Source of the DNA: Phormidesmis sp.
GTDB lineage: Bacteria; Cyanobacteriota; Cyanobacteriia; Leptolyngbyales; Leptolyngbyaceae
DNA: 64,000 nt
Reading direction: 5' to 3'
Assembly (NCBI GenBank): GCA_965248535.1
Contig: CBDFJR010000005.1
Location: 2,048,001 to 2,112,000 of the forward strand
Shown here: piece after piece, positions 1-64,000 of the stretch
Layout of the letters: each line of letters begins with the position of its first letter
How positions within the stretch are numbered: the first letter of the stretch is position 1
The notes under the pieces: model-generated
Told to the model about the DNA's origin: nothing
What the model saw: the letters and a program-made list of their open reading frames with translations, nothing else
The model's database searches: none
Position numbers and translations under genes: made by a program

Positions 1-1
1 T

Positions 2-816
2 CGCGGTTATGCACTGCGTCAGTCAGAACGCTACGAAGAGGCGATCGCTAACTTTGACCAAGCGCTGAAATACAAACCGGATGACCATTATGCCTGGTAC
101 TCTCGCGGCAGTGCACTGACGATTTACAACGCTACGAAGAAGGGATCGCCAGCTATGATGAAGCGCTGAAATACAAACCGAACGACGATGGAGTCTGGAA
201 GGATCGCGGCAGTGCACTGTTTAGTTTACAACGCTATGAGGAGGCGATCACCAGTGTTGACCAGACACTCAAACTCAAACCGGACGACGATACAGCTTGG
301 TTCATTCGCGGCAGTGCACTGTTTAGTTTACAACGCTATGAGGAGGCGATCACCAGTGTTGACCAGACACTCAAACTCAAACCGGACGACGGTACAGCTT
401 GGTTGATTCGCGGTGCTGCACTGGATCATTTAGAACGCTATGAGGAAGCGATCGCCAGCTATGACCAAGCCCTGAAGTACAAACCAGATGACCATTATGC
501 CTGGTACTATCGCGGCTTTGCACTGCATAAGTTAGAACGCTATGAAGAGGCGATCGCCGGCTATGACCAAGCCCTGAAACACAAACCGGAAGACTATGCA
601 GCCTGGTACAATCGCGGCAATGCACTGCGTAATTTACAACGCTATGAAGAGGCGATCGCCAGCTATGACCAAGCCCTGAAACACAAACCGGAAGACGATG
701 CAACCTGGTGCAATCGCGGCAATGCACTGTTTGATTTACAACGCTACGAAGAAGCGATCGCCAGTTATGACCAGGCACTCAAACTTAAACCCGACAACGC
801 TAATGCAATCTACAAC
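2..816 (+). repeat. Eight tandem 102-bp TPR-coding units
   Basis: Units start at 2, 104 (101 nt), 205, 307, 409, 511, 613 and 715. Units 3 and 4 differ at 2 of 102 nt. Confidence 0.95.
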
Positions 817-987
817 AAAGCTTGTTGTTATGGGTTGCAGGGTCAGGTTGAATTAGCGATAGCCACCCTCAAGCAAGCGATCGACCTCGACCCCAAATAT
901 CGTGAGATGGCAAAAACCAATGCTGATTTTGATAGGGTTCGCAGCGACGATCGGTTTCAGGCTTTACTCGACGAATCGGTAGAATAA
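2..987 (+). CDS. TPR-repeat protein, 3' part (starts before the window), 1-nt frameshift at ~119
   Basis: Frame 2 reads RGYALRQSERYEEAIANFDQALKYKPDDHYAWYSRGSAL; the repeat continues in frame 1 from 121 to TAA at 987. Eight 34-aa TPRs plus a C-terminal cap (YNKACCY...DFDRVRSDDRFQALL). Confidence 0.88.
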
Positions 988-1035
988 GACAGAGAAGGAG
1001 CGATCGTCGTGGAAGCACTTGCTAAAAATAACGGT

Positions 1036-1260
1036 ATGAACTATCAAAACATCATCACGATCGAACCCGGCAAACGCAGTGGAAAACCTTGCATTCGAGG
1101 AATGCGAATCACCGTTTATGATGTGTTGTCTTATCTCGCTTCAGGCATGACTTACCAGCAAGTTCTCGACGATTTTCCATACCTAACGCAAGAAGACATC
1201 CTAGCCTGTCTGAGCTACGCGGCTGACCGAGAAAGACAGACCCTCGTCGCCCAAGCATGA
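1036..1260 (+). CDS. DUF433 family putative antitoxin
   Basis: ITIEPGKRSGKPCIRGMRITVYDVLSYLASG...FPYLTQEDILACLSYAA. Confidence 0.9.
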   Translation: MNYQNIITIEPGKRSGKPCIRGMRITVYDVLSYLASGMTYQQVLDDFPYLTQEDILACLSYAADRERQTLVAQA

Positions 1261-1589
1261 AACTTTTGTATGACCAAAACCTATCGCCTCGCCTCGTCGA
1301 TCGCCTTGCAGACTTATATCCAAATTCAAGACACGTTTATGAAATTGGGCTTGATCGATCAGACGATTCAATTTTGTGGAATTATGCTCAACAGCATGAC
1401 TTTATCATCGCGACCAGAGACGCAGACTTTAATGATATCAGCCTAATTCGTGGCTTTCCGCCCAAAGTTGTATGGGTTCGTCGGGGAAATTGTTCGACTC
1501 GTGATATCGAAACCATGTTGCGATCGCACTTTGACACAATTCAATCCTTAAATGAAAACCCAAACGCTGGAATGCTGACCTTATTCTGA
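1257..1589 (+). CDS. DUF5615 PIN-like putative toxin
   Basis: MKLLYDQNLS...DDSILWNYAQ...IATRDADF...PPKVVW; ATGA overlap with DUF433. Confidence 0.88.
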   Translation: MKLLYDQNLSPRLVDRLADLYPNSRHVYEIGLDRSDDSILWNYAQQHDFIIATRDADFNDISLIRGFPPKVVWVRRGNCSTRDIETMLRSHFDTIQSLNENPNAGMLTLF

Positions 1590-1734
1590 GTAAAAATGCT
1601 CCTTGTTAGACTAGTGGTTGCTTCGTAGTTCCCGAAGGGTAGTCGATTTCAGGCGTTACTCAACGAATCGGTAGAATAAAACAAAGCAGCCCGATCGTCG
1701 TAGAAGCACTCGGAAACTAACGCCTAAAGCTTCG

Positions 1735-1779
1735 TCCACCAACAGAACCAGTCCACCGAAACTCCACCAACAGAACCAG
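1735..1779 (+). repeat. 17-bp direct repeat TCCACCAACAGAACCAG (two copies)
   Basis: Exact copies at 1735-1751 and 1763-1779. Confidence 0.8.
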
Positions 1780-1795
1780 CTAGGAGAATCAGCAA

Positions 1796-2099
1796 ATGGT
1801 GACAACTCCCAAACAGGTGCTTTCGGTTCCGCCTTTAGAGAACAGCGATCGGCTCACGCGCCACGAGTTTGAGCGGCGATATCAAGCCATGCCACGGGTC
1901 AAAAAAGCTGAACTCATCGAAGGTGTAACCTACATGGCATCCCCGCTTCGCATCAAAAGCCATGGTGAACCTCACGGACTGTTCATGACTTGGCTCGGAA
2001 CCTACAGAGCCTTCACGCCAACCGTAATTTTGGGAGACAATCCCACTGTGCGGCTAGATCCAGACAATGAGCCGCAGCCTGATGCAGTGCTGTGCGTCC
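1796..2099 (+). pseudogene. Uma2 (DUF820) endonuclease, truncated by IS6
   Basis: PPLENSDRLTRHEFERRY...KAELIEG...EPQPDAVL, then homology stops at the IS end. Confidence 0.88.
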
Positions 2100-2663
2100 G
2101 GTTCTGTCGCAAAAATTTCAAAGTGATAAGCGAACTGGTCTCGTTCGTATTGCTTTAAGCAATTACCCCAAAGAGTTCGTTGATGAATCTTGCTTGAGAT
2201 GCACCATCCCCTTGGTTGATTCCTTTCACTTGCCCTTTGCGAAGCATCGCCATTGCCTCGATCCCTCGCAATGTTCTGATTGCTGTGTTGAATGACTGAA
2301 CTCCCATCATTGGTTTGACAATTCGTTTGATGTACCGGTGGTCTTGCTCAATCAGGGTGTTCAAATCATCGACTCTCCACGAGTCGTTCGGGGGATTCAA
2401 GAACGGACGCATCCGCTTGTCGAGTTCTGGCGCGAATCGCAGGACTCACCGATTGAGAGTGGAATGATCAACTGCGACTCCGCGCTCCGCCATCATCACC
2501 TCCAAATCTCGGTAGCTCAGGGAATAACGACAATACCACCGCACGTTCAGCAAGATGATTTCAGGCAAGAAGTGCCGCCATTTGAACAGGGAATCAGTCG
2601 TCATTTAGAGCAAGGCTAGAGAAAATTGAGTTTCCACACCCTACTATATTTTGCGACACAACC
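2100..2663 (-). mobile_element. IS6-family element, internally deleted
   Basis: Terminal IRs GGTTCTGTCGCAAAA (2100) and TTTTGCGACACAACC (ends 2663). Transposase remnant 2604-2155: FKWRHF..IILLNVRWYCRY, in-frame stop, then SWRVD fused directly to LNTLIEQDHR. Confidence 0.9.
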
Positions 2664-2775
2664 CAACAAGGAGCGCGCTTTCAAAAAATGCTCGAAGATG
2701 ATAAGGAATAGTCGGCTAGCGCCAGCGTGCAACATCGTCGAGCGTCAACATTAGAATGAGAGAATCGTTATCTAT

Positions 2776-4110
2776 TTGATCGCTGTGGTTTTCAACCGTT
2801 TTACAATTTTTCTGGGTTTAGCTGCCCTGCTGATGTTGCCCGTTGCTGGCTGCTCTAACAGTCCGGTTGGCAAGTCGTTTCAGGGTGCCTTTGAAGCTGA
2901 CCCACGATTAAGAGATAATGCGGCGATCGGGGCCGTGCAAACCCCCCAGCCTAGTCCTGCGGCTCAAACTGATCAGGTGCAGCTACCTGCTAACTTTCCG
3001 GCTGAGATTCCGATCTATCCCACCCGATCGCTGCTCGAAGTTAACCCCAATCAGCCTAATCAAGGGGTGCTGACTCGCTGGAGCAGCCCAGACAAGAGCG
3101 ATCGCATCGTCGCGTTTTATCTGCAAGCTCTGCAAAAAGACGGCTGGAAACTAGACGGACAACCGATCGACAAGATTCAAGGCACCTTTGAAGCCAATCG
3201 AGAAGGACTGCAAGCGATCGTCACCGTTCAGTCTAATAGCCCGCCCGGAAGCAACGCTGGATTTTCGATTCAAACTAGCCGCTCTCAGCCCACGCCAGCC
3301 GCCGCCGCGAGTGGTAGTGTACCCAAGCCTGGTAGTCCTGATTTTATTGGCCCAGTGGCTCAAACAACGGCACCTTCTGCAAACAGCGTGGCTGCTGCGT
3401 CAGGGCCGCAAGCTTTTACGGATTTAGACAAAGCCCCTAAAGAATTAAGTCAATACGCTAAGGATTTAGCCCAGCTAGGAGTTTTATCGATCGCGTCTAA
3501 CAACAAGTCAGGGTCAAGCAAACCTCAGACCTTGTTTGAACCCAACAAATCAATTACTCGCCGAGACTATGCGCGCTGGCTCGTAGCCGCCAACAATCGC
3601 ATCTATACAAGCCGTCCGGCTAGACAAATTCGGTTGGGTGTAGACACCTCGCAGCCTGCTTTTCAAGATGTTTCCCGCACCGATCCTGATTTTCCTGCCA
3701 TTCAGGGGCTAGCAGAGTCGGGGTTAATCTCTAGCGCACTTTCGGGAGACAGCACCACGGTGTTGTTTCGTCCTGATGCGTCTCTGAGCCGTGAAGATTT
3801 AATTTTGTGGAAGCTGCCGATCGACACCCGTCAAACGCTGCCGAGTGCCACGATCGATGCGGTAAGGCAAACCTGGGGCTTTCAAGATGCCGATCGCATT
3901 GACTCAAAAGCGCTGCGGGCAGTGTTGGCAGACTTTCAGAATGGCGATCAAGCCAATATTCGCAGGGCGTTTGGCTACACGACTCTGTTTCAACCTAAGC
4001 GCACGGTGACACGAGCAGAGGCAGCGGCGGTGCTTTGGTATTTTGGTTTTCAAAGCGATGGGTTTTCGGCAACTGAGGCCCTCAAGGGTGGGGGGCGATC
4101 AAATCCTTAG
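2776..4110 (+). CDS. S-layer homology (SLH) domain lipoprotein
   Basis: Lipobox VAGC; SLH motifs AFTDL, FEPNKSITRRDYARWL, FRPDASLSRE, FQPKRTVTRAEAAA. Confidence 0.85.
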   Translation: MIAVVFNRFTIFLGLAALLMLPVAGCSNSPVGKSFQGAFEADPRLRDNAAIGAVQTPQPSPAAQTDQVQLPANFPAEIPIYPTRSLLEVNPNQPNQGVLTRWSSPDKSDRIVAFYLQALQKDGWKLDGQPIDKIQGTFEANREGLQAIVTVQSNSPPGSNAGFSIQTSRSQPTPAAAASGSVPKPGSPDFIGPVAQTTAPSANSVAAASGPQAFTDLDKAPKELSQYAKDLAQLGVLSIASNNKSGSSKPQTLFEPNKSITRRDYARWLVAANNRIYTSRPARQIRLGVDTSQPAFQDVSRTDPDFPAIQGLAESGLISSALSGDSTTVLFRPDASLSREDLILWKLPIDTRQTLPSATIDAVRQTWGFQDADRIDSKALRAVLADFQNGDQANIRRAFGYTTLFQPKRTVTRAEAAAVLWYFGFQSDGFSATEALKGGGRSNP

Positions 4111-4217
4111 AATTTCTAGCCATGCCCTTCCGCAAACTTTGGGTTTCTTAACGGACATTCTGTGGAAATTGAGAGCTAGTTCTGTAGTTACTAGCATCGT
4201 CACTGTGGTTTCTGGTT

Positions 4218-5078
4218 ATGAAGAGAGCACCCTGGATTATTACGATCGCGGTTTCATCGGCGGCGATTTTAGGCGCAGGCATAGCGGCAACGATGCACTC
4301 CAATTCCTCAAGTCAGCCGTCTGCTTCACCCGTTGCGGCTGCTCCTGATGTGTCGTCTCCTGCGCCGAGTGATGCTGCCTCCCCAGAGCCAAGCCCATCG
4401 CCCAAACTGGACGATTTTCCGCATCAGCGCCTTGCCCTCACCGATCGGACTCAGAGCGATCCTGAGTTTGCAAAATTTCGTCAACAGTTGCAGCAAGCGA
4501 TTCAAAAGCGAGATGCAGACTTTGTATCAGCGCTGATTCCACCCAAGGGACTCCCCCTAGGGTTTGGCAAACCCAGCACCGCTAAAGAACTGAAGCTAGA
4601 TGACCCCAAAGCTCTGATTTGGAGCCTTTTAGAAAAAGCAACGGGGTCAAATTGTGGGTTTGCCGACCCCAACGCTGCAACGGCTGCTAAAGGTTGGATT
4701 TGTCCTACGGTGTCGCGTGATTTTTATCAACAATATCCGCCTAAACCTGATGCACCTCCCGGTTTAGACTATGAGTTGTCTAACGTGATTGTGGTGGGCG
4801 ATCGGGTGAATGTCCGCGCCCTTCCCAATCTCAACAGCGACGTGGTGGCTGTGTTGTCTAACGAAGTCGTCAAGTTTGATAAAAAGCGATTTGAAAATAG
4901 CCAAGAAGAGAAAATTAACGCCCGTAACCCCATCAGCGATTGGACTCCGGTTATTTTGCCCAACCGCAAACAGGGGTATGTTTATAATCGCTATGCCTAT
5001 CAGCCGCTAGAAAATAGAGCCATTTTTAAGAAAATTAATGGCAAGTGGCAAATCACCGAAATGCCAGGAGGCGATTAA
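4218..5078 (+). CDS. Secreted/membrane-anchored protein with SH3b-like domain
   Basis: N-terminal hydrophobic helix, Pro/Ser linker, VNVRALPNLNSDVVAVL...W...GYVY. Confidence 0.65.
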   Translation: MKRAPWIITIAVSSAAILGAGIAATMHSNSSSQPSASPVAAAPDVSSPAPSDAASPEPSPSPKLDDFPHQRLALTDRTQSDPEFAKFRQQLQQAIQKRDADFVSALIPPKGLPLGFGKPSTAKELKLDDPKALIWSLLEKATGSNCGFADPNAATAAKGWICPTVSRDFYQQYPPKPDAPPGLDYELSNVIVVGDRVNVRALPNLNSDVVAVLSNEVVKFDKKRFENSQEEKINARNPISDWTPVILPNRKQGYVYNRYAYQPLENRAIFKKINGKWQITEMPGGD

Positions 5079-5087
5079 CCCAACCCC

Positions 5088-5774
5088 ATGAAACCCTATC
5101 AGCAGATTCCGATTTTTGAATGTGGTGAAGCGATCGTGGACATTCCCGCTCAGTTTTCGCGGGTGTCTCCTCATCCCTACGAGAAATTGGGTGCGCCTTA
5201 TGAGTCCCGATCTCCGTTTTATCTACGGCAGGGAGTCGTCGATCGTCTCCTCATCGCCCAGCAAATCTTGCAAAAAGATCATCCCCATTGGCGAATTCAG
5301 ATTTTTGATGCTTATCGCCCGGTGGCGGTGCAGCAGTTTATGGTCGATTACACCTTTTTAGAAGTGGCCCAGACCCAAAATTTAGCGCCAGACACGCTCA
5401 GTGATGAGCAGCGTCAAGATCTGTTGCATCAGGTCTACCAGTTTTGGGCAGTTCCCAATCTTGATCCGGCTCTGCCGCCCCCCCACAGCACCGGAGCCGC
5501 GATCGATGTCACGCTAATTGATGAAAGTGGATCGGCGATCGAGATGGGTTCTCCGATCGATGAGATTTCTGAGCGATCGTTTCCTGACCACTTTGCGATC
5601 GATTCCGATTTCTATCAGCGTCGCCAGATTTTGAACTATGCGATGACCACCGCCGGATTCAAACGCCATTGGCATGAATGGTGGCATTTTTCCTACGGCG
5701 ATCAGATTTGGGCGTGGTTGATGAACCAAGAAAAGCCCGATCGCTCTTTTGTGGCGAAATATGGGCGAGTTTGA
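5088..5774 (+). CDS. D-Ala-D-Ala dipeptidase (M15D, VanX/DdpX-like)
   Basis: IFDAYRP, HSTGAAIDVTL and EWWHFSYGD motifs. Confidence 0.9.
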   Translation: MKPYQQIPIFECGEAIVDIPAQFSRVSPHPYEKLGAPYESRSPFYLRQGVVDRLLIAQQILQKDHPHWRIQIFDAYRPVAVQQFMVDYTFLEVAQTQNLAPDTLSDEQRQDLLHQVYQFWAVPNLDPALPPPHSTGAAIDVTLIDESGSAIEMGSPIDEISERSFPDHFAIDSDFYQRRQILNYAMTTAGFKRHWHEWWHFSYGDQIWAWLMNQEKPDRSFVAKYGRV

Positions 5775-5865
5775 GACCTACAGAATAGAGAAATTGGGTG
5801 ACCTATTGAATAGTTAATAACAGATTCTGAATCCCGATGAACCTTTCATCTAGTGCGATCGCAGT

Positions 5866-6144
5866 TCACGCAGGTTTTTGAGGAGCCAGTTTTTCAGTAA
5901 CCTTTTCTTGTACTTTTCCTTGAAACCCTGCCACCAATTCTTCTACTTCTTGCCGAGATAGCACATCTCCAAATCGATTAGACACTAGCTCTACCAGCGT
6001 TGCAAAATCGCTATTGAAAAGCTCTAGGCGCAGCATTTCTCCAAAACGATTGCCCAGATCTGCGCCTGCACTAATCACGCCACCTGCCTCTTTTTCAATT
6101 TGCGCGAGTTCCCTGGCTTGCGCCTCCGTAAACCTTGAATCCAT
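5866..6144 (-). CDS. Hypothetical 92-aa protein
   Basis: ATG ORF 34 nt downstream of the GNAT gene, same strand. Confidence 0.6.
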   Translation of the reverse strand: MDSRFTEAQARELAQIEKEAGGVISAGADLGNRFGEMLRLELFNSDFATLVELVSNRFGDVLSRQEVEELVAGFQGKVQEKVTEKLAPQKPA

Positions 6145-6178
6145 AAGTTCTCTTACAATAGACCAATCACACTACACC

Positions 6179-6736
6179 CTACCAATCAAACTCATCTATC
6201 AACGAGAGGCGAGGACGATACCATTCAAAATATCGCAAGTTCTCGTAGTCTTCATCCAGATCGCAGTCTGCCATATTCAACTTTTGGTAAAATGCTTCTG
6301 CCTCTGGCAAGGAATGCACACCCACTAATCCACCGTACCCCAACTCTTCACTTCGGAGTTGAGCAAATCGCATGAGCGTACCTCCCACCGCCCGAAATTC
6401 AATCGGGGTTTGCAAATCTGCTCGATTCCAGGGAGCCGTTGCCAATCGACTCACATAGACAATCCGCCGACTTTGATCAAAGAACGATCGCTTTCCCCTC
6501 GTCCGGATCATCATTAGACCTTGCGTCATTTGCTCATGCTCGATCGCGTATCCTTCTGCTTCACCAATAGACACTAGAATGCGCTGCTTCCATTCCCAAT
6601 CGAAAAATTTATCAGCCGCTTCGACTTGCTGTAGCTGAGATTTCCAGAAGGTTTCGTAATCGTCGAGGTGTTTCTCTGTTAGCGTCACCAGTGACCCTAT
6701 AACGATCGCTCCACTGCTGACTCGAATCAATGGCAC
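6179..6736 (-). CDS. GNAT-family acetyltransferase
   Basis: YVSRLATAPWNR, FRAVGGTLM, VHSLPEAEAFY; GAGGT RBS before the GTG start. Confidence 0.72.
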   Translation of the reverse strand: MPLIRVSSGAIVIGSLVTLTEKHLDDYETFWKSQLQQVEAADKFFDWEWKQRILVSIGEAEGYAIEHEQMTQGLMMIRTRGKRSFFDQSRRIVYVSRLATAPWNRADLQTPIEFRAVGGTLMRFAQLRSEELGYGGLVGVHSLPEAEAFYQKLNMADCDLDEDYENLRYFEWYRPRLSLIDEFDW

Positions 6737-6962
6737 TTATAGGGCACCTCGATTTGGATCGACACAGCAGGCTTTCATACAAACTTCAGCATTGAAATAC
6801 TAACACTGTAGGGATCGCAACTGAATCTCTGGTCAACGAGATCGCGCCACCACTCAATTCATACTCATTCACAGTTGCTTACAAGGCTGATCTTGTTTAA
6901 GTTGCAGATCGTCTGTTAGCATCGTTTAGATTTCGTTCGATCGCTGGGTCGTAAACCACTCA

Positions 6963-8258
6963 TCAAGAATCGAGCACATTGCGAATGACTTGGTAAATAG
7001 ATTCAAGTTCACTGTCTGTAATGCAATAAGGCGGCATTAAATACAGCGTGTTGCCGAGTGGACGAATGAAAAATCCTAATTCTAGGAAGCGATCGCGCAA
7101 CTCAGCCCCGATCGTGTTGAAATAACCTGAGGTCTCCTGAGTAGTAATCTCCATAGCGACGATCGTGCCACAGACTCGAACCGATTCAATTCTAGGATGT
7201 CCTTTGAGCCAAACTTCTAAATAGCGGCGGTGCAAGGCTTCTAGCGATCGAAATCTTTGGGGAGTTTGTTCCAATAAATTCAAAGAGGTTAACCCCGTCG
7301 CACACGCTAGCGGATTGCCCGTGTAGGAGTGACCGTGGAGAAACATCTTACTTGTGTCGTCGCTATAAAACGCTTGATAGATTTCCTCAGTTGCGAGGGT
7401 GACCGCTAACGGTAAACAGCCGCCCGACAGCCCCTTTGAGAGGCAGAGAATATCAGGAGCCGTGCCAGACTTTGAGCAAGCAAATAGCTCTCCGGTGCGC
7501 CCGAATCCGGTCATTACTTCGTCGTAGATCATCAGCACACCGAATTGACGAGCGATCGTGTGCAGCGATCGTAGAAATTCGGGGCGACACATCCGCATTC
7601 CTCCGGCTCCTTGAATCAGCGGCTCGATAAAAATTCCGGCGTAGGTCTCTTGTTTTAGGAGCGATTCAATCTGCTCAAGGGCCTGGGATTCTTTAAACTC
7701 AACATCGGGATCATCATCAAACGTCGCCGGAAATGGAACGGTATTCATTTCAATCAACAACGGTCGAAACGGCTCCCACCATGAGCAGCCGATGCCAAGG
7801 GACATGGCCCCGATCGTGTCTCCGTGATAGCCCTTCTCAAAGACAAGAAATCGAGTTCGATTGGTTTCGCCTTGGTTGAGCCAATATTGATAGGCCATTT
7901 TGAGGGCTGCCTCGATCGCGGTTGACCCGTTATCGGTGAAAAAGACTCGTGTTAATGAGTCAGGTACATGGGTGAGCAATTTTCGCGCCAACTGTTCCGC
8001 CGGGTCGTGAGTGAAGTTAGCAAAAATCACCTGTTCGAGTTGCTGGGCCTGGTGATAAAGGGCCTCAGCTAAGGCAGGATGCCCGTGCCCGTGAATGGTC
8101 ACCCACCAGCTTGAAATGCAGTCTAAAATCCGTCGCCCGTCTTCGAGTTCTAGCCAGACTCCCTCGCCCTTAACCACCTTGAGCGGCGGCGGAGTCGTTT
8201 TCATCTGCGTATAGGGTCGCCAAATGGGAGAATCTGTCTCGTGATTAGGAAGGTTCAT
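6963..8258 (-). CDS. bioA: Adenosylmethionine-8-amino-7-oxononanoate aminotransferase
   Basis: IWRPYTQM, SSWWVTIHGH, YHGDTIGAMS, DEVMTGFGRTG, SKGLSGG, HGHSYTGNPLACA. Confidence 0.95.
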   Translation of the reverse strand: MNLPNHETDSPIWRPYTQMKTTPPPLKVVKGEGVWLELEDGRRILDCISSWWVTIHGHGHPALAEALYHQAQQLEQVIFANFTHDPAEQLARKLLTHVPDSLTRVFFTDNGSTAIEAALKMAYQYWLNQGETNRTRFLVFEKGYHGDTIGAMSLGIGCSWWEPFRPLLIEMNTVPFPATFDDDPDVEFKESQALEQIESLLKQETYAGIFIEPLIQGAGGMRMCRPEFLRSLHTIARQFGVLMIYDEVMTGFGRTGELFACSKSGTAPDILCLSKGLSGGCLPLAVTLATEEIYQAFYSDDTSKMFLHGHSYTGNPLACATGLTSLNLLEQTPQRFRSLEALHRRYLEVWLKGHPRIESVRVCGTIVAMEITTQETSGYFNTIGAELRDRFLELGFFIRPLGNTLYLMPPYCITDSELESIYQVIRNVLDS

Positions 8259-9043
8259 TCTATAAAAATAACGTGACCGGACAGGAAAGAGCGCACGGTG
8301 CCATCCCAGAGTTGGAGTTGTAGACAGCCACGATCGTCAAGCCCGATCGCTTCACCTGAAGTCTGCTCTCCTGACCACTCGATCATGATTTGTTTGCCTA
8401 AGAGAGCATCACGATCGCGGATATCAGGCAACAGAGCAGAAAAACAAGATGAATGATGGGATGATTGCAAAAGCCCAGCAGTTTGCAATAGATAGTGACG
8501 TAATCGTTCTAATAATAGAATCTCATTGGGAACAATGGGAGCAACTTCGTGAAGACTAATTGGATTTCCAATGGTGTTAATCTCTGAATTTACAAAATTG
8601 GCACGGTGATTTAGACCAATTCCTACCACCAGTTTTGTGCCGTTGCTCAAATTGCTCGTCACGCCCTCACATAAAATTCCGGCTAACTTGCGCTGATTTA
8701 ACCACACATCGTTTGTCCATTTTAGGCGCAACTGAGGCCGCAAACTGGGAATCAAATCCTCGATCGCATAAATAGCGGCTAGCCCCGCGATCAGGCTAAA
8801 CCCCGATAGTTGGGCAGTGGGGATGCGATCGAGGACTATACTCAGCGTCAATACGCCAGGAGGCGAGTACCAAATGCGTCCCTGTTGTCCGCGACCGTGA
8901 GTTTGGCGACGAGTGAAAACGACCGTGCCGTGATCGAGTTGATCTAAGTGCTCGATCGCCCAAGTGTTGGTGCTGGGGCAGCTTTCTAACCAGGTTAACC
9001 ACGGCGGAAGAGGCGCGATCGCTGCAAAGGTATAGTCATTCAT
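8255..9043 (-). CDS. birA: Biotin-protein ligase (no N-terminal HTH)
   Basis: STNT, QTHGRGQQGRIWYSP, LKWTND, KLAGILCE, GIGLN; 4-nt overlap with bioA. Confidence 0.88.
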   Translation of the reverse strand: MNDYTFAAIAPLPPWLTWLESCPSTNTWAIEHLDQLDHGTVVFTRRQTHGRGQQGRIWYSPPGVLTLSIVLDRIPTAQLSGFSLIAGLAAIYAIEDLIPSLRPQLRLKWTNDVWLNQRKLAGILCEGVTSNLSNGTKLVVGIGLNHRANFVNSEINTIGNPISLHEVAPIVPNEILLLERLRHYLLQTAGLLQSSHHSSCFSALLPDIRDRDALLGKQIMIEWSGEQTSGEAIGLDDRGCLQLQLWDGTVRSFLSGHVIFIE

Positions 9044-9315
9044 GATGCCAATTGTTGACCCTTGAAGAGAATAGCATCTGGCTTGACCACGCAAGAATGA
9101 TCCAGTGCTCTATGCGCGTTGCAGTGATTAGCCTGGCAATCAAAGACCTAACAAAAAATCCTGCCACAGGCAGCGGGTATTGTTGCTGCTTGATTCTCTC
9201 AAACTTTGTTCATGCCAAACGAAAGTTCTGCCAGAGTCGGTCTAGCGGGGCTTAAAATTGATTATCGAAGTTAATTAATTTATCGAGCGATCGCCAGCCA
9301 ACCCGCGAGGTTTCT

Positions 9316-9867
9316 ATGACCCTCACCACCGCCAAATGGACGCTAAACCAATATCACCAGATGATCGACGCTGGCATTCTAACCGATCGCCCCGTCGAGC
9401 TTTTGAATGGAGAAATCATTGAGATGTCACCCGAAGGAGAACCCCACGCCTACAGCAATACTGAAGCGCGAGACTATCTGATTGGCTTGCTAGGAGAACG
9501 CGCCAAAATCCGCGACGCTAAACCGATTAGCATCCCTAGCAGCAACTCTGAGCCAGAACCCGACCTAGCGATCGTGCTACCCCTAGGCAGAGCCTACCGA
9601 GAGCATCATCCCTACCCAGAAGACATTTTCTGGCTGATCGAGTTTTCTGACTCTAGCCTCAAAAAAGACCTTGACCCTAAAGCGAAACTCTATGCCGCCG
9701 CAGGAATCTTGGAATATTGGGTGGTCAACCTCAACGCTCAACAGGTTGTGGTGTTTCTGAATCCAGTTGACGGCAGCTATCAGTCAGAGCAGGTCTTAAC
9801 TCAAGGAACTATTTTTCCTTTATCATTTCCAGATATTGCGGTTTCTGTGCGGCGGCTTTTGGATTAG
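9316..9867 (+). CDS. Uma2 (DUF820) endonuclease
   Basis: VELLNGEIIEMSP, EPEPDL, KAKLYAAAGILEYWVVNL. Confidence 0.92.
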   Translation: MTLTTAKWTLNQYHQMIDAGILTDRPVELLNGEIIEMSPEGEPHAYSNTEARDYLIGLLGERAKIRDAKPISIPSSNSEPEPDLAIVLPLGRAYREHHPYPEDIFWLIEFSDSSLKKDLDPKAKLYAAAGILEYWVVNLNAQQVVVFLNPVDGSYQSEQVLTQGTIFPLSFPDIAVSVRRLLD

Positions 9868-9877
9868 GCGGGTAGCC

Positions 9878-9907
9878 AAAAGAAACCCCCTAGCGCAAGC
9901 TGGAGGG
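9878..9907 (-). terminator. Intrinsic terminator
   Basis: Minus strand CCCTCCAGC-TTGC-GCTAGGGGG followed by TTTCTTTT. Confidence 0.65.
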
Positions 9908-10232
9908 CGACACGCTGCCAAAACTTTTGCTCTAGGGGTCGATATTCTCGGCACGAGTTGACTGCCTAGCTAAGTGGATCAAACGAGGCAAAGCCTAAGT
10001 GGGATGCGTCGCGAATCGGGTCAAATCCGAGGCAAAGCCGCCTAGTGCTCCGGATGCTTGTGGGCGATCGGTTGTGATGATCATAGTTATAGAGCAGTGA
10101 TCAATTGCAAGACACAGCCGAATGGGAAACGCGCCAAGGTCAACTGCCTCAGAAACTTTTCGGCACACATGACATCCAAATAATCGATTCATTTTTAACG
10201 TCAGTTACAACATTAGTGATGACAGAGGTAGC

Positions 10233-10922
10233 TTATCCTTCGCTCTCGATTTTGGGTTCATGAATCGGTAGAAAGTTCCCATTAATTGAACCATCGTTTG
10301 AGCAATTCGAGGTATTTGATTCAGCAAGGCTACGCATCAAGGAGGACAAATTGTCGATGCTACATTGATTCCCGTTCCCAAGCAGCACAACAGCAAGGAT
10401 GAGAATCAACAGATTAAGCAAGGAGAGATTCCCCCTCGTGGCAAGACGTTGAACCCGCATCAACGTTCTCAGAAAGATAGCGATGCTCGATGGACGATAA
10501 GAGCTACTTCGGCTACAAAGATCACATCAGCATTGAACTTGCTGTGATGTGTTCATGATTCTTCAACTCCTCGAAGGTAGCGAAACGTTGAAGTTGATTA
10601 GTCACTAGTCACATGAGCCAGCAACCGCCCGTTAACGATCAGAAGCAGTCTAAGCAAGTCCAATCGATGTGTTTGGGTGTTGGGTGCGTGGCAAACTGCT
10701 GCGTTCGATTGGCATTCACAACGGCACAATTGGGATTGAAGAACTTGACCTACAACTTGTTGCGGTACACCTTCTTGGAAACGAAAGCAGTCGGTTAAGA
10801 AGTGGGAGCGAGTGATCTTGAATGGAGCCTTGAATCATATTGCTCAGGTGAATGAACGATCGGCTTACATAGCTCTCAGTCTCATTTTCCTGATTCGCTA
10901 AAAATCAATTAATCAGGTGCCC
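10233..10922 (+). mobile_element. IS5-family transposase remnant
   Basis: Frameshifted fragments GGQIVDATLIPVPKQHN, QKDSDARWT, SYFGYKDHI, LGLKNLTYNLLRY; possible end AATCAGGTGCCC at 10911-10922. Confidence 0.8.
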
Positions 10923-11030
10923 TTGTGTGATCTAGGGTTTGATCGTTGAATACATGCGTTCTGCCTTCTCTCTGCAACGATCGTCGAACTTGAGATGTGT
11001 TCTCTTGCAACTTCAAGGTAGCGTTAGTCA

Positions 11031-11780
11031 CTACACATCGACCAGACGATCGAGCAACCAATCGATCGCGCCCTCGACATCCGACACTTGCTCAACGGGT
11101 GGAGTGGGCGATCGCTGCACCATCACGATCGGGATCTCCAATTCCCGCGCAGCAATAATTTTTGCGTAGGTTGCACTGCCGCCACTGTTTTTGCTGACGA
11201 TCGTATCAATGGCGTGATCAAGCATCAAAGTTTTTTCCTGCTCGATCGTGAAAGGTGCCCGATCGAGCACTGTAATTCCGTGGGGGAGGGTGATATCGGG
11301 TGAAGGCGGATCAATCGATCGCATCAAAAACCAAATGTTGTGCAATCGGGCAAACAGGGCAAGTTGCTGTCGCCCGATCGTCAGAAACACCCGTTTGGCA
11401 GACTGTTCGAGAGCAAATACCGCTGCTTCGATACTCTGGACTTCGAGCCAGCGATCGCCCGATTGCTTCTCCCACGCGGGGCGGACGAGCATCAGGTGAG
11501 GAATGCCTATGTCACGGGTGGCGATCGCGGCATTGTGAGACATTTGAGACGCGAAGGGATGAGTCGCATCGATCAGATAGTCGATTTGGCGATCGCGGAG
11601 ATAGTCACTCAATCCGGCTACACCACCAAATCCGCCGACTCGAACTGATCCAGCGATCGCCGTTGGGTTTTGAGTGCGTCCGGCGAGTGATGTGATAACC
11701 TCAACATCAGGAATCTGAGACGCTTTCGCTGCGAGTGCCGCCGCGTCTCCTGTTCCGCCCAAAATTAAGACTCGTTTCAT
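11031..11780 (-). CDS. cobK: Precorrin-6A/cobalt-precorrin-6A reductase
   Basis: LILGGTGDA, VGGFGG, IDATHPFA, SKNSGG. Confidence 0.95.
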   Translation of the reverse strand: MKRVLILGGTGDAAALAAKASQIPDVEVITSLAGRTQNPTAIAGSVRVGGFGGVAGLSDYLRDRQIDYLIDATHPFASQMSHNAAIATRDIGIPHLMLVRPAWEKQSGDRWLEVQSIEAAVFALEQSAKRVFLTIGRQQLALFARLHNIWFLMRSIDPPSPDITLPHGITVLDRAPFTIEQEKTLMLDHAIDTIVSKNSGGSATYAKIIAARELEIPIVMVQRSPTPPVEQVSDVEGAIDWLLDRLVDV

Positions 11781-14700
11781 AGCTGGTTTTCGATAATGCC
11801 TTCTGCCTCAAGCGATAAATTTTGCAATCGGTTTATCGTTTCTTTTGCGAAACGTTTTTCCAGAGTCCGCGCTGATGGGCTTCTAATAACCGCTCTGACA
11901 TATCTCGCATTGCCCAGGGATTATTTTCTTGAATAAATTCCTGCACAGATGAGTCAAACAAATAGGTTTCGGCAATGCCTTGATACATAAAGTCTTGAAC
12001 ACAGTTTGTTGTTGCATCGTAGGCAAATAAGTAATCGATCGTCGCTGCCATCTCAAACGCGCCTTTATAGCCGTGGCGCATGGCACCCGCGATCCATTTG
12101 GGGTTGACGACTCTAGCGCGATAAACGCGACTAATTTCTTCGGTGAGTTGCCGAACTTTTGGCTGATCGGGACGCGAATTATCCCCAAAATAAACGTCGG
12201 GTTGTTTGCCAGAAATCGACTTAACAGCCGCCGTTAACCCGCCCTGAAATTGATAATAATCATCAGAATCGAGTAAATCATGTTCTCGATTGTCCTGATT
12301 TTGCAGAACAATTTGCATCGTGTTTAGACGTTGATTGAATGCTTCGGGGGCTGATGTTCCGTTTGATTTACGGGTGTAGGCGTAAGCACTCCAGTTAATA
12401 TATGCCTGAGCTAAGTCATTTTCATCTGTCCAGTTTTGTGACTCAATTACGCCTTGCAATCCGGCTCCATAAGCGCTGGGTTTTGAGCCAAAAATGCGAT
12501 ACAGCGATCGTTCTTTCGCGTCTTCTGGAGTGAGTCCTTGGGATTCCCAATACGTCCGCTCTTGCGTTGCTTGTGCCGATAATGGGTTTTCATCATCGGA
12601 TTCATCAAGCTGTGCAACGGCTGTGACTGCGCTATCAAATAAATCAATTAAGTTGGGAAAGGCATCTCGAAAAAATCCAGAGATTCGTAATGTGACATCG
12701 ACACGGGGCCGCCCGATCGCCGAGAGGGGCAAAATCTCAAAATCGACGACGCGACGAGACACGCCATCCCACACAGGTTTGACTCCTAGCAGGGCAAGCG
12801 CCTCTGCGATGTCGTCGCCGCCCGTTCGCATGGTTGAGGTGCCCCACACCGATAAGCCTAGTGTTTTGGGATAGTCGCCATTTTCTTGGGTGTAGCGTTC
12901 GACTAAGGCTTCTGCGGCTTTTCTGCCAATCTCCCACGCGGTTTCAGTCGGGATGGCGCGAATATCGACCGAGTAAAAATTGCGTCCGGTGGGCAGCACT
13001 TCGGGTCTGCCGCGAGTCGGTGCGCCGGATGCGCCGCTGGGCACATACTGCCCGTTGAGTCCTTTGAGGAGATTGAGAATCTCTTGATCGGTTTTTTGCA
13101 ACGCTGGAAGTAAGCGATCGTGAATCCAGTCTAATTCTCGAATCGTCGCGGCTCCAATATCTAAAAATTCTTCACCCTGCATCAGTTGAGTGATCAAATC
13201 TGCCGCAAATTCTTCAATCACTTCTACAACATCGCCGATAACTCGGCAGTGGTGGATTTTAGAATGATTTTTTTCACAAAGCAATTCACCTAAATCAGCC
13301 GTGAGCGGATCTAAATCTAGCTGCCAATCTTCAGCAATAGCGCGGGTTAAGCCGATTCGATTAGCGCTGGGATTACGGGCGATCGCAACAATCAAATCTC
13401 TTAGCTGTCTGTCTTGAGGACACTGACCCAGAATATGCAGCCCGTCTCGAATTTGAGATTCTTTTAGCTCACAGAGATAGCCGTCTGCGGTCTTGAGAAA
13501 ACTCGCCAGACTCGACTCATCTAATGCCGAACTTGCGATGCCTAAATCTTGATGGAGATTTTCTTGAATGATCAGTTGAGAAAGCCGATCGCTAATCAAT
13601 TTCAGTCGCGATGGATCTAGTGTTTGGGCTTCATAATATTCGTCAATCAATCCTTCGACTTGGTGCAAGTTACCGTAGAGTTCCGCTCGCGTCATCGGGG
13701 GCGTTAAGTGATCGATAATTACGGCTTGCGTGCGGCGTTTCGCTTGTGATCCTTCACCCGGATCGTTAACGATAAACGGGTATAAATGCGGCATCGCCCC
13801 AAACACTGCTTCGGGATAGCAGGCTTCAGAGAGCGCCACGCTTTTTCCAGGCAGCCATTCTAAGTTGCCGTGTTTGCCGACGTGCACGATCGCGTGTGCC
13901 CCAAACTGAGATCGAATCCAGTGATAAAACGCCAGATAGTTGTGGGGTGGCTCTAAATCGGGTGCGTGATAGTTGAGAGACGGGTCACGATCGTAGCCCC
14001 GCGCAGGTTGCACACCGACAAACACGTTACCAAACTGAATTCCTGGAATGGGAAATGCAGTGGTTTCTTCAGGCGAACCCCAACGAGTTTGAATACCCGA
14101 TTGAACGGCAGCAGGCAACGAATCAAATTGAGATTGATAATCGTCAAGCGGAAGTGATTGCCGCACATTTCTCAACGTCCAACCTTCAGGATCGTTAGTG
14201 ACTCCGGTAGTAAGTAATTGAATCAGTTCTTTATCACTATTGGGAATATTTTCGACATCATATCCGGCGAGTTTTAGAGCTTTGAGAATCTCGATGCAGC
14301 TTGCCGGAGTGTCTAATCCAACGCCATTCGCTAATCGTCCGTCACGAGTCGGGTAGTTGGCTAAAATTAGCGCGATCTTCCGATCGTTTGGCTGAGTTTG
14401 CCGCAGCTTAATCCAATTCGCGGCTAACTCAGAAACAAACTCAATGCGAGACAGAACAGGCTCATATCCCACAACATCGGTTTGCAATAATGGATTCTGA
14501 GTTTGAACTGCCTTAAACGAAACGGCTCTCGTAATAATGCGTCCATCCACTTCTGGTAAGGCGACATTCATCGCCATATCTTTCGGTGATAACCCCTGAA
14601 AGCCAGATGCCCACTGTCCTTGAGTTCCGCCACTAAAAATCACTTGAAATACGGGGACATTTAGCGTTTCCCAGAGTTCAACTTGAGGGGTTTCTGACTC

Positions 14701-15498
14701 TAATCGAGCCAGCGAAAAACTCGTCGTGTTGAAGAGTAACTCAATGCCCCGATCGCAGTAGTTCAGCAGTTCTTTTTGCACATCAGGCTCTTTAAGCGAC
14801 GACACAAAAATCGGCACAGGCGTTAGATTTCGCTTAATCAACGCATCACACATGGCATCAATCACGGCTGTGTTTCCAGACAAATAATGAGCGCGATAAA
14901 ATAAAATCCCGACTCCAGAGTGAATCGTTGATTCTACTAATTTTTGCTGCCCACCATAGATGCCAATTCGCGGCACAGGCTGCGGCGCATTAAACGCATA
15001 CGTTTGATTTAAGAAATAAGTTGAAACAAATTTAAGCAGATTGCAATAATTATCAACGCCGCCTTCTAAAAAGTATTTCCAAACCTGATTAACTTCGGTT
15101 AACGAAACCGTTGAATGACTCATTAAATTGGGATCAGGTCGTTCATCTCCCGGCAAAATAATGAGTTTTGCGCCCGTTTGTTTTGCCGTTTCTTCAACAA
15201 CTTCTAGCCCATAACTCCAATACGATCGCCCCCCAATTACCCGGACAATAATTATTTTCGCCTCGCTCAACACATCTTCGGCATAGGTGTCGATCGTGAG
15301 TTGCTGTTGCAGTTGCAGCAAATTGACCACCCGCAGGGCTGCAAACCCGTCGGGTAGCTGAGATGCAGCCGCCGCAAGGGTTTGAATGTCGGTGTCAGCC
15401 GCCGTAATCACCACGATCGGCGCAGGCTGCTGTTCGACAAAAATCACGCCTTCTGCGGCGGGGTTCCACCCTCCAGGAATCGTTGCGAGACGGTGCAT
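11777..15498 (-). CDS. cobN: Cobaltochelatase CobN (apparent frameshift near the 3' end; ORF as read stops at 11833)
   Basis: MHRLAT, NGVGLDTPAS, HVGKHGNLEWLPGK, LPTGRNFYSVD, RVVNPKWI. The typical LEAEGIIE tail lies in another frame ending at 11777. Confidence 0.93.
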
Positions 15499-15579
15499 AA
15501 GCGTTGGAGATTGCGTTTATAGTGAGGAAGTGCGATCGCCCGAAGGCTTTTTCCATCTTACAGGCAGAACGATTGACCT

Positions 15580-16980
15580 ATGGCGATGATCATTGCAGGA
15601 GAACGCAGCGGAGTCGGCAAAACCACCGTCACGTTGGCGCTGTTAGCCGCGTTGGAGCGTCGCAGTCAGGCCGTGCAGTCGTTTAAAGTGGGCCCTGATT
15701 ATATCGATCCGATGTTTCATCGCCATGTGACAAAACGGGCGTGTCGTAATCTTGATCCGGTTCTGACCTCAGAAGATTATGTACAGCAGTGTTTTGCTCA
15801 ACACAGTCAAACTGCTGAATATTCCTTAATTGAGGGAGTCATGGGCTTGTTTGATGGAGCCAGCGGATCAGATGATTTTGGCAGCACGGCTCACGTCGCC
15901 CGACTGTTGGATTTGCCCGTTTTGCTGATTCTAAATTGCAGTAGTTTGGCACGATCGATAGCCGCGATCGCCCATGGTTATCGCAGTTTTGATCCGCGTG
16001 TTGACGTTGCGGGAGTCGTGCTCAATCGAGTCGGCAGCGATCGTCATTTAGAATTACTCACCGCCGCTTTAGAGCCGTTGAATCTGCCCATTTTGGGGGT
16101 TTTGCGTCGTCAAGATGACATTACAATCCCCGATCGTCATTTAGGGTTGGTGCCCACCGCAGAGCTTGAGAATCTAAATTCGCTGCTCGATCGCTTGGCT
16201 GATTTAGGAGAAACCTGCTTCGATTGGTCGCGATTGTTGCCCTTACTCAGCAGTGAACATATAGAGAAAGAAGAGTCTAAAGCTCAACCTTCAACCTCTA
16301 AAATTCGCGTTGCTGTTGCTTACGATTCTGCATTTAGTTTTTATTATGCTGACAATCTAGATTTGTTAGAACAACTTGGTGCAGAACTGGTTTATTGGAG
16401 TCCATTAAACGACTCTGCATTGCCAGAAGGGACGCAGGGATTATATTTTGGGGGTGGATTTCCAGAAGTGTTTGCAACTGAATTGGCGAACAATCACTTG
16501 GCGCGATGTGCTGTTAAAACTGCCATTCAATCTAATATGCCGACCTATGCCGAGTGCGGCGGACTGATGTATCTATGTGAACAAATTGTTGATTTTGCTG
16601 GACAATCTCATCCGATGGTGGGCATCTTACCCACTACAGCAATCATGGGGAAAAAATTAACGTTGGGCTATCGGCACGCCACCGTGATGCAAAATAGTCT
16701 AATGATGAACAAGGGCGATCGGGCGTGGGGTCACGAATTTCACCGATCGACCTTAACTCACGAGTCAGATCAGCCCCTTTTCAATCTTGAAGGCTATCAC
16801 TCCGGCATTCCCCTTAGGTCAGAGGGCTGGCAGTGTTACCAAGTTCATGCGTCCTATACTCACTTACATTTCGGCGCACAGCCAGAGTTTCTCAAGCGAT
16901 TTTTGCGCCAATGCTCACAGGTTAGGCTCACGCCTCTGCAAAAAACGAGCGAGAGCCACCAACGATCGATCGTGCCCTGA
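15580..16980 (+). CDS. cobB: Cobyrinate a,c-diamide synthase (CobB/CbiA)
   Basis: SGVGKTT, FKVGPDYIDP, EGVMGLFDG, RHLGLVP, AECGGLMYL, GHEFH. Confidence 0.95.
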   Translation: MAMIIAGERSGVGKTTVTLALLAALERRSQAVQSFKVGPDYIDPMFHRHVTKRACRNLDPVLTSEDYVQQCFAQHSQTAEYSLIEGVMGLFDGASGSDDFGSTAHVARLLDLPVLLILNCSSLARSIAAIAHGYRSFDPRVDVAGVVLNRVGSDRHLELLTAALEPLNLPILGVLRRQDDITIPDRHLGLVPTAELENLNSLLDRLADLGETCFDWSRLLPLLSSEHIEKEESKAQPSTSKIRVAVAYDSAFSFYYADNLDLLEQLGAELVYWSPLNDSALPEGTQGLYFGGGFPEVFATELANNHLARCAVKTAIQSNMPTYAECGGLMYLCEQIVDFAGQSHPMVGILPTTAIMGKKLTLGYRHATVMQNSLMMNKGDRAWGHEFHRSTLTHESDQPLFNLEGYHSGIPLRSEGWQCYQVHASYTHLHFGAQPEFLKRFLRQCSQVRLTPLQKTSESHQRSIVP

Positions 16981-17062
16981 TATACTGTTTAAGGCGATTT
17001 GAAATTCTCCCTTCAGCCTGTCCTTGATTGCGCTCACCGATTTCTGCTGGATGATTGATTTG

Positions 17063-18130
17063 ATGCACAAGACTTATGACCTTCATGTTGTTGAGACCAG
17101 AACGTTAATGGCTCCAACAGCACTCAAAGAAGAAATTCCGTTGACCGAAACGGCGGCGGCGCTGGTGGCGACAACCCGCGATCGCATCCGCAAAATTCTC
17201 AACCGTGAAGACGATCGCTTGCTGGTGATTGTCGGCCCTTGCTCGATTCATGACGTGGATGCTGCCTATGAATATGGGCAAAAGTTGATGCACTTGCGAA
17301 ATGAACTGTCCGATCGCTTAGAGATCGTGATGCGCGTCTATTTTGAGAAACCCCGCACCACCACAGGCTGGAAAGGTCTGATCAACGATCCCCATTTAGA
17401 TGAGAGCTATGACATCAACACCGGGTTGCGAACCGCTCGCAAACTGTTGCTCGATCTCGCCCATTTAGGAATGCCCAGCGCTACTGAATTGCTCGATCCG
17501 ATCATTCCCCAATATATTGCTGATGTGATTACGTGGAGCGCGATCGGGGCCCGCACCACCGAGAGCCAAACCCACCGCGAAATGGCTTCCGGCTTATCGA
17601 TGCCCGTCGGTTTCAAGAACAGCACTGACGGAAATCTGTTAACCGCCATTCACGCAATTCTTGCGGCCAACCATCCTCACCACTTTTTAGGCATCAATGC
17701 CCAAGGGTTGGCTAGCATCGTCGCGACGACAGGCAACCCCGACTGTCACATCATCTTGCGCGGTGGCAAAGGCGGAACCAATTACGGCGCGGCCGACCTC
17801 GAAGAAGCCGTTAGCCAACTGATCAAGCAGGGCATTTCGACCCCGGTGATGGTCGATTGCAGCCACGGCAACAGCAGCAAAGATCACAATCGGCAAACGA
17901 TCGTGCTTCAGTCGATCGCCGAGCAAATCGCAGGCGGCTCTCGTCACTGCATGGGCGTGATGATCGAGAGTCATCTCGTGGCCGGAAATCAGTCGATTCC
18001 TGCCGATTTGAGTCAACTCACCTATGGGCAAAGCGTCACTGATGCCTGTGTTGACTTTGGCACGACGGTTCCAATGCTGCGAGAACTTGCCCGATCAGTA
18101 AAAGTTCAGCCTCAGGCGATTCCGGTCTAA
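17063..18130 (+). CDS. DAHP synthase, class I-alpha (AroF/G/H type)
   Basis: VGPCSIHD, RVYFEKPRTTTGWKGLINDP, IGARTTESQTHRE, DCSHGNS; start uncertain (17024-17063). Confidence 0.93.
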   Translation: MHKTYDLHVVETRTLMAPTALKEEIPLTETAAALVATTRDRIRKILNREDDRLLVIVGPCSIHDVDAAYEYGQKLMHLRNELSDRLEIVMRVYFEKPRTTTGWKGLINDPHLDESYDINTGLRTARKLLLDLAHLGMPSATELLDPIIPQYIADVITWSAIGARTTESQTHREMASGLSMPVGFKNSTDGNLLTAIHAILAANHPHHFLGINAQGLASIVATTGNPDCHIILRGGKGGTNYGAADLEEAVSQLIKQGISTPVMVDCSHGNSSKDHNRQTIVLQSIAEQIAGGSRHCMGVMIESHLVAGNQSIPADLSQLTYGQSVTDACVDFGTTVPMLRELARSVKVQPQAIPV

Positions 18131-18144
18131 CTTCAAAATGCCCT

Positions 18145-18792
18145 TTAGCTGAGTTGTTGAAACTGAGTCATCAGCCAAGCTCCGACTTGCGACTGATCGG
18201 CTTCGCGACTTTGCCGAAGGGCTTGTTCTAGGGTAGCGATGACCAATCCGGGTAAGACTTGCGATTCATCAATGCGTTTGCTGCCGCGATCGATCATCTG
18301 AAATGCTAGAATTTCTGCTTTTTCGACATCTACGACCCAATATTCAGAGACACCTAATTCTTCGTATAAGGTGCGTTTGTTGCCCCGATCGTCGAGCAGT
18401 GTTGTTTTAGAAACCTCAATCACGAGGTTAGGAACAGGATACAAATCGAGATTCACAACGTTTGTACCGGGCGGAACGGATTGGGCGCGTTCGCCAACAT
18501 AATAAGACACATCAGGTTGAAATTCCTGCAAACCTGCTCTACGAAATGAGCAGTTATCAAGTCCGCGCAGTGAAATTCCTTTAACGATCCCAAATAGACC
18601 GACTGCCAAAATGATGACAGTGTGATCATCTGCGTGATCGCGTCCAACTGATGCCATCTCAATCCTCATGTGCCCTTGATAGTAGTAGCCTTTTGCTTTT
18701 TCGTAGGTGGGATCAGCGATCGTCTGAAGATAGTCCTCCCACGATGCAGGAACCCAGGCATCAGTCACTAGCTTGGCTTTGAGTTCTACCAT
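18145..18792 (-). CDS. Uma2 (DUF820) endonuclease
   Basis: QPDVSYY, PNLVIEVSKTTL, KRTLYEELGVSEYWVVDV. Confidence 0.9.
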   Translation of the reverse strand: MVELKAKLVTDAWVPASWEDYLQTIADPTYEKAKGYYYQGHMRIEMASVGRDHADDHTVIILAVGLFGIVKGISLRGLDNCSFRRAGLQEFQPDVSYYVGERAQSVPPGTNVVNLDLYPVPNLVIEVSKTTLLDDRGNKRTLYEELGVSEYWVVDVEKAEILAFQMIDRGSKRIDESQVLPGLVIATLEQALRQSREADQSQVGAWLMTQFQQLS

Positions 18793-18796
18793 TGCT

Positions 18797-19570
18797 TCAT
18801 TCGCCTTCGATCAAGAGTTCAGCCATCACACCATTATGATCGCTCATCTCGATCGCACCTGCGAAGTTTTCCCACGCTGAAACTCGGTCGATTTCTGCAA
18901 AGCCTTGACTGATGCAGATGTGGCTAACGGTTTGGCGTTTCAATGCAAAATCTTTTGTCGTAATACACTCTAGATGACTGCGATCGAGTTGCTCGGTCAA
19001 CAAGTCCTCTACTTCTGGAATGCTGTACCAACCTGACTTGTTTCTCGACTGATTGAAGTCACCTGCAACACATAACGCATGATTGGGATACTTCTGACTG
19101 AGGGTTTCCCAATCGTTTCCTTGGTGGTCGATCGCGGCTTTATGTTTTTCCCAGAGAGCCACATAAGCTTGACCAGGTGCAAGCTTTTCTTTGCTCACAA
19201 CTTGTTCATTCTTAAATGGAATGATGGTTCCATAGACAAGTAGAGGACGATTAGAATCTACCTCTAGGGAAACGCAGGCAGTTTCATAAGTTTGGGATTC
19301 TAGCCGGATTTCTTGGTGAGGAAACCGAGAGCAAATCATCACATCAGCATTTCCCTTAACTTTTATTGACTTATATTCTTGAGAAGTCGTCACATGGTAA
19401 TCAGGTAATAAATCAGCCGCCAGTTGATTGCCACGTATGACTTCTGTAAATATCCAAATATCGGCATTTATTTCTTGAATCTTTTGTTTAATCAAATCTT
19501 TTTTCTCCCGACTACCGGGGGTTAATTTATTGAGATTCCAGGTGGCGATCGTCAACATAAATTTGCTCAA
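18797..19570 (-). CDS. Endonuclease/exonuclease/phosphatase (EEP) family protein
   Basis: IATWNL, ADIWIFTE, VAGDFN, SDHNGV. Confidence 0.85.
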   Translation of the reverse strand: MSKFMLTIATWNLNKLTPGSREKKDLIKQKIQEINADIWIFTEVIRGNQLAADLLPDYHVTTSQEYKSIKVKGNADVMICSRFPHQEIRLESQTYETACVSLEVDSNRPLLVYGTIIPFKNEQVVSKEKLAPGQAYVALWEKHKAAIDHQGNDWETLSQKYPNHALCVAGDFNQSRNKSGWYSIPEVEDLLTEQLDRSHLECITTKDFALKRQTVSHICISQGFAEIDRVSAWENFAGAIEMSDHNGVMAELLIEGE

Positions 19571-19626
19571 AAAAAGGGACGTGATTGCTCACATCCCTAA
19601 TCTTCCCTTGAAGTTAAAGCGATTGA

Positions 19627-22600
19627 CTACTCAACGCCTTCGATCTTGTCCTCAACTTCTTGATACAACTCGCGGAGTTTATCGAGATTCTCTTCGCTGG
19701 TTTCCCAATATCCGCGACCATTGGCTTCTAGCAATGTCGTCACCATTTTACGGAACGAGTTGGGATTGAGATCTAGCAATCGCTTTTGCATTTCATCATC
19801 TTTGATGAACGTGTCATTCGCGTCTTCATAGATCCAATTGTCAACCGCTCCTGCTGTGGCTGACCAACCCATTGTGTTAACCAATCGCTTCGACAATTCG
19901 CGCACGCCTTCATAGCCGTGACTCAACATTCCCTCATACCATTTGGGGTTGAGTAGTTTTGTCCGCGCATCCAGTCGCACCGTTTCCGAAAGGGTTCGTA
20001 CTTGGGCGTTTGCAGTCGTCGTGTCAGCGATGAACGAAACGGGCTTTTTGCCATCATCCCGCAGGCGAGACACAATTTTGGTCGGGTCAGAATCGTAATA
20101 GTGAGACACATCCGTCAACGAAATCTCAGACGAATCGAGATTTTGGAAGGTGACATCCGCCGTTTTAAGAGCCGCCTCAAAAATCTTGCGGTCTTGCCCC
20201 ATCTCACCTGGATTGTCTGACGAAAACGCAAACGACTTGCGCGCCAAATACATATCCTGAAGTTCTGATTCGTTCTCCCATGTGCTGTTCTCAACTGCCA
20301 AATTAATATTCGACGAATAAGAACCCGACGCATTAGAGAAGACGCGAGTCGCCGCTTGACGCAGGTTAATACCCATCTCTTCAGACTGCTTGATCGCGTG
20401 TTTACGAATGAAGTTCATTTCTAGCGGTTCATCGGCTTCGGCTGCCATTTTGACTGCCCGATCGAGCAAGTTCATCTGATTGATAAACAAGTCGCGAAAC
20501 ACCCCCGAACAGTTAACCACGACATCAATGCGAGGGCGACCCAACTCTTCTAGGGGAATCAGTTCGACTTTATTGATGCGTCCCAGCGCATCGGGAAGCG
20601 GACGCACACCGACCATCCAGAGAATCTGCGCGAGAGATTCGCCATAGGTTTTGATGTTGTCGGTGCCCCAAAGAACGCACGCGATCGTTTCGGGATATTG
20701 ACCGTCATTTTCAGAACATTGACGCGCTAAGAGACGATCGACGACCACTTTCGCAGATTTCACCGCCGCCGCCGTCGGAATAGATTGCGGATCGAGGGCG
20801 TGAATGTTCTTACCCGTCGGCAACACATCGGGGTTGCGAATCGGATCGCCACCAGGGCCAGGGAGAATATATTCACCCTCCAGCGCGGTGAGCAACGCAC
20901 CTAATTCGTTATCGGCAATGACCTGCTTTAAGCAGAATTCCAGGTACTCAAACAGAGGCTTGATTTGCTCGACATTCACCTTGGGGTAGCCTGCATTGTG
21001 CAAGGATTCGATCCAAGGCTCTTTCTTGCCCATGTTGAAGAAATTGAGCTTCGTCACCTTTGAGACGCGCCCATCAGCATCGGTTTGAGCTTTGACCATT
21101 GCGGCCACGGCTTCACGAGTCGCCAACGTGATATCTTGCAGCAGTTGCACGTCAGCGAGAACGCCGCGATCGCTGCCTTGATAAACATCCTCCATGTCAC
21201 GTCCAACGCTATTAGCAATGATGCGAGTCAAACTCACGACATCATCTTCAGGACGATCAAGACTCGCAATATTGACTAACGTTGCAACAGCTTCTTCAGC
21301 GCTCGGCGGCTTGCCAATCACGTGTAACCCACAGGGCAACAGACGCGATTCAATCTCCATCAGTTTGATGTAGACCTTGCCAATCACGCTATCTCGTTCT
21401 TCGGCTGTGAGTTCTTTAGCGCTGACCTCCGGCAAGGTGATGTCTTTGTCTAGATTCACAATGCGGCACTGATCTACGATCGTGTCCACAATTTGAGCGC
21501 CGCGCCCCGTATCTTTTAGCGTTTGGTAAGACGCAACCAGATCGCCCAATTCCTTCAAACCCTTATACAGTCCAGCATTCTCGGCCGGAGGGGTTAAGTA
21601 GCTAATGGTTTCTGCATAAGAACGGCGTTTAGCGATCGTCGCCTCAGATGGGTTATTCGCCGCGTAGTAATAGAGATTGGGAATCGTGCCAATCAAACTA
21701 TCAGGGAAACAGTCGCCCGACATCCCGATCTGCTTACCGGGCATGAATTCTAACGATCCGTGAGTCCCAAAGTGCAGCACGGCATCGGCTTTCCAGATTT
21801 GCTCTAGATAAGTGTAGTAAGCCGCAAACCCGTGATGAGGACTCGCTGATCGTGAGAACAACAACCGCATCGGATCGCCTTCATACCCAAAGGTTGGCTG
21901 CACTCCGATAAACACATTGCCGAACTCTTTACCGTAGATCAACAAGTTCTGACCGTCGGTGTTGAGATGCCCCGGAGCCGCACCCCACGAAGGAATCAGC
22001 TTCTCGTGATAAGGGGTGAGTTCTTCATATTCCGGCACCGACATCTTGTAGGCGATGTTGAGTTCGGGGCTATTGTATTGTGCTCTCGCATCGTGCAGCA
22101 CTTCTAGCATCAGCGCTTCTGCCGATTCGGGTAGCGCTGGCACGTCGTAACCGTTGTGCTTTAGCGACTCCATCACTTTATAAATGGAGCCAAACACATC
22201 TAGATAAGCAGCAGTGCCGACATTACCTTTGTCAGGCGGAAAGCTGAAAACGGTGATCGCGACTCGCTTGTTGAGCTTGGGTTTGCGGCGCAGACTTGCC
22301 CACTTCATCGCCCGTTGCGAAATGGCTTCAACGCGATCTTGCAGGGCGATCGCTTTCCCGGTGTTGCCATCTCGACCCGATAGAATAATTGGCTCGATCG
22401 CGCCATCTAACTCCGGCAGCGCAATCTGCAACGCCACTTGAATCGGGTGTAAACCAAGGTCGCTATCCTGCCATTCTTCCGTCGTTTGGAAGACCAGCGG
22501 CAACGCCACCATATAGGGACGATTTAACCGAGTCAGAGCCTCGATCGCTTTAGGATGATCCTGTCGCGCCGGACCGCCGACTAGGGCAAACCCCGTCAGC

Positions 22601-23610
22601 GAGATCACGACATCCACGATCGAGGCATCCCCTCTAATCGGATCGTAAAAGAATGCTTCTACAGGCTTTGAGAAATCTAAACCGCCTGCAAACACCGGAA
22701 CCACCCGTGCGCCCATCGACTCCAGTTCCTGCACCATTGAGACATAGTGCGCGTCATCTCCGGTGACTAGGTGCGTTCGTTGCAGCACCAAGCCAATGCA
22801 GGGCGCTAAGGGATCTTTTAAATCTGAAGAGATATCGGTGCGCGAGTTAAACCAGTTGAGATATTCTTTGACATCCTCATACATCTCAGGTGCGAGCGGA
22901 TGCCAGATCCCTATATCTGGGTAGGTAACGGGATCTTGATACGCCAAGTCACCTGTGGTTTTGATGCCTTTAAACACATAGCGATCGGTGAGCATCAGCA
23001 GGAAGTTCTCTAAGTTTTCCTGAGATCCGCCGAGCCAATATTGAAAGCTCAACATAAAGTTGCGCGCATCTTGCGCCTTATCCATCGGCAAATATTTCAG
23101 CACTTTGGGCAAGGTTTGCAGCAGCTTTAGCATTCCATCCTGAAAACCAGCGCCCGATTTTTCTTTGCGCTTTTTCATGAACTGCGCGATCGCACTCTTT
23201 GACTGCCCCAACTGCGCCATCGAAAAACTGCCCATCTTATTCAGGCGCATCACCTGCGGCATCGATGGGAAAACCACCGCAACATCCAAGTGATCGCGAT
23301 AAGGCTCAACGGCAGCCACCAGTTTATCGGCCAGATCTTCTAAGAAAATCAGCGAGGCGATAAAAATATTGGCTTCAGAAACATCTTTTTTGAAGTTTTC
23401 ATAGTTTGTGGAATCGCGCAATTCTTCAATCAGATAGCCACTGATCTCGATCGCCACATTGGGATGCGCTTTGTTAATCGAGCGAACGGCGGCAGAGAGA
23501 GCACTTTGATATTGTGGCTCTAGCACGACGTAAACCACCTTCACGAGCGACCGACCCTGAAGATTGTCGGGCGAGATGTGTCTAATGGTGGGCTTGACGT
23601 GGGTGAACAT
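19627..23610 (-). CDS. chlH: Magnesium chelatase subunit H
   Basis: MFTHVK start, [26 protein letters not shown], ...VEDKIEGVE. Confidence 0.98.
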
Positions 23611-23895
23611 GCGGTCAGACTCCTTGAAGGGCGTGTTCTCTGGGGGTAAATCGGCATGGAGCATAAGACCCAGACAAGCAACTCTCGTTGCCTCAGGGTT
23701 GAGACTCAGGCTGACGATAAATCAGAAGCGGCTTTCAAACTAAGGGCAGCTCTGTGAAGAAAGATGAAGCCAGGATTTGACTCAGCGATCGCCAACAGCA
23801 ATTTATCTACATATGTCTTTTTACCAGAAAAAGCCCACCAGAAAGGCATTGTAGGAAATAACTGACACAATTTGATAAAAAACCAGCGCGATCTA

Positions 23896-23913
23896 TTTAC
23901 ACTAAGTTACAAA
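23896..23913. promoter_or_regulatory. HLR1-like (RpaB) direct repeat upstream of chlH
   Basis: TTTACACT-AA-GTTACAAA versus consensus (G/T)TTACA(T/A)(T/A)-N2-repeat. Confidence 0.5.
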
Positions 23914-23982
23914 AAAGTGAGCATCTACTCACTGATTGACTCGATGACTTAATCGTTATACCGAGGTCGAAGTTGAGGCGCT

Positions 23983-24372
23983 CTACCCGGCTCTCTCGCT
24001 CAACTTAACCATCTGCTCTAACTGGTCTTGAAACGGCAGACGCTGGTTATTGCTATCGCTCACCGCCGCCATCGTCAACCCCAAAACCAGCAGACTGCTC
24101 ACCAGTGCCAGCAAAGAAGCAGGCTTTGAGATGCCAGAGTCGCGCAAAATTCGAGCGAGGGGGCGACTCTGACGACGCAGCATTTGACCTGTCACCCGCT
24201 GCCTCAGCGTAAATGGGTCACGCACATAGTGACCGCTTACGCTCACCACTAATCGCTCACGGCAAGCAGGACACGTCAATAGCCCATTGACCATCTTGAG
24301 CGATCGCAGACCGCTCATTTTGTGACAAACCGGACAAGGAGAAGAGGGACAATCAAAGGTGTCAGCGTTCAT
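23983..24372 (-). CDS. Hypothetical Zn-ribbon membrane protein
   Basis: CPVC...CPAC, SGHYVRDPF, C-terminal hydrophobic helix. Confidence 0.7.
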   Translation of the reverse strand: MNADTFDCPSSPCPVCHKMSGLRSLKMVNGLLTCPACRERLVVSVSGHYVRDPFTLRQRVTGQMLRRQSRPLARILRDSGISKPASLLALVSSLLVLGLTMAAVSDSNNQRLPFQDQLEQMVKLSERAG

Positions 24373-24674
24373 CAGGCACTTCTGCTGTTAAAGACAAAAT
24401 GACAAGATTCTCAACCAGGCAACTCTCAAACCGCAGGAACTTGCAGCAAGAACCCTAACTATTTTGACCTAGTTTTTGAGACACTCCCAAAAATCTAAGA
24501 CACGGATCATTTTTCGCTACGATCGCTCACACTTATCTACTTAGTTTACCCACGTTTTTTGCTGATTGGCTTTCTAGACCTGATAGATTCTCAATTTGCT
24601 TGTCTTAGCTAGGATCTATGACTGACAATGAAAGTGAGAAACAAAATTTAACGCTATTGAGTGATTAGTCCCGG

Positions 24675-26621
24675 ATGCTTCCTGTCCCTCCGCTCAACGT
24701 CTCGCTGCCTGACCCACCCCCTCTATCGCCCACTGCCCCGCTTGCTAGCACCTTAAATCGCCTGCAATCTTCTCCAGAAACGATCGTGCTGATCTTAGCC
24801 GTCGTGATCGGGGGCGGCGCTGGAATGGGTGTGGTGACCTTTCGCTATCTGATCGAGATTCTGCACCATCTAATGCTAGAGGATCTGATGGGCACGATCG
24901 CGCATCTGGGTGCATGGACGTTGGCCTGCGTCCCCATTTTGGGAGGCCTGATCATCGGGCTGATGCGCTGGTGCTGGAAAGATTTTGGCCCGGGCATTTC
25001 TTCACTGATTGCCGCCGTTCAAGCAGGTCAAGAAGTTTCTGCTATTCGTCCGGTGGCTAAAATGGTGGCTGCCGCCGTGTCGCTGGGGTCAGGGGCATCC
25101 CTAGGGCCAGAAGGGCCCAGTGTAGAAATCGGGGCAAACCTCGGCATTCTGTTAGGGCAGGCTCTGCGGGTCTCTCAAGAGCGGCAGCGCCTGCTGCTAG
25201 GAGCCGGGGCCGCCGCAGGTCTAGCGGCGGGGTTTAACGCCCCGATCGCCGGGGTCTTTTTTGCCCTAGAAGTCGTTTTAGGCACGACATTTGCCACCTC
25301 TGCGGCCAGTGTTGTGCTGCTGGCCGCCGTGGTCTCTGCTCTGGTGGCTCAGATTGGTCTAGGGTCTCAGCCCGCTTTTGATCTCCCCGCTTATGAAGTT
25401 CGCAGCCCGTTAGAGTTGCCGCTTTATCTGGGACTGGGGCTGTTTGCGAGTTTGGTCTCGATCGCTTACACCCAATCGCTCAAATGGGCCCAAGACTGCT
25501 TTAAAGGACAGATTCCAGGGTTTGACTGGTTGAGCAAGCTACCGAGAGAAACTCACCCAATTCTAGGCGGGCTGGTGGTTGGGCTGGTCGCCCTGCAACT
25601 GCCCCAGATTTTAGGAGTCGGCTATGAAACGGTCGAAGCCATGCTGCGGGATGTCGAGTTTTCGCTCGAACTGCTGCTGGCACTGCTAGTCGTCAAACTG
25701 TTGGTGACGGCCGTCAGTCTAGGAAGCGGCTTGGTCGGGGGGATTTTTGCCCCAGCCATGTTTTTGGGAGCCACGTTAGGAGCCGCCTATGGCAAGATTT
25801 TGCCCTTTGCCTTGCCCTGGTTTGCCTCTAGCATTGCGGCACCGCCAGCTTATGCAATGGTGGGCATGGCAGCGGTTTTGGCAGCGAGTGTCAATGCCCC
25901 TCTGACCTCGATTTTGCTGCTGTTTGAAATGACGCGTGACTATCGCATCGTCTTGCCTCTGATGGCAGCGGTTGGCTTGAGCGCCTGGCTAGCAGAACGG
26001 CTCAATCATCGCCCAGAGCGAGGGTCAAACCTGAAGCAAATTGAGTCTAACTCTGAGCAAGATCGGGTTCAAAAAGTTCTCAAGTCTATGCGGGTAGCTG
26101 AGGCCATGCAGCAAACTGTGGTGATCTTGCCGCCTTCCCTGCCCGTGCTGCAAGCCGGACTTTCTCTCACAGAGCAACATCTTCACAGCGCTCTGATTGT
26201 GGATGCTGACGCACAACTGGTGGGCATCGTCACGCTGCAAGACATCAACCGCACGATCGCCCGGCTTGAGCACACCCAATCTAAACTGTGCCTGCTCGAT
26301 CAGTCGCTGATGACGCAGCCCATTAGCGAGATCTGTACGAGTGAGATTCTCTACGCTTACCCCGATGAGCTTGTGTATGAGGCCCTCGATCGCATGACTG
26401 CTCGCGGCATTCACCAATTGCCTGTGGTTGCCCGCGAAAGCCCCCATCAACTTCTGGGTTTGCTAACCCAAGAAGATGTGACGCTGGCCTGCGAGCTAGC
26501 GTTAACTCGCGAGTCATTGCTGCCCTATCTGTCACTGCTGACTCCGGCAGAGCCGATCGGGTTAAATTTGCCTGAAGCCAACTTCAATCAGGGGCTTAAG
26601 TCACTGGTTGACAAAACCTGA
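24675..26621 (+). CDS. ClC chloride channel/antiporter with two CBS domains
   Basis: GPEGP, GFNAPIAG, GGIFAP, C-terminal CBS pair. Confidence 0.93.
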   Translation: MLPVPPLNVSLPDPPPLSPTAPLASTLNRLQSSPETIVLILAVVIGGGAGMGVVTFRYLIEILHHLMLEDLMGTIAHLGAWTLACVPILGGLIIGLMRWCWKDFGPGISSLIAAVQAGQEVSAIRPVAKMVAAAVSLGSGASLGPEGPSVEIGANLGILLGQALRVSQERQRLLLGAGAAAGLAAGFNAPIAGVFFALEVVLGTTFATSAASVVLLAAVVSALVAQIGLGSQPAFDLPAYEVRSPLELPLYLGLGLFASLVSIAYTQSLKWAQDCFKGQIPGFDWLSKLPRETHPILGGLVVGLVALQLPQILGVGYETVEAMLRDVEFSLELLLALLVVKLLVTAVSLGSGLVGGIFAPAMFLGATLGAAYGKILPFALPWFASSIAAPPAYAMVGMAAVLAASVNAPLTSILLLFEMTRDYRIVLPLMAAVGLSAWLAERLNHRPERGSNLKQIESNSEQDRVQKVLKSMRVAEAMQQTVVILPPSLPVLQAGLSLTEQHLHSALIVDADAQLVGIVTLQDINRTIARLEHTQSKLCLLDQSLMTQPISEICTSEILYAYPDELVYEALDRMTARGIHQLPVVARESPHQLLGLLTQEDVTLACELALTRESLLPYLSLLTPAEPIGLNLPEANFNQGLKSLVDKT

Positions 26622-26635
26622 GCCGGCCCAAGCTT

Positions 26636-26746
26636 TTATTTGTTACGGGCTGTCCAAATGCCCGTAAACATCATCAACATGCCGCCGACAAAAATGGCGA
26701 TCGCGAGTCCGGCGGGCACCACGGTCATCCAATCAACAGTCTCCAT
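26636..26746 (-). CDS. 36-aa single-TM small protein (not in ORF track)
   Basis: METVDWMTVVPAGLAIAIFVGGMLMMFTGIWTARNK*. Confidence 0.55.
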   Translation of the reverse strand: METVDWMTVVPAGLAIAIFVGGMLMMFTGIWTARNK

Positions 26747-26875
26747 AAGATTGAATTAGCAAAAAACTACAAGGTCAACGATCGTGGAGGGTAAGCACCA
26801 CTCTCTCACCTTAATACAGTTGATAGGAATTGCCGAGAGAATCTTGATCGCGATGATCATCAAGAGAGCCATCCT

Positions 26876-27268
26876 CTAAGATGCTTCATCCTCTTGCCGC
26901 TCAACTTGACGCAGGTGAATGTGCTTCCGTCCCAGAGAAATTTCAAACTCATCGCCGGGGTGCAGTTCCATTTGTTTTGTGTAGGCAGCACCAATCAACA
27001 AGTTCCCATTAGATTGAACGCTGATTCGATAGCTAGCGCTGCGCCCACCACGCCCGTTGGTGTTTTGTCGCCCGTCGAGTTCAATTCCTTCTGCATCGAT
27101 CAACGCATTGAGGAACTTCATCATATTGACTCGCTCAACCCCGTTTTTAGTCACGGTGTAGTAGCCACACTCACGCGCCTTTTCCTCTTTGCTAAGAGTT
27201 TCTAGCTCTTTTACTTTTTTGAGAAGGGTTTCACCGATAAGAGGCTCAATCTTTTTCTTTTTAGTCAT
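26876..27268 (-). CDS. Cyanobacterial AbrB-like regulator, cyAbrB2/CalB clade
   Basis: CGYYTVTKNGVERVNMMKFLNAL, GRSASYRISVQSNGNLLIG. Confidence 0.92.
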   Translation of the reverse strand: MTKKKKIEPLIGETLLKKVKELETLSKEEKARECGYYTVTKNGVERVNMMKFLNALIDAEGIELDGRQNTNGRGGRSASYRISVQSNGNLLIGAAYTKQMELHPGDEFEISLGRKHIHLRQVERQEDEAS

Positions 27269-27717
27269 CAACTTGAGTCTGAAATAATGACAATGAGTTT
27301 GCTTGACTTGACCTTGCTAACTTGCTTTCAGAAACTTTTCCTGACTCAATGTTAGCCGTTTGACTCATATTACACTGATGCTGTGATTTTTTTACATCCG
27401 ATTTTTCAGAAACTTGCCAAGTCAATCGAGACAGATTTCAAGACACTTCAATGCTCATTTTTTAAATCAGAGGCTTGCAGAGAAATCTAGTGAATAATGG
27501 GGTTTTCTATCGATGATGCGCGTCGGGTTACATTTCTTCAAACCCACTCTGTTGATCAATTAGCAATTTGATCTTTGTCATTGAATGCAGCCTAGAGAAT
27601 TCAACTAATAAGATTTGACTAATGGAAACCATGAGCTTTTTGCGAGTGTTTATTGCACTGGGTTGAAGACAACTATTGGCCATTTGCGCGCGGGTTGCTT
27701 GAGAATCTAACGTTCAG

Positions 27718-27748
27718 AAAACAAAACCCAGCGATCGTATCTGCTGGG
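27718..27748 (-). terminator. Intrinsic terminator
   Basis: CCCAGC/GCTGGG stem followed by TTTTGTTTT on the minus strand. Confidence 0.6.
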
Positions 27749-27782
27749 CGAGTTAGGGGATTAAAAGACCTATCCAATAAAA

Positions 27783-27892
27783 AAGAGCGGGAAGACTGGA
27801 TCGGCTCGACTCCACCCTATCGGTTGAGCGCCACAATTGCGGGCATTCAGATAGGGTGACGTGGGACGGATCACAGCAATCAACTCGCTCTT
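27783..27892. ncRNA. Candidate structured RNA (110-nt imperfect hairpin)
   Basis: Nested arms AAGAGCGGG/CTCGCTCTT, CTG-GATC/GATC-ACAG, CACCCTATC/GATAGGGTG. Confidence 0.4.
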
Positions 27893-28138
27893 ACCATTCA
27901 TTCACCTGTGGTCACAGCGTAGCGAGCAGGCTTGTCAATTCCATGTTTCAGGCGTGAACTTGCAATGACGGTTAAATCGACTCAGAAATGGGGAGCAAAT
28001 TGACTGGGGTGAGCGTCAACAGCCTCGATCGGGGTGAGGTTCATGGCGGTGTGATGCGATCGCTACCCGATTGTCATAAAAACCGTCTAGAGTCGAGCTA
28101 CTAAATTTATGTTTAATAGTAAGGAGAGTTAAAACTTA

Positions 28139-29398
28139 ATGAAGATGCCCCACGATTCAGATCCTCATTCACCTAATCAACCCCGCAGATTTTCTTGGAA
28201 GCAGCCCGCGATCTATCTAATGCTGCCGATCGTGGGAGCCGGAGCCGCTTTAATGGGCGATCGTTGGCTAGCGTCATCAAACCCGATGCCTGCGGTGCAG
28301 CCTGCTCTGGCTCAAGCTGCTGAGATGCAAGTGGCTCAGAGCCGCACGGGGGCTATTGTTTCGGCTACAGACCCTAACTTTATCGCGGCAGCCGTTGAGC
28401 GAGTCGGCCCCGCTGTCGTGCGGATCAATTCGTCTCGGACGGTTAAAACTCAGATTCCGCCCATTTTTAATGATCCCTTTTTCCGGCAATTTTTTGGCTC
28501 AGAGTTGCCCGATACCCCGTCTACTAGAGTGGAGCGCGGCACAGGCTCAGGCTTTATTATTGGGGAAGGGTTAATTTTAACCAACTCCCATGTGGTGAAT
28601 GGCGCAGATACCGTATCGGTCAAACTCAAAGATGGGCGAGAGTTTCAGGGCAAGGTGTTGGGTCAAGACCCAGTGACAGATGTAGCGGTGGTCAAAATTC
28701 AGGCGACTAATCTGCCCGTGGTGACTTTAGGAAACTCCGATCAACTGCGTCCGGGAGAGTGGGCGATCGCCATTGGCAATCCACTAGGGTTAGATAACAC
28801 GGTCACCGCTGGAATCATTAGCGCCACAGGTCGCACCAGTGCTGAGGTGCGCGTTCCTGACAAGCGGGTGAGCTTTATTCAAACCGATGCGGCGATCAAC
28901 CCTGGCAATTCTGGTGGGCCGTTATTAAACCAGCGCGGTGAAGTGATTGGGATGAACACTGCGATTATTGGGGGCGGTGCTCAGGGGCTGGGGTTTGCGA
29001 TTCCGATCAATACGGCTCAAAAGATTTCGCAGCAGTTGATTGCCACCGGAAAAGTGAATCATCCCTATTTGGGAATTCGGATGACGACGCTGACTCCTGA
29101 GCTAAGAAAACAGGTAAACAGCGATCGAGAAGCCAATCTCACCGTGCAGGACGATCGCGGCATCTTGATCTACAGCGTCATGAAAAATTCTCCGGCGGCG
29201 CGGGCTGGGCTGCGGGCTGGCGATGTGATTAAGAAGGTCAACGGTCAAGCGGTCGAGACAGCCGACCAAGTGCAAAATGCGGTAGAAGCCAGTTCTATAG
29301 GCGGATCACTGCAAGTAGATGTGAGTCGCAACGGTCGATCGACGACGATCGCAGTGCAGCCCGGCGCGTTTCCGACTCAGACGGCTCAAAGTGAATAA
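28139..29398 (+). CDS. HtrA/HhoA-HhoB (Deg) serine protease with PDZ domain
   Basis: GSGFI, LTNSHVV, DVAVVKI, QTDAAINPGNSGGPL, PDZ. Confidence 0.95.
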   Translation: MKMPHDSDPHSPNQPRRFSWKQPAIYLMLPIVGAGAALMGDRWLASSNPMPAVQPALAQAAEMQVAQSRTGAIVSATDPNFIAAAVERVGPAVVRINSSRTVKTQIPPIFNDPFFRQFFGSELPDTPSTRVERGTGSGFIIGEGLILTNSHVVNGADTVSVKLKDGREFQGKVLGQDPVTDVAVVKIQATNLPVVTLGNSDQLRPGEWAIAIGNPLGLDNTVTAGIISATGRTSAEVRVPDKRVSFIQTDAAINPGNSGGPLLNQRGEVIGMNTAIIGGGAQGLGFAIPINTAQKISQQLIATGKVNHPYLGIRMTTLTPELRKQVNSDREANLTVQDDRGILIYSVMKNSPAARAGLRAGDVIKKVNGQAVETADQVQNAVEASSIGGSLQVDVSRNGRSTTIAVQPGAFPTQTAQSE

Positions 29399-29414
29399 GG
29401 GGCATCCCTAGAAT

Positions 29415-29449
29415 CGGCACTGCCCTAGATCCACGTCAGGGCGGTGTCG
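29415..29449. terminator. Hairpin between convergent genes
   Basis: CGGCACTGCCCT...AGGGCGGTGTCG. Confidence 0.5.
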
Positions 29450-29495
29450 TGTCTATGGTTTTTGTCTGCCACCACTAGGATTTAGTCTACGTTCT

Positions 29496-30113
29496 TTAGA
29501 CGGTGGGCACCGCGTAGTAAATAATGGCGAGAAATTGAATCGGTAGCTCAATCAGCCTTTCGGGGCCGTGAGGCACCTCTCCTCGAAAGCTTAAAGAATC
29601 GCCTGGCTCTAACAAATAGGTGTGAATTCCGTGACGGTATTCTAGTTTGCCTTGCAGCAGGTAAAGAAACTCAATGCCGGGATGCTCAAACGTCGGAAAC
29701 ACCTCAGACGCATCATCCATGGTGATCAAAAACGGCTCAAATAACTTCGTTGGGCCCTGATCGTAGGCCAACAAATGATAAGTGTGTCCGCGTTTTGTGC
29801 CGCGTCTGACGACTTCCATGCCCTCGCCCTGCTTGACCAACTGCGCGCCGCCTGCTGGCATATTGTAGTTACGAAACAGCGTTGATAGAGACACCCCTAA
29901 CGCCGTGGCCAACCTCCCGATCGTGTCTAAGCTGGTCGCAGTTTGAGCATTTTCAATTTTGGACAACATGCCGCGAGAGATGCTTACCTGTTCGGCGACT
30001 TCAGCGATCGTCAAGCCATGTTTTTGTCGCAGACCTCGAATGGCGTTGCCTAAATATCGCTCTAAAGAGTTACTAGAAAGGGCTTCTGTGCTTTTTGCTG
30101 GAGCTTCTGTCAT
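29496..30113 (-). CDS. XRE-family HTH regulator with cupin domain
   Basis: LTIAEVAEQVSISRGMLSKIEN; cupin HPGIEFLYLLQG...LEPGDSLSF...PHG. Confidence 0.92.
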   Translation of the reverse strand: MTEAPAKSTEALSSNSLERYLGNAIRGLRQKHGLTIAEVAEQVSISRGMLSKIENAQTATSLDTIGRLATALGVSLSTLFRNYNMPAGGAQLVKQGEGMEVVRRGTKRGHTYHLLAYDQGPTKLFEPFLITMDDASEVFPTFEHPGIEFLYLLQGKLEYRHGIHTYLLEPGDSLSFRGEVPHGPERLIELPIQFLAIIYYAVPTV

Positions 30114-30165
30114 GATAATTTTTCTCGATCGCCTTGCTTAATGTGAATCATAGCAAGAAACTTTG

Positions 30166-30194
30166 TTGACAACTATGAAACTTCGATCCATGAT
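30166..30194 (+). promoter_or_regulatory. Putative sigma70-type promoter of the mgd operon
   Basis: TTGACA-N17-CATGAT; AGGAG RBS before 30235. Confidence 0.5.
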
Positions 30195-30234
30195 GGTTAC
30201 CAAAGTTTTCTGGTGAAGACTTGCAGGAGTTGTC

Positions 30235-31473
30235 ATGCCATTCGGTCTCTTAAAATTTGCTCTGTCAAAAAATCATCCCGAACCGCGAATGTTTCGTCAA
30301 CCCGATCGTTTAAAGTCAAACTACGACGCGGTGATCATTGGCGGTGGTGGGCATGGATTGGCAGCCGCTTATTATTTGGCACGCGATTATGACATGAAAA
30401 ATATCGCCGTGCTAGAAAGAGGCTATATCGGCGGAGGCAACACAGGACGCAACACAACGATTATTCGATCGAACTATCTCACGCCCGAAGGAGTGAAATT
30501 CTATGATGAATCAGTGCGACTATGGCAAGATTTATCACAAGACTTCGATTTAAACCTGTTCTACTCCAATCGCGGGCACTTCACGCTAGCGCATACAGAT
30601 TCATCAGTGAGAACAATGCGATGGCGGGCAGAAGTCAACAAGCATTTTGGCATCGATAGTGAGCTGGTTGATGCGGCTGACGTGCAAAAAGCCTGCCCAA
30701 TGATGGACATGGACTGTGGCGGTCATCCCATTTTGGGGGCACTTTATCACGCTCCGGGCAGCATTGCTCGTCACGATGTGGTGGCGTGGGGCTATGGTCG
30801 TGGGGCTGATTTGCGCGGGGTCGAGATTCATCAACAAACCGAAGTGTTAGGGATTCAGATTGAGTCCGATCGGGTCACGGGCGTTGAGACTTCGCACGGC
30901 ACAATTTCGACCCCTCGCGTGCTTTGCGCGGTTGCCGGATTTACACCCCGAATTTTAGAGAAAGTGGGGTTACGATCGCCCCTCTCGATTCACCCTCTGC
31001 AAGCGATGGTTAGCGAGCCGATGAAGCCCTGGCTTGACCCGATTATTGTCTCTGGCAGTCTGCACGTCTATGTCAGCCAAACAGCGCGGGGAGAACTCGT
31101 GATGGGTGCCTCGCTTGACCCCTATGCACTGCATTCCACGCGATCGACGCTCGACTTTGCCGAAGGACTGGCCGCCCACATGCTAGAGCTATTTCCGTTT
31201 TTGTCCCCTGTCAAAGTGGTGCGGCAGTGGGCAGGCATGGCAGACATGACTCCTGATTTTGCGCCGATTATGGGCAAAACGGCGATCGGGGGATTCTATC
31301 TAGATGCAGGCTGGGGCACTTGGGGGTTTAAAGCAACGCCTGTCTGCGGTAAAACGATGGCCTATACCGTGGCCCACGATCGCAATCATGATCTGATTCA
31401 AGATTTTGGGCTGTCTCGATTTGAGAAGTATGAACGAGTGGGTGAAAAAGGCGCAGCGTCAGTAGGGCACTAA
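30235..31473 (+). CDS. mgdA: N-methylglutamate dehydrogenase subunit A (SoxB-like, FAD)
   Basis: IIGGGGHGLAAAYYLA, GNTGRNTTIIRSNY, GWGTWGFKATP, EKGAASVGH; clustered with gmaS/mgs. Confidence 0.87.
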   Translation: MPFGLLKFALSKNHPEPRMFRQPDRLKSNYDAVIIGGGGHGLAAAYYLARDYDMKNIAVLERGYIGGGNTGRNTTIIRSNYLTPEGVKFYDESVRLWQDLSQDFDLNLFYSNRGHFTLAHTDSSVRTMRWRAEVNKHFGIDSELVDAADVQKACPMMDMDCGGHPILGALYHAPGSIARHDVVAWGYGRGADLRGVEIHQQTEVLGIQIESDRVTGVETSHGTISTPRVLCAVAGFTPRILEKVGLRSPLSIHPLQAMVSEPMKPWLDPIIVSGSLHVYVSQTARGELVMGASLDPYALHSTRSTLDFAEGLAAHMLELFPFLSPVKVVRQWAGMADMTPDFAPIMGKTAIGGFYLDAGWGTWGFKATPVCGKTMAYTVAHDRNHDLIQDFGLSRFEKYERVGEKGAASVGH

Positions 31474-31475
31474 CC

Positions 31476-31733
31476 ATGAAACTTATGACTTGTCCGGTTA
31501 ACGGTTCACGATCGATTTCAGAGTTTATTTATGGGGGAGAGTTGCGATCGATGCCTGACCCAAACATGGTGACAGATGAGGTTTGGGCAGATTATGTGTT
31601 TCATCGCAACAACACTCCAGGAATTAAATGTGAATGGTGGTGTCATGTGCCCAGCAACACTTGGTTTATCGCTGAACGTGACACGCTAACCGATGATATT
31701 TCATGCACATATCTGTGGGGTGAGGTGATATGA
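31476..31733 (+). CDS. mgdB: N-methylglutamate dehydrogenase subunit B (SoxD-like)
   Basis: MTCPVNGSRSISEFIYGGE...EWWCH...WFIAERDT. Confidence 0.85.
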   Translation: MKLMTCPVNGSRSISEFIYGGELRSMPDPNMVTDEVWADYVFHRNNTPGIKCEWWCHVPSNTWFIAERDTLTDDISCTYLWGEVI

Positions 31734-34663
31734 ATCAACGCAGACTGCCGCCGATCTCAGGAGAATGGATTGATCGCCGCTGCCCGATCGAGTTCACCTT
31801 TGAAGGCACTCGCTTTAGGGGATATGTGGGAGACACGATCGCCAGTGCGCTGTGGGCATCGGGTCAGCAGATTTTAGGACGCAGTTTTAAATACCACCGT
31901 CCGCGTGGGGTTTTGAGTTTTGCTAATCATGATATAAATTCCCTCATGCAGTCTGGGCAGAGGTTGAATATCCGGGCAGATGTCACACCGTTAGAAGACG
32001 GAATGACGCTCTCGGCAATCAATACCTTTGGCGGAGTGATGAGCGATCGGGCAAGTGTCCTTGATCTTTTATCTCCGTTTCTTCCGGTTGGTTTCTACTA
32101 CAAGGCGTTTAAAAACAAGCGGTTATTCCCTGTTTGGGAGCGCTTGATTCGCACCATGACAGGACTCGGACAAGTAGACTTCTCAACACCTCATAATCGG
32201 ACGGCAAAACGCTATGATTTTTGTGATCTCTTAATCGTAGGAGCAGGAGTATCAGGACTCTCAGCGGCTCTCTCAGCGGCAGATCGGGGGGCAGACGTGG
32301 TAGTGGTCGATGAGAATGCGAGAGCAGGTGGATCGGGTCACTATCAATTGGGAAATGACACACTCCGACTTGAGAGAACAAACGACTTATTAAACGCTGT
32401 TGATAATCATTCGAGAATTCGGCTCTATACCCAAACGCAAGCAGCAGGCTACTACGCCGATCGCTGGATTCCATTATTGGATTGCGATCGCTTAACTAAA
32501 CTTCGAGCAAAAGCAGTGATTGTGGCAACGGGAGCCTATGAACAACCTGCCGTGTTTCATAATAATGATTTGCCAGGTGTCATGCTGGCGAGTGCCGCGC
32601 AACGACTCATTTATCGCTATGCGGTCAGGCCGATGAATCGAGTTGTTGTCTTGACGGCTAATGCTGATGGCTATCGAGCGGTCATGGACTTGATAGCTCA
32701 TGGAGTCACGATCGCTGCCGTGGTTGATCTTAGAGAGAGTTCGTTGAACAGTGAGATGGCCCGATCGCTAGACCAAACCAACATTCCGATTTTCTTGGGA
32801 TGCTGCGTCTATGAGGCGAGGGCCAATCCAGGTCGAGATGGCGTATCGGCGGCGGTCATTTGCCCGATCGACGTGAACGGTAACCCGCAAACTGGATTTA
32901 GGCAAACGATCGCGTGTGACGGCATTGTGATGAGTGTAGGCTGGGCACCTGCGGCAAACTTGCTCTATCAGGCAGGCACTAAGATGCGGTTTGATCGGCG
33001 ATTGCAGCAGTTTGTTCCAGAGGTTTTGCCGTCTGGCGTGTTTGCCTGTGGTCGGGTGAATGGCGTGTTTGAGTTTGATCAAAAGCTAATAGATGGTCAG
33101 CGATCGGGGCTAGAAGCCGCCGCTTACTTGGGATTGGCAGAGCGCATTGAGGTCACAATCTCGCCCGAACCAGAATCGCCGTCCCATCCGTGGGCGATCG
33201 TTGAACATCCGGCCGGAAAGAATTTTGTAGACTTCGATGAAGACTTGCAGTACAAAGATTTTGTTAACGCTGCTCAAGAAGGATTTGATAACATTGAGTT
33301 GCTCAAACGATATACAACCGTTGGAATGGGAGCGAGTCAAGGAAAACACTCCAATATGAATGCGCTGAGAATCTTAGCGCGCATCACTGGAAAAACTCCC
33401 GGCGAAGTGGGAACAACGACATCACGGCCATTTTTTCATCCAGTTCCGCTTTCGCACTTAGCAGGGCGAGGCTTTACGCCTGAGCGACGCACCCCACTAC
33501 ACAGCCGTCACGCTAGACTGAATGCTAAATTTATGCGGGCAGGAATGTGGCAACGACCGGACTATTATGCCCGATCGGGTAAAAGTCGCGAAGAGTGCAT
33601 TCGGCTCGAAGTTCAGGCAGTCAGGCAGCAGGTGGGGATCATAGATGTTGGCACGTTGGGTAAATTTGAGATTCGGGGAGCAGATGCGGCAGAGTTTTTA
33701 GAGCGAGTTTATGCCGGACGCTATCGCACGATGAAAGTCGGCACTACGCGCTATGCTCTAATGCTGGATGAAACAGGGGTGACGATCGACGATGGCATCA
33801 TCGCTCGGCTCGGAGCAGAGCATTTTTATTTCACCACGACGACCTCAGGCGCTGCAACTATCTATCGGGAGTTGTCTCGACTAAATACGCTGTGGCGATT
33901 AGACTGCGGAATTGTGAATTTAACAGGGGCACGATCGGCGATCAACCTTGCCGGACAATATTCGCGTGATCTGTTGTCTAAAGTGATGGACTTGGATCTC
34001 TCTAGCGTTTCATTTCCTTATCTCGCTGTTCGTGAAACTCATATTCAAGAGATTCCAGTGCTGTTAATGCGAGTTGGCTTTGTAGGTGAGTGGGGCTATG
34101 AGATTCACGTTCCGGCATATTATGCTCTAGCGTTGTGGGATCTGTTAATGAAATCAGGACTTGACTATCAGATTTGTCCGTTTGGCGTAGAAGCGCAGCG
34201 TCTTTTGCGACTCGAAAAAGGACACCTGATTATCGGTCAAGACACTGACGGGTTGACGACTCCATTTGAGGCAGGGCTAGAGTGGGCGGTGAAGATGGAC
34301 AAACCTTTTTTCATCGGTCAGCGCAGTTTACAGGTTCTGTCAAAGCGCCCCGTTAAACAAACCTTAATCGGCTTCTTGCTCGATCCAAATTTTCAAGGAA
34401 CGCCACCGCAGGAGTGTCATTTAATCATTGATCGGGGTGAGATGGCAGGCCGCGTCACGAGCGTTGCCTTTAGTCCCAGTCTTAACCGCTATATCGGACT
34501 CGCTTACGTGAACCTAGAATTAGCAACGATCGGCGATCGCGTCTCGATTCGACTATCAGATGGCACGATCGTCGCCGCAACCGTTGCCCCAACTCCATTC
34601 TACGATCCCGATCATTTACGTCAGCGAGAAGACCTGTTTCAGCGTCAAGAGGTGGCGGTATGA
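31730..34663 (+). CDS. mgdC: N-methylglutamate dehydrogenase subunit C (SoxA-like, GcvT/THF-binding C-terminus)
   Basis: GRSFKYHRPRG, VGAGVSG, KRYTTVGMGASQGK, DVGTLGK, LRLEKGH. Confidence 0.87.
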   Translation: MNQRRLPPISGEWIDRRCPIEFTFEGTRFRGYVGDTIASALWASGQQILGRSFKYHRPRGVLSFANHDINSLMQSGQRLNIRADVTPLEDGMTLSAINTFGGVMSDRASVLDLLSPFLPVGFYYKAFKNKRLFPVWERLIRTMTGLGQVDFSTPHNRTAKRYDFCDLLIVGAGVSGLSAALSAADRGADVVVVDENARAGGSGHYQLGNDTLRLERTNDLLNAVDNHSRIRLYTQTQAAGYYADRWIPLLDCDRLTKLRAKAVIVATGAYEQPAVFHNNDLPGVMLASAAQRLIYRYAVRPMNRVVVLTANADGYRAVMDLIAHGVTIAAVVDLRESSLNSEMARSLDQTNIPIFLGCCVYEARANPGRDGVSAAVICPIDVNGNPQTGFRQTIACDGIVMSVGWAPAANLLYQAGTKMRFDRRLQQFVPEVLPSGVFACGRVNGVFEFDQKLIDGQRSGLEAAAYLGLAERIEVTISPEPESPSHPWAIVEHPAGKNFVDFDEDLQYKDFVNAAQEGFDNIELLKRYTTVGMGASQGKHSNMNALRILARITGKTPGEVGTTTSRPFFHPVPLSHLAGRGFTPERRTPLHSRHARLNAKFMRAGMWQRPDYYARSGKSREECIRLEVQAVRQQVGIIDVGTLGKFEIRGADAAEFLERVYAGRYRTMKVGTTRYALMLDETGVTIDDGIIARLGAEHFYFTTTTSGAATIYRELSRLNTLWRLDCGIVNLTGARSAINLAGQYSRDLLSKVMDLDLSSVSFPYLAVRETHIQEIPVLLMRVGFVGEWGYEIHVPAYYALALWDLLMKSGLDYQICPFGVEAQRLLRLEKGHLIIGQDTDGLTTPFEAGLEWAVKMDKPFFIGQRSLQVLSKRPVKQTLIGFLLDPNFQGTPPQECHLIIDRGEMAGRVTSVAFSPSLNRYIGLAYVNLELATIGDRVSIRLSDGTIVAATVAPTPFYDPDHLRQREDLFQRQEVAV

Positions 34664-35313
34664 TGCGCCATAGCCCCAATCACGATCAGCTTCAAGCCCT
34701 CAACGGCACTTGGCGCACCATTAACGGAATGCCCTCCCTCGTTTCTATTCTTGGAGATGAGCAGACTGTAGCGCAGTTGAGCATCGCTGATCTGTCATTT
34801 CTCACCCGATTTGGAGTCAAAGGAGCTGGGGCCGCCGCTTGGCTTGAGAGTCAGAATCTTGAGGTGCCCGATCGGGCCAATACCTGGAAATTTCTCGCAG
34901 ATGGCTCAATGATCGCCCGTCTCGGCCTAACAGAATTCTTGATCGAAGATAGCCTCCACAGCAGTTTTGCGCTGCGATTGGCTGAGGCGTGTCAGTCAGT
35001 TCCGGCGCAGGTGTATCCAGTGTTGCGACAAGATGCCGCGATCGTGCTGTGCGGTACAGCGATTCCAGATCTGCTGCGGCAAACTTGTAGCGTTGACGTT
35101 CAAGCGTTCTCTCTTGCAGAACAGCCAGTGATTTTAACCTTGATGGTGGGCGTTAGCGTGACCATGATTCCGATCGCGTCTGATCGCTATCGAATCTGGT
35201 GTGATGGCACATTTGGATCGTATTTGTGGGAGACATTGGTCACGATCGTGCAAGAGTTGGGCGGGGGAGTGGTCGGTGCCGATCGCTTAATCTCAACTCA
35301 GACTATTTTTTAG
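34660..35313 (+). CDS. mgdD: N-methylglutamate dehydrogenase subunit D (SoxG-like)
   Basis: ADLSFLTRFGVKG, ARLGLTEFLIED, YRIWCDGTFGSYLW; ATGA coupling to mgdC. Confidence 0.78.
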   Translation: MMRHSPNHDQLQALNGTWRTINGMPSLVSILGDEQTVAQLSIADLSFLTRFGVKGAGAAAWLESQNLEVPDRANTWKFLADGSMIARLGLTEFLIEDSLHSSFALRLAEACQSVPAQVYPVLRQDAAIVLCGTAIPDLLRQTCSVDVQAFSLAEQPVILTLMVGVSVTMIPIASDRYRIWCDGTFGSYLWETLVTIVQELGGGVVGADRLISTQTIF

Positions 35314-35325
35314 TAGAGGACAGTC

Positions 35326-36654
35326 ATGACACCAGCAGAAGCGACTCAATTTCTAGCCGAGCATCAGATCAAATTTGTTCTAGCGCAGTTTGTCGATATC
35401 CACGGAGCCGCCAAAACCAAAGCCGTTCCTGCCTCACACTTTGAGGATATTTTGTGCCCCGGTGCAGGCTTTGCGGGGTTTGCCGTCTGGGGCTTGGGCA
35501 TGAAGCCTAACAGTCCTGATTTTATGGCGGTGGGCGATTTGTCAACGCTCGCGATCGTGCCCTGGATGCCCGGATTTGCCCGCATTGTCTGCGTTGGTTA
35601 TGTCCACGGCAAGCCCTACGCCTACGACACCCGCTTTATCTTACAGCAGCAGATCGAACGCCTGACCCAAAAAGGCTGGGTGCTTAACACCGGAGTCGAG
35701 CCAGAATTTGTGCTGCTTCGCAAAGATGACCAGGGCAAGATTCAGCCCTACGACCCGACCGATACCCTCGATAAACCTTGCTATGACTATAAAGGACTAT
35801 CTCGCAGTTTGACCTTTATTGAGAAGCTGGTGACGAGTCTGCAAGCGGCTGATTTTGATGTCTATCAGATCGATCACGAAGACGCAAACGGTCAATTTGA
35901 AATTAACTACACCTACACAGATTGTTTAACGACCGCCGATCGCTTCATCTATTTCAAAATGGCAGCGTCAGAAATCGCGAAGGAACTGGGGCTAATTTGC
36001 TCGTTTATGCCCAAACCGTTTGCCAATCGCACAGGCACCGGAATGCACATGCACCTGTCACTGTGGGAAGGTGACACGAATATCTTTGCAGATGACACCG
36101 ACCCACGAGATTTAGGACTGTCAAAACTGGCCTATCATTTCATGGCAGGGCTGCTTGCTCACGCTCCCGCCCTAACCGCGATCTGTGCGCCGACGGTGAA
36201 TTCTTATAAACGGTTGGTGGTGGGTCGATCGCTGAGTGGCTCAACCTGGGCACCTGCCTATATTAGTTACGGCGATAACAACCGTTCGAGTATGGTGCGT
36301 GTTCCTGGCGGCCGCTTAGAGTTGCGTCTGGCAGATGGCTCTTGTAACCCATATCTGGCAACGGCGGCCGCGATCGCCGCAGGGCTAGACGGCATCGAAA
36401 AACAACTCGATCCGGGTGAACCGTGGAATGTGAATCTCTATGATTTCTCAAATGCAGAACTGAATGAAAAAGGAATTCAGACCCTCCCACAAAGTTTAAA
36501 AGAAGCGATCGATGCGCTTGCTGCTGATAACGTGATTAAAAATGCGTTGGGCGTTTTGGCTGATGAATTTATTAACCTCAAGCAGATGGAATGGGTCGAA
36601 TATATGCGACACGTTTCTGAATGGGAAGTTCAACGTTATCTAGAATTTTTCTAA
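35326..36654 (+). CDS. gmaS: Gamma-glutamylmethylamide synthetase (GlnT/GS-like)
   Basis: [47 protein letters not shown]; flanked by mgd and mgs. Confidence 0.87.
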
Positions 36655-36659
36655 ATACT

Positions 36660-37556
36660 ATGTGTGGAATTGTTGGACTGCTGGTTAAAAAGCCTGAACT
36701 ACGCAAATCACTCGGCGCAATGATGGTGCCGATGCTGATCGGGATGAGCGATCGTGGCCCCGACTCCGCCGGACTCGCGATCTTTACAGAACTGCTAGAC
36801 GAAGGTCACCGCAAATACAGCCTCTATTCGGGTGATCAAGAATTTAATTGGTCAGAATTGCTCTATAAATTTCAATCTCACTTTGAAGGAGATACGGAAA
36901 TTGACAGTCAAGGGAATCACGCTATCTTGATTGCTAATGCCGATCCAAACTCAGCCAAACAATGGATTAAGCAACACTATCCACACCTATATATTTTGTC
37001 TACAGGCCGAGCCATTAATCTCTATAAAGACATCGGCACGCCTCAGCAGGTCAGCGATCGCTATCACTTCAAATCGCTCCAAGGCTCTCACTTGGTCGGT
37101 CACACGCGCATGGCTACCGAGTCGGCCGTGACAGCCGCCCACGCGCACCCGTTTACGGCGGGCGAAGATTTTTGTCTGGTTCACAACGGTTCGCTCTCAA
37201 ACCCCTACGAGATTCGCCGCAAACTTGAGCCGCAGGGCATCCAGTTTGAAACCGACAACGACACCGAAGCTGCCTGTCGCTTTTTAGAGTGGCGAATGCG
37301 GGAAGGAGATGACCTTGAAACTGCCCTTCAGAAAGGCTTTGAGGAGTTAGACGGCTTCTACACATTTCTCATGGGAACGGCGGATAAACTCGCCCTAGTG
37401 CGGGATGCCTTTGCCTGCAAACCCGCGATCGTAGCCGAGACCGATGACTATGTAGCGATCGCATCAGAGTTCCGATCGCTGGCTCATCTGCCCGATGTCA
37501 ATCACGCCCATCTCTACGAACCTGCACCAGAGGAACTGTATGTATGGACAGTGTAA
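36660..37556 (+). CDS. mgsA: N-methylglutamate synthase subunit A (class II GATase, GlxB-like)
   Basis: MCGIVG, RGPDSAG, GHTRMATESAV, HNGSLSN, NDTE. Confidence 0.88.
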   Translation: MCGIVGLLVKKPELRKSLGAMMVPMLIGMSDRGPDSAGLAIFTELLDEGHRKYSLYSGDQEFNWSELLYKFQSHFEGDTEIDSQGNHAILIANADPNSAKQWIKQHYPHLYILSTGRAINLYKDIGTPQQVSDRYHFKSLQGSHLVGHTRMATESAVTAAHAHPFTAGEDFCLVHNGSLSNPYEIRRKLEPQGIQFETDNDTEAACRFLEWRMREGDDLETALQKGFEELDGFYTFLMGTADKLALVRDAFACKPAIVAETDDYVAIASEFRSLAHLPDVNHAHLYEPAPEELYVWTV

Positions 37557-38224
37557 TCTTTGACTTGTCACAAACGTCTCTACGCGAGGTGAATCAGTTT
37601 CTTCATCACCATGCAAATGGTCAGTCAATCAAGATTATTAACCCTAATGGGGCACATAATATTGCAGTTGGACTTAATTTGCCGATCGCAGTTGAGATTG
37701 CTGGACATGTTGGTTATTATGCTGCGGGAATGAATCAGTTAGCAACCGTGACGATTGACGGCAATGCAGGCACAGGCGTTGCAGAAAATATGATGTCTGG
37801 ACGGGTTCATGTCAAAGGCTTTGCATCTGTCTCAGCCGGGGCTTCGGCCCAGGGAGGGTTGCTCATCATCGACGGCAACGCCAGCCTGCGCTGTGGCATT
37901 TCACTAAAAGGCGGCGATATTGTAGTGGGGGGCAATGTGGGCAGTTTTTCGGCCTTCATGGCCCAAGCCGGACGAATTGTGATTTGTGGAGATGCGGCTG
38001 ACGCGATCGGAGATTCTCTCTATGAAGCGGTGATCTATCTGCGCGGCAACGCAAAATCTCTGGGAGCAGATGCCCAATTTGAGCCGATGTCAGACACCGA
38101 TTATCAGGCGGTCGGTGAGCTACTCGCCAAAGCCGGGTTGTCTCACGACCCCCAAGATTTTAGGCGCATTGCCTCTGCCAAGCGGCTCTATCACTGGAAC
38201 GCCGACGCTAATCAGGAGTATTAA
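37544..38224 (+). CDS. mgsB: N-methylglutamate synthase subunit B (GXGXG/GlxC-like)
   Basis: GYYAAGMN, GVAENMMSG, RCGISLKG, SAFMAQAG, GDSLYEA. Confidence 0.88.
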   Translation: MDSVIFDLSQTSLREVNQFLHHHANGQSIKIINPNGAHNIAVGLNLPIAVEIAGHVGYYAAGMNQLATVTIDGNAGTGVAENMMSGRVHVKGFASVSAGASAQGGLLIIDGNASLRCGISLKGGDIVVGGNVGSFSAFMAQAGRIVICGDAADAIGDSLYEAVIYLRGNAKSLGADAQFEPMSDTDYQAVGELLAKAGLSHDPQDFRRIASAKRLYHWNADANQEY

Positions 38225-38226
38225 CC

Positions 38227-39597
38227 ATGAATCAATCTGAATCGGGTCAATCGTTCTCGCTTGAGGAATCGGCAGGCTACGATCGCCGCATTCTCAACTA
38301 CATTCAAAACGCCGCCGCTCATGGACTGTATGAAATTCGGGGGCTAGGTGCCAAACGTCGATTGCCTCACTTTGATGATTTGGTGTTTCTCGGTTCGTCA
38401 CTGAGTCGCTATCCTCTCGAAGGCTATCGCGAAAAATGCACGACCAAGACAATTCTGGGTACTCGCTTTGCTCAAAAACCGATCGAGCTAGAGATGCCGA
38501 TCACGATCGCGGGCATGAGTTTTGGATCACTCTCCGCCAACGTTAAAGAAGCTCTCGGACTCGCCGCCACCCAAGCCGGAACTTCGACGACAACGGGCGA
38601 TGGCGGCATGACTTCAGAAGAACGGCTGTCGTCTAAAACGCTGATTTATCAATGCCTCCCGTCTCGCTATGGGTTTAACCCAGATGATGTTAGGAGGGCA
38701 GACGCGATCGAGATTGTGATCGGTCAAGGCGCAAAACCGGGCGGCGGCGGAATGCTATTGGGACAAAAAATAAATCCTAGAGTGGCAGAAATGCGAACGC
38801 TACCGGAAGGCATTGATCAACGATCGGCCTGTCGGCATCCTGATTGGACAGGGCCCGACGATCTCACCATCAAAATCCAAGAACTGCGAGAACTCACCGA
38901 TTGGGAAAAACCCATCTACGTCAAAATCGGCGCATCGCGGACGTTTAATGATGTCAAACTTGCCGTTCATGCTGGGGCAGATGTGATCGTCTTGGATGGA
39001 ATGCAGGGGGGCACTGCCGCAACTCAGAATGTGTTTATCGAGCATGTCGGCATTCCGACGCTGGCGGCCCTCCGGTTAGCGGTGGAGGCGCTCGAAGAGT
39101 TAGACATGAAAGGAACCGTGCAGTTGATTGTGTCGGGCGGCATTCGCACCGGGGCAGATGTGGCAAAAGCGCTGGCCATGGGGGCTGATGCGGTGTCGAT
39201 CGGGCAGGCCGTTTTGATGGCGATGGGCTGCAATAGTGAAACTTATATTCAACATGATATACATCACTCAGCGATCGCAGACTACAACGCTTTAGGAACT
39301 GCACCCGGATACTGTCATCATTGCCATACAGGTCAATGTCCAGTCGGAATCACTACACAGGATACAATCCTAGAAAAACGCCTAGAAACTCAAGTTGGAG
39401 CACGACGAGTCAAGAACTATCTACAAACCCTGACGATGGAATTAACCACGATCGCTCGTGCGTGCGGCAAGCAAAACGTTCATCACTTAGAACGCGAAGA
39501 TTTAGTTGCTCTCACTCTAGAAGCAGCAGCGATGGCGCGGCTCCCCCTTGCTGGAACAAACTGGATTCCGGGTTGGACATCAGGGGCAAATTTTTAA
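38227..39597 (+). CDS. mgsC: N-methylglutamate synthase subunit C (FMN/Fe-S, GlxD-like)
   Basis: PHFDDLVFLGSSLSRYPLEGYRE, GQGAKPGGGG, CHHCHTGQCPVGITTQ. Confidence 0.9.
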   Translation: MNQSESGQSFSLEESAGYDRRILNYIQNAAAHGLYEIRGLGAKRRLPHFDDLVFLGSSLSRYPLEGYREKCTTKTILGTRFAQKPIELEMPITIAGMSFGSLSANVKEALGLAATQAGTSTTTGDGGMTSEERLSSKTLIYQCLPSRYGFNPDDVRRADAIEIVIGQGAKPGGGGMLLGQKINPRVAEMRTLPEGIDQRSACRHPDWTGPDDLTIKIQELRELTDWEKPIYVKIGASRTFNDVKLAVHAGADVIVLDGMQGGTAATQNVFIEHVGIPTLAALRLAVEALEELDMKGTVQLIVSGGIRTGADVAKALAMGADAVSIGQAVLMAMGCNSETYIQHDIHHSAIADYNALGTAPGYCHHCHTGQCPVGITTQDTILEKRLETQVGARRVKNYLQTLTMELTTIARACGKQNVHHLEREDLVALTLEAAAMARLPLAGTNWIPGWTSGANF

Positions 39598-39651
39598 TAT
39601 TATGTATTCATTCATCCAATCGTTGTAACCTAACTCACCCATGTTTTGACT

Positions 39652-40170
39652 ATGACCTACTTTGAACAGACTGCTAATCTTCCACTCCTCTCATCATCGA
39701 CCTACACAATGTTAACGGCGCTGTTAAACTTTGTGTGTGCGACGACTGACTGGGAATATGGCGAATCCTGGATTCCTAATGAAGCTCTCAACACGCTAGA
39801 GTTAAGCCCTGCCTGGTGTTTAAACAATCAAATGGAGGTTCATCGAGCGATCGCGTGGTCGCAGTTTCAGTTGTGCAGTCAGGCCTTTGTGTTAAACCAA
39901 AATGAAGGCTTGCCTGGGCGGGTTTGGGCCTCTCAAAAACCAGAATGGATGCCTGATGCATCTACTCCGTCAGAAACCTATTTTTTGCGCCATCAAATCG
40001 CTCAAGCCTTTAGCGTCAAAGCAGGATTTGGAGTGCCTATTTTGGTCGATTCTAAAGTGTTAGCGGTGTTGGTTTTTTTCATGTCTGTAGCGCGATCTGA
40101 AAACCCCGATCTGATTCAGCGCACTCAAGCGGCGATCGCAGAATTCAGACAATCCTCTCCCTACGAGTAG
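39652..40170 (+). CDS. Stand-alone GAF domain protein
   Basis: WEYGESWIP, GLPGRVW, AGFGVPI...VLAVLVFF. Confidence 0.8.
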   Translation: MTYFEQTANLPLLSSSTYTMLTALLNFVCATTDWEYGESWIPNEALNTLELSPAWCLNNQMEVHRAIAWSQFQLCSQAFVLNQNEGLPGRVWASQKPEWMPDASTPSETYFLRHQIAQAFSVKAGFGVPILVDSKVLAVLVFFMSVARSENPDLIQRTQAAIAEFRQSSPYE

Positions 40171-40199
40171 GATAGAAGAGCAGACCACTGGAGAATCTC

Positions 40200-40418
40200 A
40201 TGGCGGGCTATCAAAAAATCGAGTATCGCATCGGCAAAGATGGCAAAGTTGTTGAAACAGTCCTCAACGGGTCGGGCCCAACCTGCGCCGATTTGACACT
40301 AGAAATCGAACACGCGATCGGGACTGTTGAATCACAAAAACGACTGCCGGAGTATGACGAAGGCAACGAATTATTAATCCTAGAGGAGGCTCAAACGCTG
40401 CATCAAGGTGAAGTTTGA
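40200..40418 (+). CDS. DUF2997-like small protein
   Basis: IEYRIGKDGKVVETV...G.TC...IE.AIG.V. Confidence 0.7.
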   Translation: MAGYQKIEYRIGKDGKVVETVLNGSGPTCADLTLEIEHAIGTVESQKRLPEYDEGNELLILEEAQTLHQGEV

Positions 40419-40954
40419 TGACAGATTTTAACCTAATTAGCTTCGGGATTATTCTCACCATTGGGTGCAGTGCTCTGATCTTAAGTTGGCTGGGCGAAGG
40501 CTCCGATCGGGCCAAATCTCCTTCAAAACATGAACTAACTATTGTCGAACTGCAACAGCAATGTCAACGACTCCGCCAAGAATTAAAATCACAAAAATCT
40601 CAACTCACTTCAGATCTTAGCAACGCTAGCTTTAAGCAATTGCAAACGCTACTCACAAACTATCCGACCGCCTCTAAAATGGCCCAGACAAAGCCCGATC
40701 TGCCTGCCCGCAACCTAATTGCTCTCTTTACGCCCTTAGAAAATCTGCTGCAAACCTGGGGCATTGAAGCGATCGGATCTCCCTGGCAGCAGGTGACTTA
40801 CGATCCGCAACTCCATCAGCCTGATGCCGACGATATCGCCGTTGGAGAGAGCGTTTATATCCGATTTGTCGGCTATCGATCTAGGACAGATTCGCACCAA
40901 ATTCTCTGCCCCGCAAAAGTCAGTCGCACCCTTCCCGCCACGATTTCTGAGTGA
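40418..40954 (+). CDS. GrpE-like protein with N-terminal TM helix
   Basis: TM helix, coiled coil, GIEAIG...YDPQLHQ...GYR...ILCPAKV. Confidence 0.7.
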   Translation: MTDFNLISFGIILTIGCSALILSWLGEGSDRAKSPSKHELTIVELQQQCQRLRQELKSQKSQLTSDLSNASFKQLQTLLTNYPTASKMAQTKPDLPARNLIALFTPLENLLQTWGIEAIGSPWQQVTYDPQLHQPDADDIAVGESVYIRFVGYRSRTDSHQILCPAKVSRTLPATISE

Positions 40955-40958
40955 TCTT

Positions 40959-42530
40959 ATGACTTCTGTTGCGATCGACTTTGGCACCACTAACACCGTT
41001 GTCAGCATTCTCGAAGCCGATACCCAAACGCCCAAAACGATTCGCTTTCCTGCCATTTCAAGGCTGTTAAACGATGGAGAAATTCCCGTGATTCCGACGC
41101 TGATGTTTGTCAAAAGTGCGGAGCATATCGTGCTGGGTGAACAGGCGCGATATGCACAAAGCGCAACTCCGAAGGAACCGCAGCGTCTAGGCGCGTCTCA
41201 GCCCGATCGCTTGTTCAAAGCATTTAAGCGAGATTTAGCGGCTGATTTTCAACCGCCCGATCGTCAAATTGACGGACAATCCTACAGTGTTGAATGGGTG
41301 TCTGAGCAGTTTCTGCAAACTATTTGGCAACAGCTTCAGCAGCAGCAAATTCACCCCTCTCACGTTATTTTTACGGTTCCGATCGGGGCCTTTGAGCGCT
41401 ATCTAAACTGGTTTCGTCACATAGCAGCGCGACTCGACATGACTGACGTGCGACTTGTTGATGAAGCAACCGCAGCCGCTTTGGGCTATGCCGTGCAGCA
41501 TCCCGGCGCTCTCGTGTTGGTCGTTGACTTTGGCGGTGGCACCCTCGATCTGAGTCTAGTGCGAACCGTGGCGGGATCTGACGTGCAGCGTGCAGAAGTG
41601 TTGGCAAAAGCCGATGCCTACATCGGGGGTGAAGACATCGATCGGTGGATTGTCGAAGCTTATTTGCATCAGATTGGCTCCTCGTGGGCTGAGGTCGGCG
41701 CGATCGGCGCGCAAACCCTGCTAGAGATTGCCGAACGTCTCAAAGTCCGGTTATCCATCGTCGAGGAGGCAAAAGAAAGCTGGCTCGATGAATCTACATA
41801 CATGGCTCACGAACTGCATCTCACCCGATCGCAGCTAGAAGACATTCTCGAAGCCCGGCAGCTATTAGAACAGGTGCGACAATTGTTGGATGAAGTGCTG
41901 ACGATCGCCCACTCAAACGGCATTTCTAAAGCTGACATTGAGCAGGTGTTGTTGGTTGGCGGCAGTTGTTTGATCCCATCTGTGCAGCAACTGATCAGGT
42001 CTTATTTTGGGCGGCAGCGAGTCAAACTCGATAAACCGTTTGAGGCAGTTTGTCACGGTGCATTAGCGATCGGTGCTCTAGCGATCGCGGATTCTCTACG
42101 CCACAGCTACGCGATTCGTCTGTGGGAACCTTACGCCCGATCGTATTCCTATTTTTCGCTATTTGAGCACGGCGATCGCTATCCCTGTCAGCGATCGGAA
42201 CCGCTAATTTTGCAAGCCGCAATTGAGGGACAAACGGAACTTCGTCTCGACATTGGCGAGGTCGCAGTCATCACTCAATCAGAAGTGACATACGACAAAC
42301 AAGGCAGAATGACCAGTATACCGATGCGTCAACAAGAGACCTATCGATCGATCGAAAGCCAGCACAATCAAGTGTGTGTCGCTCACCTCAATCCGCCAGG
42401 ACAGGTGGGCAGCGATCGCATCTCAGTCCAGTTTGAAGTCACCGATCAGCGAGTGTTGACTGCAACAGTTCGGGATTTGTTGACGCAGCAAGTTTTGGTT
42501 GAGCGAGGCGCGATCGCTAAACTGCAATAA
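40959..42530 (+). CDS. Atypical Hsp70-family protein
   Basis: AIDFGTTNT, DEATAAALGY, VDFGGGTLD, GGEDID, LLVGGS; short non-DnaK C-terminus. Confidence 0.88.
   Translation: MTSVAIDFGTTNTVVSILEADTQTPKTIRFPAISRLLNDGEIPVIPTLMFVKSAEHIVLGEQARYAQSATPKEPQRLGASQPDRLFKAFKRDLAADFQPPDRQIDGQSYSVEWVSEQFLQTIWQQLQQQQIHPSHVIFTVPIGAFERYLNWFRHIAARLDMTDVRLVDEATAAALGYAVQHPGALVLVVDFGGGTLDLSLVRTVAGSDVQRAEVLAKADAYIGGEDIDRWIVEAYLHQIGSSWAEVGAIGAQTLLEIAERLKVRLSIVEEAKESWLDESTYMAHELHLTRSQLEDILEARQLLEQVRQLLDEVLTIAHSNGISKADIEQVLLVGGSCLIPSVQQLIRSYFGRQRVKLDKPFEAVCHGALAIGALAIADSLRHSYAIRLWEPYARSYSYFSLFEHGDRYPCQRSEPLILQAAIEGQTELRLDIGEVAVITQSEVTYDKQGRMTSIPMRQQETYRSIESQHNQVCVAHLNPPGQVGSDRISVQFEVTDQRVLTATVRDLLTQQVLVERGAIAKLQ
41152..41178. 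mobile_element. 27-bp SDR-like insertion in a HIP1 site
   Basis: GCGAT[ATGCACAAAGCGCAACTCCGAAGGAAC]CGC; removing it restores GCGATCGC in frame. Confidence 0.6.
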
Positions 42531-42540
42531 AAGATTGTTG

Positions 42541-42610
42541 GTTGTGTCCCAAATCGATTTTGCTGATGACTTAGCAGTGAAGGTCAGCAGCGATCGGTTT
42601 TAGGAGCAGC
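42541..42610. terminator. Imperfect ~70-bp hairpin after hsp70
   Basis: AAATCGATT-TTGCTGA / TCAGCAG-CGATCGGTTT arms. Confidence 0.4.
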
Positions 42611-42639
42611 AATTCATCACCATTTTTGATGAAAACTGA

Positions 42640-42720
42640 AGGGAGATACACGGAAAGTTCCGGGGTCTTCGCCCAAATTAGGGAGATATACAGAAAGTTT
42701 CCGTCTAATCAACAGTTAGC
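42640..42720 (+). other. Direct-repeat pair plus attI-like core
   Basis: AGGGAGATAYACRGAAAGTT at 42640 and 42680; CTAA-TCAACA-GTTAG at 42705-42719. Confidence 0.35.
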
Positions 42721-42949
42721 TGTCTTTCAGTCGTTGGTAAGGGAGTAGTTGAATATTATTTGTGAGATGATTGAGGTTAGCTTAACCTATCGCCTTTGAT
42801 AGAGCGTTGATCGGGCGTAAAACCCATGTGCCTTGCGCCTTGGGATGTAAGCCCGGTCGGTGACGAGTTGATAGCTTGGGTAGTGCCATTTAGGAAAGGA
42901 TAGGGAAAATAAGCTGGTTCTGTATGATCCTCTGTCGTCGTTGTTCATT

Positions 42950-43086
42950 AGACCTGTTGTGAAATAGCGTTCAAAATCGCTGAAACCTTTATGCTGTCTA
43001 GCTTCTAGAGCTTTTTCGGTAGATCGCTCGAAACGATTGCTCCGACTGGCTTCCAGGCACTTGTGATCTTATTTCGCAACAACTCT
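42950..43086. mobile_element. 137-bp MITE inside the IS1 transposase 3' end
   Basis: TIRs AGACCTGTTGTGAAATA / TATTTCGCAACAACTCT; ATT duplication at 42947-42949 and 43087-43089. Confidence 0.85.
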
Positions 43087-43791
43087 ATTGTAGTAGTGGA
43101 TAAAGTTCCAGATAGCCTTGATGTGATTGTTCAAGTTCTTCGAGAACGACAAGGTTTTGCGAACTAACCGAGAGACTCGTTGGCGTAAGGTATTGTTGAA
43201 TCGCTCAATGTAACTAGTCAGCCCACTGTCTTTGCCTACCGCTCGATGTCGCTGACGTGGGATCGCAACTGGGTAGGACACCCAGAAATCGCCATAACAG
43301 ACCGCACATTGCCGGTACACTGCTGGCAACGAGCGCCAAAGCGCTTTGGCGGATTCTCCTGATCGGTCGCCGATATAACAGCCGACGATCTCGCGCGTTT
43401 CGACATCCAAAGCTAGCCAGACCCACTGTTCGTTGCCTTTGTCATCCACAAATGACCACAACTCGTCCATCTGCACTGTCAGTCGTCGTCGAGACTTCGG
43501 TTGCACTTGCACTGGTTGAGGAACGCTCGCATAGTAGTCATTCACGTATTGCTGGAGCCAGCTTTCACTGATTTGCAAACTTCGAGCAATCCCAGCGAGC
43601 GGAATCTTTTCCAGAAGCATTCGATCAATCATCGATTTAGTTTCGTCACTGATCCGTCTCCACTTGGGATGTTCCACGAACTGTCGTCCACAGTCGCGAC
43701 ATTTATAGTTCTGATTCCCATGCCGAGTCGTACCGTTCTTGTTAATGTCATGGGAGCCACAGTTTGGACAGTGCAGCAGCGGTTTGATCAT
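43069..43791 (-). CDS. IS1 transposase (single InsAB ORF, C-terminus altered by the MITE)
   Basis: CPNC..KNG..CRDCGRQF, MDELWSFV, IERFNNTLRQR, RKTLSFSK. Confidence 0.92.
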   Translation of the reverse strand: MIKPLLHCPNCGSHDINKNGTTRHGNQNYKCRDCGRQFVEHPKWRRISDETKSMIDRMLLEKIPLAGIARSLQISESWLQQYVNDYYASVPQPVQVQPKSRRRLTVQMDELWSFVDDKGNEQWVWLALDVETREIVGCYIGDRSGESAKALWRSLPAVYRQCAVCYGDFWVSYPVAIPRQRHRAVGKDSGLTSYIERFNNTLRQRVSRLVRKTLSFSKNLNNHIKAIWNFIHYYNRVVAK

Positions 43792-43870
43792 CCGTATTGT
43801 CAGGAAAACAAGTCTACTTTTCTATTCTCGCTCGTTCTTTTTTCTACGTCCTTCCCTAAATGGCACTACC

Positions 43871-44078
43871 GAAAAGCGGAGGCGCGCAGTATGTGAGAAC
43901 GGCTCTATGGCGGTGGGTGAAAATGACGATCGTGATTGCCAAACGCCACGATACCCCAGAGCTTGAATACCTTCAGAAGCACTATGAAGAAGCCGAGGGA
44001 AAGCACAATCAGCGAGTTATGAAAGTAGCATCAAAAGCAAGTCGAATGCTTTACCGAGCGCTTCTCAAGTCACTATGA
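43871..44078 (+). pseudogene. Probable IS110 transposase C-terminal remnant
   Basis: KSGGAQYVRTALW...HY...KVASKASRMLYRAL*, cut at the IS1 end. Confidence 0.55.
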
Positions 44079-44303
44079 GACAAACAGGAATTCTATTCTG
44101 GAGAACTCTTTTTTAGAGTTTCTTGTAAGGAGTATTAAGAGGCGTGTCTGATTGTATAATTAGCTACATGTTGTTGACAGCCAAATGCTCTGAACTCTTA
44201 TTAACTAGTCAGAGATGCAGAAGACAACGATCGGGCTTGACTTTGCCGATGAGACAATTACAAGCTAGCTCGAACCTCTATCCAAAGACATAGGCATTTC
44301 TTA

Positions 44304-44321
44304 TTTACAAAAATTAACACG
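44304..44321. promoter_or_regulatory. HLR1-like site upstream of hli
   Basis: TTTACAAA-AA-TTAACACG. Confidence 0.42.
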
Positions 44322-44493
44322 GCGGTCGCTGGGATCAGGTTCCCTAGCGGTTTTGATGACAGTGCTTGCGTCAAAAGGTATGCGCTAGTTAGTCAGGAAT
44401 AGTCAAAGAGGTTAATCCCATTGGGGGAAAGCAGCGATCGAGGGTTTAGATAACATGTGAAGCATGGTCAAGAACACATCTGGAGCTACTAAC

Positions 44494-44697
44494 ATGGAAA
44501 CTCGTAAAAGCACCGATTTACCTCCTGTCGCAACTGCTTATAACGGCAAAGACCGCAACTCGTTTCTGTTTGGCTGGAACCCTCAGGCTGAACTGTGGAA
44601 CGGTCGTTTTGCAATGATTGGTTTCACGGCCTACTTGCTGTGGGATCTAGCTGGATACAGCGTAGTACGCGATGTTCTCCACTTCGTTGGATATTAG
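44494..44697 (+). CDS. High-light-inducible protein (Hlip)
   Basis: FGWNPQAELWNGRFAMIGF. Confidence 0.93.
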   Translation: METRKSTDLPPVATAYNGKDRNSFLFGWNPQAELWNGRFAMIGFTAYLLWDLAGYSVVRDVLHFVGY

Positions 44698-44732
44698 TCT
44701 ATAGACTGATTGGAGAATCTGTTAAATAGCCG

Positions 44733-44769
44733 TTAAAAGCCCTGGCAGCCATGCGCTGCTGGGGTTTAA
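44733..44769. terminator. Bidirectional terminator-like hairpin
   Basis: AAGCCCTGGCAGC-CATGC-GCTGCTGGGGTTT between convergent genes. Confidence 0.6.
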
Positions 44770-44906
44770 CTTTGTGAGAGTTTTTTGTTTGCGTTGAGCG
44801 TCTAATATCTTGTTAAAAGATAGATTTAAACAGTGAGAGACAGCCATGACCAACCATGACTGTCTCCTACTCATCTATCGAATCTCAGTGCTATTCACGT
44901 ATTGAT

Positions 44907-45308
44907 TTACGCAGGAAGCAACACTGCATCAATGATGTGGATAACGCCATTATCAGCAGCAACATCAGGGGTAACAACCGTAGAATCGTTCACCTTGACA
45001 CCATTGGAGGCATCAATTTTTACCTCTGAACCTTCAACGGTTTTGGCTGATTTCAGCTTGACCACATCAGCCGCCATCACCTTGCCTGAGACAACGTGGT
45101 AGGTCAGGATTTTCTTAAGCTTAGGCAGATCTTGAAGCAATGCTTCAACAGTCCCCGCGGGGAGTTTGGCAAATGCTTCGTCGGTGGGCGCAAAAACGGT
45201 GAAGGGGCCTGCGCCCTTGAGCGTGTCTACTAGCCCAGCAGCCTTAATTGCAGTAACTAGGGTGCTGAAAGAACCAGCGTTAACGGCAGTCTCAATGATG
45301 TCAGCCAT
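44907..45308 (-). CDS. Fasciclin (FAS1) domain protein
   Basis: [33 protein letters not shown]. Confidence 0.95.
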
Positions 45309-45355
45309 GGGTGTTCCTAGTTTGTTTTGTGTATGCCGCTACAATCTAGCATGGT

Positions 45356-45373
45356 TTAACAAAAATTTACATC
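45356..45373. promoter_or_regulatory. HLR1-like site upstream of the fasciclin gene
   Basis: TTAACAAA-AA-TTTACATC. Confidence 0.42.
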
Positions 45374-45615
45374 AACCAAATTATCTACTTGAAATTGCCA
45401 ATTCGCATGAGTTTGATGAAATTTCTGGCGGCGATCGTCTATCCAGAGCGCATCCAATTCAAGGCAACTGAAGAACGTACCGGACTGAATGTTCTGATGA
45501 GACAGATTCGATAGGGTTCTGAGATCTGACTCAATGCTTAGACTGTGGCTGAACTATTGCTAAAGTAAGTTACATTTTGAGCGTTGAAGTATCAACTTTA
45601 ATCTCCATAAACTTG

Positions 45616-46863
45616 ATGAAAGCACTACTCCGCACTGTTTTGACTCTAGGGATTTTGATGCTGCCTGCTCACGGGACGGCGGCTCAATCCCCTGCCCCTT
45701 CATCACCTCAGCCGACTCTGGCACCTCAACAGCGAGAAGAAGTGCAAAGGCTGATTGAGCAAGCGACTGATAAAAACAATCAGATGAGCGATCGGGTGCA
45801 GCAATCCGTCAACAACACCTTTGGCTGGACAACAGGATTGCTCAACTCACTGATTGCAGTTTTAGTTGCAATGCCCGTGTTGACGGTGATCGCAGCGCTA
45901 ATATTACGCAATAGCATTCGCGGCCAACTGATTTCTGAGATTAAGAAACAATTGGAAGTAGAAACGGAAAAAGAGGTAAAAGAACAATTAAAAGTGCAAG
46001 TGACTGAAGAATTGCAAAAACAGGTCGAAGATTTTAAGCAATATTTAGAAACTTTAAAATCAGACTTTGTAAAGCAACTGCAAGACCTAGTTTTAACCGC
46101 ACAAACCGAGAAAGAGGTCATTTTTCTAGAATTGTCTAAAATCACGCCATCGATTATTCAAGAGGAGTTTGTTGCGCCCGAAGTGCATCAAAAAATTCAA
46201 GAGCTGACGAAACAGCTTGAGTTTTTAACTTCCCTTAATCCTCAGTTAGCTTTGACAGCTAATGATTATCTAAAACAGGCAGATGCTCTTTATTTTGAGA
46301 GTCGATATGACGACGCTTTAGAGTCTTATGAAAAGGCACTGCAAATTCAACCCGCTATGATCGCGGCATGGTTAGGAAAAGCTAAAATTTTGAGGCGCGT
46401 GAAGCGCTACGATGAGGCACTTTTTGCCAACCAAAAAGTTTTAGAAATTCAGCCTGATCACTCTAAAGGCATCTTTGGGTTGGGCTACACTCTCAGAGAT
46501 ATGGGGCGTTATGAAGAAGCGATCGCGGCTTTTGATCAGTCGCTAAAAATTCAGCCCAATAGTCATCACAACTGGAAGCATCGGGGCTATTCGCTCACTA
46601 AGCTAGGTCGTTATGACGAAGCATATAGCTCGTTTGAAAAGGCCTTAAAGCTGAAGCCAAACTCTGGAGGGACTTACTACAATCGCGCTTTTTACTATCT
46701 TTCTCTAGACGATGTAGATGCTGCAATCTTAGATTTGCAGAAAGCGATCGGGTCGTCGTCTTACTATATAAGACTGAGAGAGGTTGCAAAAACCGATCCC
46801 GATTTTGACCCGATTCGAGAGGACGATCGCTTCAAAAAACTGATAGGAATTCAGTCCCTATAA
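45616..46863 (+). CDS. Membrane-anchored coiled-coil TPR protein
   Basis: Signal peptide, TM helix, coiled coil, ~5 TPRs, [16 protein letters not shown] cap. Confidence 0.82.
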
Positions 46864-47730
46864 ATATTTCTTCAATAATAGACCTAGCCGTTTTTTAGCA
46901 GCATCAGAAACTTTATCCATCGGCGTGAGAATGGCATATTTTAATGCAGAATGAGCTTCAGAAGTGGGCGGATTTTCGGTTAACCGCCGCACTGTTTCTT
47001 GAATGACTTTCTGGGCATTGACAGCGTTGCGTTGCAGATTTCCGATCACCATCTCCACCGTTACATTGTCGTGGTCAGAATGCCAACAGTCATAATCAGT
47101 TACTAGCGCCAGCGTTGCATAAGCAATTTCGGCCTCTCTCGCCAGTTTTGCTTCAGGGAGATTAGTCATGCCGATAATCGTGGCACTCCAACTGCGGTGC
47201 AAGTTTGATTCTGCCTTCGTCGAAAACGCCGGCCCTTCCATGCAAACATAAGTGCCACCTCGATGCAGTGCCACGTCTGCCAGGTTGAGACTCTCAACCG
47301 AGTCGCCCAGCACCTTCGCCAAGTTGAGACAAATGGGATCGCCAAAGGCAACGTGCGCCACAATGCCATCGCCAAAAAATGTGGAAATGCGATTTTTGGT
47401 ACGATCGATAAACTGATCGGGCACGACCATATCCAACGGTTTCGCCTCTTCTTTAAGCGAACCCACTGCCGAGGCTGAGATCAGATATTCTACGCCCAAA
47501 CTTTTCATCGCGTAGACATTAGCTCGGAAGGGCAACTCAGAGGGCAGCAAATGGTGATTTCGCCCATGTCGGGCTAAAAATGCGACTCGCGTTCCATCGA
47601 GGGTGCCGACGATCAGGGCATCTGATGGCGACCCAAAAGGGGTTTCAACCTGCACTTCTTCTACGTCTTTTAGCGCCTCCATTTTATAAAGTCCGCTGCC
47701 GCCGATAATGCCGATTTTTGCTTGAGCCAT
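46858..47730 (-). CDS. mtnP: S-methyl-5'-thioadenosine phosphorylase
   Basis: [49 protein letters not shown]. Confidence 0.95.
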
Positions 47731-48039
47731 GAGTAGGAAGGGTGAGAAAGTCGATTCGGAACTTATTCTACTGTGTTTCGCTGCGAGTGGTCTATCGTGG
47801 GAAGGGCGAGCCAATCACCACACGACTTCAAGAAACTGTAGAGCAAAATCCAGAACAATGGAGACAGGCATCTCAAAGCGGTTGACAGGGGCACAAGGCG
47901 CTGCACCCGATCGCCAAAGTTAAATTTCAGATCCGATCGCCCTGTTCAACAGAGGCATCGGGTTCCGGTTTTGATTCGGATGTACAAACCTTTGAAATTA
48001 ATGTACCTGCTAAGATGGGCATTACGTGGAGTGACTGGA

Positions 48040-48216
48040 ATGCCTACTGCTGCTCAATTGGAGAGTTTATATTTCGTTGGCTATCAGTTGACATACACAA
48101 TGTTTCAGCCGATTCACCTGATTTGCGTTGATAAACGGACTCAAAACGTGTATGTCATAGCTGGATACAATGAGGGACTTGAGTTTCAGATCTTGCCAAA
48201 TGGGGAGGTGTTTTGA
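48040..48216 (+). CDS. DUF6888-like small protein
   Basis: MPTAAQL...FQPIHLICVDKRTQNVYVIAG...I.PNG. Confidence 0.65.
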   Translation: MPTAAQLESLYFVGYQLTYTMFQPIHLICVDKRTQNVYVIAGYNEGLEFQILPNGEVF

Positions 48217-48425
48217 TGAGCCAAGTTAACTACGATGCAATGTCTGATACAGAATTAAAGCAGTACTTTCTGAAAAATCGCCACGATCAAGCTGCTCTTG
48301 AGGCGTATTTGGACAGGCTGAATCAACGACCACGATTAATCATTGCAAGTCCAGGAGATCCCGATTTCAACGAAAAAATTCAAGCCGCAATTCGTCAAAA
48401 GCTGAAAGCATTGGAAGGCCATTAA
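48216..48425 (+). CDS. DUF6887-like small protein
   Basis: NYDAMSDTELKQYFLKNRHDQAAL; start overlaps the upstream stop. Confidence 0.65.
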   Translation: MSQVNYDAMSDTELKQYFLKNRHDQAALEAYLDRLNQRPRLIIASPGDPDFNEKIQAAIRQKLKALEGH

Positions 48426-48910
48426 TCCAGCTTTGACGGAGTGCTATCTTGATGTTTCAACAACCAAACCCCGGTGTAAGTCATTCCTGAATCGTCGGGC
48501 TGCACCAGCAGGAAATGTAGACCTTTGCTAACTTGTTTGCGCTGCTCGTAGAGTTGGGCTGCCGATCGCACTTCAGGATCATCAAAGGTTGCAACAATCC
48601 AGCGATCGACCTCCCCGGCTTCTAAAATCAGCCCATCGGGTGCCCCCGCGATCGCATTCAGCGAAATCGGACACGCCGCTTGCAGCCATCGAGCCAATTG
48701 CAGCGATCGCCGCCCCCCATCAATCACTACCCCTGGCACTGCCACGTCTGAGGCGAGTCCTAGTTTGATAGGCGTGAGATCATCAGGCATTTCGACAATG
48801 GGAATCAGCCGTCCTGCAAAGGCTTCAGAAAGCTCGATCGCGGATAAGGCCGCAAATCGCCAGCGCTCACCCCAAAGATTTTCGGGCAACGGTTGAGGAG
48901 GATTTTTCAT
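48422..48910 (-). CDS. Tab2/Atab2-like protein, C-terminal domain only
   Basis: PQPLPENLWGERWRF, PGVVIDGGRRS, GLHFLLVQPDDSGMTYTG. Confidence 0.75.
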   Translation of the reverse strand: MKNPPQPLPENLWGERWRFAALSAIELSEAFAGRLIPIVEMPDDLTPIKLGLASDVAVPGVVIDGGRRSLQLARWLQAACPISLNAIAGAPDGLILEAGEVDRWIVATFDDPEVRSAAQLYEQRKQVSKGLHFLLVQPDDSGMTYTGVWLLKHQDSTPSKLD

Positions 48911-48968
48911 AAAATTGGGTCAGAACTGAGCCAGCGTGCAAACAGACTCGATAACGCTACTTCACACT

Positions 48969-49223
48969 TTACTCTTCTGGGGTGTCGTCGTTCTGCTGCA
49001 AGCTGCGTTCTAAATAGAGATTGATGAAATCTTCAGCAGCCGAATCGTCAATTTTCTCCAAAGCTTTAATCACCTCAGTCACCGCTTCGGCAAGGGGATC
49101 GCTGATTTCATTAACCCATTGGTGAACGGTTGAACGGTTGATGCCCATCGTCACCGCCAATCGATTCTGGCTAATGTTGTAGGTAGTCAGCACTTGTCTA
49201 AGCGCTTTTCCTGCTTTTCCCAT
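48969..49223 (-). CDS. XRE-family HTH protein
   Basis: ISQNRLAVTMGINRSTVHQWVNE. Confidence 0.85.
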   Translation of the reverse strand: MGKAGKALRQVLTTYNISQNRLAVTMGINRSTVHQWVNEISDPLAEAVTEVIKALEKIDDSAAEDFINLYLERSLQQNDDTPEE

Positions 49224-49480
49224 AGTCTCGATCGTGTCAGATGCTCGTGGCAAAATAAAGGGTTGTCGCGATTAATATTCTTATCTATTGACAGAAAGTT
49301 AGAGGCGATGCGAATGGATCAGTGCCAGATCAAATCATTCGATACTTCGTCTCGGTCAGCAAGATGTTTGGAATCTTTACCCCTGAAAACTCACGCTAAA
49401 TAGGCTTTAGAATTGGAGAAAATGTTCAGGTTATAAAGCCCAACAACGCTGGTCGCTTGTTCAACAAGTGTATTGATAGT

Positions 49481-50689
49481 ATGGTTTCCATTTTTGCAAA
49501 TCCGTCTGCGATCGACTCTTCTCGAATTCGTCCAGAGATTCAGGCGCTGCACGCTCAGTTAGTTGCGTGGCGCAGACAGTTGCATCAACATCCTGAACTG
49601 GGGTTTTGTGAGCAGCTAACTTCAGAATTTGTGGCTCAAAAACTTCAAGAATGGGGCATTGAGCATCAGACTCACATCGCTAAAACTGGGGTCGTGGCAA
49701 TCATTCAAGGCAACCGTCCCGGAAAGGTTTTAGCCATTCGGGCTGATATGGATGCGCTGCCCATTCAAGAAGAAAACGAGGTGCCCTATAAGTCACAGCA
49801 CAACGGACTGATGCACGCCTGCGGTCACGATGGACACACGGCGATCGCCCTAGGCACGGCGGCTTATTTGTCACAGCATCGTGACTTTGCTGGCACCGTT
49901 AAACTTATTTTTCAACCTGCCGAAGAAGGCCCAGGCGGAGCTTTGCCAATGGTTGAGGCTGGGGTGCTCAAAAATCCTGATGTCGATGCCATCATTGGGC
50001 TGCACTTGTGGAATCAGTTTCCGTTGGGCCTGGCGGGCATTCGATCGGGGGCGTTGATGGCGGCCGTCGAGACGTTTAGCTGCACTATTTTTGGCAAGGG
50101 TGGCCACGGTGCCATTCCGCAACAAACGATCGACTCGATCGTGGTAGCCTCGCAGGTGGTGAATGCGCTGCAAACGATCGTGGCGCGAAACATCGACCCG
50201 ATCGAGTCTGCGGTGGTGACGATCGGAGAATTTCATGCCGGAACGGCCTGCAACGTGATCGCGGATACGGCTCGGCTCAAGGGCACGGTTCGTTATTTCA
50301 ACCCAAAGTATGGCGATTATTTTGCCCCACGCCTTGAGCAAGTGATCGCCGGAATCTGCCAAAGCCACGGGGCCCGCTATGAGTTGAGCTATGAAAAGCT
50401 CTATCCGCCCGTGATTAACGATGGTGAGATCGCTGATTTAGTCCGATCGGTGGCTGCAACCGTGATTGAGTCGCCGTTAGGAATCGTTCCCAATTGTCAA
50501 ACGATGGGCGGTGAAGATATGTCATTTTTTCTACAGGCGATTCCGGGCTGTTATTTCTTTTTGGGGTCTGCTAACGCTGAGAAAGGATTAGACTATCCTC
50601 ACCATCATCCTCGATTTGATTTTGACGAAGCGGCCCTCAGCATCGGGGTTGAACTCTTTGTGCGCTGTGTCGAAAAGTTTTGCCAATAG
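49481..50689 (+). CDS. M20D amidohydrolase
   Basis: RADMDALP, MHACGHDGH, FQPAEEG, GGEDMS, HHHPRF. Confidence 0.93.
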   Translation: MVSIFANPSAIDSSRIRPEIQALHAQLVAWRRQLHQHPELGFCEQLTSEFVAQKLQEWGIEHQTHIAKTGVVAIIQGNRPGKVLAIRADMDALPIQEENEVPYKSQHNGLMHACGHDGHTAIALGTAAYLSQHRDFAGTVKLIFQPAEEGPGGALPMVEAGVLKNPDVDAIIGLHLWNQFPLGLAGIRSGALMAAVETFSCTIFGKGGHGAIPQQTIDSIVVASQVVNALQTIVARNIDPIESAVVTIGEFHAGTACNVIADTARLKGTVRYFNPKYGDYFAPRLEQVIAGICQSHGARYELSYEKLYPPVINDGEIADLVRSVAATVIESPLGIVPNCQTMGGEDMSFFLQAIPGCYFFLGSANAEKGLDYPHHHPRFDFDEAALSIGVELFVRCVEKFCQ

Positions 50690-50878
50690 TTCACCCTTAA
50701 CCTGCCAAAGCGGTTGCTCTGGGACTCTCGTTGATTTCACCCACGATCGGACGCAAATCCTGACCCGTTTGTAGTGAATCTGGTGGATCAGTCGAAAATT
50801 TACAGGTGGAAAAGTTTTCTAATTGGTCAATTCTAACCATGAGACTTGAGACACTGTTTTGCCTGAGAGAAACTAGTT

Positions 50879-51268
50879 ATGAGCTTTTTATCGACTGTGA
50901 TCCCGCTTGCGGACGATCGCTCCCTACAGCCTCCTCATGTTGATGCTGTTTTGGGCATCGCTATTTTTGATCTAAATGGGCTGCCTACCGCCTATCTTAA
51001 AACCGAAGAAATGCCAAACATGAACTGGATTCAGACCGCATTTCAAGCGTTAGGGCTGCGGTTGCTGTTTGCCTCGATCACACCCGACGTGTTTCACCAT
51101 GCCGTGGTGCAGGGAGCCAATTGTTCTGTGCTAATCGTTCAACAAAAGCAGGAGTATATTGCCTTTTTGTTGCCGTTTACGCAGGGTGTTTCGATCGAGT
51201 GGATCAAGTGGGCACAAACCACCGACTATGCTCGATTGAGCCAGGTTAAGCGCTTTCAACGCACCTAG
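50879..51268 (+). CDS. Hypothetical protein (possibly roadblock-like)
   Basis: LGIAIFDLNGLP; 129-aa ORF. Confidence 0.55.
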   Translation: MSFLSTVIPLADDRSLQPPHVDAVLGIAIFDLNGLPTAYLKTEEMPNMNWIQTAFQALGLRLLFASITPDVFHHAVVQGANCSVLIVQQKQEYIAFLLPFTQGVSIEWIKWAQTTDYARLSQVKRFQRT

Positions 51269-51276
51269 CGATCGCG

Positions 51277-52878
51277 TCACAAAGCTGGACGGGGATAGGG
51301 CTTTAGCAAATTTTTGCCGCGATAGACGTGAAATTTGTTCACCACGACACCGCCTCGTCTGAGGGGCACTTCTCCCAGCTTTTCAAACTGTTGAAAGTAG
51401 GGCGCATAGCCTGCTGCAGAGTCTTCTTGGGTCTGAAACTGATCGGAGGTTAGATATAACCCATCTTTGCCAACCCACTGTTCGGCCGTTGACCAAAATG
51501 CAAAGCCCCGTACATCTTTTTGATCAAAACAAGTCACCGGGATGGGTGCCAACGGCGTTAAGGCCATGCCTACATGACCCGCCATGTGAAAGCGATTGCT
51601 AAAAATGAAATCAGCGTTTTTAAGGGCTGCTAAAAGCTGAGGAGATTGAGCAAAATTTTGACGAAGTTGCACCACATCTACTAGGTCGATCGAGGCATCA
51701 GCTTCAGGTGATAAAAAGCCACCAAAGATTCCATAGTGACTCGGTTTTTGCAGGGTGCCCAGGGTTATGTGAGAGAGGGCTGTGAGTAGCAGCAGGACGA
51801 TCGCGATCGCTGACCCCACGAGCCAGCGCCGCACAAGTTTGGGGTGCTGTTGCTGCCAGAGGGATGCTTGATAGCCGAGCAGAGGCGTGGCGGCAAACAA
51901 TCCGGGCATTGTCCAAGTGGGCAAAAGCTGCTGATAGCCGCCGATCAGGAAAAAGATCAAAAAAGCAGGCACCGACACCCAAACCACGAGCCATTGGCGA
52001 TCGCCGATCGCGTCCTGAGTTTTAGACTTGAAGGCTAATCGGAGCGCGGCTGAGAGACTCACCCATCCCAAGGGCAGCCCGATCGTGGGAAACAAATAAG
52101 CGCTGTGAATCAGCGCCGTCTCCAAGACGTTGGACACTTTATAGCGCTTGGCAGGAATGCTGCGATGGCTTTGAAATAGAACTGAAACCCAATCGTGCTG
52201 CCAGTTCCAATACAGCACTGGGGAGACGGCGATCGTAAACAGGGCAATGCTGACCAAAGCCCAGGGCGATCGTAGGGCAACTCGATGAGGCGCACTGGTG
52301 AGACAAAATCCGATCAGACCCACGCCCAACAAAACGCCATGATATTTGCTCAGACAGGCTAACCCGACCAGCAGCCCGATCGTCGCTAGTCGATAGCTGG
52401 GGCGATAAGGGGCATCATTCTGCGGAAAAAATTCTGCGGCGGCAACCCAAAGCGTCAGCGACCAAAACGCCATCAACGGCGCATCAGGCAGCGTCAAAAT
52501 GCCAAAACCGATCTGAAAAATGGGCGCGATCGCGGCGATCGTCAGCGCCAAAACGCCCGCTTGTTGAGAAAATAATCGCGCTGTGGCTCGATACAAAAAA
52601 TATAGCGCGGCCGTAAACAGCAAAAGCGCCCCTAATCGAATTGTAAACGGCGAAACATAGCCTGTAAGCCAAACCCCAAACCCCGTAGACAGCGCCACGA
52701 GCGGCGGATGGTCAAAATAGCTCCAGTTAGGATGCAGCGTATAGAGATAGTAGTAGGCTTCATCAAACCCCGGCGGCAGCCAGAGAGCAATCAGGCTTCT
52801 AAACGCCAACCCTGCGCCCAAAATCCAACCGACCGATCGAGGGGTTGAGTGGCTCCACTTTTTCAACATTGATTGCAT
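51277..52878 (-). CDS. GT-C (ArnT/PMT_2-like) glycosyltransferase
   Basis: DEAYY, YFDHPPL, LPDAPL, SKY; multi-TM. Confidence 0.85.
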   Translation of the reverse strand: MQSMLKKWSHSTPRSVGWILGAGLAFRSLIALWLPPGFDEAYYYLYTLHPNWSYFDHPPLVALSTGFGVWLTGYVSPFTIRLGALLLFTAALYFLYRATARLFSQQAGVLALTIAAIAPIFQIGFGILTLPDAPLMAFWSLTLWVAAAEFFPQNDAPYRPSYRLATIGLLVGLACLSKYHGVLLGVGLIGFCLTSAPHRVALRSPWALVSIALFTIAVSPVLYWNWQHDWVSVLFQSHRSIPAKRYKVSNVLETALIHSAYLFPTIGLPLGWVSLSAALRLAFKSKTQDAIGDRQWLVVWVSVPAFLIFFLIGGYQQLLPTWTMPGLFAATPLLGYQASLWQQQHPKLVRRWLVGSAIAIVLLLLTALSHITLGTLQKPSHYGIFGGFLSPEADASIDLVDVVQLRQNFAQSPQLLAALKNADFIFSNRFHMAGHVGMALTPLAPIPVTCFDQKDVRGFAFWSTAEQWVGKDGLYLTSDQFQTQEDSAAGYAPYFQQFEKLGEVPLRRGGVVVNKFHVYRGKNLLKPYPRPAL

Positions 52879-54617
52879 CACGAGTTCGACATCCAAAAAC
52901 GAATCACTTGATAAATGCCGACTTGCCTTAGCTGTTGATAAGCCTGGGGCAATAGTTCTGCCTCGTTTAAAGTGCTAGCAGTAGTTACCATGAGAATCGA
53001 TCGCTGCGTCTTTTGTTGACGAACTTGAGCTAAATAAGGCTTAATCTTTGCAGAACGATTAAAAAACGTGATCGGCTGTTGGGTATAAAAAACCAGACTG
53101 GGCTTCTCAAACGAATCGGTTGCCATGACGATCGGTTCATTTGCCTGCCTGACTTGAATCACGATTTGGGCGACTTCGCGCAACGGCAACTGCCGCTCTG
53201 CGTCAAGAATTCCCATGAAAGGCGTGATAAAAAATAAAATAAAGGCGGCGTAGGTGGTCAGACTGACTCCCAAAAACCAAGGCATCTTGCGCCCAAGGAT
53301 TAGGAAAGTGCCGACGATCGCGCCGACGAGCCAGATCAAAAAGCCGACCTGCGGCAGTCGAGCCACCTGCATTTGCAGCCCTAAATGTGGCATGGAGGGG
53401 TCGCCATTCAGCCAGTTAGGACTGTAGAACGTCACCGCCGCCAGCGTGATGCACAACCCCAAGCTGACATAGACACTCAGCTTTAAGCCCCATTTTTGGG
53501 TAGGTTGCTGTATCTGATCGCGCCACCACAACGCCACAAGCACGGCAGCAGCCGGAACTAGGGGGAGCGTGTAGGTGATGTATTTGGTGACCGCGATCGT
53601 GAAAAATCCCAACACGACGACGAACCAGATCAGCGCAAATAATCCCAAATGGCTCGATCGCGCAGACTGTCGCCACGATCGGGGCTTGAAGCTATGCAGC
53701 AAAGCAGCAGGCAAATAGATCGACCCCGGAAAGAAGCCCACCAGCACAATCAGCAGGTGAAAATACCACGCGCCTTGGTGCTGATTGACCACATGGGTGA
53801 ACCGCTCTAAATTGTGGTAGCCAAAAAACGAGTGAACAAAGCCATTGCCGTTTCGCAAGTAGGCCAGCCCATACCACGGCAGACTAATCGCCCCAAACAT
53901 TACCAGTCCCGGCAAGAGCTTGATTTCTCGCAGCACCTCCCGCAGTTTGCCAACGCAGGTTAAGAAAATCAGCACGATCCCCCCCGGCAACACCACGCCG
54001 ACCGGCCCTTTGGTCAACACCGCCAGCGCCAGAAATCCATAGAATCCTAGATAAAACCGAGTCTGCCCTTGAGGATTTTCAGGCTGGGCATAGCCCAAAA
54101 AAAAGCTAAACAACGCCCCGCCAAAGCACACACTCAGCAGCATATCTGAATAGCCCAATCGCCCAAAAAAGAAGGTTTGCAGATTCAGCGCAAAGAGAGC
54201 AGACCCCAAAAAAGGCAGAATTTTGAGAGACGAAGGAGCGGGATTATAGCGTTCAACAAACCGCAGCGTGTAGAAGCAAAACCCTATCAATAGAGTGCCA
54301 GAAATCGCCGACGGCAACCGCGCTGCCCACTCGTTAACCCCGATCGTGTCATAAGCGATCGCCATCAGCCAATAGATCAACGGCGGTTTATCAAACCGAG
54401 TTATGCCATTGAAATAGGGCGTGATCCAGTCTCCGGTCACGGTCATTTGACGAGCAGCTTCAGCAAACAAAGGCTCTGTTTCGTCGAGCAACCCCGTGCT
54501 GCCCAAATGATTGAAAAAGACCAGCCCACTCAGCAGCAAGATCCACACAAGGGGCAGAAATCTCAGCCCTCGCCCAGATTTAACGATGGCTGCGATCGGG
54601 CGCTCAAACCCCTGCAT
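52878..54617 (-). CDS. ArnT-family glycosyltransferase
   Basis: DETEPLFAEAARQM, RFDKPPLIYW, RLPSA, LTKGPVG. Confidence 0.9.
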   Translation of the reverse strand: MQGFERPIAAIVKSGRGLRFLPLVWILLLSGLVFFNHLGSTGLLDETEPLFAEAARQMTVTGDWITPYFNGITRFDKPPLIYWLMAIAYDTIGVNEWAARLPSAISGTLLIGFCFYTLRFVERYNPAPSSLKILPFLGSALFALNLQTFFFGRLGYSDMLLSVCFGGALFSFFLGYAQPENPQGQTRFYLGFYGFLALAVLTKGPVGVVLPGGIVLIFLTCVGKLREVLREIKLLPGLVMFGAISLPWYGLAYLRNGNGFVHSFFGYHNLERFTHVVNQHQGAWYFHLLIVLVGFFPGSIYLPAALLHSFKPRSWRQSARSSHLGLFALIWFVVVLGFFTIAVTKYITYTLPLVPAAAVLVALWWRDQIQQPTQKWGLKLSVYVSLGLCITLAAVTFYSPNWLNGDPSMPHLGLQMQVARLPQVGFLIWLVGAIVGTFLILGRKMPWFLGVSLTTYAAFILFFITPFMGILDAERQLPLREVAQIVIQVRQANEPIVMATDSFEKPSLVFYTQQPITFFNRSAKIKPYLAQVRQQKTQRSILMVTTASTLNEAELLPQAYQQLRQVGIYQVIRFWMSNS

Positions 54618-55460
54618 ATCCTTCACCCTGGTTAAGGATTAATCGAACCCGATCGGCGACTTGATCGGGTTGCTCAACCATTGCCAGATGTCCGCAGTCA
54701 GAGATCTCTAGCACGTTGTCACCACAGCACCCAAATAAACGGTGAAAACTGGCAAGATGCTGCACATATTTAAGTTCCATAATCGGATCTTGAGAGCCAG
54801 CAATAAAATAGACGGGCTGCTTGAGCCGGGCCACCACCTGCGGCAGCAAATGCACCTCTGCCTCGGTTGTCGAGTCTAATAACGACCCCAGCGCCGCCTC
54901 TGCGTCAGCCGCGACAAAATCGACTAATCGCTGTTTTGCCCAGCTACGATCGAGCGTCTTGACCACACTGGCCCGTCTAAATACCCGATCGAGCAACGGC
55001 ACCTGAGTCAGCCACTTAGGGCGCAGCCTGACAATTTGCTTACCCACGTTGCGAAAGCGCTCAAACTGTTCTTTGAGATAAATTCCGCCCCCGCATTGAC
55101 GCAGATCACCCCTTTGACACGATCGGGCAGCAAATCGGCTCCCCACAGCGCTATGCTGCCGCCCAGAGAGTGACCGACCAACCAGGCTGTTTTAATCTCT
55201 AAGCGATCGAGCAACTCCCCTAGATCCTGCGCGTAAGCCTGCAAGCTATAGCCCGCCTGACTCTGGCAAGGCTGCGAGTCACCAAACCCCCGCAGATCAT
55301 AAGCGAGACATTGATGCTCGATCGCCAACTGCTCAATCAAAGGCTGCCAATAATGGCGGCTCAACAGCCAGCCGTGAATGAACACCAAAACCTCAGATGA
55401 ATTTGTGGGAGCCGTCAGATCATAAGCGTGCGGCGAACCCATTACTTGAATAGTAGGCAT
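54604..55460 (-). pseudogene. Alpha/beta hydrolase, frameshifted at 55088-55092
   Basis: HGWLLS, DLRGFG, GHSLGG in one frame; GGGIYLKE...QDPI...CGHLAM in another. Confidence 0.85.
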
Positions 55461-55629
55461 GATTTCATCCTACCCTGAAGCAGATTCGCTTTTTGCCCTT
55501 CGTTCTGAGTGATCAAGAAGTTGCACTACTTTACGTCTCGTATAGGGTCAAAGACGGGCAGTGCATCGACATCTCAGAAGGATCGTGGCGAGCTGGGGTT
55601 TTCTTTGGGCTGTCTGACTGATGGGTCAA

Positions 55630-56220
55630 CTAGCGATCGGAGCGCAACGCTTGACGAAACTCGATCGCTGCGTCGTGCTGGTCAAAATAAGTGATATATC
55701 GACAGAACGCCTCAACTGGGAGGTCTGCGAGTAGCTCACTCCGATCGAGCTTGATATATTGACCGTCTCTCAGACAGTGGAACTCAAGCTTACCGTCTTC
55801 CCAGAACCAAACTTCAGCCACACCCAAGCGTCGGTAGCCTTCAAGCTTGTCGATTCCACCACTGGTGATCACGACTTCAATCACTAGGTCTGGATGAGGC
55901 TTGCGACTTCCAAGGTTATAAGACTCGTCGGGTTCATTTCTGGCACCGAGCGTTTTATCACCGAGAGAAGGGCCGCCACGCTTGTAGTAGCGGATGCTCT
56001 TTTCATCCATAAACACTTCTAGCAGTCGGGTGATGGTGCTTTTGAAGTCTTCATGTTCTGGGCTGACTGGCATGATTTCGAGTGACCCATCGAGATAGCA
56101 AAACTTGACACCGGGAATTGATTCAAACGATCGCTCGATCGCTTCAAATTGCTCCCATGTGACGTTGGGAAACACCTGGGCTTCACGTTTGCGGGGTGGA
56201 TGTAAAACGGGTGTGGTCAT
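55630..56220 (-). CDS. Uma2 (DUF820) endonuclease
   Basis: VTWEQF, YLDGSLEIM, EPDESY, PDLVIEV, LGVAEVWFW. Confidence 0.92.
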   Translation of the reverse strand: MTTPVLHPPRKREAQVFPNVTWEQFEAIERSFESIPGVKFCYLDGSLEIMPVSPEHEDFKSTITRLLEVFMDEKSIRYYKRGGPSLGDKTLGARNEPDESYNLGSRKPHPDLVIEVVITSGGIDKLEGYRRLGVAEVWFWEDGKLEFHCLRDGQYIKLDRSELLADLPVEAFCRYITYFDQHDAAIEFRQALRSDR

Positions 56221-56292
56221 CAATCACAGACCTCTAAATCGAATTCTCTAGCACGTAATATTCTCGGTTAACCTGACCCCAGAATCTTGATC

Positions 56293-57018
56293 CTAAAATC
56301 TTCTTCCTAACAGTCGCTGCTTCACCCCTTCGGCAATTTTCTGCCCCAGATATTCCGGGATCAAGCTTTCATTGGGCCCCAGAAGATAGAGAATCAACCG
56401 CGTTCGTCCTCGCCAAACTAAGAGATTTGCGTTGACGACCAATAAATCTTCTTGCCAAATCGCATACATCACTTTATAAAACAGCCCTGGCTGGTTGTCA
56501 GCCTCAATTAGCAACGCAGGCAAGTGAAACACGGGATCAACATAGAATTCGGTCTCGACCTGCTCTAACCCAGCGTCTAAGTTAAACTCGACCGCTAACA
56601 TTTCTTCAACCTCAAATCGCCCTGCTAACGCCTCTCGGACGGCTCGACAGACATTTTCAGCCGTTTTATCGGTGAGCGCTTTGCCACTGCGAGACACGAT
56701 CAGCTTAATAAACACCAGCATGGGCGGATAGATTTGCCCATAGAGACTCAAGCTGTGAATCGTCAGCCCATAGGCCGCCAGCACCCCAAAAATATCGCTC
56801 AACAAAAAAGACTGATTGCGGTAGGCAAAGTGCAAGGCGCTTTTACTGCCTTCTGCCTTTAGCTCGATCACGGCTTGGCGAGTTTTATAGAGATGGTAGG
56901 CCAGCCTGAGATTTTGAAGCTGGATTTCGCTGCTGACAAATTGCTCATAAAACTGCGGAAACGCCCGATTGAAGCGCTTTAACAGTTCTAAAGTGGTTGG
57001 TTTTAAGCCCGGAGCCAT
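56293..57018 (-). CDS. Tandem ACT-like domain protein
   Basis: NQSFLLSDIFGVLAAYGLTI and ADNQPGLFYKV resemble ACT motifs. Confidence 0.6.
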   Translation of the reverse strand: MAPGLKPTTLELLKRFNRAFPQFYEQFVSSEIQLQNLRLAYHLYKTRQAVIELKAEGSKSALHFAYRNQSFLLSDIFGVLAAYGLTIHSLSLYGQIYPPMLVFIKLIVSRSGKALTDKTAENVCRAVREALAGRFEVEEMLAVEFNLDAGLEQVETEFYVDPVFHLPALLIEADNQPGLFYKVMYAIWQEDLLVVNANLLVWRGRTRLILYLLGPNESLIPEYLGQKIAEGVKQRLLGRRF

Positions 57019-57253
57019 AGAGTGCAGGGAGACGTGCTCGCTAGATTATGAGGATAGAGGAAAGAAAAGGCAGCCGTGGGTCATCAGAGCAATTTAGCGC
57101 CAAATCGTTACAAATCGGAATGAATGCCGTTGAGTTGGCAAGCCTGTGGTTAACTGAAGTGATTTGCTGCCGTTGAGGAAGCTATCGCGAGAGAGTCCGA
57201 GCGATATACTATCTAGTACTGCTTCATGTTTATTACCTTCATCACACGCTTGC

Positions 57254-57775
57254 ATGGGTTTCTGGAAGAGCTTATTTAGTGGTACTGATGCCCCTGCTGC
57301 CTCAAAGGCAGCCCCAATGGATCGCTATGTCGGCGATGAAACCGACGATCGCACCACCAACCGCATTTTTTTTAGCACCGAACGGGATCTTGACCTGTAT
57401 GAGCTAGAAGAACTGTGTGATGCGGTGGGCTGGTCACGTCGCCCCCTGCGAAAGGTTAAAAAAGCCATTCAGCATAGTTTTTTGGTGGTCTCAATGTGGG
57501 AGCAGCGAGGAGCGCAGCGGCGGCTGATCGGGTTTTCTCGCGCCACCTCTGACCATGCGTTTAACGCCACCATTTGGGATGTGGTTGTCCATCCAGACTT
57601 CCAGGGCAAGGGGATGGGGAAGGCGTTGATGAAATACATGATTAAGAAGTTGCGCGGCGAAGACATTAGCAACATTACGCTGTTTGCCGATCCTCAAGTC
57701 GTTAATTTTTATCGTAATCTAGGTTTTATGTCTGACCCCGAAGGCATCAAAGGAATGTTTTGGTATCCAGACTAA
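57254..57775 (+). CDS. Ycf52/NSI-like GNAT acetyltransferase
   Basis: [48 protein letters not shown]. Confidence 0.9.
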
Positions 57776-57828
57776 ATTAAAGGTTCCCTATTTAGACAGC
57801 CGGAGTGCGAGAAACGCAGAATTTTGGG

Positions 57829-58239
57829 CTAGCCTAGCACTCGCGCTTGCTGGCTCCACTGCTCGACCTCCCCGATCGCCGGGCACAGATCTCGACGTTG
57901 CAGCGTGGCGACTTGCAGTTTGAGCAGTTGGCGATGCAGACGATCGAGGGGCATTTGGGCAAGATGGGTTGGTGAGGCTACGCCTGCGTGCAGCAATAAA
58001 CCACAATATTGACAGCCCACACCGGGAATTCTGGCGAGATCGGCGAGGGCAACCCATTTGTTGACATGGCGAATCGGAATCTGTAGCTGGCTGGCTAAGA
58101 TGCTCCGCTTTTCGGGGGTTTTGCCCTGTTGAAATAGCTGGAGAGTGGTGTGAATGCCGCAGGCGGTGAGGCGGCTGTGGTCGTCGGTGTTTAAGCCAGG
58201 AAGCTGGTCGATCGACCAGTCGGCTGAGGGGGTTTTCAC
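57829..58239 (-). CDS. DUF4332-like HhH protein
   Basis: IDQLPGL, KWVALADLARIPGVGCQYCGLLLHAGV. Confidence 0.8.
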   Translation of the reverse strand: MKTPSADWSIDQLPGLNTDDHSRLTACGIHTTLQLFQQGKTPEKRSILASQLQIPIRHVNKWVALADLARIPGVGCQYCGLLLHAGVASPTHLAQMPLDRLHRQLLKLQVATLQRRDLCPAIGEVEQWSQQARVLG

Positions 58240-58337
58240 AAAAATGCCTCAAATCTATGACCGAGTATCAGTCTAGCGGACTTTTCAAGTTGATTTCTTT
58301 AGAAACGAAAAGCAAGCTATACTGTCTAAGTGCACAA

Positions 58338-58411
58338 CGGGATGTAGCGCAGCTTGGTAGCGCGCCTGCTTTGGGAGCAGGATGCCGCAGGTTCGAATCC
58401 TGTCATCCCGA
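58338..58411 (+). tRNA. trnP: tRNA-Pro (UGG)
   Basis: Cloverleaf CGGGATG...CATCCCG; anticodon arm CCTGC-TTTGGGA-GCAGG; GTTCGAATCC T-arm; TATACT -10 at 58318. Confidence 0.97.
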
Positions 58412-58444
58412 TTGGTTTTAGTTTTTCTGAGATCGCGAGTTCAT

Positions 58445-59746
58445 TCATTTGGACGGGATCGCGATCGTCACTACTTGCGGCTGGCCCTTTAAAGAACTAG
58501 TGGAAAACGTTTGGCGGACGGTTTGGTGATTGAAGGTCACGATCGCTTCATAATCGCCGAAAAATGCTTGGGTTTGCCAGTGCCCTTGGGGGTCGGTTTT
58601 GCCCGTGGCTTGAGTCCACCATTGCTGATGCACTAGCGTTTGATAGGCGGTTCCGGCTGGTCTGGGCTGAAAGTTTTTGTTTAACAGAGCCGCTTTTGGC
58701 TCCCAGTGTGCGCCTTCCCAAAAGCCCCATTGATAAATGCCCTGCACGGCAGGATGGGCAAAGGCGACGCGCAGCACATCGGTTAGGATCTGGGCCTGTT
58801 CTGCCTCGGTGGCCGCCACTACGTCAAGTTCGGTAATTTTAATTGGCAGATGGAACTGAGCCAGGGTGTCTAGACTTTTCTGCACTTGCTGAGGGGTGAT
58901 CGGCTGGCGAATGTGTCCCTGAACGCCGATGCCCCCGATCGCCACGCCCTGATCAAGCAGCGATCGGATCTGCTGCACATAGGGGTCAAGCAGTTTGCCT
59001 GTGAGAATGTCATAGTCGTTGACGTAGAGAATGGCGGCGGGGTTGGCCTGTTGACAGGCTGCAAACATTTCTTTGACGATGCCATCGCCGAGCCGTCGCC
59101 GAAAAAAGTCTCCGTGCAGCATTTCGTTTAGCCCATCAAATTCGTCGATGCGCCCTCGATAGCGGTGGCAGACTTCTAAGGTGCGTTGCTGAACTGCCGA
59201 TCGCAGTTGAGGGTTGGTCAATTGTTTGACCCAAGGCTTGTTCCATTTTTCGACCTCCCAAAATAAAGCGTGCCCGCGCATTTTGAAGTGATTTTGCTCG
59301 CTCCAGGCGAGGATGCGATCGGCATCGGCGTAGGTGATGTGTCCTTGCTCAGATTCGGTTGAATACCATTTCAGCGCGTTTTCGTGAACGCTTGCGTTAA
59401 ATAGTTTCTTTGCCCACTTAAAGTAGTTTGCTTGATCGGACGGGTTGGTGCTGCTGACAAACAGGCGGGTATCTAAAGCGGTGCCAAACTCAAAGGCGTG
59501 TTGGGTTTGTTGCAGTTGAATTGTGGCGTTGGCGATCGGGCGCTCCTGCTGATCGACAACCCGAATCTCTACGGCTCCTTTTCTCAACTGCTGAATCTTC
59601 TGATCCCAACTCAGGGAGGGAGAAGGCTTTTGACCGATCGCCGACACCGAATAGATCACCGAAAGCGCGATCGTGATCACTAACAGCAATTTGCCCATCC
59701 ATGACCAGGATTTGAAAACCCCAAACCGTAGAACTCTCTTGTTCAT
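58445..59746 (-). CDS. GH10 (endo-1,4-beta-xylanase-like) glycoside hydrolase
   Basis: ENALKW, RGHALFW, DGLNE, YVNDY, GIGVQGH, ITELDV; N-terminal hydrophobic helix. Confidence 0.9.
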   Translation of the reverse strand: MNKRVLRFGVFKSWSWMGKLLLVITIALSVIYSVSAIGQKPSPSLSWDQKIQQLRKGAVEIRVVDQQERPIANATIQLQQTQHAFEFGTALDTRLFVSSTNPSDQANYFKWAKKLFNASVHENALKWYSTESEQGHITYADADRILAWSEQNHFKMRGHALFWEVEKWNKPWVKQLTNPQLRSAVQQRTLEVCHRYRGRIDEFDGLNEMLHGDFFRRRLGDGIVKEMFAACQQANPAAILYVNDYDILTGKLLDPYVQQIRSLLDQGVAIGGIGVQGHIRQPITPQQVQKSLDTLAQFHLPIKITELDVVAATEAEQAQILTDVLRVAFAHPAVQGIYQWGFWEGAHWEPKAALLNKNFQPRPAGTAYQTLVHQQWWTQATGKTDPQGHWQTQAFFGDYEAIVTFNHQTVRQTFSTSSLKGQPQVVTIAIPSK

Positions 59747-59915
59747 GCCTTTAAAATCCGCATTACCACGCAGCCCTCAAGAAAGAATGCAGTCAAAAGG
59801 CATTTCTTGGCGATCGTAGCGTCTTTTAAGAAATCACCAAGCCGAAATTAATTAAGACAAAAAATAACGAGTGTGGTAACTATAGAGAGGTTTAAGTAGA
59901 TGCCTCCTTGTATAC

Positions 59916-62900
59916 ATGACGAATTCCCCTGAGCCAGTTAGCCCCCCTCCTAGCCCGCCCAGACGACGATCGCTGCTCTCTCGCATTGCCCTGCCGCTAG
60001 GGGTTGCTTCGGTGGTGGGCATTGGGGCTGGAGTCTGGTTTGCCAATCGTTTCGTCAATCAGCAGTTAGCGCCCCTCGTGCAAACTAACCTGACGCAACT
60101 GCTCGATCGTCCGGTGGAGTTAGGCAAGGTTGAACGCTATTCGCTCAACAGTTTGCGGTTTGGCAAAAGTGGCATTCCGGCGACAGCAACAGACCCCGAT
60201 CGGGCAACCGTCGAGGCGGTTGAGGTGGGCTTTGATCCTCTTCAGCTTTTGCTCAGTCGCACGCTCAAAGCTAGATGTGACGCTGATTAAACCCAGCGCC
60301 TATATCGAGCAAGATAAAAATGGGGTCTGGGTTTCCACGGCGATTAAAGAGCAAGAAGACACCGGATGGCTCAAAACTCAGTTGGATGTGCTGCGGCTGC
60401 GCGATGCCGACGTTGCCTTATCTCCGGCTCCTAAGCAAGGCAACAAACGGACGCTGATCACCCTCAAAGACGTAGCTGGAGAAGTCAGACCCACCGATCT
60501 CAATCGGCGCTTTGCCTATCAAGCTAGCGGAGTTTCGACCAACGAGGGCAGTTTTAATCTCAAAGGTGAAACGCTCCGCACCGAAAAACTGCAATCGAAT
60601 TTGCAGATTCAAGGACAGAATTTTCTCGTCTCGGAGATCGATCGCTTAGTCAAGCTGCCGATCGATCTCGAAAAAGGTCGCGTGAATGGGAACGTCAACG
60701 TTAAACTAAACGGCGATGAGACTCCGCTAGTTACGGGAACGGCAGACTTTAAAGACGTGACGATGAAAGTGGCGCAATTGCCACAGGTCTTCACAGGCGC
60801 TACGGGAAACCTCCAGCTAGACGGCACGAAAATTACCTTAGAAAAAGTGACGGCGGCTCTGGGCAAAATCCCGATCGTGGCCAACGGCACAGTGGATACC
60901 AAAAAGGGCTTTGATGTCGCTGCCCAGGTCAAAGCCGTTAAAGTTGAAGATTTTCTCAAAACTTTTGCGATTCAGCTGCCGTTTCCTGCGTCGGGTGAAG
61001 TGCGGGCAACCACTAAACTGACGGGGACGATCGACAAACCCATTCTGACCGGAACGGCAAAAAATACAAAAGTTGCCCGACTCGATCGCGTCGATCTAAG
61101 CACCGCTAGCGCCGACTTCAAACTCGATGCTAGTGCGCTGAAGCTAGCAGTCACTAACATTCAGGCAACGCCCACAGACGGCGGGCAAGTGGTCGGTGAC
61201 GGACAAATTAATCTCAATGAACCCCAGTCGCTGGACTTTAAGTTTCAAGCGACTAACCTGGCTGGAGATGCGATCGCTCGTCTCTACAACAACGGCACCG
61301 CGCCGCCCGTCACTGTTGGACGGGTCAACGCCCAAGCCCGGATTTCTGGAGCGATCGAGACTATCCAAACTGTCGCCCAGTTTCAAGCCCCCGCAGCCAC
61401 CTATCCCACCACGGGAGAAGTGGCGATCGTGGGCAGCAACGCCGTTTTGAGAAACGTGGTAGCTCAAGTTGCCGGAGGCACCGTAATAGCCAATGCCCGC
61501 AGCGTCGGCGATCGCTGGCAAGGCACCGTGCAGGCAGCCGGAATTCAGGCTAGCCGATTTGCCTCCCAGGTGCAAGGTTTGGTCAGCGGCACCTTTAATC
61601 TATCGGGCACGACAAATTCGTTTCAGCTAGCCGATATTCGGGCGATCGGGCAAGCCCAACTCACCCAAGGCAACGGCATCGTCAACGCTCAAATCGCCTC
61701 AAATGCGGGTCGTTGGCAAGCGCAAGTCAAGGGAGATGGCGTGCAGCTCGATCGCTTTTCCCCCGATCTGCGGGGCTTGTTGAGTGGCAATGTGGCTCTG
61801 GCTGGCTCGGTCAACTCCCTTACGCCGTCTGCGGTGAGAGCCGACGGACAGGTGCGCTTGTCAGAAGGCATCTCGCTGATCACCCAGCCGATCGTGGCTC
61901 AGATTCAGTGGGATGGGCAAAAAATCAATCTTCAGCGCGCCACGGCTCCCGGTTTTAGCGCCAACGGCTCGATTTTGGCTAACCTAGACGGCACGCCTCA
62001 AATCACCGGACTCGATCTCAACATCAAAACTACCGATTATGCCCTCGCTGACTTGCCGATTCCCCGTCCTTCGGTGACTGATTTAACGGGTCGCGTCGAT
62101 TTAGTTGGCAGAGTTACAGGCACCCCAGCGGCTCCGAATGTAGTTGGCGATGTGACGGTGAGAAGGCTGTCTCTAAATGGCATTGGGTTCAAGCCAGTGC
62201 TGAGGGGCAATTTGCGGCTAGTGCCCACTCAGGGGGTTAGTCTCAACGTGGCGGGAGGGGGCGATCGCATCGCCCTAGCCCTCAATCCCAATTACAAGCC
62301 CATCTCTCTAGATGTGAAACGAGGCGACGCAACCGTGATCGGCACCGCACGAGGCAATATTTTTAGCGTGGCTGTAAAGCAGTTGCCGCTAGATGGCTTG
62401 ACTATTCCGGGGGTGGCCTTGGCGCGGTTTGGCAAGCTGGGCGGTCAACTGACGGGCAATTTGAACATCGACACCGATCGCCTCCAGGTGATAGACGGCG
62501 CGTTAGCGGTTGCCAATCCCCACGTTGGCGCGTTTCAGGGAGAACAGGTTCAAACCCGATTTGTGAACAATGGCAATGTGATTCGCTTTGCGGAAACGAC
62601 GTTGCAGAAAGGCACCAGTCGCTATACGCTGGCAGGGAATTTAGATCTGCGATCTAGCCCTCGCTTTGAAGGCAAAGTGGCGATCGCCCAAGGCAACCTT
62701 GAAGACGTTCTCAAAACCCTGCAAGTGTTCCGGCTAGAAGATTTTTCGCGGGTGCTGGAGGCTCCAACTTATGGAAAGGCGAGCGATGTAGACCCGATCG
62801 CCGTCGGGCTGCCCCAAGCGCCGCTTTTAGATCAACTGCGCCGCTTTTCTGAAATCAATGCGCTGCTGCGTCGGGTGGGCAATCAACGCCAAAACCTGAC

Positions 62901-64000
62901 GATTCCAGAATTAGCCGACGTGCGCGGACTCTTTGACGGCACCATCAGCGTTGCGGCCTCGCTGCAAACCGGGATCAAAGCCGACTTTGACTTGCAGGCG
63001 CAAAACGTCGAATGGCGACCTTATCCTGCCTTTGCAGAGGTTTCTCAAAATCAGGTGACGCAAAACCCCAATCGAGTCTTGCGCGCCGAACAGGTGATTG
63101 CCAGAGGCAGCTTTGCCGACGGCGTGGTTAATCTGCTGCCGTTGCGCCTCCAGTCAGGTCAGTCGTTCATCAATTTTTCGGGCAATGTGGGCGGCGCTAA
63201 CCAATCGGGGCAGCTACAAGTCGCTAACGTCCCGATCGAAGACCTGAATAATTTCTATCCACTGCCCTTGGGGGTGAGCGGCAAACTCAACGCTACCGCC
63301 ACGCTGTCAGGCACTCGTGATAACCCGTTTGCGATCGGGGAAGTCACCCTCGCAGACGGCAATCTCAACAACACCCCCATCCAATCGGCGACGGGCAGCT
63401 TTAATTATTCCAACGCTCGGCTCAATTTTGGCAGCGCTATTAGGATTTCCAGTCCTGAGCCGCTCCTCATCGCGGGTGACATTCCCCTCAAGCTGCCCTT
63501 CTCGTCGGTTTTTCCTGACAGCAATCAGATCAACTTGAGCCTGGATGTCAAAAACGAAGGGCTAGCGCTGTTAAATCTGCTAACTCCCCAAATCGCGTGG
63601 CAGGGCGGCACCGGAGAGGTGAAGCTGCAAGTCAACGGCACGTTGTTGCAGCCTAACGTTACGGGGTCAGTCACCGTCGCCAACGCCAAAATAGCTGCTC
63701 AAGCCCTGCCAGAACCTTTGACAGGCGTGAATGGTACGATTCGATTTTTGAGCGATCGCATCCAAGTCGAGTCGCTGCAAGGTCAGTTTAGCAAGGGGCA
63801 AGTCGTGGCCAAAGGCGTGTTGCCGATCTTCTCGACCCTAGAAGCCAACGACCCTGATCTCGCCAAACCGCTAGCTGTGTCGCTCAACCAGATTGCCCTT
63901 AACTTTAAAGGCATCTATCAAGGAGGGGTTAACGGCAATGTCACGATCGCTGGAACCGCCCTCACTCCCCAAGTGGGCGGTGAGATTCGCTTGACCGATG
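59916..64000 (+). CDS. tamB: TamB/AsmA-like large protein, frameshift at ~60268, runs off the window
   Basis: N-terminal TM helix and LDRPVELGKV; continues in frame 1 from 60271 (LDVTLIKP...) as Gly-rich beta repeats and is still in that frame at the window end. Confidence 0.8.

Follow-up and report, generated by a model that had tools for sequence, protein, structure and literature searches.

Does a filamentous cyanobacterium carry the genes to break down methylamine and, if so, to what end? Ammonium, nitrate, urea, cyanate, some amino acids and, recently, guanidine are listed as cyanobacterial nitrogen sources, and methylamine serves the field as a tracer of ammonium uptake. The original prediction for the locus analyzed here, which lies in a 64,000-nucleotide stretch of a Phormidesmis genome (the window), was a complete N-methylglutamate (NMG) pathway of the proteobacterial kind, formed by eight tightly coupled genes with a divergent XRE-cupin gene beside them. 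Our analysis supports this reading: with a probability of roughly three in four, the locus represents a complete operon for the NMG pathway, together with a dedicated regulator, on the chromosome of a Phormidesmis-like filamentous cyanobacterium, with methylamine as the likely nitrogen source. The pathway is already known, and it is the cyanobacterial host that is new. The prediction knew of no functional characterization in cyanobacteria; our literature search likewise returned no report of the NMG pathway in any cyanobacterium, with several key primary papers lying outside its reach.

Organization and control region of the locus

All nine open reading frames (ORFs) of the prediction were found between 29496 and 39597, and their domains were matched by Pfam (Table 1). 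The eight genes of mgdABCD-gmaS-mgsABC lie contiguously on one strand and are tightly packed, with gaps of 2 to 12 bp or overlaps of 4 to 13 bp at the junctions, and the gene for the XRE-cupin regulator is divergent. In MgsA, the sequence MCGIVG begins at residue 14 of the longest ORF, which places the nucleophilic cysteine at the N-terminus, and tblastn matches to MgsA in relatives begin at residues 11–14. The likely start of mgsA is 36660, not 36621, and with this start the apparent overlap between gmaS and mgsA vanishes.

Table 1. Predicted features of the NMG pathway locus (positions in the window)
Feature	Position	Strand	Evidence
XRE-family HTH + cupin regulator	29496..30113	-	Pfam HTH_3 53 bits, Cupin_2 38 bits
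Divergent control region	30114..30234	+	promoter-like block and candidate operator
mgdA, N-methylglutamate dehydrogenase subunit, SoxB-like flavoprotein	30235..31473	+	DAO domain 212 bits
mgdB, SoxD-like small subunit	31476..31733	+	Pfam SoxD 95 bits
mgdC, SoxA-like large subunit, folate-binding GcvT domain	31730..34663	+	GCV_T 243 bits, SO_alpha_A3, Fer2_4, GCV_T_C 65 bits
mgdD, weakly SoxG-like subunit	34660..35313	+	TIGR01375 39 bits; conserved position in related clusters
gmaS, gamma-glutamylmethylamide synthetase (glutamate--methylamine ligase)	35326..36654	+	713.8 bits to 9qur_A
mgsA, N-methylglutamate synthase subunit, class-II glutamine-amidotransferase-like	36660..37556 (longest ORF from 36621)	+	GATase_6, GATase_7
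mgsB, GXGXG-motif subunit (GltB C-terminal-domain-like)	37544..38224	+	Pfam GXGXG 33.6 bits, cut-off 32.5
mgsC, FMN-binding glutamate-synthase-domain subunit	38227..39597	+	Glu_synthase 311 bits

The same eight products are encoded by the mgdABCD-gmaS-mgsABC genes of Methyloversatilis universalis FAM5, Methylocella silvestris BL2, Methylobacterium extorquens PA1 and Ruegeria pomeroyi DSS-3, whose gene orders are taken as general background. Unlike these clusters, the window holds a single operon in an oxygenic phototroph, and the searches revealed no upstream tmm, tdm or dmm module. No match to Tdm reached the cut-off and the FMO-like match was weak and partial (49.8 bits); a full trimethylamine pathway was dropped as a candidate on these grounds, so that methylamine must come from outside the cell. 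As predicted, amt, purU and folD are not adjacent to the cluster: none lies in the 64-kb window, and the genome copies are found at C5:1789167, C2:1661829 and C2:25162, respectively. The Amt permease is the only one in the genome, and the PurU protein scores 414 bits against a cut-off of 286.

Roseobacters use an AraC-type regulator, TmaR, whereas the regulator of this locus is of the XRE-cupin type. It matches a PuuR-like family weakly (35 bits, cut-off 211), has a dN/dS of 0.04 relative to Phormidesmis priestleyi, and has homologues of 53–94% identity in 36 of 83 related loci. A promoter scan identified a promoter-like pair, TTGACA (30166–30171) and CATGAT (30189–30194), with a 17-nt spacer and 10 of 12 matches. 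Three GAAACTTTG-like sites, at 30157–30165 (+), 30177–30185 (+) and 30201–30209 (-), form a candidate operator. The control-region block is conserved in an alignment of six cyanobacterial intergenic regions. The GAAACTTTG motif is present upstream of the regulator in 6/6 cyanobacterial loci versus 1/30 non-cyanobacterial ones, the latter with a single match; under a stricter criterion of three matches within 80 bp, the window alone passes. NtcA-type sites (GTAN8TAC) are absent from the control region, and the one match in the whole window lies at 44154. Most likely, the XRE-cupin protein would repress the operon at the promoter-flanking GAAACTTTG sites until an amine or a pathway intermediate binds the cupin domain.

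Identity of the ligase, synthase and dehydrogenase

GmaS is closest to the γ-glutamylmethylamide synthetase (GMAS) of Methylovorus mays No. 9 (MmGMAS, PDB 9QUR), which, according to PMC12588301, has been biochemically characterized and its crystal structure solved. The score against 9qur_A, reached over residues 5–442, compares with 363.6 bits for 7cql_A, the enzyme of Rhodovulum sp. 12E13 (RhGmaS), and with at most 283 bits for the best glutamine synthetase (GS). Both known enzymes align with the window GmaS over the full length. Using the RhGmaS numbering of PMC7948447, mapped onto the window GmaS through the pairwise alignment, residues Y174, Q175, D177, E179, E186, N188, Y191, R312, R317 and K30' are all kept, among them the catalytic Asp177, Glu186 and Arg312, and the sole change among the named active-site residues is W189 to Tyr. 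The ammonium-binding Asp50' of GS is replaced by Ala and the Glu-flap Glu by Trp within a six-residue insert; these replacements and the catalytic Asp/Glu/Arg are the same in MmGMAS, RhGmaS and the window GmaS, whereas the GlnA of the host genome retains both Asp and Glu in the alignment. The window GmaS differs from RhGmaS in having Tyr at position 189, and from both known enzymes in its cyanobacterial host, in which its activity is predicted from sequence.

Type I glutamine synthetase was considered as an assignment and rejected: in addition to the Ala and Trp replacements, GmaS scores 368 bits against TIGR00653, below the cut-off of 429, while the genuine GlnA of the same genome scores 643 bits. 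GmaS does pass TIGR03105, ‘type III glutamate--ammonia ligase’, with 649 bits against a cut-off of 469.6. Automatic annotation would probably give it this name and hide the GMAS assignment, which may explain why the cluster went unnoticed.

Of the remaining proteins, MgsB carries the GXGXG domain and MgsC the FMN glutamate-synthase domain by Pfam; MgsC scores about 100 bits against the FMN domain of the GltB large chain and, with 85–94% identity among cyanobacteria, shows the strongest conservation in the cluster. The four Mgd subunits are homologous to those of heterotetrameric sarcosine oxidase (SoxBDAG; PDB 2GAG, 1X31), with which they share a folate-binding α subunit: MgdC, the large subunit of the dehydrogenase, contains the folate-binding aminomethyltransferase domain. 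The locus could be read as a true sarcosine oxidase for the breakdown of sarcosine, creatine or betaine, placed beside unrelated glutamine- and glutamate-synthase-like genes. The B-D-A-G subunit set is that of the known oxidase (TSOX), and MgdA matches the TSOX β subunit (2gag_B) with 370 bits over its full length, retaining the ARHD histidine region. However, all four subunits fall below the NCBIfam curated cut-offs, at 461 versus 529 bits for MgdA (TIGR01373, soxB), 67.5 versus 116.5 for MgdB (TIGR01374), 829 versus 1164 for MgdC (TIGR01372) and 39 versus 144 for MgdD (TIGR01375), the last of which has no Pfam match. Their neighbors are methylamine genes rather than sarcosine or creatine genes; translational coupling ties the subunits to gmaS and mgsABC, which they accompany across phyla. 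We rejected the sarcosine oxidase assignment as highly improbable. The prediction had named grouping with true sarcosine oxidases or other GS-like clades as its refutation; its assignment to the NMG pathway is upheld by the ligase being nearest to GMAS, the GmaS-type active site, the Sox-like subunits below the sarcosine-oxidase cut-offs, and a gene order that is the same in P. priestleyi BC1401, other cyanobacteria and many non-cyanobacterial loci from other phyla.

A different question is whether the main substrate is another small amine, such as ethylamine, or N-methylglutamate arising from another catabolic route. GMAS enzymes can be promiscuous, and ethylamine as well as bulkier amines are substrates of MmGMAS, the nearest relative with a solved structure (PMC12588301); Mgd has in turn been reported in homarine catabolism (PMC13390433). 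Against this stand the canonical eight-gene form of the cluster, the conservation of all residues attributed to the RhGmaS methylamine pocket, and the lack of an extra transporter or oxygenase gene attached to the cluster. We consider another main substrate unlikely and retain methylamine.

Residence in the genome and distribution

The cluster could in principle be an artefact of assembly or binning, with a proteobacterial fragment misjoined to a cyanobacterial genome. Its nearest non-cyanobacterial relatives are of Burkholderiales type, together with one unclassified proteobacterial MAG, and the four sequencing runs that contain the stretch, none of them listed as RNA, yielded hundreds of contigs that differ greatly in their similarity to it, apparently from many organisms. 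These contigs are short, many come from other organisms, and they cover 30/30, 30/30, 28/30 and 26/30 of the window bins; the sole use made of them was the bridging of the 3' junction, which is crossed by a contig free of differences (38892–40238). This bridge argues against a misjoin, as does the position of the window deep in its contig, about 2.08 Mb into 2.45 Mb. In P. priestleyi BC1401 the cluster is found again, followed by the same Hsp70-like gene as in the window, and this recurrence of cluster and flank in other cyanobacterial genomes speaks against the chimeric assembly that the prediction had raised as a refutation. The composition of the cluster is also near that of the genome, with a tetranucleotide distance at the 85th percentile and a GC content of 0.509 versus 0.504.

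The three intact HIP1 sites noted earlier, at 32484, 34533 and 39271, are real, and three more were found at 36370, 37054 and 37455. The whole window holds 54 sites, with 2.0 expected. The density in the cluster is under the genome median (6 versus 10 sites per 10.1 kb; 14.5% of intervals of this size have six or fewer). The non-cyanobacterial loci have a total of 0.084 per kb, while 15 of 18 cyanobacterial loci have 0.47–1.94 per kb. An artefact is, on this evidence, extremely improbable.

Long residence was proposed over recent transfer, and several lines of evidence agree with it. Relative to P. priestleyi BC1401, dS in the cluster is 0.61–0.87, resembling the flanking gene at 0.59, and dN/dS is 0.04–0.33 for all nine genes. 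Besides the genome-like composition, there are cluster-type MgsB matches within genus and order: a survey with MgsB as the probe and a threshold of at least 70% identity found a match in 6 of the 7 other genomes of the genus and in 24/90 genomes of the order versus 4/401 sampled across the phylum. In the trees of GmaS and MgsC, which the prediction had proposed together with this survey, and in the concatenated tree, the cyanobacterial copies form one clade. All eight genes are present in 7 of 11 cyanobacterial loci, the remaining 4 being cut by contig ends.

Retention of the ligase gene is uneven. gmaS is kept in 18/90 genomes of the order, and four genomes of the family have a reg-mgdABCD-mgsABC arrangement without gmaS between mgdD and mgsA. 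These four do not form a single clade: the tree requires four changes in gmaS presence, at least two are forced by well-supported branches, and none of the 200 bootstrap trees groups them together. One gmaS-less genome was checked for other GS-like sequences, and its best match outside the cluster is 43% identical. Split reading frames occur in the cluster of some relatives and, given these and the four relatives without gmaS, part of the family may be losing the pathway or able to do without it.

Proposed role of the pathway

The proposed pathway would proceed as follows. Methylamine would probably enter by the only Amt permease of the genome, whose gene lies away from the cluster. GmaS, so identified by sequence, would ligate it to glutamate at the expense of ATP, giving γ-glutamylmethylamide, which MgsABC, by homology with the established proteobacterial pathway, would convert to N-methylglutamate with release of ammonium. 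MgdABCD would then oxidize N-methylglutamate to glutamate, passing the methyl carbon to tetrahydrofolate (THF) through the GcvT domain of MgdC. For each methylamine, one ATP would be spent and one ammonium and one methylene-THF gained, and FolD and PurU could dispose of the one-carbon unit or route it into biosynthesis. Its likely physiological role would be the scavenging of methylamine as a nitrogen source. True methylamine catabolism would add one more nitrogen source for cyanobacteria, complicate 14C-methylamine uptake assays in strains with the cluster, and make phototrophs one of the sinks for a climate-active amine.

Classical N-methylglutamate synthase is described as using free methylamine (EC 2.1.1.21). 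In classical trapping by GS, methylglutamine is not known to be processed further. The window, in contrast, encodes both downstream enzymes. The first product is the same in the two cases: in bacteria and cyanobacteria, ordinary GS traps methylammonium as γ-glutamylmethylamide (methylglutamine; PMC10794816), and the earlier statement that methylamine is normally non-metabolized in cyanobacteria is too simple. The 14C-methylamine uptake assay relies on this trapping. A rival reading built on it is a salvage or detoxification role, in which MgsABC and MgdABCD would mainly recycle the GS product to glutamate and gmaS would be optional. The four gmaS-less genomes, their polyphyly and the 43% identity of the best other GS-like match in the genome checked would fit such a role. 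On the other side, gmaS in the window is under strong purifying selection (dN/dS of 0.04 relative to P. priestleyi) and is kept across part of the order, and a synthase acting on free methylamine would account for the gmaS-less clusters with no role for GS. Recycling would also yield ammonium, making salvage compatible with nutrition. Salvage as the role is, in our judgement, doubtful, and nitrogen scavenging remains preferred.

A broader reading is offered tentatively. In a mat-forming cyanobacterial family, a pathway by which oxygenic phototrophs genuinely draw nitrogen and folate-bound one-carbon units from methylamine may have persisted since before its genera arose. MgsABC and MgdABCD would convert the dead-end product of GS to glutamate and ammonium, and control would be exerted by a clade-specific XRE-cupin repressor and its operator, not by NtcA. 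In this broader reading, gmaS would have been lost at least twice because it is a mere booster. The gmaS-less relatives provide a natural comparison, and the capacity can be tested in culture; the closest named relative, whose record carries no MAG label, may therefore exist in culture.

Operon layout and ligase identity

Nine ORFs lie at 29496-39597 of the window, exactly the regulator and eight coupled genes of the original prediction, whose reading as an N-methylglutamate (NMG) pathway cluster is supported at the sequence level. By its predicted products, the cluster is a canonical NMG-pathway operon, which a family of filamentous cyanobacteria has long carried and kept under selection. Junctions between the eight plus-strand genes are gaps of 2 to 12 bp or overlaps of 4 to 13 bp. 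The longest mgsA ORF begins within gmaS, at 36621; from residue 14 it reads MCGIVG, the cysteine of which is the N-terminal nucleophile of class-II amidotransferases, and matches in relatives start at residues 11-14, so the true start is most likely 36660.

Genes of the predicted NMG-pathway cluster (window coordinates)
Product (gene)	Position	Strand	Basis
XRE-type HTH and cupin protein, 205 residues	29496-30113	minus	domain matches
SoxB-like flavoprotein (mgdA)	30235-31473	plus	domain/family matches
SoxD-like protein (mgdB)	31476-31733	plus	domain/family matches
SoxA-like protein (mgdC), 977 residues	31730-34663	plus	243-bit GcvT folate-binding domain
weakly SoxG-like protein (mgdD)	34660-35313	plus	weak family match
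glutamine-synthetase-like protein (gmaS)	35326-36654	plus	domain/family matches
class-II amidotransferase (mgsA)	longest ORF from 36621; likely start 36660	plus	domain matches
GXGXG protein (mgsB)	37544-38224	plus	domain match
FMN-type glutamate-synthase-domain protein (mgsC)	38227-39597	plus	domain match

Among all solved structures, window GmaS, the predicted gamma-glutamylmethylamide synthetase (GMAS), best matched 9qur_A, ‘glutamate--methylamine ligase’ (713.8 bits, residues 5-442), followed by 7cql_A (363.6 bits); true glutamine synthetases (GS) all scored 283 bits or less. PMC12588301 identifies 9QUR as the GMAS from Methylovorus mays No. 9, and 7CQL is the Rhodovulum GmaS that forms the subject of PMC7948447. 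Two hallmarks distinguish GmaS from GS: Ala48' takes the place of the ammonium-binding Asp50', and Trp300 that of the Glu flap's catalytic Glu (PMC7948447). With the published residue numbers transferred via the structure-match alignment, window GmaS displays Ala and Trp at both diagnostic positions. It also conserves Tyr174, Gln175, Asp177, Glu179, Glu186, Asn188, Tyr191, Arg312, Arg317 and Lys30', of which Asp177, Glu186 and Arg312 are catalytic in the Rhodovulum enzyme (PMC7948447); Trp189, a Tyr in the window protein, is the sole change among the residues listed. In contrast, the genome's own GlnA (TIGR00653, 643 bits), aligned beside window GmaS, retains both residues, the Asp within FDGSS and the Glu within PGFEAP. 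Window GmaS and all eight aligned relatives share FAGFA, together with a six-residue insert whose last residue is Trp. NCBIfam places the protein in TIGR03105, ‘type III glutamate--ammonia ligase’ (649 bits; cut-off 469.6), so automatic annotation would probably give it this name, hiding its GmaS assignment. Elsewhere in the genome, a 724-residue ORF (G000:C5:863988-866162; locus L003 538-2712, minus) has weak GS catalytic-domain similarity (E 9.8e-5), while no NCBIfam model matches it at E 1e-30 or better; by its length it is a candidate for a GS of the GlnN type.

Sarcosine oxidase was considered as an identity for the four Sox-like subunits and set aside: all missed the NCBI cut-offs (461 vs 529, 67.5 vs 116.5, 829 vs 1164 and 39 vs 144 for MgdA, B, C and D), making them relatives and not members by that rule. 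MgdA nevertheless aligned full-length with the heterotetrameric sarcosine oxidase beta subunit (370 bits). Among solved structures, neither MgdA nor MgsC matched an N-methylglutamate dehydrogenase or synthase, so their assignment rests on domain content and gene context.

Relatives, residence and distribution

A one-genome-per-species scan recovered 553 stretches encoding ligase relatives, the best 80 of which were analysed. Ten of these 80 carry cyanobacterial titles (78-94% GmaS identity), and one more, titled ‘uncultured bacterium’, falls among these ten and shows a density of the HIP1 octamer (0.63 per kb) like that of cyanobacteria; non-cyanobacterial relatives in the same set reach 73% identity at most. 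All eight genes stand in window order at 7 of the 11 cyanobacterial loci, the remaining four being interrupted by contig ends, and the order is identical in loci titled Pseudomonadota, Verrucomicrobiota, Spirochaetota, Acidobacteriota and Actinomycetota. The closest named relative among the best 80 of 553 is Phormidesmis priestleyi BC1401. It shares the downstream Hsp70-like gene with the window and a Phormidesmis MAG, which places the cluster at the same site in the closest named relatives.

In the GmaS tree (81 rows, quick search), the window and the untitled row join the ten rows labelled cyanobacterial in a single group (SH-aLRT 98), nested in a 17-row set with Burkholderiales-type rows (99). 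In the MgsC tree (68 rows), a branch separates the 11 cyanobacterial rows from all others (94, not starred). A concatenation of five proteins was restricted to loci with all five at 85% coverage or more (37/83, the others omitted; 38 rows with the window); here eight cyanobacterial rows form one group at 100, next to an unclassified proteobacterial MAG (100). All trees are unrooted and sample the 80 closest relatives; a proteobacterial donor of the cluster would be a lead, not a finding.

The claim of long residence rather than recent transfer is supported by divergence and composition. Compared with P. priestleyi BC1401, all nine cluster genes have a dN/dS of 0.04-0.33, and their dS (0.61-0.87) is like that of the flanking Hsp70-like gene (0.59); the cluster thus diverged together with its surroundings under purifying selection. 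Against 495 genome windows of 10.1 kb, its GC is 0.509 (window mean 0.504) and its tetranucleotide distance lies at the 85th percentile; its six HIP1 copies are below the median of 10 per window, a count of six or fewer occurring in 14.5% of windows.

The proposed survey of cyanobacterial genomes was carried out with MgsB as the probe. The cluster is seldom seen across the phylum but often in the window's family: MgsB matches occur in 6 of 401 genomes sampled evenly across the phylum, the window's own included, and in 26 of 90 genomes of its order, which is a single family in the collection used. Four of the six phylum matches are at 77% identity or more; the two others (45-47%) have an mgsABC-like trio only. 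In the order, 24 matches reach at least 70% identity, among them one left incomplete by a contig end and one split in two, and the remaining two are at 44-47%; 18 of the 90 genomes have a gmaS match at E 1e-140 or better. The genus has seven other genomes, of which six have an MgsB match, the exception being 65% complete. Two cyanobacterial loci, L085 (genome G158) and L086 (G011), carry an mgsABC-like trio alone (38-66% identity), without mgd genes, and other contigs of their genomes encode GS-like proteins (42-45% identity); this trio is a different module.

In the literature on methylamine metabolism as covered, which leaves out several primary pathway papers, we found no report of mgd, gmaS or mgs genes in a cyanobacterium; the pathway itself is known, and the host group would be new to it. 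A preprint describes the Trichodesmium genome as being without most known trimethylamine-catabolism genes, and in a 2025 paper a foreign GMAS had to be introduced into Synechocystis. Culture tests are possible for this family, both of growth on methylamine nitrogen and of how forms without gmaS work.

Clusters without gmaS

The MgsB neighbourhood was examined in five genomes of the order, and four are without gmaS: L084 (G080), L087 (G432), L088 (G453) and L090 (G424), all from the window's family. Their gene order is regulator-mgdABCD-mgsABC, and no more than about 20 to 500 bp separate mgdD from mgsA. On a tree of 18 clusters they require four state changes, of which well-supported branches force at least two, and 0 of 200 bootstrap trees unite them; not being one clade, they indicate that the ligase was lost, or gained, more than once. 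The classical N-methylglutamate synthase is described as using free methylamine. Either the synthase of these clusters would likewise take free methylamine, or an ordinary GS would provide gamma-glutamylmethylamide. The latter would connect the cluster with a long-known process, in which GS traps methylamine as methylglutamine (PMC10794816). Some genes were recovered in two or more tblastn pieces: mgdA of L087 (about 16585-16802), gmaS and mgdC of L089 (about 9834-11160 and 11978-15067), and mgdC and mgsA of L090 (about 2202-5299 and 6452-7452). These split frames could be decaying pseudogenes or assembly indel errors.

Regulator, operator and neighbourhood

The 121-bp divergent region contains the top promoter-like match of 11 kb scanned (TTGACA, 17 nt, CATGAT; 30166-30194) and, within 53 bp, three GAAACTTTG-like sites at 30157, 30177 and, on the opposite strand, 30201, one being the window's only exact copy. 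An alignment of six cyanobacterial intergenic regions shows this block to be conserved. The divergent region contains no NtcA site. Regulator homologues (53-94% identity) occur in 36 of 83 loci, 30 of them non-cyanobacterial (53-71%): methylamine-cluster loci of Pseudomonas, where the gene directly adjoins gmaS, Thioalkalivibrio, Thiomicrorhabdus, deltaproteobacterial MAGs and others (for example, L072 at about 7715 and L042 at about 12387). Each of the six cyanobacterial loci with a regulator has the motif upstream of it, four of them at least twice, vs 1 of the 30 non-cyanobacterial loci. The XRE-cupin protein thus seems to be a conserved regulator accompanying the pathway across phyla, and the candidate operator GAAACTTTG is clade-specific. 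No description of an XRE-cupin regulator of the pathway was found in the literature covered on cupin and N-methylglutamate; the regulators found described for the pathway are of other types, the AraC-type TmaR and SecR.

The genome, of 5.03 Mb, is rated 99.76% complete, and the window is found about 2.08 Mb along a contig of 2.45 Mb. That no amt, purU or folD gene is adjacent holds: the genome encodes a single Amt permease, a FolD and a PurU that scores above its cut-off, all outside the window. It has no TMAO demethylase at cut-off, and its one FMO-like match is weak and partial; the organism seems to have just the monomethylamine module. Ordinary cyanobacterial genes surround the cluster, including two of CobN/Mg-chelatase type, a ClC channel, a cyAbrB-like regulator, an HhoA/HtrA protease, and GAF and Hsp70-like genes. 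The cyAbrB-type gene (AbrB-like, PF14250; 26876-27271, minus) lies two genes upstream of the cluster. Past the GAF and Hsp70-like genes, 3.5 kb downstream, is an IS1-family transposase (DDE_Tnp_IS1 and InsA zinc ribbon; 43069-43791, minus). The two large CobN/Mg-chelatase-family genes (11833-15498 and 19627-23664, both minus) are separated by 4 kb, with a CobB/CobQ-like amidotransferase gene between them; the second carries DUF3479 at its N terminus and looks ChlH-like. The HIP1 octamer GCGATCGC occurs 54 times in the window (2.0 expected), six times inside the cluster. Its spacing is regular at 448-761 (448, 550, 652, 754; every 102 bp) and at 11451-11660 (11451, 11521, 11589, 11653; about every 68 bp), which suggests tandem repeats, each with a HIP1 copy.
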